Positions 1 through 64,000 of a stretch of DNA of 64,000 nucleotides are shown here, in pieces. The notes under the pieces are model-generated. The model made no database searches. It was given only the letters and a program-made list of their open reading frames with translations, and had not been told where the DNA came from. The DNA lies in the IMG/VR virus record IMGVR_UViG_3300027770_000026, positions 186,001 to 250,000 of that record; one strand, given 5' to 3'. The position numbers were made by a program, and so were the translations under genes. Within the stretch, counting starts at the first letter, position 1, and each line of letters starts with the position of its first letter.

Positions 1-2798
1 AATATGTCCTGGCTATGATTCCATTCAAACTGAATGTCGCCAGTTAAGCCAACAGACTTATAACTCAGAGGGAAGCCAATTTCGCTATCGTTAGTACCTG
101 TTCCTCGTTTGAACGAGAACAACTTGCTACCAATGAATGTGCTACCTACATATGTTGCTCGATCGCCAATGCTTGTTTTGTTAGAATCAAACAAATCAAA
201 CAGTGGTTCTTGATTGATTGCTGTTTTATTCTGCGACTGAACCCACTCATTGTTTAGATAATAAAAATTCTTACCTGCATTACTATTGCCGTCAGTAACT
301 ACGATACCATCATAATCGCTAACACTTGCAACTTCTGTTAACACAATATTAGGCTGATAGTCGTATGCTGTTAATTCAATATCGTCTAGTGATAATAGTG
401 TTGTTACTAGCGTAATTTCAATACGTTCTTCTGTACCAATGGTTACACCAGCAGTAGCTGTTACACCAGCACCCGGTGCTGCAATTACTACAGTCACTGC
501 GGTTGTAGAAGTAGTTGGGTTGGTAATAGTAATAAAATCTACTGCATCTCCAACTAATGTTGCAACTGCAGAACCACCAACAGGTAAACTAGTAACAGTA
601 TCTATTAGACTTACAGTAGGAGCTGTAGCATACCCACTTCCTCCGTTAGTTACTGTAATTTCTGTAATTGCAGGAATGTTATATACTACATCTGTTGAGT
701 ACAGATTAGAAGGTATAATATCATCACCATTTTTAAGTTCAATTGTTTTATTTCTAAAATCACCTTGAATGTTGAATACATCACCGGTGTTGGTAGCTAG
801 CCATTCGTATGGCGCTGTGCCAATTGCACCCGGATTGTATATAGACTTACGTCCTTCGTCTAGACTGGCAATTGTTACTTCGTAAATCTTGTTTCGTACC
901 TGCAAATCTGTATCAGCAGAGAACACAACTTTCATGCCGTTCTCTAGGCCAACACCATCCGCAGAATATCCAGATGCTGCCATCACGTTGCTTAGAGCAT
1001 CAATTTCTACTTGATCAAATGCATCTACTACTGCAACGTTACGACGTGCATGATTATACAATGCGATATCGTTGTCAAATTCCACAACAGGACGTTTGGC
1101 TTTTTCTGCTTGATCGATTACAAAATCTTGCTCCAGTACTTTAGCAGTATGCTCTAGTACGCGATAATGGAACCAACGATTACTGCGACTCCACGCATTC
1201 CCGTCTAGACTAGAACGTGCAATAGTAATGTAATGCTTGTTTAGAAAGCCGTAGTTGATATCTTGTTCTAGTCCGTTTGGTACTAATAAATCAACGTCAA
1301 GCAAACGAATACTGCTACCAACACCTTCTACGTAATATGTTTTGTTACGATAAGAAGCAGGTAGTACTGTTGCATCAAATGTTACTTTGAGTCCATTCAT
1401 GAACGTAACATCGCCAATTGCAAATCTCTGCTGTCCAATTACGTCTCGTTCAATATCGATAGACGGGACGCCAGTGAATGCCGATGCTGTAGTTGGTACT
1501 TGAATTGTACTAGACTGTTGGATTGGGCTACCTGTCCAACTTGGACCAACTACATATGGGAATACCGGATCGTTAGCGTTGTCAACTGTTAAGAAGTATG
1601 CATACGTTCCGTTAGGGAAATCTGGTGTTACGCAAAAACGTCCATTGTTAACGTCAAGTGTTCCTAGATTTGCAATGTATTCGTAGTCTTCAACATATCT
1701 ACCGTCTGGTGTGCCGCGAACAGCAGTTGCACCTTTGATGCGATAGCTGCTGGTCATGTTAATGATTGAGCCGCTGCCGTCTGCGTTAGTATAACCACGT
1801 GGTCCGTAGATTGGGAAGCCGTCAAACGCATACCCTAGTATCTTACTATGTCCGCTAACTGAATCGCCTAGTTCTGAACTGTATGCGTGATAGTGGAACA
1901 CACCGTTAATGTCTGGATGTCCTGCAAATTCTGTAGGACTGACGTGCTGCACATCCTCGCTGCGATTAAATTCATTTGCTAAATTGCTGCTAGTACTATC
2001 AAATGTAATTGTGTGATTTTCTAAGAAAGGCGTGTTTATTGTATACGTAACATCATTAAGCTTTTCTTTGCTGCCCATTGTGTATGTGTAAAATGGGTGC
2101 CCGTTAGTTGCAACGCCAATCATACTGCCTGCGGGTACAGCTACTTGATTCTGACTCTGTCTAATCTGCGGATCACGTGGTAGCTTAAATGCCACTGTTG
2201 TGTCTGCAACTGCTCGTGTTACATCTACTGTAGGAAAACTATCAACCAATGAAGATTGATTACTAGTTGACACGTATATATTTTTATCGTCGTAATAACC
2301 TAGTACTGTATTGTCAAATGCGGACAATTTAATGAACAGTAAGTTGGCAATTGCAAAACTTATTGGTATTGCGTCCGGGCCGTTGGGCATCCAGTAGTAC
2401 TGATCATAGTTGATCAGCTTGTCTAAACTAATCTTAAAATCAGCTGGTTTAAAATCGTCAGCTAGTGCGTTTTGTAGATTATTTTTATCAACACCATAAT
2501 AGTTTAGGGCATTGATAAAGTCTTCTGCAGTAGCACCAAAGGCATATGTACCATCTGGGTTCACTGATGCTGCACCAACTTCAAGTTGATAAGCGTTTCT
2601 TAGTTCATTATTCTCTGTTAAGAATCTATCAGTTGACGTTGCACCTTTTGCATATCTACGTCCTACATAGTAATTCAATTGTCTTGGGTCACTTGGGGTT
2701 ACCAAATGGTCCATCGTAGATGCTAAGAATCTACGGTTTAGACTTGTTTGAAATACTTCTGGTAAAAACTTGTAACTGCGTTGAAATGCTTTAGCCAT
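1..2798 (-). CDS. Large baseplate wedge / virion structural protein (gp7-like position), truncated by window edge; contains a YHYH domain
   Basis: ATG at 2798 (MAKAFQRSYKFLPEVFQT); frame open where spot-checked down to the window start; directly follows gp6-like gene; GHPDINGVFHYH...ILGYAFDGFPIYGPRGY...NGRFCVTPDFPNGTYAYF is YHYH-like; not in the supplied ORF track because it has no stop in the window. Confidence 0.7.
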   Translation of the reverse strand, partial: MAKAFQRSYKFLPEVFQTSLNRRFLASTMDHLVTPSDPRQLNYYVGRRYAKGATSTDRFLTENNELRNAYQLEVGAASVNPDGTYAFGATAEDFINALNYYGVDKNNLQNALADDFKPADFKISLDKLINYDQYYWMPNGPDAIPISFAIANLLFIKLSAFDNTVLGYYDDKNIYVSTSNQSSLVDSFPTVDVTRAVADTTVAFKLPRDPQIRQSQNQVAVPAGSMIGVATNGHPFYTYTMGSKEKLNDVTYTINTPFLENHTITFDSTSSNLANEFNRSEDVQHVSPTEFAGHPDINGVFHYHAYSSELGDSVSGHSKILGYAFDGFPIYGPRGYTNADGSGSIINMTSSYRIKGATAVRGTPDGRYVEDYEYIANLGTLDVNNGRFCVTPDFPNGTYAYFLTVDNANDPVFPYVVGPSWTGSPIQQSSTIQVPTTASAFTGVPSIDIERDVIGQQRFAIGDVTFMNGLKVTFDATVLPASYRNKTYYVEGVGSSIRLLDVDLLVPNGLEQDINYGFLNKHYITIARSSLDGNAWSRSNRWFHYRVLEHTAKVLEQDFVIDQAEKAKRPVVEFDNDIALYNHARRNVAVVDAFDQVEIDALSNVMAASGYSADGVGLENGMKVVFSADTDLQVRNKIYEVTIASLDEGRKSIYNPGAIGTAPYEWLATNTGDVFNIQGDFRNKTIELKNGDDIIPSNLYSTDVVYNIPAITEITVTNGGSGYATAPTVSLIDTVTSLPVGGSAVATLVGDAVDFITITNPTTSTTAVTVVIAAPGAGVTATAGVTIGTEERIEITLVTTLLSLDDIELTAYDYQPNIVLTEVASVSDYDGIVVTDGNSNAGKNFYYLNNEWVQSQNKTAINQEPLFDLFDSNKTSIGDRATYVGSTFIGSKLFSFKRGTGTNDSEIGFPLSYKSVGLTGDIQFEWNHSQDI

Positions 2799-2799
2799 A

Positions 2800-5700
2800 T
2801 TAATTAGTTATTGTTGCTGGTGTTACGCTTTCGATAATCACAATATCGTCTACTGTGACATCATGTATCAATATTTCATCCGGCATACTTGTTATCTGGA
2901 ACAAGTCGCCAAACTCGCTTGATGTGTTTTCTGGTACAATGACCACACTACTTATTAATCCTGTTAACTGCAAGTGTACAAATGCTGCTAGTTCAGTGAA
3001 GTAGAATGTATCGCCAAAGTCATAGTTTGCATTAGCAAAGAATACGTCAATTGCACTTACAATTCTGCTCTTAATTTCATTGTCACTTACCAAGCTTGAT
3101 GAATTACGCACCACTTTAAACTTAGCACGTTGTCCAGGATCTGCCTTAGAACCAAACAGTATCTTAAAGTCTACAGGATGATAGATGATATCATCGCTCA
3201 TGCCCTTAACTGTTTCAATACTGCTTAACAAGTCGCGCAGTTCTTGACTTGTTGGCGCTGTTGGCTTAGTTAGATCATTGCGGTCAAATTTTAACCAGTT
3301 ACGCAAATCGTTGTTATATGTCTTGGTCATTACATATATGTCAATCAGATTGCTTAGTGCTGGATCAATTCTACGTGTGTCTGCTGCATTGTGTTCATAC
3401 TTAAATTGCAATGCTTCACGACCATAGTACGACTTGTAAAGACTTGTAGAATAGTATGTTGCGTCAGTTTCCTTCCACACATATAGTTTTTCAGTGTCGC
3501 GTACATAGATTAGTTGTCCATCTACATAAGGATCTAGATTAGGATCTGTTGAACCAATGTTTGACAAACTGTTAACAACAACAATGTCGCTAGTTGTACG
3601 TAGTCTCCAACGATAGAAACCAGTTGAGTCTGTGTAGCGTTCAAACACTACCACAAAGTCACCGCTGGTAAATCCGTATTGTTTAGTTGCACTAGGTGCA
3701 GTTGTGTTAACAAGCTTGTTAAAACTATCTAAGTCGTCTGGTACCTGATCATTATTTTCGTCCGCAAAACTTACGCGAACTTCTTGTGGGTTCGCATATC
3801 CGTCAATGTCTTGTATATTGTCAATGATATGAAATTTAATGTCCTTGCTATATGCGCGATCACCGTTGCTCCAATCGCTGTTAGTCTTTAGTACTACAAC
3901 TTGGTCGCTTACTACCTTGCCTGTCAATGGATCTTTAATCAACTGTGAACTGTCAAAGTAGAACTTATTTTGATCTTCACTTCTAAAGATAGTTTGTAGC
4001 AAGCGAACAGTACCCTTGTATTGTTCGTTACGATATTCAAACTTCATTAGCCAGCTAGCATCTGCATTAGTCTTAGATGTGTTTTGTGCGTAGTCTAAGC
4101 TAAAATCTACATTTGTGCTTAGGTCTCTTGCGTCAATATAGTACCATATAGAATTTAGTCTATCGTAGCCTATACCAAAGTCTACTTGATTTTGTATAGC
4201 ATCTAAGATAGTTGATTCTAGCGAGCCTAAGTCACGACTCATTGCAGGCATTGCTTCCGACAAAATAGAATTTGTTGGTACTACGTCGTTGAATGCAATT
4301 GGGCCTGACCCATCGGACAATGCGCCTGCTCCGCTATTGCTGCCGTCGCCTATCAAATTCATAATCTTAACCCAAACGTAAGATGGCTGCACAAATGTTA
4401 GCGTTATGTTAGGATTAGTTATTGTGGCTGCTTGACTTAGCGTTATTGAGTTTGTAGTGCCTGCTGTAACTGCAACAACTGTTGTGTTTGATGGGATACC
4501 CGAGCCCGATACATTCATACCAACTAGCACATTGGCCACTGAATTTGTAGTAGTCACTGTAACACTAGCATTTGATAATACGCAAGTATTAACTGTATTT
4601 GTAGATCGTTGTAGTGTACGAGTACTGTCGTAGTAATAGCCATTAGGCGCAATAAACTTTAGCAGTGTGCCTTTAGCAGCAGTATTAGTAGGATATGAAC
4701 CTGCTTCTGGGCCAAATGCTCTAGCTGCGCCAAAGCTATCTACAAAGTAACCATCGTATATGTTGTTTGAATTATGCAAACCATTCCATAGTAATCCCGA
4801 CGACAAGAAACTTATTCTATCAAATTTTACATAGTAGAAGTTAGTCAACTCTTCGTTAACTAGATATGGTCTGATTGTGTTTTGGATCACACTGTTAATT
4901 TCGTTAGCAAGGTCCGACCATGCAAACGTAAATGTTTCGTTGTAGTCCTTTTGATAGATGATACCGTCATCTGCAAACAGTTTAATTGAACTGTAACGTC
5001 CGGTTGGGTCAACTACGTCTAAGTAACGGTTTGTACCTGAGCTTGTACGATTTACTGCCTTAGCTTTAAGTACGTTCTGGCTTGTGATCACCGGATAGAT
5101 GTTATAGTCTTCGCCCGTGATCATTCTATTCTGTGTGTAATATGCTTGTGGTGCGCGAGTCTTGATATCCGTAAAGCTTTCTGCGGGACTACTGTTACTT
5201 ACGTTGGTGCGTAACGCAAAATTCATATTCATTGTGGCAACTTGTCCGTTCTTAGTTCGAACATTTATTGAATTTGTTACACGCGGCATGTCAGATGTTC
5301 TAATTTGATATGCTAGACCGTTGCTAGTGCGATAGTAGTAACGGAAGTTTCCGTTAGGGATGTCGCCAAATGTGCCGTCGGCAAATACTAAGTCTACGCC
5401 ATCATTGTCACGACCAACCGTGCTGTACACCTTGCGAATATTGCGGGATAATGAATTATAAATGATGTTGTTGCCGCTAATTTCTGAAATGTTTCTCCAC
5501 AATGCTGTGAAGTTACCGTCTGCACTTAATTCAAACAGCCATGTGTCTGTATTATTGATGCCCGATGTATTAATACCTAATACTTGGTTAGGCAACGCAT
5601 CTGCAATTCCAAAGTCTGCACTACCTAGTGTGCCCTGCTTGAACATTACGAACCAGCCAGTGTTTGGACTACCGTTGCCCTTGCCGTCATTGCGATACAG

Positions 5701-6402
5701 CAAGCTAAAACCGCTGTTTGGCACAGGTACACGTTCTGTTAGTGTACCGTCTGTGTCAATATATGCGCCTACCATTTCAAAGTTCATGTTAACGCCGCCC
5801 ACTTTCTGTGCAAACGGTAGTACTGGACTTGAATTTAGGCTGTTGATCTCATACAGGTCTGTAGTAACGCCATTAATCACAGCACGACGAGCAGGCTTAC
5901 CCACGCGCTGGTTTGTGCTCATTGCTTGACCTAGAATAATGTTAAAGTGTTCTTGAAAATCAGGGTTAGTTGCATCGTTCCAAGTAATGGGTAAATTACG
6001 TAGGTTGTTACCGTTGCTGTCCACTAGGTCTTGTGTCGTGCTTATAGTGGTAAGCTTGAGCATGCCGCTAGCAGGAATATTACGCTTTGGGGTATAGCCC
6101 ACCAGACGCGCCATTCTAATAACGCTGTCACGACGTGTTGCAGTATCGATGAAGTTTTCACGACTGTTTAGGTCTATTCGAAACGCAATGCTTTGTCCCA
6201 TGTACGCCATCATGTCGATTAGCGCAACGAATTCACTGCTTTCAATGAAGTCGTTAAAGTCTTCGGGGAAGTTGGTCTTTACGTAATCTAGCAATACTCT
6301 GCGTAGATTATCGAAGTCATAGCTGCTTAGATCAATCTGACTAAACGCTTGATATATCTTTTTCCAATCTTCAACTGCAAATATTTTTGATACGTCACTC
6401 AT
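2800..6402 (-). CDS. gp6: Baseplate wedge subunit, T4 gp6-like
   Basis: N-terminal YDFDNLRRVLLDYVKTNFPEDFNDFIESSEFVALIDMMAY...RENFIDTATRRDSV..ARLVGYTPKR and ESFTDIKTRAPQAYYTQNRMITGEDY motifs typical of gp6/baseplate J. Confidence 0.85.
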   Translation of the reverse strand: MSDVSKIFAVEDWKKIYQAFSQIDLSSYDFDNLRRVLLDYVKTNFPEDFNDFIESSEFVALIDMMAYMGQSIAFRIDLNSRENFIDTATRRDSVIRMARLVGYTPKRNIPASGMLKLTTISTTQDLVDSNGNNLRNLPITWNDATNPDFQEHFNIILGQAMSTNQRVGKPARRAVINGVTTDLYEINSLNSSPVLPFAQKVGGVNMNFEMVGAYIDTDGTLTERVPVPNSGFSLLYRNDGKGNGSPNTGWFVMFKQGTLGSADFGIADALPNQVLGINTSGINNTDTWLFELSADGNFTALWRNISEISGNNIIYNSLSRNIRKVYSTVGRDNDGVDLVFADGTFGDIPNGNFRYYYRTSNGLAYQIRTSDMPRVTNSINVRTKNGQVATMNMNFALRTNVSNSSPAESFTDIKTRAPQAYYTQNRMITGEDYNIYPVITSQNVLKAKAVNRTSSGTNRYLDVVDPTGRYSSIKLFADDGIIYQKDYNETFTFAWSDLANEINSVIQNTIRPYLVNEELTNFYYVKFDRISFLSSGLLWNGLHNSNNIYDGYFVDSFGAARAFGPEAGSYPTNTAAKGTLLKFIAPNGYYYDSTRTLQRSTNTVNTCVLSNASVTVTTTNSVANVLVGMNVSGSGIPSNTTVVAVTAGTTNSITLSQAATITNPNITLTFVQPSYVWVKIMNLIGDGSNSGAGALSDGSGPIAFNDVVPTNSILSEAMPAMSRDLGSLESTILDAIQNQVDFGIGYDRLNSIWYYIDARDLSTNVDFSLDYAQNTSKTNADASWLMKFEYRNEQYKGTVRLLQTIFRSEDQNKFYFDSSQLIKDPLTGKVVSDQVVVLKTNSDWSNGDRAYSKDIKFHIIDNIQDIDGYANPQEVRVSFADENNDQVPDDLDSFNKLVNTTAPSATKQYGFTSGDFVVVFERYTDSTGFYRWRLRTTSDIVVVNSLSNIGSTDPNLDPYVDGQLIYVRDTEKLYVWKETDATYYSTSLYKSYYGREALQFKYEHNAADTRRIDPALSNLIDIYVMTKTYNNDLRNWLKFDRNDLTKPTAPTSQELRDLLSSIETVKGMSDDIIYHPVDFKILFGSKADPGQRAKFKVVRNSSSLVSDNEIKSRIVSAIDVFFANANYDFGDTFYFTELAAFVHLQLTGLISSVVIVPENTSSEFGDLFQITSMPDEILIHDVTVDDIVIIESVTPATITN

Positions 6403-6420
6403 AAATTTACCCTGTGTCTT

Positions 6421-6428
6421 TATTTATA
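6421..6428 (-). promoter_or_regulatory. T4-type late promoter TATAAATA upstream of gp6
   Basis: Exact TATAAATA on minus strand ~19 nt before the ATG; gp55 homolog present. Confidence 0.75.
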
Positions 6429-6455
6429 TTAAGCAAAAACCAGGGTAATTAATGG

Positions 6456-6848
6456 CTACGACGTAGGTCTTATGTACCCTTCAGTTGAGAATTCCCAGCT
6501 CACTGTGTCCGACGCAGAGAATGGTATAAAGGTGATTTCGCATGCCACTCTTACACCTAGTCCGTCTTGTACTTGATCAACTGCAACAACATCTAGTCTG
6601 CAGCGCGGATCAAAACCCACAATACGTACAACGTCGTCTTCAATAGCACTCACAATCTCGTCTGTATAGGGTTCAAACAGCAAGTAGGGAATAATAGTAC
6701 CAAAGTTAGGATTTTCTAGTTTTTCTCCCCGCTTGATCGAGAAATGATTAGTTAAATCCCGCTTAATTAGGTCTATATCCGTGATAGTTGTATCGGGCTT
6801 GTTAGTTAATGTAGAACTATAACCTGAAAATGTTTTGAGAAATGCCAT
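6456..6848 (-). CDS. gp25: Baseplate wedge subunit gp25-like
   Basis: DIDLIKRDLTNHFSIKRGEKLENPNFGTIIPYLLFEP...FDPR motif, 130 aa. Confidence 0.85.
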   Translation of the reverse strand: MAFLKTFSGYSSTLTNKPDTTITDIDLIKRDLTNHFSIKRGEKLENPNFGTIIPYLLFEPYTDEIVSAIEDDVVRIVGFDPRCRLDVVAVDQVQDGLGVRVACEITFIPFSASDTVSWEFSTEGYIRPTS

Positions 6849-6863
6849 TTGCTATAGTTATCC

Positions 6864-9308
6864 TTAATCTACCTGAGTTTTGCTACCCTGTGTAAAGTAG
6901 CCATAAGATGTTGTGCCGCTGGCATCCTTATAAGGATATGCTGCGGGTGATTTCTTCAATATCTTCCAGTGAACATACAGGCCAATTGCACCGTTACCCA
7001 AGTTATTTGCGTCTGTTGTTAACTTGCGCACATCTTCTGCTGTTAATTGCATGCTTGGTGCAAACTTAGAGAACCCTTGCTTGTTGCCTAGACCCATGAA
7101 CATCACTAATTTCAACCAACCTGCACGATCTGCACCGCTTTCTTCACGGGCACCAGTAATAATCCCTATTGACTTCAAGCTTAAGTAGTTTGAATAGGTA
7201 GAAGCAATGATGCATTTGTCCTGTAGCGCGTAGTCTAACAAGAATCCGTTGGGTCCACCGGTGCCTAACTGAGGTGTGTTTGGCGGGCTAAAGATTGCGG
7301 CATTGTTAAATCGTGGGCATAGTATTTCCTGTGTTGCAGGAGTCCAGCTTGCTTCGCTGAGTGCAGCAGCTTTAGATTGCGTGTCCACTGTTGTTATGCC
7401 CAAACCCTTAAGTAATGACATTCCCAACTGATATCTGCCAATGAATCCGTTTGGATTTATCATTGGGTCGCCGTTCGGCAACGTATCATAACGTCCGCGA
7501 CTTGCTGCAGCAGCAATATCTTCACGGAATGTATCAAAGTTAATGGCCATCTCGCTTACGAAATTAGCCAGTGTTTCTGTTAGTGCAAATGATTTGCTGC
7601 CCGATACTAATTTAGAAGTATCAGCGGGGAACGCAACGCCCGAACCATTGGAGAATACACTATCGCCTGTGGCTTTTCCTGTAGGTGCATCTGTTGCGCT
7701 AGTGTTTACATTAATCTCATGCGCAGTCCAAGGTTCATGCTGCGGGGTAATTGGCACATGACTTTGTTGCACGCCGCTGTTGAAAGGCTTGGGTATGTCA
7801 ATAACTGCAGAAGTTCTTGAATCCTTTTGTAGGGCAGTAATAGTTGTACTAGCACCTTCGTACCAGTTCTTGCTACTAGTCCATCCTGTAACAGGATGTA
7901 CATCGCCATCGTTGTCGCCATTGGTAAAGTCAAGATCAACTTTTTGGCTAAAGCTAGCAATTGTACCTGAACCTGCCTTAACTGATTCCCATATCCCACC
8001 TGCGGCATCTAGTTCTAGTTTTCCGCCTGACTTCAGGGTAATTAATCCTGAGGCATTGACTTGGAAACTAGTACCAGTTTCAAAAGTAATTTCTTTGCCT
8101 GCAGTTGTTTTGTACTCATTTACAAACTGCATGGTTCCGTTTTGTGCCTGAATGGTTAACCCACTACCGTATGAGCTAGCAGAGTTGCCCCCACCTGCAC
8201 CTGGCTTTGCAATAAGTGTTAGACTATCGCTTTCTTGAATCATGTCTGGGCTACGTTGGTAGAACTTAGCTTTACCAAGATGTCGTTGCTCAACTGCTTC
8301 GGTATTAATATTACTTGCGACCACATTAAAGTTATTTGTTGCTAGCACGTTGATGTCATTGTTAGCTGTTAGGTTTAGATCCTTCTCAGCATGTACACTA
8401 ACACTGCCCTTGCCATACACATCGATACGACCGTTAGCTGTTAGTTCAACCCACGCACTACCGTTTTGATTGATAACATATACTGAACCAATAGTATCAT
8501 TGATTAATACCATGCCGCCACTAGAGCTGCGAATTCTAACCACTTGATTTTGCCCAAGTGCATCACCGTCGTCCATTACAAATTGATGTCCACCAGTTCG
8601 GCCTGTAACTGTTAAGAACTCTTGTGAGCCCGATGTTGGTGATGGGCCTGCACGAGAAATAATCTTACCCGGTGTACTGATACCAAACACGCTAGATGGT
8701 GCTTCTCTACGCACAGTACTGGTAGTAGGTCCACGTGCTTCGTCTTGTGCTAGTCCTTGTTGTTCAAGAATAGCAGCTTGCACCAAGTGCGGTGGTGCTT
8801 TTGTCGGATCTGAATATACTTCAGACTGTGTGGTAAAAGAACCAACAGTAACTTTGTTATATTCTGTAATAGGGTCACGGTCCGGTGATGTTGTGTTAGT
8901 TGCACCGCGTTGTGCAATACCCGGAATCATATGATTCATTAATTGGTTAGGAACACATGCAAACCAAAAGCCTCTAGCTAAGTCCAAGTTGGCAAACATA
9001 ACCAATACTTGTACGCCAATGTCCGGAGGTACAAACCACATGCCATATGATTGACTTGTGCCCGTTATATCAGCATTGGAACTAGATTTTAAATTGGTTA
9101 CACCATAGAATGGCGTAGCATAACTGACTGTTAGCCAGCCAGACTGGTCTGTTGCGGGGACACTGCTAAGTTCTGGAATCCATACTTGGATACGACCCAT
9201 ACACGTAGGGTCAAGGTTATTCATTATGGTGGCAACATACGGCCCCGAATTAGTTAATGAATTAGATTTATTAGTATTATTAACTAAAAATGGTCCAGCC
9301 TGTGCCAC
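6864..9308 (-). CDS. Baseplate central spike, gp5/VgrG-like, with C-terminal lysozyme-like domain
   Basis: OB-fold-like start (DPTCMGRIQVWIPEL, YATPFYG, GMWFVPPDIGVQVLVMF), beta-helix segment (RTGGHQFVMDDGD), C-terminal N..GFIGRYQLG lysozyme-like motif. Confidence 0.7.
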   Translation of the reverse strand: MAQAGPFLVNNTNKSNSLTNSGPYVATIMNNLDPTCMGRIQVWIPELSSVPATDQSGWLTVSYATPFYGVTNLKSSSNADITGTSQSYGMWFVPPDIGVQVLVMFANLDLARGFWFACVPNQLMNHMIPGIAQRGATNTTSPDRDPITEYNKVTVGSFTTQSEVYSDPTKAPPHLVQAAILEQQGLAQDEARGPTTSTVRREAPSSVFGISTPGKIISRAGPSPTSGSQEFLTVTGRTGGHQFVMDDGDALGQNQVVRIRSSSGGMVLINDTIGSVYVINQNGSAWVELTANGRIDVYGKGSVSVHAEKDLNLTANNDINVLATNNFNVVASNINTEAVEQRHLGKAKFYQRSPDMIQESDSLTLIAKPGAGGGNSASSYGSGLTIQAQNGTMQFVNEYKTTAGKEITFETGTSFQVNASGLITLKSGGKLELDAAGGIWESVKAGSGTIASFSQKVDLDFTNGDNDGDVHPVTGWTSSKNWYEGASTTITALQKDSRTSAVIDIPKPFNSGVQQSHVPITPQHEPWTAHEINVNTSATDAPTGKATGDSVFSNGSGVAFPADTSKLVSGSKSFALTETLANFVSEMAINFDTFREDIAAAASRGRYDTLPNGDPMINPNGFIGRYQLGMSLLKGLGITTVDTQSKAAALSEASWTPATQEILCPRFNNAAIFSPPNTPQLGTGGPNGFLLDYALQDKCIIASTYSNYLSLKSIGIITGAREESGADRAGWLKLVMFMGLGNKQGFSKFAPSMQLTAEDVRKLTTDANNLGNGAIGLYVHWKILKKSPAAYPYKDASGTTSYGYFTQGSKTQVD

Positions 9309-12300
9309 TAGATAACTCCCTTAATAGATACGCTTACGGATTGCTTAACACCTGATAGTGATTTTTGCGCTAGTCCTTTTGCGCTCACTGCTATAGCATT
9401 TATGTCCGTTGATATGCTACCGGCAGATAAGTTCTTGATAGCACCACTACCTGCCAGACTCGCTACTGCAAACTTTTCTTTAATAGATGCAATTTGTGAG
9501 GAGGACAATGCACTCATAGTGCTAACATCAAGTGGCAAGTTCTTTATCAGATTAGCTGTTTGCGGTTGTGCAGCAGCAAGGGCCGCAACTGTGTCAACAG
9601 TTAACCCTGCTAGATTAGCAACTGCATCTTGTGTAAACGATGTTTGCAACTTCTTAGAACTAGCAGCTGACATTAGAGGGTTATTACTAGCCTTGTTAAT
9701 TATGCTTTCTGCGGCTTTGGCTACGGTTGCGCCCGCTGCGCTGCCTGCAGATTTAGCCACAGCAGTTAGAGAAGATGCGCTACCTGGCATAGCTGACTGA
9801 CCGCCTACTGCATTTACCAAAGATTTAGCTGTAGCATTTGCTGCAGTAGATAGCGACGGGCTCGCAACTTTAATACCTTTCGAGATATCAGTAATTCGAT
9901 TAAACGATGCGCGAGCTTCTAGTTTAAGTTGATCTGGCGACAATGCGCTGTTCAATTGACTTTGTATTGCATCAATTGAATCACCTGCAACTGTAGTAGC
10001 ATTTGGTGCAGAGAAAGAGGTTGCGGGCAAGTTCAAATCAGGACTCTTACTTGCTAGTTCTTCAAAAGCAGATGCTAAACTGGGTTGCAATGCTGCAGAG
10101 TTTTCCGTAGTTAGTCCCGGCGCACCTGGTACTTTAAATCCTGGTAGTAGTGCAGACAGTTTGTTTGCTACCGAAGGTGTTGCTGCTGCGGCAGTCTGTA
10201 TTGCTTGCCCCATTAACGCACCAACTGCATTAGATGTAGTAGACAAATTTCCTGTGGCCGCTAACGCTTTACCATTACCCGACAATAGTGCGGGAGTCTT
10301 AGCTAGGAACGACGATGCTACGCCCGATGCTGCACTTGTGAGTCCTCCTGCAAGTGCGTCTGTTATTGCATTAACTGAACCTGACAGCATGTTCTGTAAT
10401 TGATTCTGTATGTCCGGACCTGATACTAGCGACCCAACAAAGTTCTCTAACGCTGCTGCTGCCTTATCCTGCGTTGCAAATTGGTCAAACAATGAATTGA
10501 CTATTGGTTTTGTCACATCCTTAGTTGGGTTTGGATCCAAGTTAACAAACATTACCAAATCTTTAGTTACGTTTTGATTAACACTAGCAGGCAATGTTTC
10601 TTCCAGTTCAAAGTCGCTCGGCATACCTGGAATAGATCCTGCATCCTTAATCACCGCACTAATATCTGCCGTTGGCAATGTTACCTTAGGAGAATAGCTA
10701 CTTAGAAGATTGTTTGCAAAACTTCCAGCAGCAGTTGATAATCCGGTAGACAATGTTTGTTCAAAATTAGTTAAACCAACTTGCACAAGTGATTTCAATG
10801 TGCTAGTCAGATTTGATCCACCAGGTACATCAATTGCAGTCTTGAGTGCGGCAGTAAGTTCTTTAGATGTAGTGCTAAACTCCTTAGTTGCTTCGGCATT
10901 TTCTTTAACTGTTTGGTCTGCTTTTGCACCAGCTGCTTTTGCTTCGGGCGTAGACACAGTAAGACGCGAGTCTTTAACTGCGTTTACGTTCATAGTAAAT
11001 GCTCCGCTTTCTTTAAAGTTTGCAGTTACAGTCATATACTGATAATATCCCGCTACCATTGCATTTGATCGCAAGGTAGGATCCGGATTACCCAAAGTAA
11101 AGAGGAAGAAAGAAGTAGAGAATCCCGTAGGATCAGCACTTCGATCTAGTACAGGTTTTTCTCTATTAGCTTCCCAATCTAGATATTGATATTTAAATTC
11201 TTCGGCTGTAAGGGCCATTTCGCTTTTGGCTATGAGCGCCGGATCGCCTACTATTTCCATATCCAACGTAATTAAGTCTGGACTGTTAGCAAATACGCTC
11301 GGCAACAGACTTTTAAATCTCATTTCAGTTTCGTTAAAATCTTTGGGCATGCCCTTAGATGCTGTATCCCTATCGGGCAATACGTTTGCAGTAGATGACA
11401 TAGAACCTGATGCACTAGTTCCGGTAGTACCAGTCTCGCCCGATGCAACAGGGGTAGTTGGTTGTCCAGATTCTACCGAACTGCTAGATGCTGCGGCGTT
11501 AGTAGAAGAACCTTCTATATAACGTGCATTCGCTGTATAAAATGTTGTATTAAAGTTTAAGTCTAAACTTAGAATATCAATATTCTTGCCGGTAAACAAA
11601 TAGTTGTATCCGCGAATAGTGCTATTTTTTATTTCGTCTGCGAGTTTTTCAGGATCAGGCACTGGTCCTGCTGCAGGTGATGCCCATTCGATACCAACAA
11701 CATTAAATGTTACTCTCTTCTTTAGTACGTTAAATTGCGGATCGTATCCTAGAAATTCGTAAGTAGGATAAACCTTAATATAAGGAATGAAGGCAGGCAT
11801 GCCTTCAGTTTCAATATTCTTGATTGCTTCTAGGCAATAGGTACTGTTTAGTGCTAACAGTTCAACCACAGACGTGACAGTCATTTCCTGACCAAGTTTT
11901 ACTGAACGCACAGATGATGTTACACCGTCGCTGTTTGCTGCTCGCAGTACTGCCAATTGTGTTTCTTTACGTTTTTTTGCTGCTTCAATTGCATCTTTGT
12001 CAATAGCTTCTGGCTCTTGACTTGTGCTGCTAGGATCGCCGGATGACTGCTGTTGTGCGCCCGCAGTTGGATTGGTATTACCGTTTGCTCCGGCGCCAGC
12101 TTGTAGTGCAGAAATTCTTCCTGTACTTACAACTTCCTTACCTTTTGTAACATCTTTATCTAGTTTAGCTTGTCCAAATTTTGTTAAGCGATCTTCAAGG
12201 CCATTGAAACCGCCGTTAACAATATGTGTTACCAGATAGGTATTAGTAAAGTCAACTGGTGTTCTGGGTCTGCCTGATTTTATGTATGATTTAGAATTTG

Positions 12301-13702
12301 GACGCTTTGTTAGTTGTGTTCTAACAGTGCTAACCCAAAACCAACATGCAGATTCTGCTGCAAGATCTTCTTGTTCTAACAGTGCTGGTTCGACAACTAG
12401 ATCTTTACCAAGAAACTTGCCACACTTTGCATAGTTACTCTTGCCTGTTACCTGTATATAACCTCTACCTTTGTATCGTGGTCCGTCGCCTGCTACTGTG
12501 TTACCCAAAGCTGCAGCTTTTTTTGGATTAACTGTAATATCATAATTGCGACCATTAGCAGTTTCTGCTAGAAATTTGAAGGTACCCGATTCGTGCAAGC
12601 ACTGTGCATAAAATTGCGCACGTTCAGCAGGATCCACAATACCGTACTTGTCCATTGCCGCAAGAAACTTAAGACGTCTACGTATTTTGTCAGCGTCCGT
12701 TAGTTTAAGTGGTTTTGGTACAGGCGCCTGAATTTCATTCACTAGTGCGCCTGCTACTTGTGCGTCTGACGTTTCGGTTGGTGCTTCATACAATTGAACA
12801 ATATCTTGCGGACTTTTCATTGGGCTATCTGCTATAGACCCGCCATCTGTCAGGGTAGAACTTAATGTTCTATCAAAAAATATCTCTGCTCTCTTACCAA
12901 CAGGGACAATGGAATAGGAATAGATTGTTCTAGGTGTGCCGGTGGTTTGATCCTTGGTCATCTCTTCTTGCGTGCTATTCATTTGTATCGCAAGATCTTC
13001 AAGGTAATCTTTGATTTTGTATCCTTTTAGCTCTGTTATTTTTTCGTACAAAGCACGTTGCGCCGATGCAAATTGTGCATACGTAGAATATGAACATCCT
13101 TCGATGTTATACGCAGTACCCGACGAAGAAATGTTAAAACCAACTTTAATTAGTCTGATTGGTATGTGTCGCACTGTTGATGATAGTTGTTGATATATAT
13201 CGGTAGGAGACGACGCTGCATTTGCATTATTTGGGGCATTGAAAAATATAGAAAGTAAGATTGGTACTTCTTCTGTTGACGACAGTACCTGATCTTGCGT
13301 GTAATCATTTAGTACGTTAAACGCTGTTAATAGCGTTGGCAAGAAATTAACACCATTTGGTTCTTTGATATTAATTTGAATGTTGCCTCCGGTATTACCG
13401 CCACCAATACCACGTGCGCCCAATGGGATTGTTATAGTTGTATTTTCAATAAACGTATCGCTATGCTGTTCGTTGGAACCCCAGCGATTTGGAAAGCTAG
13501 CAGTACCGCCTGTTGCTGCTATTACCACAGTTGTATTATCAAATACATCCCAGTTGTTTGGGCGACCGCCTTCTACTGTAAACTTTTTAAGGTCCTCAAG
13601 TTTGAACACACGCAAAACTATCGTGTAGTTGTAGCTATCAAACTCATGTAAGATGTTTCGATAAGGGCGAGCATCTAATCGCGGTATAGGAAGATAATCC
13701 AT
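9308..13702 (-). CDS. Baseplate hub protein (gp27-like position) with internal GH19 lysozyme/chitinase domain and long Ala/Ser-rich C-terminus
   Basis: AQCLHESGTFKFLAE...YKGRGYIQVTGKSNY...SACWFW...THIVNGGFNGLEDR is a GH19 signature; N-terminus RNILHEFDSYNYTI and LDMEIVGDP are typical of jumbo-phage hubs. Confidence 0.7.
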   Translation of the reverse strand: MDYLPIPRLDARPYRNILHEFDSYNYTIVLRVFKLEDLKKFTVEGGRPNNWDVFDNTTVVIAATGGTASFPNRWGSNEQHSDTFIENTTITIPLGARGIGGGNTGGNIQINIKEPNGVNFLPTLLTAFNVLNDYTQDQVLSSTEEVPILLSIFFNAPNNANAASSPTDIYQQLSSTVRHIPIRLIKVGFNISSSGTAYNIEGCSYSTYAQFASAQRALYEKITELKGYKIKDYLEDLAIQMNSTQEEMTKDQTTGTPRTIYSYSIVPVGKRAEIFFDRTLSSTLTDGGSIADSPMKSPQDIVQLYEAPTETSDAQVAGALVNEIQAPVPKPLKLTDADKIRRRLKFLAAMDKYGIVDPAERAQFYAQCLHESGTFKFLAETANGRNYDITVNPKKAAALGNTVAGDGPRYKGRGYIQVTGKSNYAKCGKFLGKDLVVEPALLEQEDLAAESACWFWVSTVRTQLTKRPNSKSYIKSGRPRTPVDFTNTYLVTHIVNGGFNGLEDRLTKFGQAKLDKDVTKGKEVVSTGRISALQAGAGANGNTNPTAGAQQQSSGDPSSTSQEPEAIDKDAIEAAKKRKETQLAVLRAANSDGVTSSVRSVKLGQEMTVTSVVELLALNSTYCLEAIKNIETEGMPAFIPYIKVYPTYEFLGYDPQFNVLKKRVTFNVVGIEWASPAAGPVPDPEKLADEIKNSTIRGYNYLFTGKNIDILSLDLNFNTTFYTANARYIEGSSTNAAASSSSVESGQPTTPVASGETGTTGTSASGSMSSTANVLPDRDTASKGMPKDFNETEMRFKSLLPSVFANSPDLITLDMEIVGDPALIAKSEMALTAEEFKYQYLDWEANREKPVLDRSADPTGFSTSFFLFTLGNPDPTLRSNAMVAGYYQYMTVTANFKESGAFTMNVNAVKDSRLTVSTPEAKAAGAKADQTVKENAEATKEFSTTSKELTAALKTAIDVPGGSNLTSTLKSLVQVGLTNFEQTLSTGLSTAAGSFANNLLSSYSPKVTLPTADISAVIKDAGSIPGMPSDFELEETLPASVNQNVTKDLVMFVNLDPNPTKDVTKPIVNSLFDQFATQDKAAAALENFVGSLVSGPDIQNQLQNMLSGSVNAITDALAGGLTSAASGVASSFLAKTPALLSGNGKALAATGNLSTTSNAVGALMGQAIQTAAAATPSVANKLSALLPGFKVPGAPGLTTENSAALQPSLASAFEELASKSPDLNLPATSFSAPNATTVAGDSIDAIQSQLNSALSPDQLKLEARASFNRITDISKGIKVASPSLSTAANATAKSLVNAVGGQSAMPGSASSLTAVAKSAGSAAGATVAKAAESIINKASNNPLMSAASSKKLQTSFTQDAVANLAGLTVDTVAALAAAQPQTANLIKNLPLDVSTMSALSSSQIASIKEKFAVASLAGSGAIKNLSAGSISTDINAIAVSAKGLAQKSLSGVKQSVSVSIKGVI

Positions 13703-13703
13703 T

Positions 13704-14003
13704 TTAGATTCCTAGATATCTTTTGAGATTAGCATGCGACGGTACCATAATAACTGTACCGTTAACAAAATCTGATATAGGATCACGTAGGTCGTTAGGA
13801 TTACGCATAGCAAATACCCACCATAGTTTTGGTGTTTCGTATAAGTCGTTACTCAGTAGGTCTGGACGAAAGTTATACACCGGATCAATTTCATACGGAA
13901 CATCTTCTACAGATGCTGGTATGGGTCTAGGTGTTATTAGATCTAGTGTTCCCTGAACTTGCTGAGTGCTATACCAAGGACTGGTCTTACTATACTTGGC
14001 CAT
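13704..14003 (-). CDS. gp53: Baseplate wedge gp53-like (LysM-type) protein
   Basis: RPDLLSNDLYETPKLWWVFAMRN motif. Confidence 0.7.
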   Translation of the reverse strand: MAKYSKTSPWYSTQQVQGTLDLITPRPIPASVEDVPYEIDPVYNFRPDLLSNDLYETPKLWWVFAMRNPNDLRDPISDFVNGTVIMVPSHANLKRYLGI

Positions 14004-14842
14004 TAGAAGAATCCTTTACCTATCAGTTCGCCATTAATAAATTTAGTGGTAGAATAATCTGCACTGATCAAATCTGATCTTGCATATGCTGGAACTAGCG
14101 TCACGCCAATGGTCATCTCTGTGGGAACCATACTTGGTGGTATAGCAAATCCCGCTGTGTCTCTATTCTGTAGTCCTGCACTGTCCGACGTCATGTCTGT
14201 GCGAACATAGTCTACTTCTGTTGGATAGTCTAGGTTCAACTGTTGAACCACTACGGGTAGTTCTTTAACTCCACCTTCACCCAAATATGTTAATTTAAGA
14301 ATGGGCGGTGGGCGTCCAACACGGGTAGCATCTCCCTCAAAGTTATGTCCTTTTGTGGAACTCTTTAAGAAGTGCAGTACAGCGTACAGATAATTTGCTT
14401 CGGCAATATTTGTTGCCGTAAACAATCCGCTAATAGTTATAGTGGACATTTCACTGCTAGAATATGCTGGTGTACTAAAGTTAGTCTGCAGAGTTTTGAT
14501 CATCTCGTAACTAGCTTGATAGTTAACTGTAAACTGCGGAGTGTAGGGCCAAATTATTGTGTTTCTTCCGGGCAAGTATTGGAACACACCGTCGGAGTAC
14601 ATGGTCTCGGCGTCGGGCCAACGTAAGCGACAACGCCAATCTTGGCTAACTGATGCACTAGCTCGTATAGGACGAATCTTCTTTCGACCAGTCAGTGTTT
14701 GTCCTTCCAGTTGGTCTTTAAGGAACCCACTAGCTAATTCTCTTACTTTTCCGGGCAACTTGTTGATCAGGCTTTTGCCTATCTCTTTGCCCAGAGATTT
14801 ACCTGTTTGTTTAACAACATTGTTAATTAGGGACGCCACCAT
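14003..14842 (-). CDS. Baseplate/tail tube cap or initiator (gp48/gp54-like)
   Basis: IIWPYTPQFTVNYQASY...TNF...YSSSEMSTITISGLFTA...GRPPPILKLTYLG...PT pattern; AGGAG SD supports start at 14842. Confidence 0.6.
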   Translation of the reverse strand: MVASLINNVVKQTGKSLGKEIGKSLINKLPGKVRELASGFLKDQLEGQTLTGRKKIRPIRASASVSQDWRCRLRWPDAETMYSDGVFQYLPGRNTIIWPYTPQFTVNYQASYEMIKTLQTNFSTPAYSSSEMSTITISGLFTATNIAEANYLYAVLHFLKSSTKGHNFEGDATRVGRPPPILKLTYLGEGGVKELPVVVQQLNLDYPTEVDYVRTDMTSDSAGLQNRDTAGFAIPPSMVPTEMTIGVTLVPAYARSDLISADYSTTKFINGELIGKGFF

Positions 14843-14850
14843 AATACTCC

Positions 14851-14879
14851 TTGACATCTATATTTATAGTCGCTAAAAT
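14851..14879 (+). promoter_or_regulatory. sigma70-type promoter for gp55-47-46, overlapping a minus-strand late promoter TATAAATA (14861-14868)
   Basis: TTGACA-17 nt-TAAAAT on plus; TATAAATA on minus inside the spacer. Confidence 0.7.
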
Positions 14880-14925
14880 AGTCAGATAATTACTATAATT
14901 GGCGTTTTTACAACTAAGGAACCAC

Positions 14926-15711
14926 ATGAAGTATCTAACAAACAAAGATCTGCTACGCGAAATTCATTTGAGTAAGAACAGCTACTGTTCCTACGTTGCT
15001 AAGACCGACTCAACTTACGACCTAATCCTGCCCAGTGTTGAGCGCATTAATAGGCTAACCATTAGCCAAGCGCGTAAAGCCCGCGCAACTCGTATGGAAG
15101 TTGAAGCTAAGGCAACAGGCACACCGATCGAAGTAGATCCAAAAGATATTGCAGTTACGGATATTGTGTTCCGTATCATGACTTGGGATCATATCCCGCT
15201 AAGTCCTGGACGTAAGAAGACCCCAAAGATTACTAGTGACCACCACGTAAAGGTAAACTTCCCTCCCTTCCAACACTACAAGCTCACAGATGAAAAGGCA
15301 CCATTTTGTGTGGGTAAGAGCCATTGGCGTGGTGACATCGAAAGTGGTCACTATTGCAGGGACAAGGGCAAAATGACAGACAATCTAGCTCGCATGTTCC
15401 TCAAGCTTTGCGAGCGTTATAGTAGTCGCAGCAACTGGCGTGGATACACTTACGTAGATGAAATGCGTGGGCAAGCACTACTACAGTTGAGCATGATTGG
15501 ACTACAGTTTGACGAAAGCAAGAGCTCAAATCCTTTTGCTTACTACACTGCTGCTATTACCAACAGCTTCACACGTATTCTCAATACCGAAAAGCGTAAT
15601 CAAAACATTCGAGATGACATTCTTGAAATGAATAATCTTAACCCCAGCTATACGCGCCAGCTTAACAATGAAGAAGCCATGCGTAAAGCCAGAGATCATG
15701 GTGATGAGTAA
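14926..15711 (+). CDS. gp55: Late-transcription sigma factor, gp55-like
   Basis: KYLTNKDLLREI...ERYSSRSNWRGYTYVDEMRGQALLQL...FDESKSSNPFAYYT; AAGGA SD before ATG 14926. Confidence 0.9.
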   Translation: MKYLTNKDLLREIHLSKNSYCSYVAKTDSTYDLILPSVERINRLTISQARKARATRMEVEAKATGTPIEVDPKDIAVTDIVFRIMTWDHIPLSPGRKKTPKITSDHHVKVNFPPFQHYKLTDEKAPFCVGKSHWRGDIESGHYCRDKGKMTDNLARMFLKLCERYSSRSNWRGYTYVDEMRGQALLQLSMIGLQFDESKSSNPFAYYTAAITNSFTRILNTEKRNQNIRDDILEMNNLNPSYTRQLNNEEAMRKARDHGDE

Positions 15712-15732
15712 TAGCATCAGCTAACTATTACT

Positions 15733-16749
15733 ATGACAAATTTATTCAAACGTGCAGCCGTTTTCACGGATATACACTTTGGAGCCAAGAGCAACAGCAC
15801 AGTCCATAATGAGGACTGTGCTGCGTTCATCCGTTGGGCTACTGCTACTGCTAACAAGCGTGGTTGTAATGTAGCCATCATGATGGGCGATTGGCACAAC
15901 CATCGTGCATCCATTAGTATTACCACACTCAATTACAGTCTTGATGCGATTGAACATCTCAGCAAGAACTTTGATCGAGTGTTTTTCATTCCGGGTAATC
16001 ATGACATTTACTATCGTGACCGTCGTGACGTAACATCAGTTGCGTGGGCTCGGCACATGCCTAACATTCATATTATTAACGAAGATTTTTATCAGGAAGG
16101 CGATGTTGCTATTGCACCTTGGCTCATCCCCGGCGACCATGAAAAACTAAAGAAGATTAAAGCCAAATACATGTTTGGTCACTTTGAACTTCCTAGCTTT
16201 ATGATGAACGCTAAGGTAGCCATGCCCGACCACGGTGATGTGCGTATAGAGGACATGCAGCATATCGAAACTGTGTTCAGCGGACACTTTCATATTCGCC
16301 AAAAGCGCGCCAATGTGATTTACACCGGCAACGCCTTCCCCCACAACTACGGTGATGCGTGGGACGACGAGCGTGGTATGATGATATTAGATTGGGGTCA
16401 AGAGCCTGAGTTCATTGCATGGCCCGATGCACCAAAGTATCGTACCATGCCACTGAGTCAGCTATTAGAAAACCCTGCCAAATATCTTGATGCAAGAACT
16501 TATATGCGTGTTACACTAGACAAAGATGTCAGCTACGAAGAGGCCAACTTTGTGAAAGAAACATTCCATGCACAATATGGCTGTAGAGAGATTGGACTTA
16601 TTGAGGACAAGACTCAACAGGTACAAGTGGATGCAGGCGCAGAAATCAAGTTCGAAAGTGTGGATCAAATTGTAAGCGAGCAACTGCTGCGTATTCAAAG
16701 TGAAGCATATGACTCTGCTTTACTATTGGACATTTACAGAAACCTATGA
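15733..16749 (+). CDS. gp47: Recombination endonuclease gp47 (Mre11/SbcD-like)
   Basis: FTDIHFG, GDWHN, GNHD, GHFE, FSGHFH metallophosphoesterase motifs. Confidence 0.92.
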   Translation: MTNLFKRAAVFTDIHFGAKSNSTVHNEDCAAFIRWATATANKRGCNVAIMMGDWHNHRASISITTLNYSLDAIEHLSKNFDRVFFIPGNHDIYYRDRRDVTSVAWARHMPNIHIINEDFYQEGDVAIAPWLIPGDHEKLKKIKAKYMFGHFELPSFMMNAKVAMPDHGDVRIEDMQHIETVFSGHFHIRQKRANVIYTGNAFPHNYGDAWDDERGMMILDWGQEPEFIAWPDAPKYRTMPLSQLLENPAKYLDARTYMRVTLDKDVSYEEANFVKETFHAQYGCREIGLIEDKTQQVQVDAGAEIKFESVDQIVSEQLLRIQSEAYDSALLLDIYRNL

Positions 16750-18521
16750 TTAAGATAACCAATCTAACTGTTAAGAACTTTCTAAGTGTAGGTAATGTTA
16801 CCCAGGCACTCAAGTTGGATCATGATCAACTGATCCTAGTGCTAGGCGAGAACATGGACCTAGGCGGCGACGATGCTGGCTCACGTAACGGTGTAGGCAA
16901 GACTACAATTGCCAACGCACTAAGTTATGCTGTATACGGACAAGCACTCAGCAATATCAAGAAGGACAATCTAATCAACAAGAGTAATCAAAAGAACATG
17001 ATTACCAGTGTTGAATGGGAAAGCAATAGTGTGCTGTATCGTGTGGAACGTGGACGTAAGCCAAACGTGCTACGCTTCTATATTAACAGTAATGAGTATA
17101 AGGGTTCTGATACTGAAGTACAGGATGAGTCGCAAGGTGACAGCAGAGAAACGCAAAAGGCAATCGAGTCTGCGTTTGGTGTAAGTCATACCATGTTCAA
17201 GCATATAGTGGCACTGAACACTTATACTGAACCATTCCTTACTATGAAGAGTGCAGAGCAGCGGCAGCTAATTGAGGAACTGCTGGGTATTACTCAGTTA
17301 GGCATGAAAGCTGATCAGCTTAAGGAACAGAGTAAGCTAGTTAAGGATCAGATACAGGGCGAAGAGATTCGCATCAAGACTGTGAAAGATAGCAACACAC
17401 GTATTGGCGAAACTATTCGCAGCTTTGAAATCAAAAGCTCTGCATGGGAAAGTAAGAAACGTTCCGACCTAGCGGATCTTAACGAAGTACTAACTCAACT
17501 TGAAACACTGGACATCAATCGAGAGATTGCGCTGCATACTGCATGGGAATTCTATCGTGCTTATGCTAATCAACGCTCGCAGCTGGTAAAGCTTAAGTCT
17601 GTCTCAGACTCTGCACTTAGCCAAGCCAAGCAACGAGTTAAACAAGTTACTGCTCAAATTTCTAAAGCTGCTGCACAAACTTGTCCAACTTGTAGCCAAA
17701 CTGTGGATGCAGATAAACACGAGCATCTGGTAGATCAACTGCGTAAGGATCTCGCCAAACAGGAAAAGGAACAAGCAAGAGCACAAGCTGAGGTAGACAA
17801 GTATCAAAAGGAAACTGATGCTATTGGTGTGCTACAACAACCTGATGAAACTTTTTATGATACTTCTGCAGAAGCATATCAACATCAAAGCAGTATGCGT
17901 AGTATTCAAGAACAAATTGAAACTACTACCAACAACGAGAATCCTTATATTGAGCAAATTGAACAACTCAAGACTACAGCATTGCAGGAAGTAGATTATG
18001 ATTACTTGCAGCAGCTAGCCAAGTTGCGTGACCATCAGGAGTTCCTGCTCAAGTTACTAACCAGCAAGGACAGTTTCATTCGCAAGAGCATCATTGACCA
18101 AAATCTAAACTATCTTAATCAGCGACTAGGCTTTTACCTTGCGCAGTTGGGCTTGCCACACAGTGTCAAGTTCCTAAACGATCTCAGTGTAGAGATTACA
18201 GAACTCGGACGTGACTTAGATTTTGACAATCTTTCGAGGGGAGAACGTAATCGCTTGATTTTAGGTATGAGTTGGGCATTCCGTGATGTATGGGAAAGCT
18301 TGTACCAAAGCATCAACATTCTATTTGTTGACGAGTTGATTGACAACGGATTGGATGCTAGTGGTGTAGATAGCGCACTAGGTGTACTCAAGAAGATGAC
18401 ACGAGACAGGCACAAGAGCGTGTTCTTAATCTCACACCGCGATGACCTAATAAGTAGAGTCAACAGTGTGCTTAAGGTAATTAAATTAAACGGCTACACA
18501 GAGTACAGTGGACTAAATTAA
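16746..18521 (+). CDS. gp46: Recombination ATPase gp46 (Rad50/SbcC-like)
   Basis: Walker A NGVGKTT, CPTC zinc hook, signature LSRGE, Walker B LFVDE. Confidence 0.93.
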   Translation: MIKITNLTVKNFLSVGNVTQALKLDHDQLILVLGENMDLGGDDAGSRNGVGKTTIANALSYAVYGQALSNIKKDNLINKSNQKNMITSVEWESNSVLYRVERGRKPNVLRFYINSNEYKGSDTEVQDESQGDSRETQKAIESAFGVSHTMFKHIVALNTYTEPFLTMKSAEQRQLIEELLGITQLGMKADQLKEQSKLVKDQIQGEEIRIKTVKDSNTRIGETIRSFEIKSSAWESKKRSDLADLNEVLTQLETLDINREIALHTAWEFYRAYANQRSQLVKLKSVSDSALSQAKQRVKQVTAQISKAAAQTCPTCSQTVDADKHEHLVDQLRKDLAKQEKEQARAQAEVDKYQKETDAIGVLQQPDETFYDTSAEAYQHQSSMRSIQEQIETTTNNENPYIEQIEQLKTTALQEVDYDYLQQLAKLRDHQEFLLKLLTSKDSFIRKSIIDQNLNYLNQRLGFYLAQLGLPHSVKFLNDLSVEITELGRDLDFDNLSRGERNRLILGMSWAFRDVWESLYQSINILFVDELIDNGLDASGVDSALGVLKKMTRDRHKSVFLISHRDDLISRVNSVLKVIKLNGYTEYSGLN

Positions 18522-18522
18522 T

Positions 18523-18741
18523 ATGGAGAACAACACAATGACTGAACCTACACAACAAAACACAAATGATGCACTGAAGGCTGCATTCGAAGCTTATCTA
18601 GTAGAGAATGACAAGTATTCCGTTAAGGGCGTAAAGGCTGCTGGTACCAGAGCAAGAAAAGCATTAGCCGATCTAGCTAAACTCTGTAAGGCCCGGCGTA
18701 CAGAAATACAAAACGAAAAGAACGCCGCTAAAACACCTTAA
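18523..18741 (+). CDS. Small basic histone H1-like (Hc1-type) DNA-binding protein
   Basis: KGVKAAGTRARKALADLAKLCKARRTEIQ matches the Hc1-like family. Confidence 0.65.
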   Translation: MENNTMTEPTQQNTNDALKAAFEAYLVENDKYSVKGVKAAGTRARKALADLAKLCKARRTEIQNEKNAAKTP

Positions 18742-18748
18742 CACTTTA

Positions 18749-18775
18749 GGGCACTGGCAACAGTGCTCTTTTTTT
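18749..18775 (+). terminator. Rho-independent terminator
   Basis: GGGCACTG-GCAA-CAGTGCTC followed by T7. Confidence 0.85.
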
Positions 18776-18778
18776 GAC

Positions 18779-18807
18779 TTGACGTTCTGTACATGTTCAT
18801 GTAACAT
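18779..18807 (+). promoter_or_regulatory. sigma70-type promoter, probably leaderless transcript
   Basis: TTGACG-17 nt-TAACAT, ATG 5 nt downstream. Confidence 0.55.
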
Positions 18808-18812
18808 ATGCT

Positions 18813-19031
18813 ATGGCATTTAATCCTAAGATATACGTTAAATTTAATAGCACAGAGGACTCTAACCCAGTACTAACTATTTGGAATTGGTGTGAGTCGA
18901 TGAACATTCAGTTTGATTTCTTAGGATTTGATATCAGAGATACACCTGAAACATTTAAACCAGTATCCGTGTCCATCTGGCAAATAACAGACGAGATGGA
19001 CAACATTGCTTTTCGACTGAGGTGGACATGA
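18813..19031 (+). CDS. Small hypothetical protein, C-terminal FxLRW family
   Basis: Ends DNIAFRLRWT; coupled to next ORF. Confidence 0.6.
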   Translation: MAFNPKIYVKFNSTEDSNPVLTIWNWCESMNIQFDFLGFDIRDTPETFKPVSVSIWQITDEMDNIAFRLRWT

Positions 19032-19261
19032 CCAATATAATTGAAAGGAAAAATAATAGTAAGTTCATCGTGTACGACGATAGCTATCTAAGTGAAAGCG
19101 ATTGCAAATATACTGTATTACTGTCTCACTTAAAGTTTTGGGTCAAGAACATTGATGAACTACAAGACTGGTTACAAGCGCACGACTGCACTAAGCAGGG
19201 TATGACTGTTAATATACCTGATGACGAACGCATGGTACTATTTGCACTGAGATGGTCATGA
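19022..19261 (+). CDS. Small hypothetical protein, C-terminal FxLRW family
   Basis: Ends MVLFALRWS. Confidence 0.6.
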   Translation: MDMTNIIERKNNSKFIVYDDSYLSESDCKYTVLLSHLKFWVKNIDELQDWLQAHDCTKQGMTVNIPDDERMVLFALRWS

Positions 19262-19452
19262 CTAACATAGCCCGCTTATCTCCCGCCAAACGTACAGAAA
19301 TGGCTCGGTGGGCTTGCGAAATGGATTTGGAGTTTAGTATAGACATACTGTATCAAGGATGCAAAAAGTTTCATGATTCTAATGGATATCTAGACCTGTG
19401 GCTTATTCCCGATGAAAACAATTACTTAATATTTACATTGAGGTGGTCATGA
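19252..19452 (+). CDS. Small hypothetical protein, C-terminal FxLRW family
   Basis: Ends YLIFTLRWS. Confidence 0.6.
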   Translation: MVMTNIARLSPAKRTEMARWACEMDLEFSIDILYQGCKKFHDSNGYLDLWLIPDENNYLIFTLRWS

Positions 19453-19694
19453 ATCAATATCTACGCCGCGCAATCAAGACTACGGACTTTTGGATTGAAT
19501 GGATCAGTACAGTCTTACTAGTAGTAGGTGTAGCATTGACTAGCTGGGACGTTACACCATGGAACTTGTGGTTGGGCTTGATTGCTAACGCTGCATGGAT
19601 CTATATAGGTGCTCGATGGCATCGATGGAGCCTAATGGTGGTCAGCATCGTAATTTGCAGTTTGTATGTAAGTGGATTAGTTCGCTACTATTAA
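19443..19694 (+). CDS. Small multi-pass membrane protein (PnuC-like half unit)
   Basis: Three hydrophobic segments, WIEWISTVLL...PWNLWLGLIANAAWIYIG. Confidence 0.55.
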   Translation: MVMNQYLRRAIKTTDFWIEWISTVLLVVGVALTSWDVTPWNLWLGLIANAAWIYIGARWHRWSLMVVSIVICSLYVSGLVRYY

Positions 19695-20344
19695 TAGGCT
19701 ATAAAGGGATCGGTTATCACAGGCACTAAGTTGCGGGACATTATGTTACTGCCGCCTATGTCCCACATAACTGCTGTTGATTTTTTCTTTTCCCCTTCAG
19801 GACTACGTTTACCGTAATATTTAAATAACTCTATCAAAGTTTGATAAAAGTTATACCACATACGCTTGACTTCTTCCGGACCTTGCAACATGGTCTTTGT
19901 TTCGCCACTTACAAGGAATTGATGACCTGGTTGTATTGTGCCCAACTCTAACCACGGCAAATCTAAATGATCAACTAAATCGTCAGCAATTCGTTCCATA
20001 CGCTTGTTAAGATGCTTGAGTAATTCCATCTCTATGTAGATGATGCTTTCGCCATTAATTTTCACACGCCGAGGTGAACTTAGAAATTTAGGTAAATGCG
20101 GATTGCTGGGATTACGTTGGCAAAACTTATAAAAGGTTAGAAAACCCAATGCGGCATTTGTTGGTGACTGACCGTATTCGTTTACAAATACTTTTAATAC
20201 CATAGTCTGTTCGGCATTAATGTAGACTCTTGCGTCAGAGCCGCTGTTGAGAAAACGAAATCCTTTTAACGCAGCCCATGCATCTATTTCGTCTATAGTA
20301 TCATCGTTAAACGGTGCTTCAGTGATGAATTCAACGACTCGCAC
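19691..20344 (-). CDS. Protein kinase-like fold protein
   Basis: LNSGSDARVY Gly-loop, VLKV lysine, EMELL hinge, WDIGGSNIM catalytic loop, VITDP; probable GTG start at 20344 giving MRVVEFITE. Confidence 0.6.
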   Translation of the reverse strand: MRVVEFITEAPFNDDTIDEIDAWAALKGFRFLNSGSDARVYINAEQTMVLKVFVNEYGQSPTNAALGFLTFYKFCQRNPSNPHLPKFLSSPRRVKINGESIIYIEMELLKHLNKRMERIADDLVDHLDLPWLELGTIQPGHQFLVSGETKTMLQGPEEVKRMWYNFYQTLIELFKYYGKRSPEGEKKKSTAVMWDIGGSNIMSRNLVPVITDPFIAY

Positions 20345-20738
20345 GGCGTGACTCAAATATAGCAGGATTCTTCTTAGCATAGTCGCGCATGATCTGTCCT
20401 GCTAGACTATTAGCTTCATTTTCGTATTGACTACCAGTGACTCCATCGTTGGGCTGTAGTCCACCATCAACTGTGCGATCCTGACGTGCATGCACTAATT
20501 CGTGTGCAAGTGTACGCATGATATCAGCAGCATGACGGCCAGCAATGTTTACGCGAATATTTTTATCATCTAGGCTGTATCCGCCAAAGCTACCCTGAGC
20601 CACTGCATGCTTCTTACTATCAATTAGCACAATCTCAGGAGGATGATCTAATCCAATACACTTACACGCATACTCCACAAAACTATCAAGCTTGCTACGT
20701 ATGTCAGATGATTCAGTTATAAATTCTCTAGATCTCAT
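20331..20738 (-). CDS. Zincin-like metallopeptidase (HExxH)
   Basis: RTLAHELVHARQ...ENEAN; starts MRSREFITES. Confidence 0.7.
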   Translation of the reverse strand: MRSREFITESSDIRSKLDSFVEYACKCIGLDHPPEIVLIDSKKHAVAQGSFGGYSLDDKNIRVNIAGRHAADIMRTLAHELVHARQDRTVDGGLQPNDGVTGSQYENEANSLAGQIMRDYAKKNPAIFESRRASR

Positions 20739-20759
20739 TTGAATATTATCTCAGGGCTT

Positions 20760-21290
20760 GGCCAACTGCTAGTTGATCCGCATGCATTACTTATCTCAGT
20801 TACCATGATTGGCTTGCGCCAATCAGCTCTGCATTCGCTTTAAGTTCGCATTCGCTCACTTAAGCTCACTTGAGCAATTTGTACGTCTAGGATAATGTTA
20901 CTGTGTAAGAGTAAAAACTTTGTTACTGGGATACTTTTCCTAGATTCAGTCATACTTCGCCCTGGTCGGGACAAGGTATGACTAAACGAATTTTTCCTGA
21001 GTTCGTACGTCACTGTGTTCAGGAACAGTCCTATAGGACAGAGGCGGTTGCCCGATACCTCGTTCTTCCATACTTCGGCGATTAGCGCAACGGGACTTGT
21101 ATGTACTGAGACACAGAATTATACACACAAGCTGCGGGTGAATATCTCGTTCAATCAGAGCCGCATCATTCAAAGCTCAACTCGTCATGCCATCCCGTGC
21201 ATTTGCTAGATGCGTTCCACCTGCGGCCACCACGCGAGCAGGATCACCTCGGGATACGGATCGTTCCGCAACTGGGGCTATAAAATACAG
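20760..21290 (-). ncRNA. Candidate large structured non-coding RNA (family not recognised)
   Basis: ~600 nt gap without a credible ORF; multiple stems, two closed by GCAA tetraloops only on the minus strand (20806-20825; 21041-21061); late-type TATAAGTA at 21294-21301 pointing into it. Confidence 0.45.
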
Positions 21291-21353
21291 TAATACTTAT
21301 AAGACCTTGCGTTTAACGTTAAATTTTACGGTATACTCGTTTCAGCTATATAC

Positions 21354-21779
21354 TTGATGTGGACATTTCAAGGACAGGAAGTAACGGATCTTCCCGACGA
21401 TATTGTGGGGTTTGTATACTGTATTACTAACCTAGCTAACGAGCGAATGTACATTGGCAAAAAGCTAGCTAAGTTTGCTAAAACTACCTACAAAACAGTT
21501 AAACTTAAGAACGGAAAGAAGAAACGCAAGAAGATACGGGGCAAAGTAGAAAGCGATTGGCGTGACTACTACGGGTCCAGTAATGAACTAACTCGCGATG
21601 TTGAAGCACTGGGCAAGGACAAGTTTGCCCGTGAGATACTGTTCTATTGCCACAGTAAAGCTGAATGCTCTTATGTAGAAGCCCGCGAACAGATCCAGCG
21701 ACGTGTGTTAGAAAGTGATCAGTTCTATAACGGGCATATACAAGTACGTGTGCATAAGAAACACATACGTAAATCTTAG
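21354..21779 (+). CDS. GIY-YIG (Seg-like) endonuclease
   Basis: GFVYCITNLANERMYIGKK...YYGSS...F.REIL...E...YNG.I. Confidence 0.8.
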   Translation: MMWTFQGQEVTDLPDDIVGFVYCITNLANERMYIGKKLAKFAKTTYKTVKLKNGKKKRKKIRGKVESDWRDYYGSSNELTRDVEALGKDKFAREILFYCHSKAECSYVEAREQIQRRVLESDQFYNGHIQVRVHKKHIRKS

Positions 21780-22012
21780 AAGAACGGTAGTCCGGACTTC
21801 TTGGTAGTTTCCAAGTTTTCTTTGTAAATCTCCGCAATAATATTACGATCGTCGTAACTTAGCATTAGTGCTTGATCTAGTGAGATCGCGCCGCGCATGC
21901 TCCAAGCTAACTTATAACAATCTTCCCTAATCTTGAGACAGTCTTTTTGATATGCATCGCAAAGCTCCTCAATTTCCTCAACTGTTAGTTGCTGGAGCCT
22001 CGAGCGAAAAAA
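21776..22012 (-). CDS. Tail/baseplate assembly chaperone second part (gp51/GT-like), probably reached by -1 frameshift
   Basis: Overlaps the end of the gp26-like ORF in the -1 frame across T TTT TTC; ends KENLETTKKSGLPFF. Confidence 0.6.
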   Translation of the reverse strand, partial: FFRSRLQQLTVEEIEELCDAYQKDCLKIREDCYKLAWSMRGAISLDQALMLSYDDRNIIAEIYKENLETTKKSGLPFF

Positions 22013-22839
22013 TTGGTAGCGTCGAACTCCAGTTCCTGCTTCCACTTGTGTTGGCATTCCTGACATTCAACTTGGATTGGAGCCAGACTAAAGCTTTCCT
22101 TGTTGTTTGTGATACACTTGTTAATGCTGTCAAACACATCGCTGCTGGTATTTTGTATGAAGTCTTCAATCATTGATCGATCGGTAACTTGTGTACCATC
22201 GGGTGTTTGGATACATGCAATGCTGTCCAGTACAATTTCCAACGTTAGTGAAGTTAGCTTCTTAAATCCTTCGCTAAACTTTTTAATTTTGGTTGCTTCG
22301 TCTAGACTACTTTGCTGAATTTCCTGTAGTAGACGCTGTTCTTCAAATGTTCTGTACTGTTTGTTATTCAGCTGACGGTATGTCATGGGTTTGAGCACAA
22401 TGGTTAGCTCGTTTGCGTGAATGTAATCGTTCCACACTCTGTGCAGCGTTTGTGCTTGTGCTTCCTTAAGGTCCAGCTGATAATTGTTAACAGCTTTACA
22501 CTGCGGGCAATCAGGGCTAACGTCCATCATGCTACCGTATGTTGCAATTCGTATGGCAATTAACAAGGTGTCGAGGTCTACACTGGGAATATTCCATGCA
22601 TTTTTGATGGCAGGAACACAGCTTTGGATAATATCCACAGTGCCCTGTCCGTTTAGCAGTGCGTCTGGCGTTTTAAGCGAAATCTCATCTTTTGCTGTCA
22701 TGGGCATGATGCCAACTTCGCCCGTTGCGGGCCAATCAATGCTGCCGGGTTCGTACCATCTGCCTCCACTAGGCAAGGGAGTATAGTACTTAGCCTGTCT
22801 AAAATATGAACTCAGCGGGTTATTTTTAATTTCTGACAT
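21985..22839 (-). CDS. Baseplate hub assembly chaperone, gp26-like
   Basis: NPLSSYFRQAK...LPSGG..Y...PMTAKDEI.LKTPDALLNGQ..VDIIQSC.P...D.DTLLIAIRIATYG, two CxxC pairs. Confidence 0.75.
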   Translation of the reverse strand: MSEIKNNPLSSYFRQAKYYTPLPSGGRWYEPGSIDWPATGEVGIMPMTAKDEISLKTPDALLNGQGTVDIIQSCVPAIKNAWNIPSVDLDTLLIAIRIATYGSMMDVSPDCPQCKAVNNYQLDLKEAQAQTLHRVWNDYIHANELTIVLKPMTYRQLNNKQYRTFEEQRLLQEIQQSSLDEATKIKKFSEGFKKLTSLTLEIVLDSIACIQTPDGTQVTDRSMIEDFIQNTSSDVFDSINKCITNNKESFSLAPIQVECQECQHKWKQELEFDATNFFARGSSN

Positions 22840-22877
22840 TGAATTGCTTCCGTTTAAAAAACCGGTTTCATAACCGT

Positions 22878-22885
22878 TATAAATA
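22878..22885 (+). promoter_or_regulatory. T4-type late promoter TATAAATA upstream of tape measure/head operon
   Basis: Exact consensus 23 nt before ATG. Confidence 0.75.
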
Positions 22886-22908
22886 CACAACTATATATCT
22901 ACCACACT

Positions 22909-25761
22909 ATGGCTAACTCAATAAACATTAACGGCACAGAATACAGGATAGAAGGCGACGACCTCGCTACTGAGGCAACCCTACGAAGTTTAGTTGCTGC
23001 AATGAATCGTCTGGCTAGTGCAAGTGCCCGCAGCGGGGGAGGTAGTAGCAATGCCGGTGGCGGAGCTGCAGATGCCGGCGCCGCACTAAATCAAGGACTC
23101 GATGAAGTTGCAGGTAACCTAGATGATATGAGCGGATCTGTGATTCGAATGAATACTCAAAATAATGAGATTATACGATTACAGGGCGGAACTGCTAAGG
23201 GATTTAATATATTAGGCGGTGCAGCTAAGGCATTAGGCGGCGCGTTTAAGCTAGTCCAAGGCGCATTCATGATTGGCGTTGCTATCGTTAGTGCAGCATT
23301 TGGTGCAGTTGACAAGATGGCAGATACTGTTAAAGAGATGAATGCGTCTGGTATCAGATTTCAAGGTGGATTTGCCGAACTAGCAGCCGCTGCAGGATCT
23401 GCAGGTTTAAGTGTAGAAGAACTTGGACGATTAATGACGCAGAATCATGCTGCGGTTGCTCGTTTTGGCGGCGGCAATATGAATGAAGGAGCTAAAAGAT
23501 TAACAGCATTTAGTCGAGAATTGGTATTTGGCAAAGCTAAGTTAGCAGGATTGGGCATTGGAGTTAGCGAAGCAGCGCAATATCTTGCCGACTATGCTGA
23601 TATCCAACAGAACTTAACACACCAAGATATTACTCGAGCACGTGCCGGAGAAACTGCAGCAGATGTTCAAAAGAGAGTAACAGCAAGTACTGCCGATTAT
23701 GTTTCGGACTTAGACTCCCTTGCAAGATCCACAGGTAAGACCAGAGAAGAAATGAATAAGATGATGGCAGATTTTGCAAAGAATCCAGATTTTACTGCTA
23801 CCCTTGATATGCTTGGTTTAGCAGGCGAAGAAAAAAATAGTGTAATGAAATTTGCCACAATGTTACAAGGTTTACCAGGAGGCGAAACATTAGTAAGTGC
23901 TTTTGGTGATTTATTACAGTTTGGTACTATGACAGGCGATACTGCTGCAGCATTTGCAACAGTAGGTCCGCAACTTCAAAACACATTCACTGGAATTGCA
24001 GATAAATTGAAATCTGGTGCAATAACAGAAGAACAAGCTCGCGACGAAATGGCAAATGCTATGGGAGACAACGCCGAGCAAATATCTAAGACACTTGGTG
24101 CTATTCCACAAGCACAACGTACTCAGGCACAAAAAGATTTACTCATGGCAGCAAATGCGGCCAAAGCAAACAAGGCTGCAAGAGAAGGCGAAGTTATAGA
24201 GTTTATGAAGACAGCAGCGGGCAGAAATAAAACATTTGCCGAAGCAGAAAAAGCAATGAACGATCAGCGCAGTGCAGAGCTAGAGTCACAAAAGCAATTA
24301 CAAGATATCAAGACTAAGTTTGGCGGCATGTTTGAAAGTTTGATACTAAAGATATTTGGCAGCAAGGTCTTTCTGACGTTGTTTGATAAAATTACAACAG
24401 GATTTCAAACTCTCGCAGATTTTATCTATTCCGCAATAAAGAAAGTGGATCCTTATATTGCAAAGTTTGATACAGTAGTAATGCCTATTGTAAACAAGAT
24501 GATAAAATTCTTCTCGGACGTATTTGGCAAAGTATCTGAAATTTTAGGAAAAATTGATATCACTAGTGCATTAAGCATACTTGGTGAAATTTTTGATCAG
24601 ATATTAACGTTCGCTAACACTGTAGTTAATGCTATTGACTTTAAGATGATTGGAGACATATTTACACAGGTATTTGGAACAGTATCTGATGTTCTTCAGA
24701 ATTTATGGGGAAGAGTTAAAGATATATTCTCAAAACAAGAAGGCGGTATGGGCGGAACTCTTGCCAAATTGGGCGAAGCTCTTGGTAAGATTGTCAATGC
24801 ACTGGGTAAGGTCATTAAAGTAGTAGTCAAAGTATTTAAACTTCTGTATGATTGGGTATTACAACCCATTATGGACATACTTGGACCAATCATTGGAACT
24901 ATTGTGAACGCCCTTGTTGGAGTAATTGATATATTCGGAAGTCTTGCAGACTACTGGACAACGCTCATTGATTTCTTTATGGGCGATGCATCGTTCTCGG
25001 AAGTCTTTGACAAATTTATGGCTGTATGGACAAGTATTGGAAATTATCTGATAAACGGATTGAAAGATTGGGGCAAAATGTTAATGAGTCCGTTTGTTTC
25101 AATATACAATCATTGGGTACGAATATTCAACACTGTTGGCGACTTTGTTAAAAATGTATTTGGCGGGTTTGATATTGGGGTAATATTGACTAAGGTAACA
25201 GATTCTATCAAGAATGTATTTGCCGGCATCGCCAAATGGTGGAAAGAATTCTCATTCATGGATATGTTGAACTCCATTACTGATGCGATCAAGGGACTGT
25301 TTAGCAGTATTGGCAATTACATCAAGGACAAGTTAAATCCTCTCAATTGGTTTAAGAAAGATAAAAAGGGCGCAGCAGCAGCACCGCCACCAAAAGATCT
25401 TTCTAAATCTACTATTCCGGCAGAAATTAATACAATACCTGAAGGGCAGCGCACACCTATTCAGAACCGAATACTAGAAGTACAAAAAAATCCAATGGCG
25501 ATGCTCAAACCTTTGCCAGCTGCACCAACAACTCCTGCAGCAACAGGCGCACCTGCAGCCGCTACAGCGTTAGCGAAACCAGCAGCTGGCGTAGGGAAAG
25601 TAGTAAATACAGATGACTTAGTAAAAAAGATATCTGCTCAAATTGATATGATGACTCAGGTGTTAATGGCGATAGAAAAACAAGGCGAGGAGAAACCAGG
25701 TATGGTATCTGGTGCATTTTCCTCGCTGACAAAGAAAGCTGCGGCTCTCGGACTTCCTTAA
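22909..25761 (+). CDS. Tape measure-like protein
   Basis: 950 aa helical, Ala/Gly-rich with periodic aromatic repeats; adjacent to tail chaperones. Confidence 0.65.
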   Translation: MANSININGTEYRIEGDDLATEATLRSLVAAMNRLASASARSGGGSSNAGGGAADAGAALNQGLDEVAGNLDDMSGSVIRMNTQNNEIIRLQGGTAKGFNILGGAAKALGGAFKLVQGAFMIGVAIVSAAFGAVDKMADTVKEMNASGIRFQGGFAELAAAAGSAGLSVEELGRLMTQNHAAVARFGGGNMNEGAKRLTAFSRELVFGKAKLAGLGIGVSEAAQYLADYADIQQNLTHQDITRARAGETAADVQKRVTASTADYVSDLDSLARSTGKTREEMNKMMADFAKNPDFTATLDMLGLAGEEKNSVMKFATMLQGLPGGETLVSAFGDLLQFGTMTGDTAAAFATVGPQLQNTFTGIADKLKSGAITEEQARDEMANAMGDNAEQISKTLGAIPQAQRTQAQKDLLMAANAAKANKAAREGEVIEFMKTAAGRNKTFAEAEKAMNDQRSAELESQKQLQDIKTKFGGMFESLILKIFGSKVFLTLFDKITTGFQTLADFIYSAIKKVDPYIAKFDTVVMPIVNKMIKFFSDVFGKVSEILGKIDITSALSILGEIFDQILTFANTVVNAIDFKMIGDIFTQVFGTVSDVLQNLWGRVKDIFSKQEGGMGGTLAKLGEALGKIVNALGKVIKVVVKVFKLLYDWVLQPIMDILGPIIGTIVNALVGVIDIFGSLADYWTTLIDFFMGDASFSEVFDKFMAVWTSIGNYLINGLKDWGKMLMSPFVSIYNHWVRIFNTVGDFVKNVFGGFDIGVILTKVTDSIKNVFAGIAKWWKEFSFMDMLNSITDAIKGLFSSIGNYIKDKLNPLNWFKKDKKGAAAAPPPKDLSKSTIPAEINTIPEGQRTPIQNRILEVQKNPMAMLKPLPAAPTTPAATGAPAAATALAKPAAGVGKVVNTDDLVKKISAQIDMMTQVLMAIEKQGEEKPGMVSGAFSSLTKKAAALGLP

Positions 25762-25772
25762 AGGGTATATAA

Positions 25773-27503
25773 ATGAGTAGTTGGCGTAAACATTTTAACG
25801 TATATCAAGACCCAAACAAGGGCAATAACAGTCCTATCTCGGGCAAAAAGACCACTACTCCCAGTGTAATGAGTCGCAAGAACTTTAACACGTTCCTACC
25901 TGAAGTATACAGTGGACAAAGTAATCGTGTTGATCGGTACTATCAATACGAGATCATGGACCAAGATCCTGAAGTTAACAGCGCACTGGATATCATTGCA
26001 GAGTTTTGCACAGAAGTAAACCCAGACAACGGCACACAGTTCAACTTTCACTTTCTAGAACAGCCAACAGACGTTGAAGTTAAGATTCTCAAGCAAGCAC
26101 TGGTAAGTTGGTACAGACTCAATGAACTGGATCGCAGAATATTCCGCTTGTTCAGAAACGTGATCAAGTACGGCGATGCGTTCTTTATCCGTGACCCCGA
26201 GAACAACAAGCTGTATCACTGCGATGCACGTAATGTTGACAAGGTAATTGTCAACGAAGCAGAAGGTAAGAAGCCCGAGCAGTATGTTGTTCGTGACATT
26301 AACCTAAACTTGCAGTCATTGACCACAACACAACTATTACCCAACAACACCAGCAATACAAGTTATACACAAACACCTGCAATACTAGGCGCAACCTCCC
26401 CAAGAGGCAACAACTATAATTTCAGCGCAGGTGGTAGTAATGGTGGTAGATTCAGCAATACACAAAGTCAGATGGCTGTTGCCGCAGAGCACGTTGTACA
26501 TCTGAGCTTAAACGAAGGTCTCGACGCAGCATGGCCATTTGGTTATAGTATTCTAGAGAATGTATTCAAGACGTTCAAACAGAAAGAACTAATCGAAGAT
26601 GCTATCATTATCTATCGCGTACAACGTGCGCCAGAACGTCGTGTGTTCAAGATTGACACAGGCAATCTGCCCAGCCACTTAGCCATGCAGTTCCTAGAGC
26701 GTGTTAAGAACGAAATTTATCAGCGTCGTATTCCTAGTCAGACAGGTGGCGGTAGCAACATAAGTGACGCTACCTATAACCCAATTAGCATGAATGAAGA
26801 CTTCTTCTTTGCTGTTAATAGTGATGGCAAGGGAAGTGACGTTACTACATTGCCGGGCGGCGAGAATCTAGGTCAAATTGATGACCTCAAGTTCTTTACT
26901 AACAAGCTGTTCCGCGCATTGCGTATTCCTAGCAGCTACATGCCTACGGGACCAGACGATAGTGCTGCAACTTACAATGACGGACGTGTGGGTACATCAC
27001 TAATTCAAGAACTGCGTTTTAACAAGTATTGCATGCGTTTGCAAAGCTTAATTGTGCCGCAGCTGGACCTAGACTTTAAGATTTACCTTAAGAAGCGTGG
27101 TATTAATATTGATACCAGTATGTTTGAATTGAAGTTTACCGAGCCACAGAACTTTAGTCAGTTTAAGACTGTGGATGTGGATAGCAACCGTATCAATAAC
27201 TTTAATCAGATGGCACAGTTGCCCTTTATTGCTAAACGTTGGGCAATGGGACGGTACTTGGGCTTAAGCGAACAAGAAATTGTGGATAACGAAACACAAT
27301 GGAAGAAAGAAAACGCGCAGGCTGAAGCAGAAACTAGCGGTTCAGATCTACGTAACGTAGGTGTTACCCCAGGTGGCATGGAAGCAGATATGGGTGCAGT
27401 GGATCAGGCTATGGCAGGCCCACCGGGCGGCGAAGCCCCCCCAGAAGGTGCACCAACTGCACCAGGAGGCGAAATGCCCCCGGGAGGAGAACCTGGAATT
27501 TAA
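25773..27503 (+). CDS. gp20: Portal protein gp20-like
   Basis: DPEVNSALDIIAE, IEDAIIIYRVQRAPERRVFKIDTGNLP, EDFFF...SDVTTLPGGENLGQIDDLKFF..KLFRALRIPSS. Confidence 0.93.
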   Translation: MSSWRKHFNVYQDPNKGNNSPISGKKTTTPSVMSRKNFNTFLPEVYSGQSNRVDRYYQYEIMDQDPEVNSALDIIAEFCTEVNPDNGTQFNFHFLEQPTDVEVKILKQALVSWYRLNELDRRIFRLFRNVIKYGDAFFIRDPENNKLYHCDARNVDKVIVNEAEGKKPEQYVVRDINLNLQSLTTTQLLPNNTSNTSYTQTPAILGATSPRGNNYNFSAGGSNGGRFSNTQSQMAVAAEHVVHLSLNEGLDAAWPFGYSILENVFKTFKQKELIEDAIIIYRVQRAPERRVFKIDTGNLPSHLAMQFLERVKNEIYQRRIPSQTGGGSNISDATYNPISMNEDFFFAVNSDGKGSDVTTLPGGENLGQIDDLKFFTNKLFRALRIPSSYMPTGPDDSAATYNDGRVGTSLIQELRFNKYCMRLQSLIVPQLDLDFKIYLKKRGINIDTSMFELKFTEPQNFSQFKTVDVDSNRINNFNQMAQLPFIAKRWAMGRYLGLSEQEIVDNETQWKKENAQAEAETSGSDLRNVGVTPGGMEADMGAVDQAMAGPPGGEAPPEGAPTAPGGEMPPGGEPGI

Positions 27504-27536
27504 TCAAATTGATTAAATACAGCGTGAGGAAATTGT

Positions 27537-27767
27537 ATGCATTTACGTGACTTAATGGAAAATACCGAGAAAGTACCCGATCAGAGGTATGATGCTAAGG
27601 ATGACGAAAGTGTACAGCGTCCAGACGATACACGCAAGATACGTCTCACACTGGAACAAATAAACAAGTTACGTCGAATGCAAGAAGTTCGTAAAATGGA
27701 ACAGAAAAAACAAGAAGATTTCTTTAAGACCATTTACGGCGCACCACCTGCAGCACCTGCGGGTTAA
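27537..27767 (+). CDS. Small prohead core-like protein
   Basis: Between portal and scaffold; DTRKIRLTLEQINKLRRM motif. Confidence 0.55.
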   Translation: MHLRDLMENTEKVPDQRYDAKDDESVQRPDDTRKIRLTLEQINKLRRMQEVRKMEQKKQEDFFKTIYGAPPAAPAG

Positions 27768-27776
27768 AAAAATACC

Positions 27777-27805
27777 AAAAAACCGGCCGTTTGAGCCGGT
27801 TTTTC
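27777..27805. terminator. Bidirectional terminator-like hairpin
   Basis: A-tract, AACCGGC-7 nt-GCCGGTT, T-tract. Confidence 0.55.
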
Positions 27806-27852
27806 TATTCTTTTGATAACTAATTACACACTTAGCTAAGGAGATTTTAAAC

Positions 27853-28602
27853 ATGTCAAAGAAATTTGAGCAATTGCTTGAATATGTTGTCAATGACGAA
27901 ACAGAAAAGGCTCAGGCCATTTTCCACGAAATCGTTGTTGCAAAGAGCCGTGAAATTTACGAAAATCTAATCGCAGACGAAACAGCAGAACTCGACGAAG
28001 AAGAGTTTGGCGGTGACGAAGTTGAAGGTCTAGTAAATGAGATCGAAGCCGAAGAGTACGATATGTCAGAAGCTGACGAAGAGATGGGCGACGAAGAGCC
28101 ACTCGACGACGAAGGCGACATGGGTGACGATATGGGCGACGAACTAGATAGCTCAGAACACGACATGGGCGACGAGGGTGGTATGGAAGATATGGAAGAC
28201 CGTCTCGTTGACCTAGAAGATGCACTAAGCCAGCTGAAGTCAGAATTTGACGACCTAATGGCAGGCGAAGGAAGTGACGAAGATCACGAAGAAACAGACC
28301 ATGAAGACATGGGCGACGAAGCTGCAAGCGCAGATATGGGCGACGAAGAGATGGACGAAGCTTCAATCTTCGAATACAAGGAGCATGCTCCAAAGCCAGT
28401 TCTGTCGGAACCAGCCGGTACTCATGCAACGAGCCCTCTGGCAAAGAATGCTAAGAGCCCAACAGGTGCTGGCAAGCCAGTATCTATTAAGGATGGCAGT
28501 CAGGGAAATCATGGTGTTAAGAGTCCAGGTAAGCTAACAAGCTACGATACCAGGGGCGAAGGCACCAAGATGAAGAAAGTCCAGGACATGAAGAAGGTCT
28601 AA
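27853..28602 (+). CDS. Acidic prohead core/scaffold protein (gp67/68-like position)
   Basis: Very Asp/Glu-rich; KFEQLLEYVVNDETEKAQAIFHEIVVAKSREIYENL. Confidence 0.65.
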   Translation: MSKKFEQLLEYVVNDETEKAQAIFHEIVVAKSREIYENLIADETAELDEEEFGGDEVEGLVNEIEAEEYDMSEADEEMGDEEPLDDEGDMGDDMGDELDSSEHDMGDEGGMEDMEDRLVDLEDALSQLKSEFDDLMAGEGSDEDHEETDHEDMGDEAASADMGDEEMDEASIFEYKEHAPKPVLSEPAGTHATSPLAKNAKSPTGAGKPVSIKDGSQGNHGVKSPGKLTSYDTRGEGTKMKKVQDMKKV

Positions 28603-28605
28603 GAT

Positions 28606-29238
28606 ATGTCAGCTCTACTGCGAGAACATCTCAGCTACGAGCGTGCCCAGGCAATACTGGAAACCTCCGGTGAAGGCAATCTTAAGAGCTTGTATCTTAA
28701 GGGAACCTTCATCGAGGGTGAAGTAAAGAATGCCAACCAAAGAGTGTATCCGTCTCACGAAATCAAGCGAGCAGTTGAATCCATGCAGGAACAACTGAAA
28801 AACGGATACAGCATTCTTGGTGAAATTGACCACCCAGATGATTTAAAGATTAATCTTGATCGTGTAAGTCACATGATCACAGATATTTGGATGGACGGAA
28901 ATAACGGTATTGGCAAGTTGAAAATACTTCCAACACCGATGGGCAAGATTGCAGAATCAATGCTGCAAAGCGGCGTTAAACTGGGTGTAAGTTCTCGTGG
29001 TTCGGGCGACGTAAACGATTCAAATGGCAAGGTTTCAAATTTTGAGATCTTGACCGTAGATATTGTGGCTCAGCCATCAGCTCCAAATGCTTATCCTACT
29101 CCTATATATGAGGGACTAATGAACTCTAAGCGGGGAAAGATAACATTAGAGATGGCGGCGGAAGCCACGTATAACCCCAAGGTACAGAAATACCTTGAGA
29201 AAGAGATCACGAATTTGATTCGTGATCTGAAACTATAG
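28606..29238 (+). CDS. gp21: Prohead protease gp21-like
   Basis: KNANQRVYP, GEIDHP, VSHMIT, LGVSSRGSG, TVDIVAQPSAPNAY. Confidence 0.93.
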   Translation: MSALLREHLSYERAQAILETSGEGNLKSLYLKGTFIEGEVKNANQRVYPSHEIKRAVESMQEQLKNGYSILGEIDHPDDLKINLDRVSHMITDIWMDGNNGIGKLKILPTPMGKIAESMLQSGVKLGVSSRGSGDVNDSNGKVSNFEILTVDIVAQPSAPNAYPTPIYEGLMNSKRGKITLEMAAEATYNPKVQKYLEKEITNLIRDLKL

Positions 29239-29249
29239 AGGAACATGCA

Positions 29250-30341
29250 ATGCTAGACGCCTTGAAAAATATCGTCGACAATGGCATGCTTTCCGAAGAT
29301 ACCAAACTAGCCATCAATGAAGCCTGGGAAAGCAAAGTTCGCGAAATTCGTGAATCAGTTGAAACAGAACTACGTGGCGAATTTGCTCAACGTTATGAGC
29401 ACGATAAGAGTCAGATTATTGAAGGACTCGATCGTATGGTATCTGAAAATCTGCAGAAAGAACTAGGTGAATTTGCTGAAGACCGTAAGGCTCTTATCAG
29501 CGAGCGCATCCAGTACAAGAAGCAGACTAAGGAGCATGCTGCCAAGCTCCAACAGTTCGTGTTGGAAAATTTGGCAAAAGAATTAAAGGAATTTAAGGCC
29601 GAACGTGATGCATTCAGAAAGGATGTAGCCAAGCTAGAGAGTTTTGTGGTTAAGAACCTATCAAAGGAAATCATGGAATTCTCAGAAGACAAGAAGGAAT
29701 TGGTTAACGCCAAGGTACGTCTTGTTGCAGAAGCTAAGAATCAGCTGAACGCCGTTAAGAAGCAGTTCGTTTCACGCGCTGCCGCTGCTGTAGAAACAGC
29801 AGTCACTGAAGGTTTGAAGAAAGAATTAGTGCAACTTAAGGAAGATATCGAAGTTGCTCGCAAGAATAACTTTGGACAACGCTTGTTTGAAGCGTTCTCA
29901 AAAGAATTTGCAAGCAGCCATTACAGCGAAACAACAGAAATCCGCGCATTGCGTGGTAAGCTGACGCAAGCTGTACGTGTGATGGAAAATCTTAAGAAGC
30001 AGTCAGATGCTGCAGCACATCTAGTTGAATCAAAACAAAAAACGATCAACGAAATGCGCGACAGTTCTGTGCGTTTGGAAGTTATGAGCGAGTTGTTTAC
30101 GCCACTAGGCAAAAAGCCACGCGCTATAATGGAAGATTTACTGAGAACAGTACCAACTGCAAAACTCAGAGAGTCTTTTGACAAGTATTTGCCGAGTGTT
30201 TTAAACGACGGTACACAAAGTGCCCCAGTAAAGAAGCAATTGGTTGAATCGAGAAAGGAAGTTACTGGTGACAAGCCAGTGCAAATTGACAGACCAGCAG
30301 CGGAAATCTTTGATCTCCGTAAGCTAGCTGGCTTGAAGTAA
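29250..30341 (+). CDS. gp22: Prohead scaffold gp22-like
   Basis: Coiled-coil, between protease and capsid; ends LRKLAGLK. Confidence 0.8.
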   Translation: MLDALKNIVDNGMLSEDTKLAINEAWESKVREIRESVETELRGEFAQRYEHDKSQIIEGLDRMVSENLQKELGEFAEDRKALISERIQYKKQTKEHAAKLQQFVLENLAKELKEFKAERDAFRKDVAKLESFVVKNLSKEIMEFSEDKKELVNAKVRLVAEAKNQLNAVKKQFVSRAAAAVETAVTEGLKKELVQLKEDIEVARKNNFGQRLFEAFSKEFASSHYSETTEIRALRGKLTQAVRVMENLKKQSDAAAHLVESKQKTINEMRDSSVRLEVMSELFTPLGKKPRAIMEDLLRTVPTAKLRESFDKYLPSVLNDGTQSAPVKKQLVESRKEVTGDKPVQIDRPAAEIFDLRKLAGLK

Positions 30342-30364
30342 CACATTAAAAGAGGAAATTTAAA

Positions 30365-31555
30365 ATGTCTAACACACTTCTTGAACATCGTTGGAACGAG
30401 ACCAAGGAGGCGTTGCTGGAAGGTCTCACTGGCTCAAAGAGAAATTCTATGAGTGTAATGCTGGAAAACACCCGCAAGTACATCGCAGAATCGGCATCGT
30501 CAGGTGCTACATCAGCCGGTAACATCGCAAGCCTCAACCGCGTAATTCTACCAGTAATTCGTCGCGTAATGCCAACAGTCATTGCAAACGAACTAGTTGG
30601 CGTACAGCCAATGACAGGTCCTGTCGGACAGATCCACACATTGCGTGTGCGTTATGCCCAGACACACACTGGTTCAGTTGCCGGCGACAATACTACAGCA
30701 GGCGAAGAAGCACTAAGCCCATTCAAGATCAGCCTAAGCTACTCCGGTACAGCACCGTCAGCAACAGCAAGTGATCAAAGAGCAGGTGCAACAGCAGGCC
30801 TAGAAGGTACCGGTGGTAATAAGGTATCGGTACAGATTTTGAAGCAACCAGTAGAGGCACGTACACGTAAATTGTCAGCTCGCTGGACCTTTGAAGCTGC
30901 ACAGGATGCACAATCACAGCACGGTCTGGATCTAGAAGCAGAAATTATGGCTGCACTAGCTCAAGAAATTACTGCTGAAATTGACCAGGAAATCCTAGCA
31001 AGCCTCCGTTCACTGGCACCAACAGAAGAAACCTTCGACCAGTCAACAGTAAGTGGTACTGCAACATTCGTTGGCGACGAGCATGCTGCTCTAGCTATTC
31101 TAATCAACAGAACCGCTAACAAGATTGCTTCACGCACACGTCGCGGTGCAGGTAACTGGGCAGTTGTAAGCCCATATGCATTGACTATCCTACAGTCAGC
31201 AACAACAAGCGCATTTGCACGTACCACAGAAGGTACATTCGAAGCACCAACAAACACCAAGTTTGTCGGTACATTGAACAGCAGCATGCGTGTATATGTT
31301 GACGCATATGCAGCTGACACACAGTCAGTACTAGTTGGTTATAAGGGTTCAACAGAGACAGATGCAGCAGCATTCTACTGCCCATACATCCCTCTAATGA
31401 GCTCAGGTGTAATCCTAGACCCAGCAACATTCGAGCCAACAGTTGGCTTCATGACACGTTACGGCTATGTTGAACTAACCAACACAGCATCGTCACTTGG
31501 CAATGCAGCAGACTACCTCGGTGAAGTTGTAGTTCAGAACGTAAGCTTCCAGTAA
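30365..31555 (+). CDS. gp23: Major capsid protein gp23-like
   Basis: VILPVIRRVMPTVIANELVGVQPMTGPVGQIHTLR, ARTRKLSARWTFEAAQD, FYCPYIPL, GFMTRYG. Confidence 0.96.
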   Translation: MSNTLLEHRWNETKEALLEGLTGSKRNSMSVMLENTRKYIAESASSGATSAGNIASLNRVILPVIRRVMPTVIANELVGVQPMTGPVGQIHTLRVRYAQTHTGSVAGDNTTAGEEALSPFKISLSYSGTAPSATASDQRAGATAGLEGTGGNKVSVQILKQPVEARTRKLSARWTFEAAQDAQSQHGLDLEAEIMAALAQEITAEIDQEILASLRSLAPTEETFDQSTVSGTATFVGDEHAALAILINRTANKIASRTRRGAGNWAVVSPYALTILQSATTSAFARTTEGTFEAPTNTKFVGTLNSSMRVYVDAYAADTQSVLVGYKGSTETDAAAFYCPYIPLMSSGVILDPATFEPTVGFMTRYGYVELTNTASSLGNAADYLGEVVVQNVSFQ

Positions 31556-31580
31556 TAAGAAGTTCAACGTTAGTTGATAT

Positions 31581-31609
31581 GACAGGGGCAGAAATGCCCC
31601 TGTCTTTTT
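31581..31609 (+). terminator. Rho-independent terminator after capsid gene
   Basis: GACAGGGGCA-GAAA-TGCCCCTGTC-TTTTT. Confidence 0.9.
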
Positions 31610-31645
31610 ATGTCTAAGTAATAAATAATGATAGAGGGTTAAACA

Positions 31646-32056
31646 ATGTCGCTAACAAATAAAACACAAGGTAATATTACGCAGATTGCATTAGGCACGG
31701 GTACTAATGCTGGTAATGCAAATGGTACAATCAATCTAGTTGGCGGAGAGGTCATTGTAACCGGCGATTTAACAGTATTAGGCACATTAAATGCTACTGT
31801 TGATCCGTTACCTAACTTTGATAGTCCTATACTTTACATAAATGACGTAGATACACCAACAGATACCATTGGTGGATTGGTATTAAGAGGCGATACAGAT
31901 AAAGAATTACTTTGGTACGACACTACCGATGCATGGTCTAGTAATGTTAACTTTGACTTAACAACTAACGGCAGCACTTATCAAATTGAAGGTGTAACTG
32001 TGCTAAGTGCTACCGCATTGGGACAGGGAGTTGCAGTGGACGGCGGAACGTATTAA
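31646..32056 (+). CDS. Small virion structural / decoration-like protein
   Basis: VIVTGDLTVLGT...GGLVLRGDTDKELLW...DAWSSNVNFDL..G..YQIEGVTVLSATALG; ends DGGTY. Confidence 0.5.
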   Translation: MSLTNKTQGNITQIALGTGTNAGNANGTINLVGGEVIVTGDLTVLGTLNATVDPLPNFDSPILYINDVDTPTDTIGGLVLRGDTDKELLWYDTTDAWSSNVNFDLTTNGSTYQIEGVTVLSATALGQGVAVDGGTY

Positions 32057-32730
32057 AATCTTACAAAGTGATAGTCGCCGTCAACACCTAGACCACCGGA
32101 CGAGAACATACCCGATACGTCAGTAAATCCAATAGTTTTTAAATATTCCCGTACTTCGTTTACACTAGGTGCACCAATATTAAAATCTACATGTTGTAAT
32201 TCTAAAACTAGATGTTTGCAGTGTTCTAACATCTTAGTTGCACCTTTGATAATATCTAGTTCTGCACCTTGCACATCCATCTTAATAAGATCAGGCAAGG
32301 GATATCCTTTGTTAGCAACTATAGTATCTAGAGTCATTGCTATCTTTGCAACAGCAGTGCTATCGGGGAATACACAGTTGCCAAATGTATGTGCTACATT
32401 TTCTTGATAGTATGAATTGCCACCTGGCTGTTCTACATTTTCGTAGAACTTAACTTCCTTGTTGTCTTGATCGGATAACACACCAATGTTATATTTGTAT
32501 CCACTTTCTTGATATAAAAATTCTGCAGCTTCCATACCGTCAAACAAGATATATTCTGCATTAGGCCAGACAGGCTTCATTGAGTTAGTCCAATGCATAA
32601 CACACGCACCAATGTCGTATATTACTTTTGGTTCAAAATTTAGATCATCACGTAACTTTTTCAAGTAATCAACATGTGATTTTGGAAAAAGTTCTAATCG
32701 TTGTCCCAATTGTCTTAGATGATCTTTCAA
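32053..32730 (-). CDS. FkbM-family SAM-dependent methyltransferase
   Basis: VIYDIGAC...FDG...TLDTIV...PDLIKMDVQGAELDIIKGA. Confidence 0.85.
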   Translation of the reverse strand: MKDHLRQLGQRLELFPKSHVDYLKKLRDDLNFEPKVIYDIGACVMHWTNSMKPVWPNAEYILFDGMEAAEFLYQESGYKYNIGVLSDQDNKEVKFYENVEQPGGNSYYQENVAHTFGNCVFPDSTAVAKIAMTLDTIVANKGYPLPDLIKMDVQGAELDIIKGATKMLEHCKHLVLELQHVDFNIGAPSVNEVREYLKTIGFTDVSGMFSSGGLGVDGDYHFVRF

Positions 32731-35642
32731 GTCATACTCTTTTTTTTAGTATCCACAGGAGCGTAACCGGTCATTAGCCCAACCTTAAACGTAAATGCTC
32801 CTAGATGGTCGCACTTAATACTAGTGTCTACGTATATCCTGAATCCCTTGTTACGTGCTTTAGCACAGAAGTCGGTATCTTCGCTTATTGTATCCTTGTG
32901 ATCTAGTGCAACATGATATTCAAATTGCGGATATCCTACAGCACTAAATATCTCTCCCTTTGCCAACACACAACCAAATCCACATCCACCAATTTCAACA
33001 AGCGCATTATCGGGTAAATTTTGTAGTTCTGCACGATTCATACCGCCCCATTGATTAGGTAGGTAGATTTCCAATGCATGTGTGCCCGGAATACGCTGTA
33101 TATACAACCCGCTTACTATATCCACATTGTGGGATAGCATTTTCTTTAGTGTGTCGGGCGGGAATACGATATCGCTATCAACTGAGAACAGATAGTCGTA
33201 GTTTGCGGCCCAACTTGCGATTAGATTTCTTACCTGATCCACACGGTATCCAAACGTATATCTAAATTCTGTTTCATATCCATCTGGTATTTCAAGATCG
33301 TAAATGCTCTTGAACGTATCTACTTCAATATTACGTGCTGTTGGAATAGCAATCAGAATCTTCTTCTTTTTTGAAGTAGGTAATACAGTATTGCTAGCCG
33401 TTGGCATAGTTATAGTAGTAGTAGGAACTACTGGAGGCGTAATAGCAAGAGAAGGTGTTGCGGTTGGGTTAGTGAGCGATACACCTAGTTCTCTGAGAAT
33501 TTCTAATGCTGGTTTCCTCGCCTCAGTTCGTGGCGGCGGGTTTGCCGGCGGCAATTCTGGTATCGTAAACATTGGTCCGTCTTTCATTTTAATAATGTTC
33601 CTTGCATTTCTTGTTTGCTCGTCGCCGTTGATCTTGTAGTCGTTAAGTGGACTAGCATCATTATAATTATAAACAACTCTAGACACAACCGTAATTTTGT
33701 CTGGATCGGCTTGTTCTAGTACAGAGTAGAAAATAGAGCCGTCACCGCCAGCCTTAAACCAATTACCATCTGCATCTTTAAACATCTTGTCGTCCACAGC
33801 ATTGAGTAGACGCTTTCTGAAAGTACGTAAATGGGTGTAGGGCATGATCCAATTGAAATGATGATTGCGATAGTTTTTGGTATCACGCACATGTTTTGGA
33901 TATGGTTGCGATATCAACGGAATGTTATCAACTATACTCCAGCACGACCCATAACTAAATTCTGTGCCTTCGTGATAGATATTATTATAGTAGTGGAATA
34001 TGTCGGGATCGTTAACTAACCAGTCGTCGCCATCTAGGATCATAACTATATCGTCATCTCCAAGATGTTCTCTAATAGCTGATACCTGATTGCATACAGC
34101 ACCAACATTTGTTTCACTTTCTATTAGAGTAAACCTACCGTCTAATTCGTCTGGTAAGTCCTTCATTACATCCATGATAACATCGACACTATTGTCGGTT
34201 GATGCATCATTGATCAAGTACAGATGATAGTTATCGTAGTTCTGCTGGGCAACACTTTCAATACACTTGCGCAGATAATTTGCTGCATTATAAAATGTGC
34301 TAATAACTGCAATGCGTTGTTGTACGCCACGTGTTGGAGTGCCCCACTCTTCGTTGTTACTAAATCTACGTCCAAACACTTGATGTACTTTAGCATTAAT
34401 ATCTGCAGCTCTGCGGTAGTCTGTTACTGGTAAGAATTGATTTAGCTTCTTATAAAAATGCTGCTTCCACTGTACTGCAACAGTATCCCATGTACAGATA
34501 TCGCGTATCTGATTACATGCATACATCTTTTGCTGATGTAGGTATGTGTTGCGGTATGCATTTATAGTCATTTCCGCAAACTTCTGAGACTGTGTTTCCG
34601 GATTGATCTCGGGGAATAGTCCGTTTGGCTCTACGGCATAGTCTAGCTGATAGCAAGCTAGGTTAACAGCAGTTTCTTCCAGTGCACCAAAACGACTGCA
34701 AAGTACTGGAGTATTGTAGTATAAGGATTCTAAAGTGGAAATGCCAAACGTTTCGGGAAACGCACCAGGCATGATCATAAAGCTTGCACGACTGAGCAAC
34801 TCTGCAATTTCGCTTTGCTTGATAATACCAGTAAACTCTACCGCTAACTGCGCATACAATGGATTAGCTGCATACTCGCGTAGCTTCTTTTCCTGTGCAT
34901 CGGGTTCTGCATTATCTCTGAAACGATAGTATCCCCCTACTACTTTGAGCTGTGCATCGGGAATGTTAGCTTTAACTTGTGGCCAAATACGATCTAGTAA
35001 TGGGACAAGTCCCTTGGTTACGCTAGCATTGTACACAAAAAGATTGCGGTCTTTGGCAGCAACATCTACTTGATCAATATATTTTGTCATACCATTACGT
35101 GTAACAAATACCTTGTTCTTGAGTACTTCAAAGTTACGACGCTTACCGCCGTGGTGGCAGTTAGTGACATACGCTGTGTGGAAGTCGCTCAGAGTAAAGA
35201 TCTCATCGATTTGCCTATTCAACAGCAGATCTTCTAGTATCTCGTCCCCGCCGCAGAACGTGTCGTGCATCCACAACACTTTATGTTTGGCATTTTTAAC
35301 CAGCTGCTGATATCTTTTGCAATGATATCCAAACTGCGCCCAGTGTGCCCAATGATGTTCTAATGAGAAAGGAACAACAGTACGCGACCCAATCACAATG
35401 TCCGCAGTATAATCATTTGGTACATCAAGTCGAGTATGATCTACATATGTCACACCGTCAAACACACCTTCCTGCGCATGAGAATCTATGCAGTTGTTGA
35501 ATACCGTGACTTTAAATCCTAGCTTTGCAAGCTCTTTGGATATCAAAATTACAGCACTTTCACTACCGCCTAACCCGCGTTTGCTTAACGTATTACCATC
35601 ATAGGTAAGTCCAAGCACGTCAATTATTGCTACAGATAACAT
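32727..35642 (-). CDS. Multi-domain glycosyltransferase (GT-B/GT4-like + GT2 + second GT2-like)
   Basis: GLGGSESAV...ETFGISTLESL (GT4); ISTFYNAANYLRKCIESV...INDASTD...LDGDD (GT2); ILIAIPT...VDSDIVFP...GFGCVL (GT2-like). Confidence 0.85.
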   Translation of the reverse strand: MLSVAIIDVLGLTYDGNTLSKRGLGGSESAVILISKELAKLGFKVTVFNNCIDSHAQEGVFDGVTYVDHTRLDVPNDYTADIVIGSRTVVPFSLEHHWAHWAQFGYHCKRYQQLVKNAKHKVLWMHDTFCGGDEILEDLLLNRQIDEIFTLSDFHTAYVTNCHHGGKRRNFEVLKNKVFVTRNGMTKYIDQVDVAAKDRNLFVYNASVTKGLVPLLDRIWPQVKANIPDAQLKVVGGYYRFRDNAEPDAQEKKLREYAANPLYAQLAVEFTGIIKQSEIAELLSRASFMIMPGAFPETFGISTLESLYYNTPVLCSRFGALEETAVNLACYQLDYAVEPNGLFPEINPETQSQKFAEMTINAYRNTYLHQQKMYACNQIRDICTWDTVAVQWKQHFYKKLNQFLPVTDYRRAADINAKVHQVFGRRFSNNEEWGTPTRGVQQRIAVISTFYNAANYLRKCIESVAQQNYDNYHLYLINDASTDNSVDVIMDVMKDLPDELDGRFTLIESETNVGAVCNQVSAIREHLGDDDIVMILDGDDWLVNDPDIFHYYNNIYHEGTEFSYGSCWSIVDNIPLISQPYPKHVRDTKNYRNHHFNWIMPYTHLRTFRKRLLNAVDDKMFKDADGNWFKAGGDGSIFYSVLEQADPDKITVVSRVVYNYNDASPLNDYKINGDEQTRNARNIIKMKDGPMFTIPELPPANPPPRTEARKPALEILRELGVSLTNPTATPSLAITPPVVPTTTITMPTASNTVLPTSKKKKILIAIPTARNIEVDTFKSIYDLEIPDGYETEFRYTFGYRVDQVRNLIASWAANYDYLFSVDSDIVFPPDTLKKMLSHNVDIVSGLYIQRIPGTHALEIYLPNQWGGMNRAELQNLPDNALVEIGGCGFGCVLAKGEIFSAVGYPQFEYHVALDHKDTISEDTDFCAKARNKGFRIYVDTSIKCDHLGAFTFKVGLMTGYAPVDTKKKSMT

Positions 35643-35663
35643 ATAGTCCTTTTAAAATTTAGA

Positions 35664-35688
35664 GCTAAATACGATACTAATACTTATT
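35664..35688. promoter_or_regulatory. Divergent late-type promoter variants for fibre (+, GCTAAATA) and glycosyltransferase (-, AATAAGTA)
   Basis: TAAATA/TAAGTA cores in the 85 nt gap between divergent genes. Confidence 0.45.
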
Positions 35689-35727
35689 TTTCATCTCCGT
35701 ACAGAGAAAAATTTCGTAGGGAACGCT

Positions 35728-38700
35728 ATGGCTACTTTTAACTTAATTCAGATGAAGCGCAGTGCAACTCCGGGAAAAGTCCCCACAACACAGGACTTAT
35801 CGCTGGGAGAATTTGGTATAAACACTTACGATGGTAAGGTTTTTATCAAAAAGGACGACGGTACGCCTAGTATCGTTGAAGTTGGCGTCAGAGGCGCCAC
35901 TGCAGTTCAAAATGTATTTTATGTAAGTAAAAGTGGTAATGATGCAAACGACGGAAAGAGCCTAGATAAGTCCAAACTTACAATTAAGTCTGCTGTAGCA
36001 GCAACTCGCGCATTAGTTGCAACTGCAACTGCGACCGTAGCCAATGGGTCAATTACTGCATTATATGTAACAAATCCAGGCGCCGGGTATGAATTACCCT
36101 TAATCCCAACCGTCACAATCTTTGGCGACGGTACCGGAGCAAGAGCAGTACCTATTATCAGTAGCGGATCAGTTATAGGTTTTACAATACTAGATAGAGG
36201 TATTGACTACACTTACGCCGATGTATACATAACACCGGCTGGCGCAGGACGCACTGGTGCAGGCTCAACCATATTTGTCAAGAGCGGCGACTATACAGAA
36301 GATAATCCAATTTACATCCCAGCCGGAGTAAGCATTGTTGGCGACAGTTTGCGTTCGGTGACAATTCGTCCGCAAAACACAACGCTGGACTTGTTTTGGG
36401 TTAATAACAAGAGCTACTTTACTGAAATGACTTTCAGAGATCATAAGGCTCCGGCTGCAATTATCGCATTCCCCTCAGTTGACATTACTGGCATTGAAAA
36501 TACCAATCCTGCCCGTGTAACGTTCTCGGGAGTATTCATATATGACAGAGTTAAATGTTCACGTGACGTTGGACTTATTGTAGATGCTCTTGCACAAGAC
36601 ATTAAATTTCCTGGTCTAGATGGCACAAGCCAAAGCATGTTTGCTGGCTTGCAGTACTGGACACAAAGTGGATACAGTATTCCAAATGTGTACCCAACAT
36701 CAGAAGTAACAGCAACACTGGGCGCACTTGCTCAACTTAAACTAGAAATTGCTGCGTTGCTTGGACCGGTGATGACTATAACTACGGACTCACTAGTTGA
36801 CGTAATTATTAACATATTAAATGGTACAACAAATCCTGCTACAGTCACGGATCTGATAGTACCAAACGGTACAACAGCAATTACAGCAACGGACGTTGTT
36901 AACGCATACGCTGACATACAAGCAGCAAAGACTACAATTATAGATAATATTATTAACTGGATTAACACTGTTGGTGCTCCGGGCATAACTTACGACGAAG
37001 CCCTTTGTCGCAGAGACCTTGGTTATATCATTGACAGTGTGTGCTACGACTTGTTGTACGGCGGCAACCGTCAAGTAATTCAAAATGGTATCTACTACTT
37101 GGGGTTCTCGGAAACGGACACAGCAATTCCAGGTGAGATTCCTCAGGTAACTGCTGCATATAACTATCTAAAGAGTATTGTTCCTTTGGTCATTGAAGGA
37201 ACAGCAATTGCATCACCTCGTCAGACTAAGGTTGTACAAGTTACAACAGGTAGTAATGGCACCGTAACACAGTCTAATCTAGCAACTAGCAATATTGACA
37301 TGATATTAGATATTATTAATACCGGACCAGCTGCATACGTAACTGCTGGAACACGTACACCAATTGGTCTAGTTGCAGCAAGCGGCAATGCTACCAATGC
37401 ATATAACAAGTTAATAGCTAATAGAGATTTCCTACGTGCAGAAGTAATTGCTTACATTGATCAGGAGACAATTTCGTTTGATCGTGCCAAGTGCTATCGT
37501 GACCTTGGACTCATTGTGGATTCTATTGCAACTGACGTGACATTCACCGATAGAACACAAACAACTTTTGCAGGTATCCAGTATTGGAGTCAGGCTGCAC
37601 TAGCATCGTCTAGCGAAATAAATCCGGGTGAGATTGCAGCTACAATTAACGCATATACATATCTTAAAGCAATTGCACTAGATATTATTCAAGACATATC
37701 AACACATGTTCTATATACACCGGTGTCGTATCCTCGAGTGACAGCAGCATCTATACCTACATCTGCAGTAACCGACCCTACAGTTATTTCTGCTATTAGT
37801 GACAATTTTGATCTGTTACTTGATATATTGACCGATGGCAATACCAATAACGTAACAGAGCGTATTATTTCAAGTGGTTTGATTATTGCAGGCAATACAA
37901 CGCAGCAATATCATGCGGCATTACTCTTAAATGCTAACACAGATTTCTTTAAGGAACAAGTAACATTAAGAATTGCTAACCAATTCCCGTTGTTAGTATA
38001 CAATACCGCTACTTGCGAGCGAGACGTACAATATGTTACTAGTTGCATAAGCAGAGACAATCTATTTGGTGGCAATCGCCAGACTGTGCAAGCAGCAGTA
38101 TACTATTATAGCTATCTAGCAGCTAGTACAGTACCAACAGAAATACAGCAAATTGAAAAAGCTTACAAGTATATCAAGATATTAGCTAGCTACATTATAC
38201 GTGGGCTACCAATGCCTTATGTATATCAAACTGGAGAATTACAAGACTTTGTAACTGCTTCCGGTGTTGGTACATTGACGCAAGTCACAGTGGCACAGAA
38301 CCTAGTAGATTATATGTTGGGCATCATCAATGATAAAACAACAGCAGATGCACCTGGATACGCCGGCATCTCAGAATTTAGTACAACGTATCGTCGTGCG
38401 GGCGAGCAATTACTAGCCAACAAAGAATTCATTAAGGCAGAAGTTGTTGCGTACCTAGAAGGATACACGTATAACCGTACAACATGTTCACGTGACACCG
38501 GACTCATTGTGGATGCGCTGGTACAAGACTTATTGTTTGATGGCGATAGCCAATCAACATTTGCAGCAATCCAGTACTGGAGTCAGACAGCAGAACGTTC
38601 AATCCCAGCAGGAGAGATTGCAGCAACAGTAGCGGCAATTGACTTTGTTATCACTCAGACTAATGCATTGTCTATTAGAACAGCAGACAAGACTAATATT

Positions 38701-41700
38701 GAAAATGGTTTTGACTTAATAAGAAATCTATTGGATGAAACTGTTAACGTAGCAACAATCACCAGCGGCATAGTTCCTAACAGTATTGAACCTGATCGCG
38801 ATGCGCAAGCTGCGTATGATGCGCTACAAGCAGCCAAAGCAACAATCATTGACGATACGATTGCAGACATTGCAGGTACGTTCCCGTCATTTGATCAACC
38901 AATTACGGGCGCAACTGCAGCAAGTCCTGTTGTACTAACTATTACAGGTCACGCCTTTGCAGATGGTGACTCCATTAGAATCAACAACATTGAAGGCATG
39001 GTTGAGCTAAACGGCAATCGTTACTACACTAAGAACACTGGCGCAAATACCGTAGAGCTATACTTAGATGCTACATTGCTAACTGCTCTAGACGGTACAG
39101 GATTTACAGCGTACGAGACAGGCGGTTATGCAGATACACAGACTGCAGCGAAATGCCGCAGAGATTTGGGCTACATGATTGACAGTGTTAGCTTTGATTT
39201 GTTGTATAACGCTGACCCAACTAACACTGTTCAGTCTAACAGACAAGCAGTACAATCAGGCGTTTACTATTGGAATCACTCAACTACTGTAAGCATAGTA
39301 CCTGGCGAAAAACCAATTGTAACAGCAGCATACGATTACATCAAGACATTGTCGTCGTACATTGTTGAAGGACGCGAGGTTCCAACAGTATACGGTACAG
39401 TGCCACAAGTGATGCCAGAGGGGCCAATGGCAATTGGTACAACACAAGACGTTAACAAGATTACTGACAAGCTTGACCTGATGATTAACATTATCAATGC
39501 AGGCCCAAGTGTTGCACCAAATCCAGAACCAATTAGCCTAGCACGTATCGGTTCATTTAATTACAACCGCACCAAGTGCTCACGTGACTTAGGACTGATC
39601 GTAGACGCCATTGCACAGGACATTAAATTCCCAGGCACCAGCGGCGACAGTCAAACAGTGTTTGCTGGCCTGCAATACTGGACACAGAACGACGGGTATA
39701 GTATCTCAAACATTGCACCAAGTGCAGAAGTTGCAGCAACAGTTGGTGCACTAGTGCAGTTGAAAGCGCAAATCACTGCAGTTGCTGCAGCTACATCTGC
39801 TACAACAGATGAACTAATTGATCTTATCATAAACATTATCAATAGAATTATCGATCCAGCTGATGTTACCGATTTGATTATACCAAACGATGCGATCGCT
39901 AACACCGGAGCAATAGCTACAGCCTACGCAGCAATACAATCGGCCAAGACAACAATTCGCGCCAACATAGTTACTTGGGTTAACACTAACTATCCAGCAT
40001 TAGTATATAACTCTACAACTTGTAGTCGAGACGTTGGTTTTATAATTGACAGCGTATGCTATGACTTGTTGTATAACGGCAACCGTCAGGCAATTCAAAG
40101 CGGTATCTACTATCTAGGCTTCTCGTCAACTGATAGTGCAGTGGCAGGTGAAATACCACAGGTAACTGCCGCTTACACCTATCTAAAGAGCATACTGCCT
40201 TCTATCATTGAAGGGACACCATTGGCTACAACATATCAAACAGACGTAGCACAAGTTACATCGGGTAGCAGCGGTACACCAACACAGTCTACACTTGCAG
40301 CCGACGCAGTAGATATCATACTAGACATTATTAATAATGGTCCTGGTACATACCTTGACGCTGGCACACGTACTCCAATTGGTCTAGTTGCCGCTGGCGG
40401 TAATGCTAATAACACTTATACACGGTTGCAAGCTAATAGAGACTTTATCCGTGCAGAAGTAATTGCTTACATTGATACTACAGTTGTAACGTACGATCAT
40501 CTCAAGTGCTCACGCGACCTTGGGTTGATCGTTGACGCACTAGCACAAGACTTGAAGTTCCCAGGACTAGACGGCAACAGCCAAAGCATGTTTGCTGGCT
40601 TGCAGTACTGGACTCAAGCAGATGGTTATAGTGTTCCTGATGGATCTCCTAGCGAGAAGGCCGCTACACTTGATGCACTAGCATATCTCAAGTCGCAGGT
40701 TGCAGGATTGGCTGGTGTAACAATTGATTCAACTACAAATGCACTATTTGACACTATCATCGATATACTAGATGGTACAACACCTCCGGCTAGCGTAACT
40801 GATCTGATTGTACCAAACGGAACAACAGCAAGTGTTGTTACTGCAGTAACTGATGCATATGCTGCAATTCAAACAGCAAAAGCAACACTACCTGCTGCTA
40901 CAGTTGCATACATACAAGGACTACCTGCGTACTCGGGTCTAGTATTTGATACAGGATTGTGCGAGCGCGACGTTGGTTACATATTAGACAGTATTTCATA
41001 TGACGTACTGTATGGCGGTAATCGTCAGGCAATACAAAGCGGTATCTACTATCTAAACTTCTCAAGTACAGTGACTGCAATTCCAAACGAAGTACCGCAG
41101 GTAACTGCTGCGTATGAATACTTGAAGTCAATTATCCCATCTATTGTTACAGGTACACCGGTTGCAACACTATATCAAACAGAAGTTGCACAGGTAATCT
41201 CAGGTAGCAGTGGTGCAGGTGCAGCAGCATCCGTACAGGCAAATGTTGATTTGATATTGGATATCATTATCAACGGACCAAACGCTTATATTACTCCAGG
41301 TACAAGAACACCAATTGGACTAGTAGCAGAAACAAACGCAACTATACTGAATGCCTATAACAAGTTGGTAGCAAATCGTAGTTTCTTACGTGCAGAAATC
41401 ATTGCGTATATTGACTATGTACTACAGCAGAAGTATCAAACAACAGCTAACGCTGCATATCTACTAAACGCTAACCGTGCGTTCATTGTATCAGAGCTAA
41501 TTGGATTTACGGACGAAAACTACGCAATACAGCACCCATACTCGAGCGGAGATACTATTTCTATTCGTCAGGTTGTTGGTATGACAGAAGTCAATAACGG
41601 TTATATACATCAGATCACCAATGCAACCAACACCAACCCAGTTAGACTAACATTTAATAAGGGTCATGCCTTTGGAGATACTACTTCGATGAGACTATCT

Positions 41701-43545
41701 GCTGTAGGCGGAATGAACGAAGTTAATGGCAATCGTTACTATGCACGTTTCTTTAATACTACAGAAGTTGAACTGTTCAATGACGTTAAACTAACAGATC
41801 CTGTTGATGGAACACTGTTTGGTTCATACACCAGCGGCGGCCAGGCAGAAACAGACAGCTTCTATTATGTACGAAAGATAGATGGCGACAGCATTGATCT
41901 GTATCTTGATCGTGCGCTAACACAACCAGTTGATGCAACTAACTGGGGTTCGTATATTACCGGTGGTATTGCTGGAACTGGCGCATTACCAGTAAGCCCA
42001 TACGTACACAACTGCTCCAGTATCACTACAACTGGCACAGGTATGCGTGTTGACGGTAACTTGAGTACTGGATTGAAGTCTATGGTCCTCGACTCGTTTA
42101 CCCAAATTAACGAAGGTGGTAACGGGATTGAAATCATCAACCGCGGTTACGCACAGCTCGTATCCATTTACACCATTTGTACTGACATTGGTATTTTGTG
42201 TAAGGGCGGCGGCTTCTGTTCCGTTGCTAACAGTGACAGCAGCTTTGGTACATACGCACTAGTTGCGGATGGATTAAGTGAAGTATTGTATTCGGGTGTA
42301 ACAGACGGCGACTTGCAAACAGGCAAGGCTATCAACCTTAAGGGGCTAACGCACCGTCCAAACTATGGCGATGCGATGGACGTCACTAGTGAATTAATTG
42401 TCGCAGACGCATATATCGTAGCAGCTAGTGCAACTATTAACGATCCTGGCACAGGTTATAAGCCGGGCGATTTGATGGAACTCGACGGCATAGTAGGCAC
42501 TTCGCCAAAGTTCCGCGTATCAACAGTTAAGATTGTTAGCGCATCCGTTAATACCTTAGTATCGGGGTCACTTGCAATAGGTGATAGATTTACGTTCTCT
42601 AAGGGATATAGTACATCTGCTGTGCTTGAAGTAGCAACAGTTACGCCATCGGTTACATTTACTATTATCGAAGCTGGCGTTAAGAACACGGGAGTAACAG
42701 CTCTAACAAATATTAGTCCCGATATCTCGTCATCGGCTGCTGTAATAACAGTGGATCTGGTGTACGGAATTGAATCGGTCGGAGTTGCAGCACCATTTTA
42801 TGGCGAACTAATAGAAACTCCATCAAACCCATCTGTTACTATAACATCTACTGGTATTGGCGTAGATGCACTGCTAGACGTAATTTATTCGGTACGCTTG
42901 ACTTTTGACGATCCGCACTACTTTAGGGGCGACGAGCAGATTGTAGCTAGTGGGTTTACGGGTAGTAATAATCAATCGTTGCTAAACGGTAATACGTATT
43001 TTATCAAATTAACTAACAATGCGTACAAAGCAGATCTACACATAGACTCTGCTCTAGCACTGGGAGTTGATACATCACTGTATACTGCATCATATGATGG
43101 TGGTGGCACCGCTACACTACACGACTACTATACCGTAGTAACAGCAACAGAAGGACCAGTTGCAACTGCAGGCACATACGAAGGATTACGTCAAAGTCAG
43201 ATTGGACTAGAAATTGCTGTTAAGCGTCCAATTGTAGATGAATCTGCAGTTGAGTTCCGCCAACGTAGTATTGTATCGTCCTCGGGCCATACATTTGAGT
43301 ACATTGGTTCGGGAAATATACTAAGTACAGCAACACCAGAAGCGGGTGCTTATCCAATTGCAGCCAACGAAGTAGTTGAGCTGCGTGGAGGTAAAGCATA
43401 CTTTACTGGAACTAACGAACAAGGCGACTTTAAAATCGGTACTGAACTGGTAATTAATCGCGATACTGGTACAATCTCTGGTAGAACATTTAACAAGAGC
43501 TTGTTCGCAGTACTAACGCCATACATATTGGCACTCGAGGGATAA
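35728..43545 (+). CDS. Giant virion fibre protein: Mtd-N-like anchor, split beta-helix, ten tandem phycobiliprotein-like CxRD repeats, small beta-barrel repeats
   Basis: N-term IQMKRSATPGKVP..L.LGE.GINTYDG; FYVSKSGNDANDG and IFVKSGDYTE..PI.IPAGVSIVGDSLR beta-helix; CxRD repeats at Cys277-Cys1745; C-term SSSGHTFEYIGSG...FTGTNEQGDFKIG. Confidence 0.75.
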   Translation: MATFNLIQMKRSATPGKVPTTQDLSLGEFGINTYDGKVFIKKDDGTPSIVEVGVRGATAVQNVFYVSKSGNDANDGKSLDKSKLTIKSAVAATRALVATATATVANGSITALYVTNPGAGYELPLIPTVTIFGDGTGARAVPIISSGSVIGFTILDRGIDYTYADVYITPAGAGRTGAGSTIFVKSGDYTEDNPIYIPAGVSIVGDSLRSVTIRPQNTTLDLFWVNNKSYFTEMTFRDHKAPAAIIAFPSVDITGIENTNPARVTFSGVFIYDRVKCSRDVGLIVDALAQDIKFPGLDGTSQSMFAGLQYWTQSGYSIPNVYPTSEVTATLGALAQLKLEIAALLGPVMTITTDSLVDVIINILNGTTNPATVTDLIVPNGTTAITATDVVNAYADIQAAKTTIIDNIINWINTVGAPGITYDEALCRRDLGYIIDSVCYDLLYGGNRQVIQNGIYYLGFSETDTAIPGEIPQVTAAYNYLKSIVPLVIEGTAIASPRQTKVVQVTTGSNGTVTQSNLATSNIDMILDIINTGPAAYVTAGTRTPIGLVAASGNATNAYNKLIANRDFLRAEVIAYIDQETISFDRAKCYRDLGLIVDSIATDVTFTDRTQTTFAGIQYWSQAALASSSEINPGEIAATINAYTYLKAIALDIIQDISTHVLYTPVSYPRVTAASIPTSAVTDPTVISAISDNFDLLLDILTDGNTNNVTERIISSGLIIAGNTTQQYHAALLLNANTDFFKEQVTLRIANQFPLLVYNTATCERDVQYVTSCISRDNLFGGNRQTVQAAVYYYSYLAASTVPTEIQQIEKAYKYIKILASYIIRGLPMPYVYQTGELQDFVTASGVGTLTQVTVAQNLVDYMLGIINDKTTADAPGYAGISEFSTTYRRAGEQLLANKEFIKAEVVAYLEGYTYNRTTCSRDTGLIVDALVQDLLFDGDSQSTFAAIQYWSQTAERSIPAGEIAATVAAIDFVITQTNALSIRTADKTNIENGFDLIRNLLDETVNVATITSGIVPNSIEPDRDAQAAYDALQAAKATIIDDTIADIAGTFPSFDQPITGATAASPVVLTITGHAFADGDSIRINNIEGMVELNGNRYYTKNTGANTVELYLDATLLTALDGTGFTAYETGGYADTQTAAKCRRDLGYMIDSVSFDLLYNADPTNTVQSNRQAVQSGVYYWNHSTTVSIVPGEKPIVTAAYDYIKTLSSYIVEGREVPTVYGTVPQVMPEGPMAIGTTQDVNKITDKLDLMINIINAGPSVAPNPEPISLARIGSFNYNRTKCSRDLGLIVDAIAQDIKFPGTSGDSQTVFAGLQYWTQNDGYSISNIAPSAEVAATVGALVQLKAQITAVAAATSATTDELIDLIINIINRIIDPADVTDLIIPNDAIANTGAIATAYAAIQSAKTTIRANIVTWVNTNYPALVYNSTTCSRDVGFIIDSVCYDLLYNGNRQAIQSGIYYLGFSSTDSAVAGEIPQVTAAYTYLKSILPSIIEGTPLATTYQTDVAQVTSGSSGTPTQSTLAADAVDIILDIINNGPGTYLDAGTRTPIGLVAAGGNANNTYTRLQANRDFIRAEVIAYIDTTVVTYDHLKCSRDLGLIVDALAQDLKFPGLDGNSQSMFAGLQYWTQADGYSVPDGSPSEKAATLDALAYLKSQVAGLAGVTIDSTTNALFDTIIDILDGTTPPASVTDLIVPNGTTASVVTAVTDAYAAIQTAKATLPAATVAYIQGLPAYSGLVFDTGLCERDVGYILDSISYDVLYGGNRQAIQSGIYYLNFSSTVTAIPNEVPQVTAAYEYLKSIIPSIVTGTPVATLYQTEVAQVISGSSGAGAAASVQANVDLILDIIINGPNAYITPGTRTPIGLVAETNATILNAYNKLVANRSFLRAEIIAYIDYVLQQKYQTTANAAYLLNANRAFIVSELIGFTDENYAIQHPYSSGDTISIRQVVGMTEVNNGYIHQITNATNTNPVRLTFNKGHAFGDTTSMRLSAVGGMNEVNGNRYYARFFNTTEVELFNDVKLTDPVDGTLFGSYTSGGQAETDSFYYVRKIDGDSIDLYLDRALTQPVDATNWGSYITGGIAGTGALPVSPYVHNCSSITTTGTGMRVDGNLSTGLKSMVLDSFTQINEGGNGIEIINRGYAQLVSIYTICTDIGILCKGGGFCSVANSDSSFGTYALVADGLSEVLYSGVTDGDLQTGKAINLKGLTHRPNYGDAMDVTSELIVADAYIVAASATINDPGTGYKPGDLMELDGIVGTSPKFRVSTVKIVSASVNTLVSGSLAIGDRFTFSKGYSTSAVLEVATVTPSVTFTIIEAGVKNTGVTALTNISPDISSSAAVITVDLVYGIESVGVAAPFYGELIETPSNPSVTITSTGIGVDALLDVIYSVRLTFDDPHYFRGDEQIVASGFTGSNNQSLLNGNTYFIKLTNNAYKADLHIDSALALGVDTSLYTASYDGGGTATLHDYYTVVTATEGPVATAGTYEGLRQSQIGLEIAVKRPIVDESAVEFRQRSIVSSSGHTFEYIGSGNILSTATPEAGAYPIAANEVVELRGGKAYFTGTNEQGDFKIGTELVINRDTGTISGRTFNKSLFAVLTPYILALEG
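36541..41520 (+). repeat. Ten ~150-170 aa protein repeats, alternating A/B types
   Basis: Cys codons at 36556, 37006, 37492, 38014, 38485, 39154, 39577, 40021, 40507, 40960. Confidence 0.9.
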
Positions 43546-43548
43546 TAC

Positions 43549-43896
43549 ATGGCTTCCACTATACCTTTAAATACGTTTAAAACTGTTGCTTCTGCAATAA
43601 CTACGGCAGACGTAGACATCTATACTGCACCTGTAGGCATTACTACTATTATATTGATGGCGCAAGTCTCTAATATGAACGTAGGAACCCCGCTTGATAA
43701 ATGGGTAAGTGCTGCTCACAATGATGGCTCCACAATGAGATATTTGGTACGCGAATTTGGAGTCCCACCAAACGACAGTGTAAGTGTATTAACTGGTAAA
43801 TTAGTATTGGAATCAGGACAAAGTATCACTATGTCGGCAGAGGATAACGACTATCTAGAAGTTGTGTTAAGCATACTAGAAACATCAAACGAATAA
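43549..43896 (+). CDS. Small virion protein associated with giant fibre
   Basis: IPLNTFKTV...IYTAPVGITTIILMAQVSN...GKLVLESG...S.LET, typical partner of such fibres. Confidence 0.6.
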   Translation: MASTIPLNTFKTVASAITTADVDIYTAPVGITTIILMAQVSNMNVGTPLDKWVSAAHNDGSTMRYLVREFGVPPNDSVSVLTGKLVLESGQSITMSAEDNDYLEVVLSILETSNE

Positions 43897-43897
43897 T

Positions 43898-46039
43898 ATG
43901 GCCAAATTACTTACAACACTTAGCGGTAGAGTTAAAAAGGTAGCTGCAACGACTGCTGGCTATCCTCTAGCAGCGGACCCAACATGGATCAGTCTAAGAG
44001 AAGCTGAACCAAATTTAGGCGTACCTCCGGGCGTAAGTTATGTTTTGTCCAGTGATATAACTGGAACAAGATTTTGGACTCCAGCGATAGGCGATGTTGG
44101 CCCACAGGGCCCACAAGGCTTTACTGGATCAATAGGGTTTACCGGATCACGTGGACCACAAGGTCCACAAGGATTCACTGGTAGTAAAGGTCCACAAGGA
44201 TTCACTGGTAGTATTGGACCACAGGGTGTAGGATTCACTGGATCTCGCTCTACTGTAGAAGGATTTACTGGATCAATAGGATACACCGGATCTCGCTCTA
44301 CGGTAGAAGGATACACTGGATCAATAGGATTTGTTGGATCACGTGGTCCACAAGGCTTCACTGGTTCAGTTGGATTTGTTGGTAGTACTGGATCAGGTTT
44401 CACTGGATCAATTGGCCCACAAGGCTTTACTGGTTCGATTGGTGCAGGCTTTACTGGCTCGCAGTCAACTACACTTGGTTACACTGGCTCAACAGGCCCA
44501 CAAGGCCCAGTTGGTTTTGTTGGAAGCTTGGGAACTGGTTTTACTGGATCTAGAGGCGCAGGCGCGCAAGGCCCGCAAGGTCCGTTGGGTTTTACTGGAT
44601 CAATTGGTCCAACAGGACCACAAGGTTTTGCTGGATCGGTGGGCGGCACAGGTGGTTCAGGATACACGGGCAGTGCAAGTACAGTATCAGGTCCACAAGG
44701 CTACACTGGTAGTATTGGATATACCGGCAGCATCGGTGTACAAGGTCCACAAGGCTACACCGGTTCACGCGGCGCAGGGGCGCAGGGCCCGCAAGGATTC
44801 AATGGCTCACAAGGTTTTGTTGGCAGTGTTGGTCCACAAGGACCACAAGGACCACAAGGTCCACAAGGACCAATTGGCTATACAGGATCGCGTGGTTTTG
44901 TTGGTTCAGTTGGTGCACAAGGTCCGCAAGGATACACTGGCAGCATTGGCTTTACCGGCTCAGTTGGGGCACAAGGACCACAGGGCTATGTTGGCTCAGC
45001 TGGTAATACAGGCTCACAAGGTGTTGATGGTGCACAAGGTCCACAAGGCTATACAGGTAGCACGGGCGCACAAGGTCCACAAGGATATGTTGGCAGCATT
45101 GGCGCACAAGGTCCACAAGGTCCACAGGGCTACACCGGCTCTAGGGGCGCAACTGGCGCACAAGGTCCACAAGGTCCAACTGGCTTTACCGGATCAGCGA
45201 GCATTGGATTCAGTGGAAGTGGTGTAGTTGGAGCACAAGGTCCACAGGGCTACACTGGTAGCCTTGGCTATGCTGGTAGTGTTGGATCAACAAATCCAAA
45301 TGCTGATTTATTAGATGGGTATGACAGCTCAGAATTTGCTTTACTTGCAAGAGTAGAAAACAAATTCTCAGGCGACCTAAGAGTGTACATTGGTACAAAC
45401 GTTAATAATGGTAGAATATATTTTACCGAGACCCAGCAAACATATCTAGCATATAATAGTTCAGACTGGGTAGTTAAGAGAAATGGCGGTTTACTCGACG
45501 ATACTGTATGGGATTCTGGTAACGATGGTGCGGGTTCGGGCCTAAACGCAGACTTATTAGATAGTTACCAAGGCTCACATGTTCTGTCTCACGTAAATGC
45601 AACTAATACAACAATTACAGGTAGTACATATTATCCTGTAGTAGTAAGCACTAGTGGATCAAATACATTTGCTCGTGTAGACACTACAAACTTTAGCATT
45701 CAAAGTGGTACACTATATGCTACAGACTTTGCTTCTACATCGGATGCAAGACTTAAGGATGTAGTTGGATACCTAGGTAGTTCACTAGATCGTGTTAAGA
45801 GTATTAGTGGTGTAAACTACTACTGGAACGAAGCAGCTAAGAATCAAGGTATACTTGACAAGAAGTTGCAAGTTGGTGTTTTAGCACAAGAAGTGCAAAA
45901 GATACTACCAGAAGCGGTACACGAGCACGATGGTAGACTACATGTAGTGTACGATAAGTTGATTGCACTGTTAATTGAAGCTATAAAGGAACTTGACGCT
46001 AAGATAGAAAACAAAGGCTGCAACTGTAGCTGCAAATAA
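43898..46039 (+). CDS. Collagen-like tail fibre with C-terminal intramolecular chaperone (peptidase S74-like)
   Basis: ~400 aa Gly-X-Y (GPQ/GFT/GSx); NADLLDG motifs; [24 protein letters not shown]...[15 protein letters not shown]. Confidence 0.85.
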
Positions 46040-46042
46040 AAT

Positions 46043-46064
46043 AAAGCCCCTTAATTGGGGCTTT
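46043..46064. terminator. Bidirectional terminator between convergent genes
   Basis: AAAGCCCC-TTAATT-GGGGCTTT. Confidence 0.75.
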
Positions 46065-46067
46065 ACT

Positions 46068-46898
46068 TTATCGCTTATTACGTGCTATCGCAGCACCCCA
46101 TTTTTCGTTAAACTCTCGCCATTCTCTTGCACCCATACTGTAGTATGTTGCATCATTGCGGAATATACCACTGATCAGATCATCTACAGCTCGTACTTCA
46201 CCTGCACTGAGTGTTACAGCATTAAATCTGTAATCTTCAAAAGCTTCGCATGCAATCGGCAAGCGGGACTTGACCATATTGTACATAGCAGTAGCATAGT
46301 CGCAAATCTCTTCCTGCGCATGATTATCCATACGCAAGCGAATGTAGTGAAAGAAATTGTGTAGGTCAATCTTCCAATACATTTCGGTATAGTTAGCAAC
46401 AGGTAACACAATACGTGCCAGTTCCCGTGTAGTGTCTACATTGGGATCAATCATGTGTCGATATTCTCTGTGTGCCTTTTCAAACGTTGAGGACATGGCG
46501 TGTTGTACACTTTCCGCTTCAGCTACAGTATAAGTGCCATCTCGCCCTTGCTTGTTGACTAAACTTTGAGGTTTGATTTTATCTAACGGGGGTAAGTAAA
46601 AATCATCGCTCATTACACTGTATCTGCCACTGTACTCGTTCACGCTAGCGGTACGATGACGTAGGTGCTGGCGTGCTATGAAGATTGGCATCTTGAGTGC
46701 AAATTTAAGTTCAACCATCTCAAACGGGGTGGTATGCCAATGGCGCATTAGATAGCGAATCAATCCTCGATCGTCGCTAATACTTTTAGTACCTTTGCCG
46801 TAACTAATACGGGCAGCATCTGCAATATCGTGATCACTGCCCATAAAGTCCATTAGTACAACACGCCCATGCTCGTGAACCTTAATCTCTTCAATCAT
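46068..46898 (-). CDS. thyX: FAD-dependent thymidylate synthase
   Basis: AARISYG, HTTPFEM, RHRTASVNEYSGRYS, ELARIVLP, LRMDNHAQEEI. Confidence 0.95.
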   Translation of the reverse strand: MIEEIKVHEHGRVVLMDFMGSDHDIADAARISYGKGTKSISDDRGLIRYLMRHWHTTPFEMVELKFALKMPIFIARQHLRHRTASVNEYSGRYSVMSDDFYLPPLDKIKPQSLVNKQGRDGTYTVAEAESVQHAMSSTFEKAHREYRHMIDPNVDTTRELARIVLPVANYTEMYWKIDLHNFFHYIRLRMDNHAQEEICDYATAMYNMVKSRLPIACEAFEDYRFNAVTLSAGEVRAVDDLISGIFRNDATYYSMGAREWREFNEKWGAAIARNKR

Positions 46899-47235
46899 CC
46901 TTTGATCCTTTAAGCAAAATTCTAACGTGTTCGGATATGTCGGAATGAAGTTCGTCTAGATCAATAACAAACTCAACAGCAGATATATCACCTATCTCTT
47001 CACAAACTCTCTCAATCAATGATTCAACATGTTCGTCATTATGATTCTTAAGTTCGTATAAATGTATCTTACCATTCTTAGCGTGGAAGCGAATATCATT
47101 TACATATTCTAAAGGAACTTTTTCAATACTAATTTGACTGAGTGTTCGCTTCCACTGCTCTGCTGTTGAGCCTACAAACTTAACCCACCGTTGCAGTCTT
47201 GGGCGGCCTGCCCCGCTTTTTTTGGTCTTTGACAT
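46891..47235 (-). CDS. Conserved phage hypothetical protein
   Basis: Coupled to thyX (8 nt overlap); IEKVPLEYV motif. Confidence 0.6.
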   Translation of the reverse strand: MSKTKKSGAGRPRLQRWVKFVGSTAEQWKRTLSQISIEKVPLEYVNDIRFHAKNGKIHLYELKNHNDEHVESLIERVCEEIGDISAVEFVIDLDELHSDISEHVRILLKGSKDD

Positions 47236-47794
47236 CAGTTACAGTAGTTGTAGTTGCAGTACTTGCTGCAAGTTGACGCAGTCTAGCTGCTTCCCTTTCA
47301 TGGAACTCTGCTTGCATTAGCAATACATTATCGTTGGCAGCAGCTGGTACTACTGGTGTTGATACTATTGCTGCTAGTTCGTCTGAAACTAGATTTCCGT
47401 AGAAAGGCTTTGATAGCATGTCTGCGTCCACTTTTTTCACATCAGTCTTGTTTAGAAGAATCTGATTAACTTCGTTTAGTGGAACAGATGTAGAAACATT
47501 AGGGGTTAGCAACACATTTTTAGTGTTAACTTTCTTAATGAATCCTTTAGAATGCAATACGTTTAGGATGTTATTACCATCACTAAAGAATCTACGACCT
47601 AATAGGTCTGCTAGATCAGCCGATTGCTGTCCTTCGTCGCTTTCAACTAGTTCCATGATTCGATCATGGTATGCTCTCGGAAGGTTTGCAGTTTCAGTAA
47701 CTAGACAGTTGTGTGTCTCGTTTGGTACAGTCTTAAACAGTACTACTACTTTCTGTCCTGAATTCATCTTCCCTACGTGTTTAACATTAGCCAT
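47180..47794 (-). CDS. Conserved phage hypothetical protein with C-terminal AT-hook-like KKRGRPPK
   Basis: MANVKHVGKMN.GQKVVVLFKTVP...CLV...LP..YHD.IM.LVES.EGQQ. Confidence 0.65.
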   Translation of the reverse strand: MANVKHVGKMNSGQKVVVLFKTVPNETHNCLVTETANLPRAYHDRIMELVESDEGQQSADLADLLGRRFFSDGNNILNVLHSKGFIKKVNTKNVLLTPNVSTSVPLNEVNQILLNKTDVKKVDADMLSKPFYGNLVSDELAAIVSTPVVPAAANDNVLLMQAEFHEREAARLRQLAASTATTTTVTDVKDQKKRGRPPKTATVG

Positions 47795-47796
47795 AA

Positions 47797-48003
47797 TTAG
47801 GCTCCCTTAGTTTCTTCGGTTGGAGCAGGTTTAGGTTCTTTTGAATCTAAGAATGCTTCTACCTTTGCGTAAATCTCGCCAACGGCAACAAATTCCTTAG
47901 TTTGGAATGCTCCCCTTTTAGAGGCAACGTCAACGATAGCAAGAAGATTCCTGATATCGGCGATACTTAGTGTTGGCTCTGGTGCTGTTGCATTTTCTGT
48001 CAT
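47797..48003 (-). CDS. Small conserved phage protein
   Basis: LSIADIRNLLAIVDVASKRGAF...E...VG..Y.K...FL; AGGAG SD. Confidence 0.65.
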   Translation of the reverse strand: MTENATAPEPTLSIADIRNLLAIVDVASKRGAFQTKEFVAVGEIYAKVEAFLDSKEPKPAPTEETKGA

Positions 48004-48058
48004 AATAAACTCCTTAAAGTTGCATGCTGAATATTTAAGCATGCAACAGTGGCCAGTC

Positions 48059-48083
48059 AAAAAAAAGCCCCGTTGCCGGGGCT
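48059..48083 (-). terminator. Rho-independent terminator after ligase
   Basis: AGCCCCG-GCAA-CGGGGCT followed by U-tract on minus strand. Confidence 0.8.
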
Positions 48084-48094
48084 AAGGTAAATCG

Positions 48095-49405
48095 TTAAAT
48101 CTTTTCGCCTCGTAGGTTACGGAAGCGCACAAAGCGAGGGAAGCGTAGACTGTAACTGCCGTCCTGATTCTGTGTTACGGCATCGGCCATCACTTCAACC
48201 AGTTCGCCAGTAACGGAACTAGCATTAAGCCAAAAATCGTCACGCTGTTCATCGCTAAAGCCACTGCCTACGTTAACCTGGATAGTGCGTCCGTTATCCA
48301 CGCCTTCACATACCAAAGCACCCAAACGTCCTTCATTCTTACCCGTTCCTTCTTCTAATCCCGTAACTGCAAGATCCACAGTAATTACAGGTTTGACCTT
48401 TAGCCATGCATGCGATCGCTTAAGTTCATAGAGCGCGCCGGGGTCCTTGACCATAATGCCTTCATAACCACCTGTAATGGCACTTGCGTTGATCTCACGG
48501 AAACGCTGCTGCCCTGCATTGCTACTGAGATCAACCAACTCCTGTTCCACTACCCGCACGTTTGGCAGTGCAGATGATACTAAACTGTACCAAGTCATCA
48601 ACTGTTCGCTGCGATTGCTCTGTACTTGAATACCAGCATCCTCAACGAACTCGTTCAATGGAATGATGTCAAACAAGTATAGCACTGCATCGCTAGCAGC
48701 AACATCAGTCTTACGATGTATCTGCTTCATGAGGTCTTGGAAGCTATTGCTCATTACCTCACCATCTAGTACCATTGGCTCTGTAAACTGCCCTGCAACC
48801 TTAGCAAGCTGACGCTTGATCCGTTCGAAGTTTACCAGTTCCTTGCCGCTGCGGCTGTACTGATCTACTCGACCATTGGGGTACACAATAGTGAGAACAC
48901 GCACCCCATCCAACTTGACTTCGATAAACTTTTCGCCTGTCATCCGCTTGGGATGGTCAGTCCCATCGTGCGCCAACTGGCAAGTGAATACCGGTACCCG
49001 AAGATCCCCCCTGCCGGCATCTGCCAGCACGTCGTTGATAGTCTTTTCAGACGTACCACAACGCAAATCTTTAATAAGGATACGACGGTACCAATGGTTC
49101 CATTCGTTGTTAGTAGCACAGTCCATTGCTGCCTTGATAGCATCACGAGCAGCATGACCAGTCAGTTCGCGCTGACTAAGTTGGAAAGCGAGGTCACGGA
49201 ATTCTTCCCAAGCAAGCCCCCGACCATTAACACCGCTACGCTCTGGCACTTGCTTAACACCAAAGGTAGTCAGTGCATCGTAGGTCAAACGCACGCCGTG
49301 GAAAAACTCTTCGCAACCTTCTGTCAGTGCGCGAGAGACAATAGCAATTTTGTCCTTGCGTCCTGACGTAGCCTGCAGATCCAATACAACCTGTTCTGGT
49401 TTCAT
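48095..49405 (-). CDS. lig: ATP-dependent DNA ligase
   Basis: EVKLDGVR (motif I), LDGEV, EGIMVKD, WLKVKP, SLRFPRFVRFR. Confidence 0.93.
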   Translation of the reverse strand: MKPEQVVLDLQATSGRKDKIAIVSRALTEGCEEFFHGVRLTYDALTTFGVKQVPERSGVNGRGLAWEEFRDLAFQLSQRELTGHAARDAIKAAMDCATNNEWNHWYRRILIKDLRCGTSEKTINDVLADAGRGDLRVPVFTCQLAHDGTDHPKRMTGEKFIEVKLDGVRVLTIVYPNGRVDQYSRSGKELVNFERIKRQLAKVAGQFTEPMVLDGEVMSNSFQDLMKQIHRKTDVAASDAVLYLFDIIPLNEFVEDAGIQVQSNRSEQLMTWYSLVSSALPNVRVVEQELVDLSSNAGQQRFREINASAITGGYEGIMVKDPGALYELKRSHAWLKVKPVITVDLAVTGLEEGTGKNEGRLGALVCEGVDNGRTIQVNVGSGFSDEQRDDFWLNASSVTGELVEVMADAVTQNQDGSYSLRFPRFVRFRNLRGEKI

Positions 49406-49797
49406 AGTGTGTAATCTACTCCCATATTAGCTAACTGTTGACGTGTTTCCGTAATCATTGCGTGTGGTACCTTAAAGGTAATCTTATTACTCTCGCTAAG
49501 GTCTTTGGCTTCCTTGAGCCCAATGTTAGTGCAGACACGAATCAATTTGATTAGTGCTACCTTGTGATTAGCAGGATAGTATTTGATATGACAGACACGT
49601 TTAAATTCGCTAGCACCAGTTATCATTGAGAAGAATATAGATGACCGCACATCTTCTCCCAGTGTAGCCGATACGCTATCCCAAATAACCATACCCTCTT
49701 CGCTACCGTAGATTTCAGTAACGGTAGCAATGAAGCTTAATGAGCTATCAACTAACTCATTCTTTTGATTAACAGTGAGCTCTTCCCAGCTAGTCAC
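49402..49797 (-). CDS. Protein with ribosomal bL12 (L7/L12) C-terminal-like domain
   Basis: KVALIKLIRVCTNIGLKEAKDLSE matches bL12 CTD KxxVIKxVRxxTGLGLKEAKDLVE. Confidence 0.7.
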   Translation of the reverse strand: MTSWEELTVNQKNELVDSSLSFIATVTEIYGSEEGMVIWDSVSATLGEDVRSSIFFSMITGASEFKRVCHIKYYPANHKVALIKLIRVCTNIGLKEAKDLSESNKITFKVPHAMITETRQQLANMGVDYTL

Positions 49798-49806
49798 AGG
49801 AACTCC

Positions 49807-51039
49807 TTAGTGCTTCTTCTCAATGGGATAGTAAGCATGGTTACCAAAGGGCGGAACAATGCTCTCGGTGCCATGGATGATGAACACGGTATCACAGTAG
49901 TCCGGCTTGCCCCATGCACCCCACGGATAACCGTCAGTGAACATGATGAACTTCTTAGGACGGATGTCATTCTCTTCCATCCAGTTCCAGTTAGCCATGA
50001 ACTCAGTACCACCACCGCCGTGAATCTCATACGAGTTGAGATCGTAACGATTGCACTCGTCATATTCCTGCGGATTGTACACCTGAGTATCAAAGCACCA
50101 TATCTTCAATTTGAAGTCACGGAACTGATCCATGATGCCCTGGATTTCGCCGAGGAAGTCACGCACCATCTGTTCCGAGATGCTACCGCTGACGTCAATC
50201 GCAACACAGATGTCTACCGTCTCTTCGGGAAGCGAGCCGGGCAAGTAAATGCCGCTGCTCCAAGTCTTACGGTTGGGACGCTGCCAAGTGTAGTCTGCAC
50301 GGATCAAGCTCTGGATCTGCTGACGCAGTAGTTCACGCCAGGAGATCTGCGGCTCCGTAAAGTCCTTGATCAGCTTCTTAACGAAGCCGGGAATGTTACC
50401 AGCACCAGCACTCTTAGCAGCAGCAAGCACTGCCTCGCGGAACTCGTCACGCAGTTCCTTAGCCAACTCCTTGCTAATAGTAGGAGCCTTACCGTTGCCG
50501 CCACCATCGCCGGATTCGCTGTCGCTCTTGCCCTTGCCTTCCTCGTCGCCTTCGCCGTCGCCAATCTCAAGATGGATGTCCAAGGTACTCTTACCCTTGT
50601 ACTTCTCTTCGTCCTTCTTGACGAGGTCATAGACCTCTTCGGTGAACATGCCGCGGAACTTGCGGTCATACAAGGGGGTGACCACCTTGATCAGTTCGCC
50701 AACACCACCGTCAACCAACTCTTGGTTAATCACGTAGTCGCCAGCCACGTTCCACAACACTTTGTCGCGGTCGCCTAAACGACCAAAGTGGTCAAGAACG
50801 CAGTGGCCAATCTCGTGACCTACCAAGAACTGTGTTTCTTTGATGCTGAGTTTGTTCACAAAGTCACGGTTGATGAACAAGCTCTTGCCGTCGGTGGCAG
50901 CAGTGGGGCACCAGCCCTCATCGGTCACATCGCAAATCTTGAGTCGCGTTGCAAGGTTGCCCCAAAAGGGTTGATTCATCAGCAAGCCAACGCGGGCTGT
51001 GATAATCTTCTTTTCAATTTCTGCGTAGCTCACTGTCAT
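49807..51039 (-). CDS. Metallopeptidase + vWA domain protein (DUF2201-like)
   Basis: TAATDG, GHEIGHC HExxH, acidic Gly linker, AIDVSGS MIDAS, GGGGTEF, FTDGY. Confidence 0.85.
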   Translation of the reverse strand: MTVSYAEIEKKIITARVGLLMNQPFWGNLATRLKICDVTDEGWCPTAATDGKSLFINRDFVNKLSIKETQFLVGHEIGHCVLDHFGRLGDRDKVLWNVAGDYVINQELVDGGVGELIKVVTPLYDRKFRGMFTEEVYDLVKKDEEKYKGKSTLDIHLEIGDGEGDEEGKGKSDSESGDGGGNGKAPTISKELAKELRDEFREAVLAAAKSAGAGNIPGFVKKLIKDFTEPQISWRELLRQQIQSLIRADYTWQRPNRKTWSSGIYLPGSLPEETVDICVAIDVSGSISEQMVRDFLGEIQGIMDQFRDFKLKIWCFDTQVYNPQEYDECNRYDLNSYEIHGGGGTEFMANWNWMEENDIRPKKFIMFTDGYPWGAWGKPDYCDTVFIIHGTESIVPPFGNHAYYPIEKKH

Positions 51040-51064
51040 TGCAATCTCCTTACCTTATGTTCGT

Positions 51065-51093
51065 ATTATACGAAAACGCTCAAAGAAATGCAA
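51065..51093 (-). promoter_or_regulatory. sigma70 promoter
   Basis: TTGCAT-17 nt-TATAAT upstream of the vWA gene. Confidence 0.75.
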
Positions 51094-51111
51094 CAACTAA
51101 ATTCTCAATAG

Positions 51112-51159
51112 AATCAATGACTTACGCAGCCTAGAAAAGCTAGTAAAATCAATGACTTA
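51112..51159. promoter_or_regulatory. Two IHF consensus boxes (AATCAATGACTTA)
   Basis: Exact WATCAANNNNTTR matches at 51112-51124 and 51147-51159. Confidence 0.6.
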
Positions 51160-51161
51160 CG

Positions 51162-51686
51162 CTAGAGTGCAGCGTACGGGATAGTGTTAGCTGATTCCAT
51201 TTCCTGTTTGAGCTCAACCAAATCGTCAAATGTCAACCTGTTTGGGTCCAAACGCGGACTGTAAATAGCACTATTCTTTTCAGCTTCGATCATCTCGCAG
51301 CTCACAACCCAATTACGACCACCGTTTTGTTTCTGCAGCATGTCGTCTACATACTCGCCAACATACTGAGCAAGCCCTTCGCAACTGATTAAGGGGAAGG
51401 TCTGCAACTTGCAATGACCCTTAACAGTAAGCTCGCGGAACGTGGTTACCAGTGGATCGTCTGCTTGGAGGATTACCGTATGGTCAAACCAATCTTCCAG
51501 TTGACGCTTGATAGCCTTAAGGCCACCAAAATCCACAACAAAGCCCTGCTTGTCTAGATTGTCGCAACCAAATACAAACTTGAAGCTGCGGTCGTAACCA
51601 TGCAGCATGTAGCAATCGGTATCACTCTTCCAATTGCGATAGGCACATGGGCCAATCTCCTTAAAGAACTTGGTACTAGTATACAT
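51162..51686 (-). CDS. queD: 6-carboxytetrahydropterin synthase / PTPS family
   Basis: C..LHGY...F..D.LD..G.VVDFGGLK.IK..L...FDHT...CEGLA. Confidence 0.8.
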   Translation of the reverse strand: MYTSTKFFKEIGPCAYRNWKSDTDCYMLHGYDRSFKFVFGCDNLDKQGFVVDFGGLKAIKRQLEDWFDHTVILQADDPLVTTFRELTVKGHCKLQTFPLISCEGLAQYVGEYVDDMLQKQNGGRNWVVSCEMIEAEKNSAIYSPRLDPNRLTFDDLVELKQEMESANTIPYAAL

Positions 51687-51724
51687 AAAAATTCCTGATG
51701 TTTAGATATTGTACTTATACAGCA

Positions 51725-52222
51725 TCAGGCAGCAAAGCCTAACAATTTCATAGCATAGTAATCTCGCAAGCCAGACCACTGCGACGAGTAGATAGTAACG
51801 TACACTGTATATTCACGAATGGTAGATTCCCACGGACTGGTGTTACCAAAGTACTTGCCAGCCCCCCGCCGCCAAGTACCCATCTTTACACCAGGGATAG
51901 CGTTAAAGAAGCCCTGCACAAAAGAGTCCATTTCGTGTACTAAACTATCTTCAGCAGACCCATAAACATATGCGCTCATTATAGCAGTAACATATCCCTC
52001 TTCCATAAAAAAAAGAGTAGAATCCTCGTCATCTTCGTTGAGACTACTATACTGTAGTCTCTCATCAAATTGAATGCGACTCATATACATGAAAGGAACG
52101 TTAGGGGCAAACAGGTGCTGCTTCTTGACCAGTACCGTAAAGACATCCTGAATTGGAATAATCTTTGGTTGGAGAGTCTCCAACAACTTAGTCAGCTTAC
52201 GCTTGTTTGCCTGCTTGGTCAT
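51725..52222 (-). CDS. Hypothetical protein
   Basis: 165 aa ORF in co-oriented operon. Confidence 0.5.
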   Translation of the reverse strand: MTKQANKRKLTKLLETLQPKIIPIQDVFTVLVKKQHLFAPNVPFMYMSRIQFDERLQYSSLNEDDEDSTLFFMEEGYVTAIMSAYVYGSAEDSLVHEMDSFVQGFFNAIPGVKMGTWRRGAGKYFGNTSPWESTIREYTVYVTIYSSQWSGLRDYYAMKLLGFAA

Positions 52223-52410
52223 TAGTGAATCAACTCGCTAGCCGGCACTTCCAGTACAGCAGGAATACTGGCAATGTTTTGATTGCTGCGCAGCACCTTG
52301 AATACCGTGTCTGCACCTAGCTCTTCATCAATGAGAAGAGTGTCGCCGTCCCACCTTGCCAGAATTAGATTCTGTTCAAGGCACTTGAGAATAGTGTTAC
52401 GATAGCTCAT
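52222..52410 (-). CDS. Small hypothetical protein
   Basis: Start MSYRNTILK at 52410; abuts both neighbours. Confidence 0.5.
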   Translation of the reverse strand: MSYRNTILKCLEQNLILARWDGDTLLIDEELGADTVFKVLRSNQNIASIPAVLEVPASELIH

Positions 52411-52420
52411 ATGTTTCCCC

Positions 52421-52804
52421 TTACCAACTGGCCTGATAGTGAATGGTGCGTAGCAACTTAGTGTCTTCTTTGAGCCAATCAAGCACCTTACCCAACTGCT
52501 CTACGTCGAGCGCAATTTCGTCCTCGTCCATGTAGCTCTTGCCAAAGAAGGCTCCTTCGGTATGCGGTAACGATAAACCTTTTACTGCTTCAACAATGTC
52601 CAGCAAGTCCGTAGCCGTTAGCGGAATATTCTGGCACTCGTCTACACCTCCCGCAAACTGCTGCACGATGTAACCGTGCAGGTTAGGATGCTTACGCCAG
52701 TAGGCCAGTTCGAGGTCATCGCCCGATTCTACCAAGTCAGTCGCGTCCGGATCCGTAGTCCAAACGCGATGCTCCTTACCAAACATCCACATGTCAAGTC
52801 CCAT
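52421..52804 (-). CDS. Conserved phage protein (MGLD...YWRKH..LHG...YQASW family)
   Basis: Characteristic motif string, AGGA SD. Confidence 0.7.
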   Translation of the reverse strand: MGLDMWMFGKEHRVWTTDPDATDLVESGDDLELAYWRKHPNLHGYIVQQFAGGVDECQNIPLTATDLLDIVEAVKGLSLPHTEGAFFGKSYMDEDEIALDVEQLGKVLDWLKEDTKLLRTIHYQASW

Positions 52805-52815
52805 GTCCTTACTCC

Positions 52816-53925
52816 TTACTTGGCGCTGACCGCAGCAGTGATGTACGCACCGTACTTCTTAGCAAACTCAGGGTAGGTCGTCATCTTGCTACCCTGGAAC
52901 ACCAAACCGTACTGCTGCATCGCAACCTTGACAGCAAGGATGCAGATCTCGGTGTTGAAGTTATCCATCATGTAACGGAAGAAGCAGTCGACCATGCCGT
53001 GCCACTCCTTGTCGTTAAGCTTACCCTTGTTCTTGGTGTAGTAGTCGCGCAGCTCGTAGCAGAGCGAAGTCATGAGACTGTACTGCGCACTGATCTCCTT
53101 GATCTTGAGGTCCTTGACCTTACCCGACAACACATCGCCAGGATTAGGCAACTGACCGTTGGTCTTGCGGTGCGCCATGAACTTTACAGCCAAGCCTTCA
53201 CCAACTGCGCCACTGACCAAGTCCATCACCGTGCTGTCGCTAGCAGCCTTGTCCTGCAGCATGTCGCTAACGAAATGCCAGCTACGGGGCGTAGCGAACG
53301 CACGACTGGCGCTGTTGGGGCTGAAGTCGTAGAGGTCGCCCTTAGCGTAGTTAAGGTAACCAACCACGTCCGGGTGGATGTTGTTATCCACAGCCCACAA
53401 CATCCACGTATCAAAGTCTGCACGGACCTCCAAGTGAACGAAGCGATTAGCCAACGGAGCCGGCATGCGATACGTGACGCCACGGTCACCTTCGCGGTTA
53501 CCTGCGGCAATGATCACCACGTTGTCGGGCAGTTCGTACTCGCCAATGCGGCGATTCAGCACCAGCTGGTATGCGCTGGCCTGCACCGCAGGAGCAGCAG
53601 AGTTGAGCTCGTCCAAGAACAGCACCACGTAGGGGTACTTCGCAGCCTGCTCCTTGCTGGGCAGTTCAGCCGGGGGAGCCCAACGCATACGACCGCTAGT
53701 GCCGTCGAAGTACGGCATACCCTTGAGGTCGGTTGGGTCCAGCAACGCCAAACGCAGGTCAATCAGCAGACCGCCACCTGCGCGAGCAATCTGCGCAGCC
53801 ATGTCGCTCTTGCCCAAGCCCGGCGGACCCCAGATGAAAACTGGACGCTTCGTGCGCATGGCCACGTCAACAGCCTTGCGGGCTTCGGTCAACGTCACAG
53901 TGCGAATTTCGTGGGACATATTCAA
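52816..53925 (-). CDS. MoxR-like AAA+ ATPase
   Basis: IWGPPGLGKS, LFLDELNSA, AAGNR, MPAPLANRFVH, FATPRSW. Confidence 0.9.
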   Translation of the reverse strand: MNMSHEIRTVTLTEARKAVDVAMRTKRPVFIWGPPGLGKSDMAAQIARAGGGLLIDLRLALLDPTDLKGMPYFDGTSGRMRWAPPAELPSKEQAAKYPYVVLFLDELNSAAPAVQASAYQLVLNRRIGEYELPDNVVIIAAGNREGDRGVTYRMPAPLANRFVHLEVRADFDTWMLWAVDNNIHPDVVGYLNYAKGDLYDFSPNSASRAFATPRSWHFVSDMLQDKAASDSTVMDLVSGAVGEGLAVKFMAHRKTNGQLPNPGDVLSGKVKDLKIKEISAQYSLMTSLCYELRDYYTKNKGKLNDKEWHGMVDCFFRYMMDNFNTEICILAVKVAMQQYGLVFQGSKMTTYPEFAKKYGAYITAAVSAK

Positions 53926-53948
53926 CTCCTTGTTCTAACTGTAGGACT

Positions 53949-53977
53949 AGTATAAGTCCAATTTAATTCCGTGTCAA
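53949..53977 (-). promoter_or_regulatory. Strong sigma70 promoter
   Basis: TTGACA-17 nt-TATACT upstream of AAA gene with AAGGAG SD. Confidence 0.85.
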
Positions 53978-54291
53978 GCCAAATTCAATTTGGGTTTGCG
54001 TTTTGCAATCAGCTCGCGCTCACGTTGGTGAGCCCAAGCCTTACCACGCCCCGTTTCCAGGATGGTGAGTTCAAAAGCCTCTGGCCCATACTCGCGCATC
54101 GCTTCGTAGAGGGGCCAGGGGCGGTGCTCACTGCGAGCACGATAAACGTGTTTCATAAAACGAGACTTTACACTGGAAAGCACCGTAGAGCAAGTCTTAG
54201 CAGTAATACCAATGTACTGCTTCTTGCCCAAACTCAGCATGTAAATTACATGAGTCCGATCGGTACGCTTTTTACGCTTCTTGCTTTCCAT
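53974..54291 (-). CDS. Small GIY-YIG nuclease
   Basis: HVIYML...YIGIT...RF.KH...LY.AMREYG..AF...E...I..LN; likely start MESKKRKK at 54291, 6 nt after a TATTAT -10 box. Confidence 0.75.
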   Translation of the reverse strand: MESKKRKKRTDRTHVIYMLSLGKKQYIGITAKTCSTVLSSVKSRFMKHVYRARSEHRPWPLYEAMREYGPEAFELTILETGRGKAWAHQRERELIAKRKPKLNLA

Positions 54292-54344
54292 GTTCGTATA
54301 ATAGCGAACTGCAAGCGAAACCACAAGAAATATAATCCTAATAG

Positions 54345-54422
54345 AATCAATGACTTACGTGATCTGCGTGTAAGTTGTTGATTTTGTTGGGAATTTAAAA
54401 GTCTAATAGAATCAATGACTTA
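54345..54422. promoter_or_regulatory. Three IHF consensus boxes
   Basis: AATCAATGACTTA at 54345-54357 and 54410-54422; inverted AATCAACAACTTA at 54371-54383. Confidence 0.6.
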
Positions 54423-54427
54423 CGCAA

Positions 54428-54817
54428 TCATGCGTTTAGGGACACAAAAACATCCCAATTTCCACCACTCATAATCCAACTGACCTGCATCTGCTCGTCC
54501 CAATGGGAGACTTCAAACTTATTGTGCCGCTGGGTAAGGAACCAGGGCTTGCCTTTGATATAGGTCAGCAAGTGAAACATCTTGCTACCGGTCATGATCT
54601 CTTTGACTGTAATGGTGTAAGGGGTATAAAGAGATTGAAGACATTTAAATCCATATTCGGTTAATCTCAGATTAGGATTGTCCCGGTGATACCAAATGTT
54701 TCGATTGCGAGTAGATTGAGAGTGTACAGCTACACTCTCGGGTGATTCACTGAGCAGCAACCCAATTTCAACTTCAAGTTGCTGCTTAGTTGTTCGCCAA
54801 TCTTCAAAAATCTGCAT
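54428..54817 (-). CDS. Hypothetical protein
   Basis: ORF coupled to glutaredoxin; NLRLTEYG motif. Confidence 0.55.
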   Translation of the reverse strand: MQIFEDWRTTKQQLEVEIGLLLSESPESVAVHSQSTRNRNIWYHRDNPNLRLTEYGFKCLQSLYTPYTITVKEIMTGSKMFHLLTYIKGKPWFLTQRHNKFEVSHWDEQMQVSWIMSGGNWDVFVSLNA

Positions 54818-55052
54818 TCAAGTTGGTCGCCAGATGGCTTTTGATTAGGTCTTGGAATCCACCAATACGTTCACCATCTACATAGATCTGCGGAACGGTG
54901 CGCACACCATTACCTACGCTTTCGTAAAACTTCTGACGTTCGCTGTCGTTATCTATTACGATTTCTTCGTATGCATAACCCCTTTGCTTGAGCCAGTTCT
55001 TAGCACTAACGCAATATGGGCAATTGGTCTTTGAATATACCTTAATGTTCAT
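54804..55052 (-). CDS. grx: Glutaredoxin
   Basis: YSKTNCPYC, RTVPQIY, IGGFQDL. Confidence 0.92.
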   Translation of the reverse strand: MNIKVYSKTNCPYCVSAKNWLKQRGYAYEEIVIDNDSERQKFYESVGNGVRTVPQIYVDGERIGGFQDLIKSHLATNLNADF

Positions 55053-55279
55053 GTAAATTTTCCACCTTGTAATTCTACTTCAGTGACCAAGCTAGTGGTC
55101 ACTTGTTCTTGCAGTTTAATATTCTGCTCTTGACTCTGCGTTAGCTGAAGCATAAGATATGTAAGATCGTCTGCCATGCGACGGGCAACATCGGTGCTAA
55201 ACCGAACTTCTTTTTTATTACTTCGTTCCGCGGCACTTACAGTGGCTACAAATTCTCGTAAATTAGCAGGATTAAACAT
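55049..55279 (-). CDS. Small hypothetical protein
   Basis: Coupled to glutaredoxin; ends VELQGGKF. Confidence 0.55.
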   Translation of the reverse strand: MFNPANLREFVATVSAAERSNKKEVRFSTDVARRMADDLTYLMLQLTQSQEQNIKLQEQVTTSLVTEVELQGGKFT

Positions 55280-55291
55280 TAGTATACTTAG

Positions 55292-55750
55292 TCAGTTATT
55301 AAGCGACTCTGCTTCTTCTTCGGTGTAGAAAGGTCCCCAAAAGCGATTACGGTTAAGTGTTAGCAACTTGGGACAAAACTCCTGCTTAAACTTGTTACCA
55401 TATTGAATACGATACCAACCTGCTGCAAAGAAACACTTGCTGTTTGGTACCTTAGTAAACAAAGGCAAACGTCGCTTGGCTTCGATCATGGGATCGTAAT
55501 ATGTATCGCAGTCTGTTGCATAACCCGCAAGATCATTTACACTTTGCGAGTCAATCTCATTGGATTCAGGCTCCCACTCTTCTACACCCAACTGCTTGCG
55601 TACTGCTTTTACAGTCTTAGCAGGAATTACACTGCCCTTACATGCAACAATGAATCCTTCGTCCGTCTTATGAACAGACGCAACTTTAATGTCTTCATCA
55701 TAGACCAGCCAACTGCGTCCAGGTGCAGTAGTTTTAATTGTTACATTCAT
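55292..55750 (-). CDS. Conserved phage hypothetical protein
   Basis: LPLFTK..NSKCFFAAGWY...FCPKLLTL.R..F.GPF.TEEEA. Confidence 0.65.
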   Translation of the reverse strand: MNVTIKTTAPGRSWLVYDEDIKVASVHKTDEGFIVACKGSVIPAKTVKAVRKQLGVEEWEPESNEIDSQSVNDLAGYATDCDTYYDPMIEAKRRLPLFTKVPNSKCFFAAGWYRIQYGNKFKQEFCPKLLTLNRNRFWGPFYTEEEAESLNN

Positions 55751-56712
55751 TTGAAAATCTCCATATATGCGTGTGCGCTTTGACTAATATTATCGAGCCC
55801 GTGCAATCCACAAAACTTCATAAAGTATGCGCCTGCTTGTGCTCGTGGCATTATAGCAGCTTTTGCAACTGTGATTGTATTATCTAGTTCTGTTTTGATC
55901 CAGTCTGGTTGTGCAGTAAGATCAATTAGGTGCCGATTACGCTCGTAATCTTCAATCACACGATGCTCAACTTCCTCGTGATCAACCCAACGCTGTAGCA
56001 TAAGATTGTTCCACTTGAAGCCACGATCCTTACGGTCAGTAAAAGCTTCTAGAAGTTGAGTCTTGCGAACGCGAGGAAAAGCACTAAACACATTATCGCT
56101 AGAATCCCCTCGCATACACTTCTCAAAAAGTAGCCATTCAGGATCACCCAACACTTTAGGCTCGCTAGTTTTCTTGTCAATGACTGGCTTAAACTTGTCA
56201 TCTGTGATACCGTCCTTTGAGATAATTTCTTTACTAATGCCGTTGAAAATCTTTACATTATCCGTAACTAACTGATAGAAGTCGCGGTCGCTGCTACAAA
56301 TAATGTGTTCGTCTTCGGGATGCAGTTGCGTCCATCGCGCAATAAAATCGTCAGCTTCACACTGCGAATGACGTAGTACTAGTGCACCACTACGCTCTTG
56401 TAGGAACTTACTGAATTCATCTAGCTTGTCCCAGAAAGCCTTGTCCTCTTCTTGTTCGCGAGGAGTTTGTGCGCCTCGTGCGTCTGTGCGATTCTTCTTG
56501 TACTTGGCGTATACATCCTTGCGCCAACTGCGCCCCTCGAGGCAGTATACCACACGATCTGCTGAGAATAGTTCCTGCGCTCGCTTTACGGAACTGAGTA
56601 AGATATGTAGTGCCATGCTGGTACGCATCTCAAGATCATCACCTTGAGCTACGAACCGAGCACGACTAAAAGTATTAGCGGTATCGACTAGTAGATATTT
56701 CATAATGTCCAA
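55747..56712 (-). CDS. rnh: T4 RNase H-like 5'-3' exonuclease / flap endonuclease
   Basis: LLVDTAN, CEADDFIA, SSDRDFYQL, RGDSSDNV. Confidence 0.88.
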   Translation of the reverse strand: MDIMKYLLVDTANTFSRARFVAQGDDLEMRTSMALHILLSSVKRAQELFSADRVVYCLEGRSWRKDVYAKYKKNRTDARGAQTPREQEEDKAFWDKLDEFSKFLQERSGALVLRHSQCEADDFIARWTQLHPEDEHIICSSDRDFYQLVTDNVKIFNGISKEIISKDGITDDKFKPVIDKKTSEPKVLGDPEWLLFEKCMRGDSSDNVFSAFPRVRKTQLLEAFTDRKDRGFKWNNLMLQRWVDHEEVEHRVIEDYERNRHLIDLTAQPDWIKTELDNTITVAKAAIMPRAQAGAYFMKFCGLHGLDNISQSAHAYMEIFK

Positions 56713-56774
56713 ACATAATTAGTGTATAGACATATTAAACTAGTACTATCGCAAAGTCAAACTTATTTTGGACG

Positions 56775-57194
56775 TTACTTAAACCATCCAATCTTCTCAC
56801 CAGCAGCGACACGACGTTGCCATTCTGCGAGACTGCCTGGATAGCGTATTGCCCAAATCATCCAGAACGCCATGAATGCACTTACGCCCATAACCAATTT
56901 CCAGTTGTGGGTAGTAAGCCAAAGTATAACCAAACTTGCATCCATGCAAATGAACATGATCCATTTGGCCTTGCTTGGATAAACTTTTTTGTCTTTCCAG
57001 TTTGTAAGAAACGGGCCAAACAGCTTGTGATTCATCATCCAATTGTGCCATTTATCGCTGCTCTTAGCAAAGCAATATGCTGCTATGATTGTTGGTGTAC
57101 TCCAGGGAATACCGGGAGTAACCATACCAATATACGCAATACCCAAGCATATCATGCCTGCAACGAAAAACAATGCCTTCTTGATCTTGTCCAT
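56775..57194 (-). CDS. YbaN/DUF454-like inner membrane protein
   Basis: G..G...PGIP..TP.IIAAYCFAKSS.KWHNW.MNHKLFGP.L.NW...P.KAK. Confidence 0.8.
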   Translation of the reverse strand: MDKIKKALFFVAGMICLGIAYIGMVTPGIPWSTPTIIAAYCFAKSSDKWHNWMMNHKLFGPFLTNWKDKKVYPSKAKWIMFICMDASLVILWLTTHNWKLVMGVSAFMAFWMIWAIRYPGSLAEWQRRVAAGEKIGWFK

Positions 57195-57213
57195 AATTTA
57201 ATCCTCTAGGCAG

Positions 57214-57227
57214 TATTTACATAAGTA
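57214..57227. promoter_or_regulatory. Overlapping divergent late-type promoter variants (CATAAGTA +, TGTAAATA -)
   Basis: In the 38 nt gap between the DUF454 gene and heme oxygenase. Confidence 0.45.
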
Positions 57228-57232
57228 CTACT

Positions 57233-57787
57233 ATGAGCCTAAAAGAACTTACCAAAGACAAACATACTGCTGCGGAACATACGCCATTTATGCAGTCAGT
57301 GTTCAAACGCACAATGCCCGTTGAAATTTGGGCAGACTATACCCTAAACAAGATGCATTGGTACAATGCTATCGAAATGCGAGCAAGAGCTGCAGGTCTA
57401 TTGGAAGACCTTCCGGGGCTCGAACGTACATATCTACTGTATCAGGATTACAGAGCTATGTGTAAAGTTCCCAATCACTTCTACACTGTTAGCACCATGC
57501 GCTACTACACATACATTATGGATTTAGTTGATGTTGATGCCATCATGGCCCACTTGTATGTATGGCACATGGGCGACTTATATGGCGGGCAGATGATTAA
57601 GCAGATTATGGATCATGTGTCGCATCGTAATTTAGATTTTGATAATCCTGACTTGCTCAAAGCAAACATCCGAGTTAAGTTGCATGATGGCATGGCCAAT
57701 GAAGCTAACTGCGCATTTGATTGGGCAATACGTATTATGAACGAGTACAATGAGGCATTGACTAGTGGACATATGGCAAAAGGCTGA
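57233..57787 (+). CDS. hemO: Heme oxygenase
   Basis: LKELTKDKHTAAE proximal His helix; AHLYVWHMGDLYGGQMIK distal helix; EAN.AFDWAI. Confidence 0.92.
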   Translation: MSLKELTKDKHTAAEHTPFMQSVFKRTMPVEIWADYTLNKMHWYNAIEMRARAAGLLEDLPGLERTYLLYQDYRAMCKVPNHFYTVSTMRYYTYIMDLVDVDAIMAHLYVWHMGDLYGGQMIKQIMDHVSHRNLDFDNPDLLKANIRVKLHDGMANEANCAFDWAIRIMNEYNEALTSGHMAKG

Positions 57788-58436
57788 AGCTTGTGGCGAT
57801 AGAGTCGTGCAATTATTGCAGGGCATTGGCCCAGCAGTTGATCATCCTAGTAATCCTCCTACTACTTTTGGTTGGCACAGTTATATACACTCGTCTGACC
57901 GTGTACGCCGTGCCCACGTTGACATCATCGATGCAAGAGAGACACACAAATTATGGATCATGCACTGTTGCATATTTCCCCACGTAAATGATAATAGTCC
58001 TATTTTTGGTTTTGACATTATTAGCGGTCCTAGTCGCATTAGTGGAGCATTTCTAGACTTCTCTTTTGCAGGCGTTAATGACCATTCAATGATGAAATGG
58101 TTTGACCAACGTGTGACAAACTTAAATTGGAAGAAAGAGCGTCAACTGCCAGACTGGGCTGCTGCTATCTTTAGTCCTGCAATGGTAGCCGCAGGTGCAA
58201 TAACTGACGAACAGGAAGTTGATCAGTTAACAGGACTTGGTGTTGAATGTTTGGAGTACTATTTAGAGCATGTAGGCCGTCAGAGAAACGATCACAAGGA
58301 CAGTTATCACGAACAAAATAATTACTGTATAAACCAAAAGCGGAATCCACATACTCCACGGACTATGAATATATTGGGTCTTACGCCGGACCAAGTCACA
58401 GAGTTTTTCGAACACCTAATGTTTCCGGAACTTTAA
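57765..58436 (+). CDS. pcyX: Ferredoxin-dependent bilin reductase, PcyX/PcyA-like
   Basis: RRAHVDI, WIMHCCIFP, PIFGFDIISG, GAFLDFS, RQLPDWAAAIFS, QNNYCINQKRNPHT; overlaps hemO. Confidence 0.85.
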   Translation: MDIWQKAEACGDRVVQLLQGIGPAVDHPSNPPTTFGWHSYIHSSDRVRRAHVDIIDARETHKLWIMHCCIFPHVNDNSPIFGFDIISGPSRISGAFLDFSFAGVNDHSMMKWFDQRVTNLNWKKERQLPDWAAAIFSPAMVAAGAITDEQEVDQLTGLGVECLEYYLEHVGRQRNDHKDSYHEQNNYCINQKRNPHTPRTMNILGLTPDQVTEFFEHLMFPEL

Positions 58437-58795
58437 AAGTATTCTGCTGTTCCGTCGTCGTTTGCTCGCTTGTTAATCTTAGGTTTAGCTAGTGCATCAA
58501 CGTATTCGTCGTTTTCGCCTGCAACAAACGTACATAATGCTTTAACATATTGGTCCATGATATCACCGTCTGTTTCACCGGTATATCCTTCTACTTTTAG
58601 TTTGTCAATGAAAGCAGCATTCCAATCTAGTTCAAAGTAACCGTTGTGTGGCTGATCTGGATCAACATGCATCTTAACATCAACCCAGGGCTCGCCTTTC
58701 TTTGTGGCTTGATCCTTAGGTGATAGTACACGCTTCTTTTTTGGTGCGGGAGTGTTCTCTTCCCCTTGCGCTACACTAGTCTTCTTTCGTGCCAT
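58433..58795 (-). CDS. Conserved phage hypothetical protein
   Basis: KDQATKKGEPWV...GYFELDWN.AFI..L...GY.G. Confidence 0.65.
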   Translation of the reverse strand: MARKKTSVAQGEENTPAPKKKRVLSPKDQATKKGEPWVDVKMHVDPDQPHNGYFELDWNAAFIDKLKVEGYTGETDGDIMDQYVKALCTFVAGENDEYVDALAKPKINKRANDDGTAEYF

Positions 58796-58833
58796 TTTCT
58801 TTTATCCTCTTGAGATATTTAGCGAACGACTCT

Positions 58834-59097
58834 TCACTCACCGTATCTAATTCTGTACCAAAGCGTTGCTTCATCATCCAACTGTGCCCAGATTCTAACT
58901 TGGTAGGTTTGGGTGTCGTGTTCTGCTGCCACAGAGATTTCCACCGGGATGTCAAGCGATCTAACATATTCAATTTTACTCCTCTGTGGTTCTTGCTTAC
59001 AACAATGATCTACATAACTGCCTGGGTCCATACTATCGTATGAAATATCATCAATTTGAAATAACGCTATTACCGTATGCGTCATCAAGTACCCCAT
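58834..59097 (-). CDS. Small hypothetical protein
   Basis: Follows queE; ends TYQVRIWAQL...ATLWYRIRYGE. Confidence 0.55.
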   Translation of the reverse strand: MGYLMTHTVIALFQIDDISYDSMDPGSYVDHCCKQEPQRSKIEYVRSLDIPVEISVAAEHDTQTYQVRIWAQLDDEATLWYRIRYGE

Positions 59098-59951
59098 GCA
59101 TTCTTAAACAAGTCACATTGTAGTCGTGGGCTATACCACCAACCTTCCTGCATGGCAAGTTCTGCTACCTGACGTGCATTAAGGAAGTATGAATCCACAG
59201 TGCCACCAACCGGCATTAGATAGACCGGACAATGTACACCAGCAGCTTGATAAAGGCTAACAGCACGACGAACATCATCAAGATCATGCATATTACTAAC
59301 CACAAACTTGAGATAAAAACTGCTCCCACCGCCAGACACCATATTATAATAACTTCTAGCAATGTCAGGTTGTATAGCCTCTTCCCAAGCTTCACCACTG
59401 ATTGATAGTTTGGGACTGCAACTCCACGTAACGTGGATGTTACTTTGCGTCTCAAAAAACGTAGCCAACTCCTTGGTGATCTTTTGCGTAGTGTTTGTTT
59501 CAAACGTGACATTCTTTAGGTCTGCAAGCAATGGGTGTTGCAATAATTGTATATAGCTCTTTTGCCATCCTAGCAGTGGTTCTCCGCCAGTGATAACCAA
59601 ATGAATGTCTCGTCCGTTATCCTGTGTCCACTTGCCATTAGGAATAATGTCCACAAAACGTTTTGCAATTTCGTCAATAGTTAGTGTGGGGCTAAACTTC
59701 TTAAATTTAGGATGCCAACTTGCATAACTATCACATCCAGTTGGTGCAAGCGGCAAAGAATCATAACTATCGTACTTGCTAAGTTGATTAGCAATACGTT
59801 CGGGCTCATCGCTGCGTTCACCAAGCGGTAAGCCAAATCCTCTACACTGGAAGTTACATCCAAATGTACGGAAGAACACACTGGGCACACCTGCCCAACG
59901 TCCTTCACCTTGTATGCTGTAAAAGATTTCTGCTGTTTTAATCTTGCTCAT
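59085..59951 (-). CDS. queE: 7-carboxy-7-deazaguanine synthase (radical SAM)
   Basis: EIFYSIQGEG..GVPSVFFRTFGCNFQC...CDS, VITGGEP, ETN, SPKL, SPRLQ. Confidence 0.9.
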   Translation of the reverse strand: MSKIKTAEIFYSIQGEGRWAGVPSVFFRTFGCNFQCRGFGLPLGERSDEPERIANQLSKYDSYDSLPLAPTGCDSYASWHPKFKKFSPTLTIDEIAKRFVDIIPNGKWTQDNGRDIHLVITGGEPLLGWQKSYIQLLQHPLLADLKNVTFETNTTQKITKELATFFETQSNIHVTWSCSPKLSISGEAWEEAIQPDIARSYYNMVSGGGSSFYLKFVVSNMHDLDDVRRAVSLYQAAGVHCPVYLMPVGGTVDSYFLNARQVAELAMQEGWWYSPRLQCDLFKNAWGT

Positions 59952-60799
59952 GGTAAGTTGTTCTCTATTAGGAATTTTTCATATACTTCCTGCCAGGACT
60001 CGGATTGCAATATATTGGTACTGGTCATTTGTGTATTGAGTGGACGCTTTGCTGGTTTATTTAGGTTAGCTAGTTTGCTAGGTACAATTTCTGTAGACAG
60101 ATTATACGCTAGTTTAATGCACTTTGCAAATTCATAAAAGCTATCGCCGTAATTTGCTCGCGGTACAAGATGATTGAGCCCGCGGTCCAACTTCAAACGT
60201 TCCCATGTCTTCCTTGCAATCCAATCACTACTAGTTGGAACGGTGAATTGATCATTAACTACTTCTATTCTATCCTTAGTTGCAGCCGCACATAGTATTG
60301 CAGTATGAAAGTTCTTATTACTTGTAGAATATACTGCAGATACTCGATAGATGGTATAGGAGGTGGTATATGACATCACTTCTTCTTCGCCATCAGACTT
60401 GCTGCTCCCATAAAAGTTTACGGGATTCTTATCCGACTGTTCAACATACTTTCCGGTTAAATCAGTAAAACCGTCAAACACATAATCAGTAGAATAATGT
60501 ACTAGATGAAAGCCCATGTTATTACTGAGCCGTGCAAGCTGTGCAGGAAATTGAACATTAGCATGCCAGCAAAGATGCCTATTCATCACATCTTCGGAGC
60601 CGTCTACGTCAGTATATGCAGCAGCATTGATTACGTATTTAGGGGCAACTGCACGAACAAAACGTTCAACTGCAGGCGAGTCCACAAGATCAAATTTGGA
60701 TCTATCATGCGCAATGATTTCATAATCACTAGGTGCAAACTTTTGTAGACTAGTGCCTACTTGACCAGTTGCACCAAAGATTAGTACACGGTCACCCAT
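59948..60799 (-). CDS. rmlD: dTDP-4-dehydrorhamnose reductase
   Basis: GATGQVG, INAAAYTDVD, YSTDYVFDG, NFYGSSK, VNDQ, AKRP. Confidence 0.9.
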   Translation of the reverse strand: MGDRVLIFGATGQVGTSLQKFAPSDYEIIAHDRSKFDLVDSPAVERFVRAVAPKYVINAAAYTDVDGSEDVMNRHLCWHANVQFPAQLARLSNNMGFHLVHYSTDYVFDGFTDLTGKYVEQSDKNPVNFYGSSKSDGEEEVMSYTTSYTIYRVSAVYSTSNKNFHTAILCAAATKDRIEVVNDQFTVPTSSDWIARKTWERLKLDRGLNHLVPRANYGDSFYEFAKCIKLAYNLSTEIVPSKLANLNKPAKRPLNTQMTSTNILQSESWQEVYEKFLIENNLP

Positions 60800-61352
60800 A
60801 ATGTACTGCCTGCGTAACATCAATGCCCGTGCGGTCCTTATCAGCTTGAATTATCTGATTACGCATTGGAAGTAGATAACTTGTAAACTCGTCAACACTC
60901 CAAAAGTTGATGCAATACTCGTCGTCCTTCTGCCATAAGCTCTTAGTGACACCATAGTTAAAAATAGTGTTGTCTTCTAGCGCAAGGAAGCCATGCGCGT
61001 ATCCGGGCGGCACATAGAGATAATTGAGATTCTCCGTACTAAGTTCAAAGATACCAGTGTTTAGATAGGTTGGTGAATCCTTACGCAGGTCAATAACAAA
61101 GTCAACTGCACTACCTTGAATCACACTTACTAGCTTACCCTGTGGATTCTTTAGCTGGTAATGCAATCCACGTAGCACATACTTCTTGTTATATGAAGTG
61201 TTTTGCTGCAGTACTTCAAACTCTTTTTCCCAACCAAACCACGAATGATTATATGTTTCTTGAAATGATCCACGATTGTCTGCAAAGTTCTTAAACTGAT
61301 ACAGGCGTAGGTCGTTGAGATTTTCAAACATTTCGTAAGTTTTTTCATTCAT
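60792..61352 (-). CDS. rmlC: dTDP-4-dehydrorhamnose 3,5-epimerase
   Basis: DNRGSFQE, VLRGLHYQ..PQGKLV, DLRKDSPT, PPGYAHGF. Confidence 0.92.
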   Translation of the reverse strand: MNEKTYEMFENLNDLRLYQFKNFADNRGSFQETYNHSWFGWEKEFEVLQQNTSYNKKYVLRGLHYQLKNPQGKLVSVIQGSAVDFVIDLRKDSPTYLNTGIFELSTENLNYLYVPPGYAHGFLALEDNTIFNYGVTKSLWQKDDEYCINFWSVDEFTSYLLPMRNQIIQADKDRTGIDVTQAVHYG

Positions 61353-62236
61353 CGAATTAGTTTCCATAGGTATTGTCCGTAAGGGGTCTTGTCGCATAGT
61401 TTAGCAGTAACTGCTAGGTCTTCGTGTAATATCCATTCATTTTTGAATGCAGCCAAATGTGGAGAGCCTATTAGTACATTCTGCGTAGTCTGCATTATAT
61501 GTACATATTCAGCAGCTTGCAAGAGCGATGGTGCATTACCCGTGTCAAACCAAACAGTACCTTCGTCTAGAATTGTTACAAACAGTTCTTCGCGATTGGC
61601 ATACTCTTTGTTAACATCGGTAATTTCAAACTCGCCTCGATCGGATGGTTTTAAGTTAGCAGCAATTTCAAATATGGACGTTGGATAGAAATACAATCCA
61701 GTTACTGCGAGGTCGCTCTTTGGTTCCTTTGGCTTTTCTTCCAAAGAAAGCACACGACCATGATCATCTAATTCTACTACGCCAAATCGTTCTGGATCCT
61801 GTACATGCATGGCGAAGCATACTGCATTCTTTGCAGCTCGTGCTAACTGCAATGCTATATCAAACTTTGACCCATGGAATAGATTGTCTCCAAGTATCAA
61901 TGCAATACGTTCAAATTGATCATATCCATCGATTTGGTCTGCTACAATAGTAAATGCTTGTGCAATACCACGTGGCTTTGGCTGTACTGCAAAATGCAAG
62001 TTAATGCCAAACTGTTGCCCTGCACCCTCGAACAATTTTTTAAATACTGTTTGCTCGTCTGGGTTTGTGATTAGTACAACGTCCCTAATACCTGCAGTAA
62101 TTAGTGTAGTTAGTGCATAGTAGATCAGTGGCTTGTCGTATACAGGTACTACCTGTTTAGTACATGCTAGTGTTGCAGGGAAAAGACGTGAACTCTTGCC
62201 CGCGGCAAGAATAATGCCCAGTGTTTTTCTATCCAT
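61349..62236 (-). CDS. rmlA: Glucose-1-phosphate thymidylyltransferase
   Basis: GIILAAGKSSRLFPAT...KQ..PVYDKP, LILGDN, EEKP..PKS..AVTGLYFY, RGEFEITD, WFDTG. Confidence 0.94.
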   Translation of the reverse strand: MDRKTLGIILAAGKSSRLFPATLACTKQVVPVYDKPLIYYALTTLITAGIRDVVLITNPDEQTVFKKLFEGAGQQFGINLHFAVQPKPRGIAQAFTIVADQIDGYDQFERIALILGDNLFHGSKFDIALQLARAAKNAVCFAMHVQDPERFGVVELDDHGRVLSLEEKPKEPKSDLAVTGLYFYPTSIFEIAANLKPSDRGEFEITDVNKEYANREELFVTILDEGTVWFDTGNAPSLLQAAEYVHIMQTTQNVLIGSPHLAAFKNEWILHEDLAVTAKLCDKTPYGQYLWKLIR

Positions 62237-63210
62237 TATTGAAACCTTTCTGGTCGTTGTAAGTACCAATCAACGGTACGCTCGAGTCCCTGTGTAAAAC
62301 TCATGTTAGCTTGCCAACCTAATGATTGTAGCTTGCTACTATCTATCGCATACCTAAAGTCGTGCCCTGCTCGATCAGTAACATAACTGATTAGGCTTTT
62401 GGACTTGCCCATGATCTCAAGTATGCGCGTGGCAAGGTCAATATTATTAACTTCATTATCGCCGCCAATGCAGTATTGTTCGCCTAGATTACCATGCAGT
62501 AGTAGTGTTTCTAGTGCAGTGCAATGATCATCTACCCATAGCCAGTCGCGTATGTTCATACCATTGCCGTATACAGGAATTGGTTTGTCTGCTAGCGCAT
62601 GGCGTATAACAGTAGGAATAAACTTTTCCTTGTTCTGTCTTGGTCCATAGTTATTACTACAGTTACTAATCATTGCAGGAACATTGTGTGTTTGATAGTA
62701 CGAACGCACAAAGTGATCACTAGCTGCTTTGCTAGCACTGTATGGACTATTAGGAGCATACTGACTTAGTTCATTAAATGGTTCATCATGTTCACGTAAA
62801 GACCCAAAAACTTCGTCTGTACTTACATGCAGGAATCGAAATTCTTTGCTTACCTTTCTCATGTAAAAACGTACACTATCTAGAAAGTTAACAGTGCCCA
62901 TTACATTATGTTTAACAAATGGTCCACTACTTTCAATGGATCGGTCTACGTGACTTTCAGCAGCAAAATGTACGATATAATCTGGTTCAAAGTAGCATAG
63001 AACCTTCTTGTTCATAGTTACATGATTGATATCGTCTTTGAGGAATATATAATTGGGATGATGTTCGAGCTCTGCAACATTATCTATATTAGCAGCATAG
63101 CTCATTATGTCCAAATTGACCAAACGCCAGTCTGGATAATTCTGCGCCCAATGCAGTAGGAAGTTGCTGCCAATAAAGCCGCAACCGCCTGTGATAAAAA
63201 TTGTTTTCAT
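62236..63210 (-). CDS. rmlB: dTDP-glucose 4,6-dehydratase
   Basis: TGGCGFIGSN, HFAAESHVDRSI, HVSTDEVFG, PNSPYSASKA, CSNNYGP, RDWL.V.DH, DRAGHD.RYAID. Confidence 0.95.
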   Translation of the reverse strand: MKTIFITGGCGFIGSNFLLHWAQNYPDWRLVNLDIMSYAANIDNVAELEHHPNYIFLKDDINHVTMNKKVLCYFEPDYIVHFAAESHVDRSIESSGPFVKHNVMGTVNFLDSVRFYMRKVSKEFRFLHVSTDEVFGSLREHDEPFNELSQYAPNSPYSASKAASDHFVRSYYQTHNVPAMISNCSNNYGPRQNKEKFIPTVIRHALADKPIPVYGNGMNIRDWLWVDDHCTALETLLLHGNLGEQYCIGGDNEVNNIDLATRILEIMGKSKSLISYVTDRAGHDFRYAIDSSKLQSLGWQANMSFTQGLERTVDWYLQRPERFQ

Positions 63211-63211
63211 A

Positions 63212-63427
63212 CTAGGATTTATTTGACTTACGAGCAGTGTGCCAATTTAAACTGCAGTTGGGACTACAGAACACTATAGTTACAATATCTTTGGGAGTAG
63301 GACCTGCAATCCAGTACTTTGGGTAACCGCTATCAACATAATGTTCATTCCATGCTGACAACAGTAAACCGCATTGACCGCATGTTAATTGCTGATCCAC
63401 CAATTCTCCCATGGGTAATCTACCCAC
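63212..63427 (-). CDS. Small putative zinc-binding protein
   Basis: CGQC ... FCSPNC. Confidence 0.45.
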   Translation of the reverse strand: MGRLPMGELVDQQLTCGQCGLLLSAWNEHYVDSGYPKYWIAGPTPKDIVTIVFCSPNCSLNWHTARKSNKS

Positions 63428-63948
63428 ACATCTTCTTCTGCCTTGTTGATTTCTTGTCCAATAAAGTCTACTTTAATCTTGCTCTGACTGGCCAAATTAT
63501 CTAGTAGTACAGCAAAGCAAACATTGTTGTTCCATACGTTCTTCCAATGTTCGTCCATTGAAATGCCAGCGGTCATCCAGCTGTTCATAATAGCATTGAT
63601 GGTTGCACCGGTATCGTTGATATCATCTACGATGAGAATATTTTTAGGAATAGCATTAGCTAATAGCTCAGTAGGATCGTCATTGAAGAAATCAATTTCT
63701 TCGTTGGAGTCGCCTAGTGCATCATCAATCATCCACTTATGAACTTCAACTTCACTAGCGTCTCGCAGACTTACTCGCAATGTGTGACATGGTACTTGAT
63801 AATACTGACTGATCATTACAGCAGGAATCAAACCACCACGAGTAATGCCAACCACATAGTCTGGCTTCCAATTGTTCAGCGTCATCTTTCGGATGATCTC
63901 GCTTGTTAGATTACTAACGTCCTGCCAGGTAACTTGTTGATGTTTCAC
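63385..63948 (-). CDS. Purine phosphoribosyltransferase (Gpt/Hpt-like)
   Basis: DYVVGITRGGLIPA, ILIVDDINDTGAT PRPP loop, WVDYPWE. Confidence 0.88.
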   Translation of the reverse strand: MKHQQVTWQDVSNLTSEIIRKMTLNNWKPDYVVGITRGGLIPAVMISQYYQVPCHTLRVSLRDASEVEVHKWMIDDALGDSNEEIDFFNDDPTELLANAIPKNILIVDDINDTGATINAIMNSWMTAGISMDEHWKNVWNNNVCFAVLLDNLASQSKIKVDFIGQEINKAEEDVWVDYPWENWWISN

Positions 63949-64000
63949 TTGGATTGTCCGGTTAATAGTGCTTCGGTAATACGATATACATTACACGCTT

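Follow-up and report, generated by a model that had tools for sequence, protein, structure and literature searches.

The analyzed window, a stretch of 64,000 nucleotides (positions 186,001 to 250,000 of IMG/VR virus record IMGVR_UViG_3300027770_000026), derives from a large freshwater phage and encodes a giant fibre protein of 2605 aa within one intact, uninterrupted ORF, as well as a two-gene cassette for bilin synthesis located ~14 kb from the fibre gene. The features of this region are as follows.

35728..43545 (+), giant fibre gene, 2605 aa, matching PHROG tail-fibre families phrog_17885 (E 3e-87) and phrog_5342 (E 2e-81)
35728..36420 (+), N-terminal region (aa 1-231), shared with annotated tail-fibre proteins of cyanomyoviruses; presumed attachment part
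36421..36870 (+), repeat 1 (A type, no upstream helix), Cys277
36871..37356 (+), repeat 2 (B type), Cys427; modelled
37357..37878 (+), repeat 3 (A type), Cys589
37879..38349 (+), repeat 4 (B type), Cys763
38350..38772 (+), repeat 5 (A type), Cys920
38785..39525 (+), repeat 6 (B type), Cys1143, split by an inserted E1_FCCH-like beta-barrel (aa 1056-1142, nt 38893-39153)
39442..39885 (+), repeat 7 (A type, no upstream helix), Cys1284; the start is approximate and overlaps the tail of repeat 6
39886..40371 (+), repeat 8 (B type), Cys1432
40372..40824 (+), repeat 9 (A type), Cys1594; modelled
40825..41352 (+), repeat 10 (B type), Cys1745
41326..41541 (+), two orphan copies of the first helix only (aa 1867-1899 and 1901-1938; family HMM positions 4-36 and 5-41, i-E 6.5e-6 and 1.5e-3)
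41530..41979 (+), FCCH-like beta-barrels, one nested inside another (aa 1935-2084)
41980..43545 (+), C-terminal fibre part, shared with many cyanomyovirus tail-fibre proteins; presumed distal, receptor-side part
43549-43896, 115-aa ORF preceding the next fibre gene
43898..46039 (+), next fibre gene (collagen-like tail fibre, 713 aa; phrog_5073, E 8e-68)
57233..57787 (+), heme oxygenase (HO), first gene of the bilin cassette
[quoted passage not shown]

The ten tandem repeats proposed by an earlier sequence-only reading are indeed present as described. The motif C-x-R-D occurs exactly ten times in the ORF, with Cys at aa 277, 427, 589, 763, 920, 1143, 1284, 1432, 1594 and 1745 (spacings of 150, 162, 174, 157, 223, 141, 148, 162 and 151 aa), and the example peptides given in that reading were all found. 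All ten segments align with each other, with C, R, D, a second D, Q, Y, E and A being invariant, and a family HMM detects the ten domains with i-E-values of 1e-20 to 3e-53 and only in this ORF of the window, so that chance is excluded. The repeats alternate between an A type (KCSRDLGLIVDALAQD..FAGLQYW) and a B type (CRRDLGYIIDSVCYDLLYGGNRQ). The 223-aa spacing is caused by the beta-barrel (PF16190, E 1.5e-15) inserted between the first helix and the Cys helix of repeat 6, where HMM positions 4-40 lie before the insert and positions 41-159 after it. In repeats 1 and 7 the HMM match starts only at position 37, and the upstream helix is missing; the description of most (but not all) repeats as preceded by a helix is therefore accurate.

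The resemblance of these repeats to phycobiliproteins (PBPs) is supported by four independent lines of evidence, including the Pfam and fold searches that had been set beforehand as checks of the idea. First, 27 of 127 repeats of the family match Pfam PF00502 at E<=0.1 (best 2.3e-5), while every other Pfam family is hit by at most one repeat. At the level of single window repeats this signal is weak: repeat 2 matches at E 0.028 (repeat aa 18-110 on profile positions 48-138) and repeat 10 at E 0.066, the best window repeat scores 14.9 bits and thus remains below the Pfam gathering score of 22.2, the whole protein gives no PF00502 hit, and precomputed hits on relatives are marked as faint. Second, the top three PDB hits of a family profile are phycocyanin alpha chains (E 0.0068-0.037), with the repeat Cys placed on Cys84 and the GG at +18 in register. 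Third, hhalign against 122 real PBP sequences yielded Prob 80.5% and E 1.3e-5 over 123 columns, and against alpha subunits alone Prob 93.5% and E 2.4e-7, as compared with Prob <=1.8% for reversed and 20 column-shuffled controls. Fourth, confident AF2 models of repeat 2 (B type, pLDDT 86.5, pTM 0.76) and repeat 9 (A type, pLDDT 84.6, pTM 0.80) returned almost only PBPs from the PDB in Foldseek searches: the top 22 hits for the B-type model are all PBPs, and the top 50 for the A-type model are all PBPs or the ApcE bilin domain (best TM 0.64/0.60 at rmsd 3.5 A, rmsd 3.4-3.7 A overall, probability ~1.0), although the respective E-values are only 0.05-1.

The putative bilin site is strongly conserved. 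In 753 unique repeats from other viral contigs, Cys is kept in 96%, Arg in 98% and Asp in 99%, along with Asp(+14) in 99.8%, Tyr(+30) in 99.8% and Asn(-26) in 95%. This is a set of polar residues, and Cys, Asp, Ile and Asp at i, i+3, i+7 and i+14 fall on one face of the helix. CXRD is the bilin site of PBPs as well as of BBAG-1 and BBAG-3 (bilin biosynthesis-associated globins, BBAGs), which attach bilins without lyases (Rockwell, Martin and Lagarias 2023, PMC10151467).

A virion-fibre assignment is supported by homology and by genomic context. The N-terminal part matches phrog_17885 (aa 7-257), with tblastn pieces starting at aa 1-7 in tail-fibre proteins of P-SSM2, S-SKS1 and B3/B23, whereas the C-terminal part matches phrog_5342, phrog_9851, phrog_529 and phrog_3442 and, by tblastn (aa 2083-2605), proteins of ACG-2014f, S-SCSM1, P-SSM2 and others; sequence searches with either part revealed no relative in the PDB. 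The gene is located in a T4-like structural module together with portal, prohead protease, gp23 capsid and baseplate genes, between the capsid gene and the collagen-like fibre gene, and the same order is observed in relatives. The capsid protein is closest to those of jumbo phages of Proteobacteria (62-67%), placing the phage among jumbo myoviruses of these hosts, and a host phycobilisome is therefore not an obvious use for the bilin.

Both genes of the bilin cassette, which the sequence-only reading did not cite, score above the Pfam cut-offs (HO: PF01126, E 1.5e-12, 48.2 bits vs. 23; FDBR: PF05996, E 6.9e-17, 62.3 bits vs. 31) and overlap by 23 nt. The HO is 30% identical to that of Pelagibacter phage Mosig, and the best isolate hit of the FDBR is the PcyX-like gene of the same phage (38.5%, or 40% in a MAFFT alignment), while cyanophage PcyA reaches ~27%. 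Such cassettes are already known from phages (Ledermann et al. 2016 as cited in PMC11480375; Mosig; Crystal-Bog phage CB_2) as an overlapping HO-FDBR gene pair in a myovirus of a probably non-cyanobacterial host, and the FDBR is adjacent in 68 of 80 related HO loci. For those phages no bilin acceptor is known (“still enigmatic”, PMC11480375), whereas here a candidate acceptor is encoded in the same genome. Fibre and cassette also share one contig in two further phages (the ENA 299,002-bp contig and IMG/VR 3300032240_001991, 326,658 bp), whose bilin enzymes are only ~50-57% identical to those of the window.

Nevertheless, the coupling of the domain to bilin genes is not universal. None of 80 FDBR loci has a repeat within 10 kb, and Mosig, despite its HO and PcyX-like FDBR, has no such domain anywhere in its genome. 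Of 18 fibre-bearing contigs of at least 150 kb, only one matches a contig among the close FDBR relatives, and a 358-kb relative with 15 CxRD domains shows none, although both results come from comparisons of limited sensitivity and are lower bounds. No dedicated lyase gene (CpcE/F, CpcS/U or CpcT/CpeT type) was found among 46 window ORFs scanned against Pfam, no CpeT-like ORF was found in the six-frame translation of the window, and no lyase gene was found near 77 fibre loci.

A different situation is observed in marine cyanomyoviruses, where members of the same domain family occur in giant “short tail fibre / tail protein” products of the tail module (T4-GC 734: S-PM2p218, Syn1_032, SRSM4_214 and the S-H9-1 tail fibre-like protein), each with 3-7 CxRD repeats that are fewer than in the window protein and scattered among other domains; some repeats in cyanophage proteins lack the Cys. 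These proteins are encoded next to (directly upstream of) gp12 in S-PM2, Syn1, S-RSM4 and S-H9-1, and the bilin-lyase homologue cpeT lies 0.6-4 kb upstream on the same strand in about 20 distinct cyanomyoviruses, although this adjacency could merely reflect the strong overall synteny of cyanomyovirus genomes (PMC3037559). In these phages the host supplies bilins and lyases. We found no paper noting the phycobiliprotein likeness of these proteins, nor any published description of the fibre reported here.

Comparison with established systems revealed both shared and distinct features. With PBP alpha subunits (phycocyanin, allophycocyanin, phycoerythrin; PF00502) the repeats share the predicted globin-type helical fold, K-C-x-R-D-x-G on the helix equivalent to E with a G-G 18 residues later, a conserved Asn in the preceding helix and an A-x-x-Y-x-K helix at +48. 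However, each repeat corresponds to PBP residues ~38-162 (helices B to H) and lacks the X, Y and A helices that PBP subunits use to pair, so that the match in length to a whole subunit of 160-175 aa, invoked in the sequence-only reading, is partly coincidental, and the pocket may differ. Likewise, the A and B types are not alpha-like and beta-like, as both resemble alpha subunits more. The domains are tandem in one chain instead of ~160-aa subunits forming (alpha-beta)3 discs, they have extra invariant Asp (+14) and Tyr (+30) and, in B-type repeats, a 20-30 residue non-helical linker, they have no lyase at hand, and they are encoded by a phage that is probably not a cyanophage. With BBAG-1 and BBAG-3, the fibre shares a non-photosynthetic context and the CXRD motif, HO and FDBR are encoded in the same genome but not next to the fibre gene, and lyase-independent attachment is the mechanism proposed here; BBAGs are single-domain cellular proteins encoded next to the enzymes, and the ten domains of the fibre lie ~14 kb from the cassette. 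The bilin-binding domain of the core-membrane linker ApcE (TM 0.58/0.60 for 4xxi_B, and also a hit within 7vea_aM) is, similarly, a PBP-type domain embedded in a very large multidomain polypeptide, and ApcE attaches its bilin autocatalytically; yet ApcE has one PBP domain followed by linker repeats of another fold, and it is cyanobacterial and part of the antenna.

Taken together, these data are best explained, with somewhat better than even confidence, by a giant virion fibre of a jumbo T4-type myovirus, whose shaft holds ten tandem, truncated globin domains homologous to PBPs and, by inference, to BBAGs, each keeping the C-x-R-D bilin site on the helix equivalent to helix E. In this view, late in infection the phage HO would open host heme to biliverdin, the adjacent FDBR would reduce it to a phycobilin (phycocyanobilin or phycoerythrobilin), the new fibre domains would bind that bilin in the cytoplasm and link it to the conserved Cys, most likely by self-attachment as in BBAG-1 and BBAG-3 because no lyase gene was found in the window, and fibres with up to ten bilins per chain would be mounted on the particle. 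Our analysis establishes the repeat architecture, the homology and predicted fold, the conservation of the site, the fibre context and the presence of bilin-synthesis genes in the same genome, whereas bilin binding, its covalent (and lyase-independent) linkage and the presence of the protein on the virion are inferred, there being no direct evidence for a chromophore. Thus, the earlier interpretation of the protein as a poly-phycobiliprotein displayed on a pigmented virion is partly supported: the PBP-like and fibre-type character of the protein holds, whereas bilin attachment, the pigmentation and the suggested roles (light sensing, photoprotection/antioxidant shielding or host recognition) are not shown.

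The main alternative, which we consider possible but less likely, is a pigment-free structural module, with a PBP- or BBAG-derived helical domain recruited as a rigid spacer for long fibres, the C-x-R-D residues kept for folding or inter-domain contacts, and the HO-FDBR cassette serving another purpose, such as iron release or host physiology. In line with this view, the domain is far more widespread (1261 clusters at 50% identity, with up to 35 repeats per protein) than close relatives of this FDBR (only 137 found), and the cassette without the domain in Mosig, the lack of a detected lyase or tight linkage and the Cys-less cyanophage repeats point in the same direction. On the other hand, a single unpaired Cys kept, together with Arg and Asp, at the above frequencies in divergent repeats is hard to explain by packing alone, the same three residues are the ligand site in the homologous families (PMC10151467), and polar residues are not what usually stays invariant in a helical spacer. 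It is rather unlikely that the domains bind a different ligand in the old bilin cleft (biliverdin from host heme oxygenases, heme, another tetrapyrrole, a metal at the Cys, or a host surface molecule). Many carriers seem to lack an FDBR, BBAG-2 proteins bind biliverdin (PMC10151467), and the invariant Asp at +14 and Tyr at +30 have no obvious conserved PBP counterpart; but the exact CXRD signature is that of the phycobilin-binding branch and not of the BBAG-2 branch, and an FDBR co-occurs in at least three divergent carriers. A protein acting inside the infected cell, for example as a bilin sink or scaffold, appears very unlikely: although “tail fibre” labels are annotation by similarity, it is opposed by the homology of both termini to tail-fibre proteins and by the gene order described above, including the position of the cyanomyovirus homologue directly upstream of gp12. 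Finally, convergence or a motif coincidence can be all but dismissed, since, despite weak single-repeat scores and an antibody chain carrying CRRD that scored as well as phycocyanin against a ten-sequence profile, the signal grows with profile depth, extends over 123 columns and beats the controls, is limited to one Pfam family and is matched by fold searches for two separately modelled repeat types.

The purpose of such a pigment remains a guess, our preferred one being a light-responsive or light-protective fibre that gates or preserves adsorption, with a merely structural cofactor as the fallback. Overall, a phage that encodes its own bilin-synthesis enzymes along with a giant tail-fibre-type protein carrying ten tandem domains with the predicted fold and the Cys-x-Arg-Asp pigment-attachment motif of cyanobacterial phycobiliproteins may have pigmented virions, which would explain why phages of non-photosynthetic hosts make bilins.

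The flagged stretch lies inside one intact ORF on the + strand, and the sequence-only observation of ten repeats holds in full, as C-x-R-D occurs ten times, with Cys at exactly the residues that had been listed (aa 277, 427, 589, 763, 920, 1143, 1284, 1432, 1594 and 1745) and with spacings of 141-174 aa plus one of 223 aa. The ten segments align along their whole length and alternate between an A type and a B type, whereas repeats 1 and 7 lack the first helix. A profile HMM built from the family detects the ten domains at i-E 1e-20 to 3e-53 and nowhere else in the six-frame translation of the window. The long spacing comes from an E1_FCCH-like beta-barrel inserted between the first helix and the Cys helix of repeat 6, and repeat 10 is followed by two orphan copies of that helix, a nested pair of the same barrels and a C-terminal fibre part. 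The features of this ORF are as follows.

35728-43545 (+), giant fibre gene, 2605 aa
aa 1056-1142 of the fibre, E1_FCCH-like barrel inserted inside globin repeat 6
41530-41979 (+), aa 1935-2084 of the fibre, one E1_FCCH-like barrel that appears split by a complete second copy inserted into it (domain-in-domain)
aa 2417-2462 of the fibre, a partial copy of the barrel

A megablast search of this gene against 50,697 phage records found nothing, and phmmer searches of the N- and C-terminal parts against the PDB found no relatives.

The phycobiliprotein (PBP) likeness of the repeats is supported by four independent lines of evidence. First, single window repeats give only sub-threshold hits to Pfam PF00502 (repeat 2, E 0.028, 14.9 bits against a cut-off of 22.2; repeat 10, E 0.066), but among 127 diverse repeats (ten from the window and 117 from other viral contigs at under 50% mutual identity) 27 hit PF00502 at E<=0.1 (best 2.3e-5), while each of the other 36 families listed was hit by a single repeat. 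Second, although a ten-sequence profile searched against the PDB was inconclusive (phycocyanin at E 0.93, tied with an antibody chain), the 127-sequence profile ranks three phycocyanin alpha chains first (E 0.0068, 0.034 and 0.037), in an alignment that puts the repeat Cys on Cys84 of K-C-x-R-D-x-G-Y-Y and keeps a G-G 18 residues on. Third, we have collected real phycobiliprotein genes from metagenome contigs by a degenerate pattern for the alpha-84 motif (60 alpha-like and 62 beta-like sequences), and hhalign of the repeat family against them gives Prob 80.5%, E 1.3e-5 over 123 columns, or Prob 93.5%, E 2.4e-7 against alpha subunits alone, whereas a reversed template and 20 column-shuffled templates reach at most Prob 1.8%. 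The aligned span covers PBP residues ~38-162, that is helices B, E, F', F, G and H, and the X, Y and A helices are absent. Fourth, the AF2 models of B-type repeat 2 (pLDDT 86.5, pTM 0.76) and A-type repeat 9 (pLDDT 84.6, pTM 0.80) are both all-helical, and a Foldseek search against 350,542 PDB chains returns phycobiliproteins as all of the top 22 hits for repeat 2 and phycobiliproteins or the ApcE bilin domain as all of the top 50 hits for repeat 9, with TM reaching 0.64/0.60 at rmsd 3.5 A over ~137 columns against allophycocyanin. The E-values of these predicted-fold matches are modest (0.05-1), and it is the exclusivity of the hits that is persuasive. Both repeat types resemble alpha subunits more than beta, and the idea that A and B repeats mirror alpha and beta subunits is therefore rejected, the A/B alternation being a duplication within the phage lineage and not an alpha/beta pair.

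The residues of the putative bilin site are conserved. In 753 unique repeats from about 74 other viral loci, the columns for Cys, Arg and Asp of C-x-R-D hold those residues in 96%, 98% and 99% of cases, and an Asp 14 residues after the Cys (99.8%), a Tyr at +30 (99.8%) and an Asn in the first helix (95%) are also nearly invariant. As read from the sequence, Cys, Asp, Ile and Asp at i, i+3, i+7 and i+14 lie on one face of the helix. According to Rockwell et al., CXRD is the chromophore site in PBPs and in BBAG-1 and BBAG-3, where the Cys makes the covalent bond and the Arg and Asp hydrogen-bond the bilin, and BBAGs attach bilins without lyases (PMC10151467).

The window is a T4-type structural and replication region, which contains a baseplate wedge and hub, a T4 baseplate protein, a tape-measure-like protein, the portal, the prohead protease, the gp23 capsid protein, a 971-aa glycosyltransferase, the fibre gene and a collagen-like fibre gene and, further on, ThyX, a DNA ligase and dTDP-rhamnose synthesis genes. 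About 14 kb downstream of the fibre gene, a two-gene island on the + strand among - strand genes encodes heme oxygenase (HO) and an overlapping ferredoxin-dependent bilin reductase (FDBR). The neighbouring features are as follows.

9308-13702 (-), 1464-aa protein with a central lysozyme/endolysin-like domain (phrog_181 E 2e-42), next to the baseplate hub gene; probably a tail-associated cell-wall hydrolase
32053-35642 (-), 971-aa multi-domain glycosyltransferase and an FkbM-type methyltransferase, transcribed divergently from the fibre gene
48000-54000, stretch in which G+C rises to 47-52% against ~42% elsewhere, holding a DNA ligase, a 410-aa HNH endonuclease (phrog_1314 E 3e-112), a QueD-like PTPS and an AAA ATPase, with a GIY-YIG-like ORF at 53974-54324 as a weak hit
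56775-57194 (-), DUF454 membrane protein (E 1.4e-27), just upstream of the HO-FDBR island
57233-57787 (+), heme oxygenase (PF01126 E 1.5e-12)
57765-58436 (+), ferredoxin-dependent bilin reductase (PF05996 E 6.9e-17)
59948-63210 (-), dTDP-rhamnose genes (RmlA-D homologues)

Given the glycosyltransferase and dTDP-rhamnose genes, the phage may glycosylate a virion protein or alter the host surface. A DUF454 gene is also near the cassette in a 127-kb ENA contig (locus L165, 1315-1773). Among isolates, the reductase is closest to the PcyX-like enzyme of Pelagibacter phage Mosig (38.5% by tblastn), while cyanophage PcyA reaches only ~27%. No lyase, stand-alone globin or phytochrome-type domain was found among 46 window ORFs scanned against Pfam, and no CpeT-like lyase was found in the window or near metagenomic fibre loci. 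The T4 late-promoter motif TATAAATA is not enriched in the window (3 sites against 3.9 expected) and is not upstream of the fibre or HO genes, so co-expression could not be argued. Nevertheless, the only three TATAAATA sites, at 6421-6428 (-), 14861-14868 (-) and 22878-22885 (+), each lie just upstream of a gene (the baseplate wedge gene, the unannotated 284-aa ORF at 14003-14857 and the tape-measure-like gene) and fit T4-type late promoters. The capsid protein is 62-67% identical to those of jumbo myoviruses of Proteobacteria (Sinorhizobium Phosso, Vibrio 2.275.O, Pseudomonas PA5oct and Cronobacter GAP32) and less to cyanophages, and the identical sequence lies on a 265,892-bp IMG/VR contig; the host is probably not a cyanobacterium.

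Beyond this phage, the repeat profile finds 1261 clusters at 50% identity among 1.84 billion proteins, nearly all of the best 150 being giant proteins with up to 35 repeats, and 978 giant relatives were found in the 90% collection, many of them already carrying a faint PF00502 tag. In one genome per species of 185,579 prokaryotes, a scan with the ten-sequence alignment yielded only three loci, all in metagenome bins (two in the Rhodobacteraceae bin FZLS01 and one in a Crocinitomicaceae MAG), and the domain is therefore essentially phage-borne; these are probably phage contigs binned with a host, which could hint at hosts of some carriers. A fold search of BFVD shows the same predicted fold in tail or structural proteins of S-H9-1, S-CAM1, S-WAM2, S-PM2, ACG-2014d and ACG-2014f. 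The HMM confirms CxRD repeats in the giant protein that precedes gp12, namely S-PM2p218 (3), Syn1_032 (4), SRSM4_214 (7) and that of S-H9-1 (3), and 459 cyanophage records hold relatives of the S-H9-1 protein. In P-HM2 (GU075905, 44500-94499), two CxRD repeats occur in the 4454-aa 'gp7' PHM2_086 and two Cys-less repeats in the 3677-aa 'YapH' PHM2_096. The GenBank record of S-PM2 (AJ630128, 163339-178455) places 16 tRNA features inside the coding sequence of p218, which looks like a coordinate error in that record.

Links of the domain to bilin genes are observed in part of the family. Besides the window's phage, an ENA contig of 299,002 bp carries both an HO-FDBR pair (HO 52.5% and FDBR 50% identical to the window's) and a fibre of 3296 aa with 18 domains, 15 of them with CxRD, its capsid being 76% identical, and IMG/VR contig 3300032240_001991 (326,658 bp) likewise carries a fibre and an HO-FDBR pair (57% and 51% identical). 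In about 20 distinct marine cyanomyoviruses, a comparison of coordinates places the bilin-lyase homologue cpeT 0.6-4 kb upstream of the giant CxRD protein that precedes gp12, on the same strand, usually with only tRNAs and a 2OG-Fe(II) oxygenase between; that oxygenase (T4-GC 104) is always directly upstream of the giant gene, and in S-H9-1 the cpeT is present but unannotated (record 32002-32511). However, cpeT adjacency may simply reflect the strong synteny of these genomes (PMC3037559).

Other observations speak against a bilin function. Tight linkage was looked for and not found, as no HO or FDBR lies within 10 kb of 77 fibre loci and no repeat lies within 10 kb of 80 FDBR loci. Most large fibre-bearing contigs, including a 358-kb relative with 15 CxRD domains, do not reappear among the close FDBR or HO relatives listed, and the fibre and FDBR lists share one contig besides the window's own phage; since at most 120 hits were compared in each list, this absence is weak evidence. 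The idea that every HO/PcyX phage has the domain is rejected, because Mosig has the cassette but no such domain. In Mosig (MT647606, 39650-44735) the HO-PcyX pair sits between the neck genes and the tail-fibre genes, beside four 2OG-Fe(II) oxygenases and a ferrochelatase, so it is within the structural module there too.

The best-supported reading is a fibre whose shaft domains are bilin-binding globins, which would be loaded in the infected cell with bilin made by the phage's own HO and FDBR and attached to the conserved Cys without a lyase, as BBAGs do. The sequence-only interpretation of a pigmented poly-phycobiliprotein on the phage particle is thus supported only in part: the repeat architecture, the PBP-like profile and predicted fold, the conserved site residues and the HO and FDBR genes in the same window were established by this analysis, whereas bilin binding, its lyase-independent attachment and display on the virion are inferred, and any purpose of a pigment is a guess. 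The main rival is a pigment-free structural module. Two unexplained facts in the literature could be addressed by a pigmented fibre: the role of HO and PcyA/PcyX in phages of non-phototrophs, which is 'still enigmatic' and for which only a phytochrome or a BBAG has been speculated as the acceptor (PMC11480375), and the adsorption of S-PM2, P-HM1 and P-HM2, which needs light, independently of host photosynthesis (PMC6628666). Both S-PM2 and P-HM2 carry CxRD domains, but the domain may be near-universal in cyanomyoviruses, so this is a lead and not a correlation.

A bolder possibility, which we consider unlikely on present evidence, is that tailed phages carry covalently pigmented fibres, chromophorylated by phage HO and FDBR in jumbo phages of heterotrophs and by CpeT plus host or phage bilin in cyanomyoviruses, which would act as a virion-borne photoreceptor that makes adsorption depend on light. 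This reading would account at once for the 'enigmatic' bilin genes in phages of non-phototrophs, for the purpose of phage CpeT and for the light-dependent adsorption of S-PM2 and P-HM2.

Full-text literature searches, in which most subscription journals were not covered, found no paper describing phycobiliprotein-like domains in phage structural proteins. We regard the domain as a new, phage-borne branch of the phycobiliprotein/BBAG globin superfamily in a new architectural context, and not as a phycobiliprotein proper, since it fails the Pfam threshold, lacks the X-Y helices and is not a free subunit.

Overall, with respect to the open question of why phages of non-photosynthetic hosts make phycobilins, this fibre provides a concrete, phage-encoded candidate acceptor, with ten conserved CXRD globin domains in the same genome as the enzymes. 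The family is large, almost confined to phage sequence, and reaches model cyanophages, so that the idea is amenable to testing in an existing laboratory system (S-PM2 on Synechococcus WH7803). If bilins are attached, these would be the first pigmented phage particles, textbook 'auxiliary metabolic genes' (ho1, pcyA, pebS, cpeT) would partly be virion-maturation genes, a physical basis for light-dependent adsorption would be at hand, and compact, possibly self-attaching bilin domains could serve as fluorescent tags. Even without pigment, this is a new, very large branch of the phycobiliprotein/BBAG superfamily, which bears on where phycobiliproteins came from.

What the first reader, a model, noticed from the sequence alone, without database searches (positions are those of the whole stretch)
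36541..41460. Repeats alternate strictly A/B like fused alpha/beta protomers, and helix order suggests ring closure
Seen: odd repeats are type A (CxRDxGLIVDAxxQD...FAGLQYW) and even repeats are type B (CxRDxGYIxDSxxYDLLYGGNRQ..QxGxYY), giving five pairs. Repeats 1 and 7 lack the preceding L.AN..F..E helix, while two such helices occur back to back after repeat 10 (AYNKLVANRSFLRAEII; AAYLLNANRAFIVSELI). Inference: circular permutation in which these last helices complete repeats 7 and 1, giving closed (AB)3 and (AB)2 blocks reminiscent of phycobiliprotein (alpha-beta)3 discs.
Basis: partly seen in the sequence, partly recalled or inferred. Interest (0 to 1): 0.6.

Follow-up and report, generated by a model that had tools for sequence, protein, structure and literature searches.

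The report
Phycobiliprotein-like nested repeats in phage fibre
The shaft of a giant fibre protein of a large marine phage is built from ten repeats related to the light-harvesting phycobiliproteins. Every repeat keeps the pigment-attachment motif, and the phage also carries pigment-synthesis genes, so the fibre may be a pigmented, possibly light-sensitive, part of a virus particle.

Summary
One 2605-aa ORF (window 35728-43545, +) holds ten C-x-R-D repeats in strict A/B alternation. Repeats 1 and 7 lack the preceding helix, and two such helices without a repeat follow repeat 10.

The repeats are distant homologues of phycobiliproteins:
- A profile of B-type repeats hits phycocyanin alpha in the PDB at E 5e-4, and HHalign gives 94%.
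- The AF2 model superposes on phycoerythrin, ApcE and allophycocyanin at Z 10.7-11.3.
- The Cys84-x-Arg86-Asp87 bilin-site motif is kept in 1889 of 1891 repeats family-wide.

A and B are two old clades, but they are not side-by-side alpha/beta-like protomers. Range and contact data indicate that an A repeat and the next B repeat interdigitate into one nested two-lobed unit. Family-wide, A "opens" and B "closes" like brackets.

The helix anomaly is also family-wide. A block that starts without the helix ends with a spare one. The spare terminal helix docks in silico into a vacant helix-B site (0.82 against a best control of 0.17). Local complementation with nested insertion fits better than closed (AB)3/(AB)2 rings, which remain untested.

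The phage lacks psbA in the 266 kb held. It encodes heme oxygenase and a PcyX-like bilin reductase, and these genes co-occur reciprocally with such fibres. A bilin-bearing fibre is plausible but unproven.

The parts
35728..43545 (+). ORF of the 2605-aa virion fibre protein (P0001)
   Evidence: PHROG tail-fibre families match the N-terminus (aa 7-257) and the C-terminus. Homologues in isolates are annotated as tail fibre or virion structural protein.
36541..37380 (+). Pair 1: repeat 1 (A, Cys277, no preceding helix B) and repeat 2 (B, Cys427, internal helix B at aa 386-414)
37381..37464 (+). Junction helix B (aa 552-579, L.AN..F..E type)
37483..38379 (+). Pair 2: repeat 3 (A, Cys589) and repeat 4 (degenerate B, Cys763)
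38380..38460 (+). Junction helix B (aa 885-911). In AF2 model 2 its C-terminal half superposes on phycobiliprotein helix B next to the E helix of repeat 5.
38476..39513 (+). Pair 3: repeat 5 (A, Cys920) and repeat 6 (B, Cys1143). No helix follows it. Best structural match to phycobiliproteins.
38893..39132 (+). E1_FCCH-like beta domain inserted between the internal helix B and the E helix of repeat 6
39568..40401 (+). Pair 4: repeat 7 (A, Cys1284, no preceding helix B) and repeat 8 (B, Cys1432)
40402..40482 (+). Junction helix B (aa 1559-1585)
40504..41331 (+). Pair 5: repeat 9 (A, Cys1594) and repeat 10 (B, Cys1745)
41332..41418 (+). First spare helix B (aa 1869-1897) with no repeat after it. 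pLDDT 88-95; grouped with pair 5 in the structural-alignment ranges.
41440..41523 (+). Second spare helix B (hT, aa 1905-1932), conserved in orthologues with 3, 4 and 5 pairs. Docks in silico into the vacant helix-B site of pair 3.
57233..57787 (+). Heme oxygenase gene (184 aa)
57765..58436 (+). Ferredoxin-dependent bilin reductase gene (223 aa), overlapping the heme oxygenase gene. Nearest isolate is the PcyA/PcyX-like gene of Pelagibacter phage Mosig (38.5% identity).

Best explanation
The stretch encodes the shaft of a giant virion fibre of a large marine myovirus-like phage. No psbA was found in the 266 kb held.

Fold and modules. The shaft is a tandem array of phycobiliprotein-like (globin-fold) repeats organised as five A-B modules. 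In each module the two repeats are not separate domains.
- Outer bundle: a helix-B equivalent, the Cys-bearing E helix and short F' helix of the A repeat, and the G and H helices of the following B repeat. It is phycobiliprotein-like. The placing of F' is inferred.
- Inner bundle: the G/H helices of A, the internal helix B and the E/F' helices of B. It lies nested inside the outer one. This assignment is inferred from alignment ranges only.
- Hence A must come before B. Family-wide, A 'opens' and B 'closes' like brackets, and strict ABAB is the simplest case.

Helix order. The odd helix order comes from blocks of whole A-B modules that begin without a helix B and end with a spare one. The spare helix fills a vacant helix-B site.
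- The most economical reading is that each module in such a block uses the helix that follows it. This is a local circular permutation.
- On that reading, modules 4-5 with their helix are a nested insertion between module 3 and its own helix (hT).

Pigment. Every repeat keeps the Cys-x-Arg-Asp bilin-attachment motif, and the phage makes bilin (heme oxygenase plus a PcyX-like reductase). The fibre is therefore probably a biliprotein, but this last step is inferred, not shown.
For: Homology to phycobiliproteins.
- Pfam PF00502 is the recurrent sub-threshold hit (E 0.03 and 0.027, in register).
- A profile of 88 B-type repeats hits phycocyanin alpha 6jpr_A at E 5.2e-4, aligning helix B, the loop and the Cys84 helix.
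- HHalign of B-type repeats against CpcA gives 94.1%, P 1.3e-7.

Fold (VIA-align on model 2).
- The top 16 matches are all globin fold.
- Phycoerythrin 5aqd_M: Z 11.3, rmsd 2.5 A over 121 aa. ApcE 4xxi_A: Z 11.2. Allophycocyanin 8or7_A: Z 10.7, rmsd 1.9 A. Photocobilin 8j2w_B: Z 9.6.
- Unrelated rows fall below Z 7.

Topology.
- The matches run from the leading helix (model residue 1) to the last helix of the B repeat (residue 360).
- The docked helix touches the E helix of repeat 5 and the G helix, G-H loop and start of the H helix of repeat 6.
- A second bundle spans the G/H helices of A through to the E helix of B.

Bracket order of A and B.
- 58 of 71 distinct A/B strings are as balanced as their composition allows.
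- 0 of 2000 shuffles reach the observed value, and the reverse convention looks random.

Helix complementation.
- There are 10 helices for 10 repeats.
- Orthologues with 3, 4 and 5 pairs have 1, 2 and 2 helix-less A repeats and 1, 2 and 2 spare helices.
- 95-97 of 121 proteins give balanced patterns. The reverse order is never seen, and block sizes are 2, 4, 6, 8.
- Of the spare helices, 109 of 111 follow a B repeat. Of the helix-less repeats, 112 of 143 are A-type; most of the 28 B-type ones are unmatched and may be detection artefacts.
- Docking of hT on module 3: ipSAE 0.82 against a best control of 0.17. That mark was reached by 58 of 80 solved complexes and 2 of 110 mismatched pairs. Runs agree in at least 82% of contacts, and the partner's pLDDT is at least 69.

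Motif. 1889 of 1891 HMM-detected repeats have C.RD; the other two have C.KD.

Bilin genes and co-occurrence.
Against: - No coordinates of the models could be read, so the topology rests on alignment ranges and one interface list from a predictor.
- Pfam's gathering score is not reached (14.7 bits against 22.2).
- The A-type profile alone finds no phycobiliprotein, and its HHalign probability is only 45%.
- In AF2 model 2, hT stayed undocked (pLDDT 36-54) even though module 3 was present.
- The docking test would probably pass for any helix of this type on any vacant site, so it does not say which site hT uses.
- An out-of-phase insertion creates one helix-less repeat and one spare helix automatically, so paired counts alone do not prove that the two touch.
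- For bilin binding: no lyase gene was found. Mosig has the enzyme cassette but no such repeat. The co-occurring phages may be one clade.
Confidence: 0.65

Rival explanations
1. One reading: leading helices serve the following repeat throughout. The last helix (hT) folds back onto repeat 1 and helix 1869-1897 onto repeat 7. This closes an (AB)3 and an (AB)2 ring, comparable to phycobiliprotein discs.
For: - Homology places helix B before the E helix, collinear with phycobiliproteins.
- AF2 model 2 put the leading helix 898-909 in the helix-B position of repeat 5.
- hT stayed undocked in both models that lacked repeat 1.
- The numbers of helix-less repeats and spare helices match in three architectures and are properly nested.
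Against: - In model 1, four of the 11 pair-5 rows (those starting at model residues 353-362, the start of repeat 9) extend into helix 1869-1897, and none groups it with repeat 7.
- No alignment range spans a whole block.
- The 3-pair orthologue has hT directly after pair 3, where local packing suffices.
- Blocks of 2, 4, 6 and 8 repeats would need rings of very different sizes.
- The reverse order of anomalies is never seen.
- A and B interdigitate rather than sit side by side like alpha and beta.
Confidence: 0.15
2. The spare helices and helix-less repeats are only scars of out-of-phase duplication or insertion. Repeats 1 and 7 are stable without a helix B, and the terminal helices are linkers to the next domains.
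For: - Any insertion of a segment that starts at an E helix and ends after a helix B creates both anomalies at once.
- Repeat 7 is modelled at pLDDT about 90 without a helix B.
- hT has low pLDDT in both AF2 models and is followed directly by an FCCH-like domain.
Against: - Both spare helices keep the full helix-B signature (31 and 24.6 bits).
- hT is conserved at 59-98% identity across orthologues that are about 41-58% identical overall.
- The structural match to phycobiliproteins rises from Z 7.5 to Z 11.3 when a helix B is present.
- Docking passes its controls.
- Only one of the two possible orders of anomalies occurs.
Confidence: 0.15
3. The repeats are phycobiliprotein-derived but carry no pigment. 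The globin scaffold was recruited as a rigid fibre building block, and C-x-R-D is kept for folding, a salt bridge or another ligand. The heme oxygenase and reductase genes serve the infected cell (iron release, host processes).
For: - No bilin lyase was found in this phage or in 24 related records.
- The pocket is remodelled: a beta hairpin stands where helix F would be, and the bundle is split between two repeats.
- Mosig has the cassette without the repeat.
- Cyanophage homologues occur in genomes that were not hit by this reductase.
- The searched literature holds no report of pigmented phage particles.
Against: - C, R/K and D are kept in 1891 of 1891 repeats of proteins that are otherwise 25-45% identical. 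That is hard to explain by fold alone.
- The match to CpcA is best exactly around the attachment site.
- Co-occurrence is reciprocal.
- BBAG globins attach bilin without a lyase (PMC10151467).
Confidence: 0.45

Closest known systems
Phycobiliproteins (CpcA/CpcB, allophycocyanin, phycoerythrin; Pfam PF00502) and the ApcE bilin-binding domain
   Same: - Globin-like helices B, E, F', G and H (Z 10.7-11.3, rmsd 1.9-2.5 A).
- Collinear helix B, loop and helix E.
- Identical K/x-C-x-R-D-x-G-Y...Y.L..GG signature at the Cys84 site.
   Different: - No X-Y hairpin was seen.
- The G and H helices come from the next repeat.
- Helix F is replaced by a beta hairpin with a conserved aromatic motif.
- Ten to about twenty copies are fused in one chain of a virion protein.
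- Pfam's cut-off is not reached.
- Pigment and ring assembly are unknown.
BBAGs (bilin biosynthesis-associated globins; Rockwell et al. 2023, PMC10151467)
   Same: Distant phycobiliprotein homologues found outside phycobilisomes, in genomes that also carry a PcyA-type reductase. They are described as self-assembling biliproteins, so attachment without a lyase has a precedent.
   Different: BBAGs are cellular and are described as encoded in gene clusters with the reductase. Here the protein is a repeat array in a phage structural protein about 14 kb from the reductase. No BBAG sequence was available for comparison.
Giant fibre or structural proteins of T4-like cyanophages (for example S-PM2 p091, T4-like gene cluster 830; S-CAM1, S-WAM2 and ACG-2014 'tail fiber' proteins)
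   Same: The same repeat family. S-PM2 p091 carries five C.RD repeats. They are annotated as tail fibre or virion structural protein.
   Different: These proteins are known only by generic names. Their repeats are more divergent (24-28% identity, spaced 131 aa apart in S-PM2). Their hosts make bilins themselves. The phycobiliprotein relationship was not found in the searched literature.
Photocobilins and globin-coupled sensors / RsbR N-terminal domain
   Same: Globin fold used for sensing. Photocobilin binds bilin (8j2w_B, Z 9.6). RsbR 3zta_A scores Z 11.3.
   Different: No sequence similarity was detected. They are single domains in cellular signalling proteins.

Membership tests
Phycobiliprotein family (Pfam PF00502) | Reaches Pfam's gathering score | tested here: not met
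   Best scores are 14.7 and 14.9 bits against a cut-off of 22.2. Five of 88 B-type repeats reach E <= 0.01, best 3.1e-4. Precomputed hits on homologues are 'faint'.
Phycobiliprotein family (Pfam PF00502) | Profile-level sequence homology | tested here: met
   B-type profile against the PDB: phycocyanin alpha at E 5.2e-4, with about 20 further phycobiliprotein chains listed. HHalign against CpcA: 94.1%, P 1.3e-7 over 58 columns. The A-type alone is inconclusive (45%).
Phycobiliprotein family (Pfam PF00502) | Globin-like fold with helices B, E, F', G and H | tested here: met
   On a predicted model only: Z 11.3, 11.2 and 10.7, rmsd 1.9-2.5 A, 101-121 aa aligned. The top 16 rows are all globin fold. 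The bundle is assembled from two repeats, which is not canonical.
Phycobiliprotein family (Pfam PF00502) | Cys84-x-Arg86-Asp87 chromophore site | tested here: met
   Present in 10 of 10 repeats here and in 1889 of 1891 family-wide; the other two have C.KD. It aligns with Cys84 of CpcA.
Phycobiliprotein family (Pfam PF00502) | N-terminal X-Y helical hairpin that joins alpha to beta | tested here: not met
   Sequence and structural alignments start at helix B (chain residues 45-63). There is no room for X-Y between repeats spaced 150-165 aa apart.
Phycobiliprotein family (Pfam PF00502) | Covalently bound bilin | not testable with these tools
   Only indirect evidence: the motif, the heme oxygenase and reductase genes, and co-occurrence.
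Phycobiliprotein family (Pfam PF00502) | (alpha-beta)3 ring assembly | not tested
No oligomer was modelled.
A = alpha and B = beta subunit orthology | A and B each closer to a different subunit type | tested here: not met
   HHalign scores: B against alpha 50.3, B against beta 33.4, A against alpha 32.4, A against beta 26.2. Both types are closer to alpha.
BBAG-type bilin-binding globins | Association with a PcyA-type reductase gene | tested here: met
   Same genome, 14 kb apart. Reductase present in 3 of 3 complete repeat-bearing records. Repeats present in 5 of 5 reductase-bearing records that are at least 60% complete. The genes are not adjacent.
Phage tail fibre | Fibre-type terminal domains and neighbouring structural genes | tested here: met
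   PHROG tail-fibre families match both ends. Neighbours are the portal, major head protein, tape-measure-like protein and a collagen-like fibre. Presence in virions and trimeric state were not tested.

The most novel reading that the evidence does not exclude
The fibre is a true biliprotein. Each of its ten Cys-x-Arg-Asp sites binds a bilin made by the phage's own heme oxygenase and PcyX-like reductase, or by the host in cyanophages.

This would explain why phages of non-photosynthetic hosts carry bilin-synthesis genes. It would also give virions a built-in chromophore array, a candidate photoreceptor for light-dependent adsorption.
Probability: 0.4. Interest if true: 0.95.

Novelty: new variant of a known kind. 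Interest (0 to 1): 0.8.

Why it matters
Two open questions would become directly testable.

First, the purpose of hemO plus pcyA/pcyX cassettes in phages of heterotrophs is called 'still enigmatic' in PMC11480375 (section 14), which raises a bilin-binding globin only as a possibility. Here a phage-encoded candidate acceptor with ten attachment motifs sits in the same genome and co-occurs with the cassette.

[quoted passage not shown] S-PM2's fibre protein p091 carries the same repeat.

Structurally, the nested split-globin modules and their bracket-like order are an unusual way to build a fibre. They also show how closed modules can be inserted into one another.

Tried and rejected
- Foldseek of the whole 726-aa model against the PDB gave only spurious transporter matches.
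- The Atlas feature search gave no usable hit.
- megablast of the gene against isolated phages found nothing.
- The A-type profile against the PDB found no phycobiliprotein. Weak hits of both profiles to cholesterol-dependent cytolysins (E 0.025-0.05) cover a single helix and are taken as chance.
- A word search with the single-repeat profile found only fragments of giant proteins, with no free-standing relatives and no phycobiliproteins.
Cyanobacterial phycocyanin genes were obtained instead with a degenerate motif pattern.
- CpeT lyase: none in this phage or in 24 related records.
- hT docking in AF2 model 2: low pLDDT, so no answer.
- The contig of the closest relative ends 4.7 kb after the gene, so synteny with the bilin genes could not be checked there.
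- The single-protein search with the reductase found only a near-identical record; an alignment was needed.
- The idea that the window is a cyanophage was dropped. There is no psbA, the portal is nearest to PA5oct and Phosso jumbo phages, and the reductase is nearest to a pelagiphage.
- A homotrimeric (AB)3 disc was considered but not tested.

Full report
**Setting**

The finding lies inside one ORF, window 35728-43545 (+), 2605 aa.
- The window is part of a 265,892-bp IMG/VR virus record estimated 80% complete.
- Neighbouring genes are a tape-measure-like protein, portal, major head protein, a 971-aa glycosyltransferase on the other strand and a collagen-like fibre protein.
- PHROG tail-fibre families match both ends of the giant protein, and homologues in isolated phages are annotated as tail fibre or virion structural protein.
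- The phage is not an evident cyanophage. No psbA was found. The portal is 48-50% identical to those of the jumbo phages PA5oct and Phosso. Its bilin reductase is closest to that of Pelagibacter phage Mosig.

**Check of the observation**

C-x-R-D occurs ten times, at aa 277, 427, 589, 763, 920, 1143, 1284, 1432, 1594 and 1745, with the A and B signatures alternating exactly as described.
- The five A-B pairs align with each other at 32-62% identity. Pair 3 holds an inserted E1_FCCH-like domain.
- A tree of 215 repeats from 14 proteins has one split that separates all 79 motif-A repeats from all 86 motif-B repeats (support 0.81).
Even repeats 2, 6, 8 and 10 are preceded by a variant of the same helix.
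- A helix HMM finds exactly ten such helices for ten repeats. None precedes repeats 1 and 7. Two have no repeat after them: aa 1869-1897 (31 bits) and aa 1905-1932 (24.6 bits, called hT here).
- The finding's end coordinate cuts hT.

**What the repeats are**

Several independent lines point to phycobiliproteins.
- A phmmer search of the array against PDB sequences gave weak allophycocyanin hits. Pfam PF00502 (Phycobilisome) was the only recurring, though sub-threshold, family, and its two hits were in the same register.
- More than 1000 metagenomic homologues of 1,866-4,260 aa exist, with up to 21 repeats.
- A profile of 88 B-type repeats hits phycocyanin alpha chains in the PDB (best E 5.2e-4). 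The alignment covers helix B, the B-E loop and the Cys84 helix, with the signature C.RD.GY...Y.L..GG shared.
- I obtained cyanobacterial CpcA and CpcB genes with a degenerate motif pattern. HHalign of the B-type profile against CpcA gives 94.1% (P 1.3e-7). Scores against beta subunits and for the A type are lower, and both types are closer to alpha.
- AF2 models of aa 1235-1960 and aa 898-1945 have mean pLDDT 79.7 and 78.2.
- VIA-align of the second model against 48,161 chains puts globin-fold proteins in the top 16 places: phycoerythrin (Z 11.3, rmsd 2.5 A, 121 aa), ApcE bilin-binding domains (Z 10.0-11.2), allophycocyanin (Z 10.7, rmsd 1.9 A) and photocobilin (Z 9.6). Unrelated rows fall below Z 7.
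- Among 1891 repeats detected by an HMM of the E helix, 1889 have C.RD and two have C.KD. The HMM was trained on C.RD windows, but the 10-bit threshold would still admit repeats that lack the motif.

**Topology**

Model coordinates could not be read, so this part rests on alignment ranges and one interface list.
- Phycobiliprotein matches start at the leading helix, which aligns to chain residues 45-47 onward (helix B). They end at the last helix of the following B repeat (model 1..360).
- Without a leading helix (pair 4 in model 1) the same proteins match from the E helix of A to the last helix of B, at Z 7.5.
- Other rows define a second bundle running from the G/H helices of A through the internal helix to the E helix of B.
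- In the complex prediction, the docked helix touches one face of the E helix of repeat 5 and the G helix, G-H loop and start of the H helix of repeat 6.
- I infer that the outer globin-like bundle is helix B + E/F' of A + G/H of B, and that the inner bundle (G/H of A + internal helix B + E/F' of B) is nested within it.

This explains why A must precede B. Treating A as an opening bracket and B as a closing bracket:
- 58 of 71 distinct A/B strings in the family are as balanced as their composition allows.
- Shuffles never reach the observed value (0 of 2000).
- The reverse convention behaves like random.
- The strings are related by descent, so this is not a probability.
- Strict ABAB, as here, is the simplest case. 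AABB, ABAABB and others occur in distant homologues.

**The helix anomaly**

The anomaly is conserved across architectures.
- The orthologue with 3 pairs has one helix-less A repeat (repeat 1) and one terminal spare helix (hT type, directly after pair 3).
- Orthologues with 4 and 5 pairs have two helix-less A repeats (repeats 1 and 7) and two spare helices.

Across 121 proteins I wrote '(' for a repeat without a preceding helix and ')' for a helix without a following repeat.
- Balanced strings occur in 95-97 cases: '()' in 38, '()()' in 24, '()()()' in 4 and '(())' in 3.
- The order ')(' never occurs.
- Blocks hold 2, 4, 6, 8 or 10 repeats; odd sizes occur only twice.
- The spare helix follows a B repeat in 109 of 111 cases. 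112 of the 143 helix-less repeats are A-type.
- An out-of-phase insertion would create both anomalies at once, so equal counts alone do not prove contact.

Three further observations speak for a structural role.
- Both spare helices keep the full helix signature.
- hT is strongly conserved among orthologues.
- hT docks onto module 3 (given without its leading helix) at ipSAE 0.82 (runs 0.84, 0.82, 0.78) against a best control of 0.17. That mark was reached by 58 of 80 solved complexes and 2 of 110 mismatched pairs. Runs agree in at least 82% of contacts, and the partner's pLDDT is at least 69. My own alignments were used, so the calibration holds only roughly.

**Which site each spare helix uses is not settled**

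For local complementation (each module in such a block uses the helix that follows it, with modules 4-5 a nested insertion before hT):
- In model 1, four of the 11 rows for pair 5 (those starting at model residues 353-362) extend into helix 1869-1897. None includes the helix in front of repeat 9, and none links helix 1869-1897 with repeat 7.
- The lowest pLDDT at a junction lies between the helix and the next E helix.
- The 3-pair orthologue needs no long-range contact.
- The order ')(' is absent.

- Helix B and helix E are collinear in phycobiliproteins.
- Model 2 placed the leading half-helix on repeat 5.
- hT stayed at pLDDT 36-54 in both models, neither of which contained repeat 1.

I rate local complementation as more likely. 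Closed (AB)3 and (AB)2 rings like phycobiliprotein discs have no direct support and were not testable within the size limits.

**Pigment hypothesis**

The window encodes a heme oxygenase (57233-57787) and an overlapping ferredoxin-dependent bilin reductase (57765-58436). This cassette resembles that of pelagiphage Mosig.

Forward direction, from 24 IMG/VR records chosen for carrying the repeat protein:
- Five have the reductase, including all three that are at least 90% complete.
- Four have heme oxygenase next to it.
- None has psbA or CpeT.

Reverse direction, from 16 large records chosen only by reductase similarity:
- Ten carry the repeat protein, including 5 of 5 that are at least 60% complete and 2 of 2 that are at least 90% complete.
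- None has psbA.

Further observations:
- Nine portal relatives, all fragments, have neither gene.
- A positive control for the repeat search worked.
- Mosig has the cassette but no repeat.
- Cyanophage carriers of the repeat, such as S-PM2 p091 with five C.RD repeats, infect hosts that make bilins.

Literature:
- The role of hemO plus pcyA/pcyX in phages of heterotrophs is described as enigmatic, with a bilin-binding globin mentioned only as a possibility (PMC11480375).
- BBAG globins self-assemble with bilin (PMC10151467).
- Light-dependent adsorption has been ascribed to light-sensitive receptors or tail fibres (PMC6628666).
- No paper in the searched library describes phycobiliprotein-like domains in phage fibres.

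The records may belong to one clade, no lyase was found, and the pocket is remodelled. I therefore put bilin binding at about 0.4.

**Verdict**

- The phycobiliprotein relationship, the two repeat classes and the completing role of the spare helices are supported.
- The alpha/beta protomer picture is not supported.
- Ring closure is not supported.

This is a new architectural variant of the phycobiliprotein/globin fold in a phage fibre, with a testable link to phage bilin synthesis.

Noticed in passing
window 57233-58436 (+): Heme oxygenase and a PcyX/PcyA-like bilin reductase form an overlapping two-gene cassette in a phage in which no psbA was found. The nearest isolate is Pelagibacter phage Mosig.
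   Followed up: yes
window 32727-35642 (-): A 971-aa protein with two glycosyltransferase regions lies directly upstream of the fibre gene and is transcribed divergently from it. The same arrangement is found on the contig of the 84%-identical homologue (L006). It may modify the fibre.
   Followed up: partly
window 38893-39132 and about 41530-42000 (+): E1_FCCH-like small beta domains occur once inside pair 3 and again right after the last helix. They match PDB chain 26dk_M, 'Structural protein' (E 3.8e-5).
   Followed up: partly
window 43549-46039 (+): A 115-aa ORF (phrog_1276) and a 713-aa collagen-like tail-fibre protein follow the giant gene. The latter has a C-terminal domain shared with baseplate and long-tail-fibre families.
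   Followed up: no
window 25773-27503 (+): The portal protein's nearest isolates are Pseudomonas phage PA5oct and Sinorhizobium phage Phosso (48-50% identity), not cyanophages. The host of this phage is unknown.
   Followed up: partly
L372 (Synechococcus phage S-PM2, p091, record 53491-63507): This protein of about 3300 aa (3306 aa lie in the locus), annotated as tail fiber protein, holds five C.RD repeats, four of them spaced exactly 131 aa apart. The unit is shorter than the 150-165 aa seen here. S-PM2 is the phage for which light-dependent adsorption was reported.
   Followed up: partly
window 9308-13702 (-): A 1464-aa protein with a lysozyme/endolysin-like region (aa 348-562), possibly a tail-associated lysin. 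It sits among further giant ORFs at 3-2798, 2800-6402 and 6864-9308.
   Followed up: no
window 46068-53925 (-): A block of metabolic and replication genes: ThyX, ATP-dependent DNA ligase, DUF2201 metallopeptidase/VWA, a QueD-like 6-pyruvoyl-tetrahydropterin synthase and an AAA ATPase. GC rises to 0.52 at 52-54 kb.
   Followed up: no
G013, G035, G040, G041 (IMG/VR records): Some related jumbo phages carry two to four separate giant proteins with these repeats (for example 2856 and 3385 aa). Complete genomes of 190-197 kb carry short versions of 979-1125 aa.
   Followed up: no

What the first reader, a model, noticed from the sequence alone, without database searches (positions are those of the whole stretch)
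57233..58436. Heme oxygenase + PcyX-like reductase under a late-type promoter: likely pigment supply for the fibre
Seen: overlapping hemO and bilin reductase genes. The reductase keeps residues equivalent to PcyA His74, His88 and Asp105, has Asp at the Glu76 position and an NPH motif near the C-terminus, which I recall as PcyX-type features. Known: HO plus PcyX/PcyA convert heme via biliverdin to phycoerythrobilin or phycocyanobilin, and the purpose of hemO-pcyX in phages of non-cyanobacterial hosts is unresolved. No photosynthesis genes are in the window. Inference: the acceptor is the phage's own ten-Cys fibre, completing a heme-to-pigmented-virion pathway. No lyase or ferredoxin is visible here, so attachment is either autocatalytic or encoded elsewhere.
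Basis: partly seen in the sequence, partly recalled or inferred. Interest (0 to 1): 0.88.

Follow-up and report, generated by a model that had tools for sequence, protein, structure and literature searches.

The report
Phage heme-to-bilin gene pair
A large freshwater-type phage carries the known two-gene set that turns host heme into a pink or blue bilin pigment, and its giant tail fibre repeats the short cysteine motif that pigment-binding antenna proteins use, which makes the unproven idea of a pigmented fibre cheap to test.

Summary
The two genes are real. hemO is at 57233-57787 and a ferredoxin-dependent bilin reductase at 57765-58436, overlapping by 23 nt. The reductase is PcyX-type: the best solved relative is PcyX 5OWG (E 3.9e-45, against about 1e-11 for PcyA), and it has His67, Asp84 and the PcyX-specific Asp (Asp53). 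This cassette is already known from marine metagenomes, pelagiphage Mosig and large freshwater phages, so it is a new member of a known kind.

The canonical late motif ATAAATA precedes four structural genes in the window but not hemO, which has the one-mismatch variant ATAAGTA.

The fibre link is unproven but not empty. The 2605-aa fibre has ten all-helical units with a near-invariant CxRD. A profile of these units hits only phycocyanin alpha chains in the PDB (E 1e-4), with Cys aligned on Cys84.

Against the link:
- The similarity vanishes when the motif is removed.
- The predicted fold is not a globin.
- Mosig has the cassette without the module.
- In 69 of 80 relatives the cassette sits behind Hsp20-ClpS, not near fibres.

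For the link: one related phage population also carries both features.

My best reading is a heme-breakdown, stress-type module. I put a pigmented fibre at about 15%.

The parts
57233..57787 (+). hemO, heme oxygenase (184 aa)
   Evidence: Pfam PF01126 at 48.2 bits against a cut-off of 23. His11 aligns with the proximal His20 of HmuO, and the distal helix GDLYGGQ is at 114-120. A hemO lies directly upstream of the reductase in 79 of 80 related loci.
57765..58436 (+). PcyX-type ferredoxin-dependent bilin reductase (223 aa, GTG start)
   Evidence: PF05996 at 62.3 bits. Best solved relative is PcyX 5OWG at E 3.9e-45, against 1.1e-11 for PcyA. His67, Asp84 and Asp53 correspond to PcyX His69, Asp86 and Asp55. 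The N-terminus aligns with homologues from residue 1. The tree places it in the clade with Mosig PcyX, apart from cyanophage PcyA.
57765..57787 (+). 23-nt overlap of the hemO 3' end with the reductase 5' end (translational coupling)
   Evidence: In relatives 78 of 79 pairs overlap, by 1-32 nt.
57221..57227 (+). ATAAGTA, a one-mismatch variant of the late-promoter core ATAAATA, ending 5 nt before the hemO ATG
   Evidence: The variant occurs at 7 sites in the window, 3 of them within 40 nt upstream of same-strand gene starts. Function is not shown.
56775..57194 (-). DUF454 (YbaN-like) membrane protein gene, divergent left neighbour
   Evidence: PF04304 at 96.4 bits. Homologues at 55-85% identity lie 3-8 kb upstream of hemO, on the opposite strand, in 9 related loci.
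58433..58795 (-). 120-aa gene (phrog_13349, 'virion structural protein'), convergent right neighbour; its 3' end overlaps the reductase stop by 4 nt
35728..43545 (+). 2605-aa tail-fibre-like protein with ten CxRD units (five A/B pairs).
14899..15711 (+). gp55-like late sigma factor (context for the promoter question)
   Evidence: phrog_12791 at E 4.1e-80.

Best explanation
This is a translationally coupled two-gene auxiliary cassette.

Mechanism:
- HemO opens host heme to biliverdin IX-alpha, releasing iron and CO.
- The PcyX-type reductase then uses ferredoxin to reduce biliverdin by four electrons. The product is predicted to be phycoerythrobilin, because the PcyX-specific Asp is present.
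- The chemistry follows from homology and conserved catalytic residues. It was not assayed.

Placement:
- The pair is a mobile module of aquatic phages.
- Here it sits inverted inside a minus-strand block of nucleotide and sugar metabolism genes, in a jumbo myophage whose portal is nearest the PA5oct / Atu_ph07 group.

Inferred role (the part I am least sure of): heme disposal and cytoprotection in the infected cell.
- It would remove free heme, recover iron and make an antioxidant bilin.
- The reductase would pull the oxygenase reaction forward by removing its product.
- I infer this from the relatives, where the pair is the tail of an Hsp20-ClpS-hemO-pcyX operon next to DnaK.
- The product-determining residue also varies freely, as expected if the exact bilin matters little.
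For: Identity:
- Pfam scores are above the curated cut-offs.
- PcyX 5OWG at E 3.9e-45 against PcyA at 1e-11.
- The catalytic His and Asp and the heme-ligand His are present.
- Asp53 corresponds to PcyX Asp55. Its absence in phage CB_2 goes with phycocyanobilin (PCB) formation (PMC11480375).
- The tree separates the family, including Mosig PcyX, from cyanophage PcyA with 100% support.

Cassette behaviour:
- hemO is upstream in 79 of 80 loci, and 78 of 79 pairs overlap.

Role:
- Hsp20 and ClpS lie directly upstream in 69 of 80 loci, and DnaK in 62.
- The ClpS stop overlaps the hemO start by 4 nt in 51 of 69 loci.
- Position 53 is D 60, S 35, N 9, E 8, H 5, C 3 among 120 homologues, with at least 10 changes on the tree.
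- The window's neighbours are ThyX, DNA ligase, glutaredoxin, RNase H, QueD, QueE and RmlABCD, not virion genes.
- Published opinion calls the purpose enigmatic and lists iron supply among the ideas.
Against: - No Hsp20 or ClpS lies next to the cassette in this window.
- If iron or heme removal were the whole point, HemO alone might do, yet the reductase is almost always kept with intact catalytic residues.
- No ferredoxin is visible in the 64 kb, and about 200 kb of the genome was not seen.
- The fibre's CxRD motif and the second phage population that carries both features leave a specific acceptor possible.
- Nothing here measures activity, product or timing of expression.
Confidence: 0.5

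Rival explanations
1. Pigmented fibre. The bilin made by HemO and PcyX is attached, without a lyase, to the CxRD cysteine of each of the ten helical units of the 2605-aa fibre. This gives a chromophore-bearing virion, possibly a light sensor for adsorption.
For: - CxRD is kept in 998 of 1012 motif instances.
- CXRD is the attachment motif of phycobiliproteins and of lyase-independent BBAG-1 and BBAG-3 (PMC10151467).
- The B-unit profile hits only phycocyanin alpha chains, best E 1.2e-4, with Cys on Cys84.
- PF00502 is the top, though sub-threshold, Pfam hit for 2 of 4 B units.
- hhalign gives 88.9% probability, P 2.4e-6, against P about 0.5 for a reversed control.
- A phycobiliprotein HMM finds 147 of 150 family members, while the best unrelated protein reaches only E 0.72.
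- All 38 cultured-phage records with the module are Synechococcus phages, whose hosts are rich in bilins. They include the S-PM2 tail fibre p091.
- The window phage is not of the cyanophage family and brings its own bilin synthesis.
- A related phage population also has both features, in the same order.
- Light-dependent adsorption of S-PM2 has no known photoreceptor, and tail fibres are suspected (PMC6628666).
Against: - With the four CxRD columns deleted, the similarity falls to P 0.03 for B units and 0.59 for A units.
- Global hhalign probability is 3%.
- The A-unit profile does not find phycobiliproteins.
- Two models, the second with pLDDT above 90 over residues 10-320, match no globin or phycobiliprotein. 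They resemble long helical bundles.
- Mosig has the cassette but no module.
- No module lies within 10 kb of the reductase in 80 loci.
- Apart from the window's own phage, the two top-80 lists share no contig.
- Prochlorococcus phages with light-dependent adsorption had no hit.
- The two phages with both features are related, so the co-occurrence may be inheritance.
Confidence: 0.15
2. Chromophore for a soluble bilin-binding protein. The bilin would load a phytochrome, a BBAG-type globin or another sensor of the host, or one encoded in the unseen three-quarters of the phage genome, and so change signalling in the infected cell.
For: - The CB_2 phage enzyme pair can load a phytochrome, and BBAGs are proposed as partners (PMC11480375).
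- Pre-PcyA genes of heterotrophs are clustered with BBAGs.
- The reductase is kept with intact catalytic residues in nearly all loci.
Against: - No globin, GAF or phytochrome gene is in the window.
- None is among the recurrent neighbours in 80 loci.
- The product-determining residue varies widely.
Confidence: 0.15
3. Ordinary cyanophage function. The host is in fact a cyanobacterium, and the pair tops up bilins for phycobilisomes during infection.
For: - This is the classical explanation for the cyanophage genes ho1, pebS and pcyA.
- The fibre module is otherwise known from Synechococcus phages.
Against: - The portal is nearest to jumbo phages of Pseudomonas, Sinorhizobium, Agrobacterium and Xanthomonas, at 45-50% identity.
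- No photosynthesis genes are in the 64 kb.
- The reductase belongs to the PcyX clade with pelagiphage Mosig, not to cyanophage PcyA.
Confidence: 0.08

Closest known systems
hemO-pcyX cassette of uncultured marine phages (PcyX_EBK42635, PDB 5OWG) and of Pelagibacter phage Mosig EXVC030M
   Same: - Heme oxygenase sits directly upstream of, and overlaps, a PcyX-type reductase.
- Equivalents of catalytic His69 and Asp86 and of the PcyX-specific Asp55 are present.
- The C-terminal NPHTPR motif is present.
- It matches 5OWG at E 3.9e-45 and Mosig at 38.5% identity.
   Different: - Identity to the marine enzymes is only about 38-45%.
- The window enzyme belongs to a subclade whose nearest sisters carry His instead of Asp at position 53.
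- Mosig's pair has AATAAATA 10 nt upstream and lies just before the neck genes. Here the pair is inverted inside a block of metabolic genes and has only a variant motif.
ho1 / pcyX-like (pcyA/X) genes of large freshwater phages (Chen et al. 2020 preprint 10.1101/2020.02.13.942896; CB_2 in PMC11480375)
   Same: - Large aquatic phages of presumed non-cyanobacterial hosts with adjacent ho1 and pcyX-like genes.
- The 69 of 80 nearest loci with Hsp20-ClpS-hemO-pcyX are of this general kind.
   Different: - The CB_2 enzyme lacks the Asp and makes phycocyanobilin. The window enzyme has it.
- No alaS is seen in this window.
- No Hsp20 or ClpS lies beside the pair here.
Cyanophage and cyanobacterial PcyA
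   Same: Same fold family (PF05996), the same catalytic His/Asp pair, and a four-electron reduction of biliverdin.
   Different: - Only 23-29% identity.
- PcyA has Glu where this enzyme has Asp53.
- The two are separated by a long branch with 100% support.
- A different product is predicted.
Phycobiliprotein / BBAG chromophore site (for the fibre units only)
   Same: The fibre has C-x-R-D-h-G-Y-h-h..V.a.L..GG, against phycocyanin alpha C84-A-R-D-I-G-Y-Y-L-R-M-V-T-Y-C-L-V-V-G-G. There is one cysteine per unit of about 150 aa of all-helical sequence.
   Different: - No significant similarity remains outside the motif.
- The predicted fold is an elongated helical bundle, not a globin.
- The Pfam score is below the gathering threshold.

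Membership tests
Heme oxygenase (PF01126, HO-1 / HmuO type) | Profile match above the curated threshold | tested here: met
   48.2 bits against a cut-off of 23, E 1.5e-12.
Heme oxygenase (PF01126, HO-1 / HmuO type) | Proximal heme-ligand histidine and the distal-helix Gly-rich motif | tested here: met
   His11 aligns with HmuO His20. GDLYGGQ at 114-120 aligns with GDLSGGQ.
Heme oxygenase (PF01126, HO-1 / HmuO type) | Conversion of heme to biliverdin IX-alpha | not testable with these tools
   Needs an enzyme assay.
PcyX clade of ferredoxin-dependent bilin reductases | FDBR profile match above threshold | tested here: met
   PF05996 at 62.3 bits against a cut-off of 31.
PcyX clade of ferredoxin-dependent bilin reductases | Closer to PcyX than to PcyA, PebS, PebA or PebB | tested here: met
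   5OWG at 157 bits against 48 bits for the best PcyA. No PebS, PebA or PebB chain at E<=0.01. It clusters with Mosig PcyX, apart from three cyanophage PcyA, with 100% support. This is a quick tree, and no Peb sequences were included.
PcyX clade of ferredoxin-dependent bilin reductases | Catalytic His69/Asp86 pair and PcyX-specific Asp55 | tested here: met
   His67, Asp84 and Asp53, read from the 5OWG alignment with a chain offset of 8. The role of Asp55 is as stated in PMC11480375.
PcyX clade of ferredoxin-dependent bilin reductases | Two-gene cassette with hemO directly upstream | tested here: met
   23-nt overlap here. hemO is upstream in 79 of 80 related loci.
PcyX clade of ferredoxin-dependent bilin reductases | Product is phycoerythrobilin via 15,16-dihydrobiliverdin | not testable with these tools
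   Needs HPLC of the reaction products. Position 53 varies in the family, so the product cannot be assumed for the whole family.
Bilin-binding globins (phycobiliproteins / BBAG), considered for the fibre units | CXRD attachment motif | tested here: met
   Ten of ten units here. 998 of 1012 motif instances in the family.
Bilin-binding globins (phycobiliproteins / BBAG), considered for the fibre units | Family profile match above threshold | tested here: not met
   PF00502 at 14.8 and 13.6 bits against a cut-off of 22.2, and in only 2 of 9 window units. It was absent for the whole protein at E<=1.
Bilin-binding globins (phycobiliproteins / BBAG), considered for the fibre units | Globin-like fold | tested here: not met
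   Foldseek of two models against the PDB shows no phycobiliprotein or globin among the listed top 50 hits, and the best E is 0.4 or higher.
Bilin-binding globins (phycobiliproteins / BBAG), considered for the fibre units | Sequence similarity beyond the motif | tested here: inconclusive
   With the motif: hhalign 88.9%, P 2.4e-6. With the motif deleted: P 0.031 in the same register for B units, 0.59 for A units.
Bilin-binding globins (phycobiliproteins / BBAG), considered for the fibre units | Covalent bilin binding | not testable with these tools
   Needs co-expression, spectroscopy and mass spectrometry.
T4-type late promoter | (T)ATAAATA shortly upstream of the gene | tested here: not met
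   No exact site lies before hemO. All four ATAAATA sites in the window precede same-strand genes in the virion-gene region, none of them hemO.
T4-type late promoter | A functional variant of the motif | tested here: inconclusive
   ATAAGTA lies 5 nt before the ATG. Three of the 7 copies of this variant lie within 40 nt upstream of genes, against a background of about 2%.

The most novel reading that the evidence does not exclude
The giant tail fibres of this phage, of its relatives and of Synechococcus myophages such as S-PM2 may be strings of small helical domains that each bind a bilin covalently through a phycobiliprotein-like CxRD site.

Phages of bilin-free hosts would then carry hemO-pcyX to make the pigment themselves. 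The chromophore-bearing fibre could be the missing photoreceptor behind light-dependent adsorption.
Probability: 0.15. Interest if true: 0.92.

Novelty: new member of a known kind. Interest (0 to 1): 0.6.

Why it matters
The purpose of hemO-pcyX in phages of non-photosynthetic hosts is an acknowledged open question (PMC11480375).

This locus adds a divergent freshwater-type member, in a jumbo phage of a lineage other than the cyanophage family.

Two observations narrow the question:
- In most relatives the pair is the end of an Hsp20-ClpS-hemO-pcyX operon. This points to heme disposal and stress management.
- The phage's own fibre repeats the phycobiliprotein attachment motif ten times. This gives a concrete acceptor candidate that a single co-expression experiment can confirm or dismiss.

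If the fibre were pigmented, it would be the first chromophore-bearing virion part. It would also be a candidate for the unexplained light dependence of cyanophage adsorption.

Tried and rejected
- **Nucleotide search.** Megablast of the locus against phage records gave no match.
- **Sigma-70 and terminator scans.** Both were at chance level around the pair.
- **TATAAATA with one mismatch.** There were 75 sites against 96 expected, so that scan alone is uninformative.
- **Single-protein scan for the reductase in viral contigs.** It found only the phage's own contigs. An alignment was needed.
- **Comparing the two top-80 lists of viral contigs.** Each list is a sample of more than 577, so the lack of overlap is weak evidence.
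- **'Zero overlap' among cultured phages.** I first read this as refuting the fibre idea. I withdrew that reading because all module-bearing isolates infect bilin-rich Synechococcus.
- **Fetching phycobiliproteins with the fibre profile.** The search returned only fibre fragments. I obtained them from cyanobacterial plasmids instead.
- **Scan of 185,579 GTDB genomes for the module.** One 4-kb contig, and no host clue.
- **A-unit profile against the PDB.** No phycobiliprotein signal.
- **Linking loci by sequence overlap.** Only one further population with both features.
- **Walking along long contigs.** Not attempted, because the look-up cap would not cover a genome.
- **Homology of the fibre units to globins.** Considered, and rejected on the fold and masked-motif tests.
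Full report
**What is there**

The + strand holds two ORFs at exactly the reported coordinates. One runs 57233-57787 (184 aa). The other runs 57765-58436 (223 aa, GTG start). They overlap by 23 nt.
- Pfam assigns the first to Heme_oxygenase (48.2 bits, cut-off 23) and the second to Fe_bilin_red (62.3 bits, cut-off 31).
- PHROGs agrees for the reductase.
- The oxygenase keeps the proximal ligand (His11 on HmuO His20) and the distal GDLYGGQ.
- The N-terminus of the reductase aligns with homologues from its first residues, so the GTG start and the overlap are real.

**Which reductase**

- Against all PDB sequences the best match is PcyX_EBK42635 (5OWG), at E 3.9e-45 and 157 bits. The best PcyA scores 1.1e-11, and no PebS, PebA or PebB chain appears at E<=0.01.
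- From the printed alignments, PcyA His74, Glu76, His88 and Asp105 correspond to His51, Asp53, His67 and Asp84. With the chain offset of 8 in 5OWG, these are PcyX His53, Asp55, His69 and Asp86.
- NPH is at 194-196.
- PMC11480375 calls Asp55 the PcyX-specific catalytic residue. It reports that the CB_2 phage enzyme, which lacks it, makes phycocyanobilin. So phycoerythrobilin is the predicted product here, by inference.
- That position is not fixed in the family. Among 120 homologues it is D 60, S 35, N 9, E 8, H 5, C 3.
- A quick maximum-likelihood tree needs at least 10 changes at that position. The window enzyme and an 85%-identical relative (both Asp) are sister to a His-bearing group.
- The whole family, including Mosig PcyX, is separated from three cyanophage PcyA by a branch with 100% support.

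**The phage and the local context**

- The window belongs to a 265,892-bp viral contig.
- It encodes a T4-type core:
  - gp23 capsid, portal and prohead protease;
  - gp25, gp53 and other baseplate proteins;
  - a gp55-like late sigma.
- Its portal is nearest (45-50%) to jumbo phages of Pseudomonas (PA5oct), Sinorhizobium, Agrobacterium (Atu_ph07), Xanthomonas and Cronobacter, not to the cyanophage family.
- The pair lies inverted inside a minus-strand block. In order:
  - before the pair: ThyX, DNA ligase, an L7/L12-like gene, DUF2201/VWA plus an AAA ATPase, a QueD-like PTPS, glutaredoxin, RNase H and DUF454;
  - then hemO-pcyX;
  - after the pair: a 120-aa gene, QueE, RmlD, RmlC, RmlA, RmlB and a phosphoribosyltransferase.
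- I found no ferredoxin, lyase, globin, GAF or photosynthesis gene among the window ORFs I scanned with Pfam.

**Promoter**

- All four ATAAATA sites in the window, counting both strands, lie 4-24 nt upstream of same-strand genes in the virion-gene region: baseplate wedge, a virion protein, a tape-measure-like protein and a gene after the capsid gene. With the gp55-like sigma, this identifies the late promoter.
- hemO has none. Its 38-nt intergenic region holds CATAAGTA, ending 5 nt before the ATG. The reverse strand holds TGTAAATA, which faces DUF454.
- ATAAGTA is the most gene-proximal of the 21 one-mismatch variants. Three of its 7 copies lie within 40 nt upstream of genes (hemO, the QueD-like gene, the large glycosyltransferase), against a background of about 2%.
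- In Mosig an AATAAATA sits 10 nt before hemO, and the pair directly precedes the neck genes.
- In relatives, ATAAATA occurs within 100 nt upstream of Hsp20 in 17 of 69 loci (14 of 52 distinct upstream sequences), and within 80 nt of hemO in 1 of 79.
- Late expression is therefore possible but not shown here.

**What travels with the pair elsewhere**

- An alignment-based scan found at least 577 viral loci. I examined the best 80, each with up to 10 kb of flank.
- hemO is directly upstream in 79 of them, and 78 of 79 pairs overlap.
- Hsp20 and ClpS lie directly upstream in 69, and DnaK in 62.
- CsgF, CsgG, curlin-repeat and FecR-like genes lie downstream in about 40-45.
- The ClpS stop overlaps the hemO start by 4 nt in 51 of the 69.
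- DUF454 homologues (55-85% identity) lie 3-8 kb upstream in 9 loci.
- No fibre module lies within 10 kb in any of the 80.
- This pattern, plus the free variation of the product-determining residue, is why I favour a heme-disposal, stress-type role. That role is inference. The literature calls the purpose enigmatic.

**The fibre**

- The 2605-aa protein at 35728-43545 has ten CxRD motifs in five A/B pairs.
- The family has 1050 representatives at 50% identity, with proteins of up to 6382 aa and about 30 units.
- It has at least 587 viral loci and only one hit in 185,579 cellular genomes.
- The cysteine is kept in 998 of 1012 motif instances.
- Cultured examples are 38 records, all Synechococcus myophages. 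They include the S-PM2 tail fibre p091 with five units.

**Is the fibre unit phycobiliprotein-like?**

Rockwell et al. (PMC10151467) state that CXRD is the bilin-attachment motif of phycobiliproteins. They also report it in BBAG-1 and BBAG-3, which attach bilins without lyases.

For:
- A profile of 67 cysteine-centred B units hits phycocyanin alpha chains as its top 28 PDB matches. The best E is 1.2e-4, the match covers residues 22-103, and Cys aligns on Cys84.
- PF00502 is the top, sub-threshold, Pfam hit for 2 of 4 window B units.
- hhalign against nine phycobiliproteins, taken from cyanobacterial plasmids, gives 88.9% probability and P 2.4e-6. A reversed control gives P about 0.5.
- A phycobiliprotein HMM run without filters finds 147 of 150 family members, 103 of them at E<=1e-3. 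The best of about 2000 unrelated proteins reaches E 0.72.

Against:
- Deleting the four motif columns drops the signal to P 0.031 (same register) for B units and 0.59 for A units.
- The global alignment probability is 3%.
- The A-unit profile finds no phycobiliprotein.
- Two AlphaFold models were made. The first has pLDDT 76.7. The second has 82.8, and above 90 over residues 10-320.
- Neither model matches a globin or phycobiliprotein. Their best, non-significant matches are long helical bundles.
- The viral structure library returns only other uncharacterised phage fibres.

I conclude that the resemblance is a shared motif of about 20 residues, not demonstrable homology of the domain.

**Co-occurrence**

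- Cultured phages with the reductase (Mosig and ten cyanophages) and those with the module share no record.
- A profile search of the complete Mosig genome finds no module.
- This does not refute the fibre idea, because every module-bearing isolate has a bilin-rich host.
- Using the DNA ligase that lies between the fibre and the pair, I fetched 77 relatives. Eleven show a CxRD fibre downstream of the ligase. Two show Hsp20-ClpS-hemO-(69 aa)-pcyX upstream.
- The two kinds of contig overlap at 99.9% identity. So a second phage population carries both features, in the same order.
- Its reductase is of the marine type: 53% identical to Mosig's and 37% to the window's. The two phages are related, so this may be inheritance.
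- No other link was found among the loci held.

**Verdict**

- The genes and residues are as described, and the cassette is a new member of a known kind.
- The late-promoter statement rests on a one-mismatch variant.
- The fibre hypothesis has a real but motif-level basis, and I put it at about 15%. It deserves the simple co-expression test. A positive result would also bear on the unexplained light-dependent adsorption of cyanophages such as S-PM2 (PMC6628666).

Noticed in passing
window 35728-43545: Giant fibre of ten all-helical units of about 150 aa, each with a near-invariant CxRD. The family has 1050 representatives, proteins of up to 6382 aa, and no solved or annotated structural relative. 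The B units resemble the phycocyanin alpha Cys84 site at motif level.
   Followed up: yes
L083-L161 (e.g. L083:8593-10657, L087:6608-8536, L086:12085-15785): In most relatives the pair ends an Hsp20-ClpS-hemO-pcyX operon, with the ClpS stop overlapping the hemO start by 4 nt in 51 of 69 loci. DnaK lies upstream. CsgF, CsgG, curlin-repeat and FecR-like genes lie downstream.
   Followed up: partly
window 32053-35642 (- strand) and 59948-63210 (- strand): A 971-aa protein with three glycosyltransferase domains and an FkbM methyltransferase lie divergent from the fibre gene. A complete rmlABCD set lies next to the pair. Together these hint at a glycosylated fibre. The glycosyltransferase shares the ATAAGTA upstream variant with hemO.
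   Followed up: no
window 49402-49797 (-): Phage gene with a ribosomal protein L7/L12 C-terminal domain (E 8.4e-08).
   Followed up: no
window 18523-18741 (+): 72-aa protein matching the histone H1-like Hc1 family (E 9e-11).
   Followed up: no
window 51162-51686, 59085-59951, 63385-63948 (-): A QueD-like PTPS, QueE and a phosphoribosyltransferase, suggesting a 7-deazaguanine pathway. The QueD-like gene has TATAAGTA 25 nt upstream.
   Followed up: no
window 49807-51039 and 52816-53925 (-): DUF2201 metallopeptidase/VWA protein and an AAA ATPase, reminiscent of a CobT/CobS-like pair. In Prochlorococcus phage P-SSM3, pcyA lies next to cobS (L162).
   Followed up: no
window 6421-6428, 14861-14868, 22878-22885, 31621-31627: All four ATAAATA sites in the 64 kb lie 4-24 nt upstream of same-strand genes in the virion-gene region (three annotated structural; one 136-aa ORF of unknown function). 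One ends only 4 nt before the predicted start at 14857. A gp55-like sigma is at 14899-15711.
   Followed up: yes
window 58433-58436: The reductase and the convergent 120-aa gene overlap by 4 nt at their 3' ends, with no terminator-like site between them.
   Followed up: no
window 21354-21779 (+): SegE-like GIY-YIG homing endonuclease (E 5.3e-34) between structural gene blocks.
   Followed up: no
fibre unit profile positions 217-310 (A3); window about 40180-40460: Weak local sequence similarity between the end of the B unit and a stretch of intermedilysin-type cytolysins (E about 9e-4). It is probably spurious and was not pursued.
   Followed up: no
L170 (Mosig 2701-3027) and L001:5427-5434: Mosig encodes its own 2Fe-2S ferredoxin, many 2OG-Fe(II) oxygenases and a ferrochelatase near hemO-pcyX. 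Its hemO has a late-type AATAAATA 10 nt upstream.
   Followed up: partly
window 43549-43896 (+): A 115-aa protein directly after the fibre gene recurs next to the fibre in 22 related loci. It may be a fibre assembly factor.
   Followed up: no
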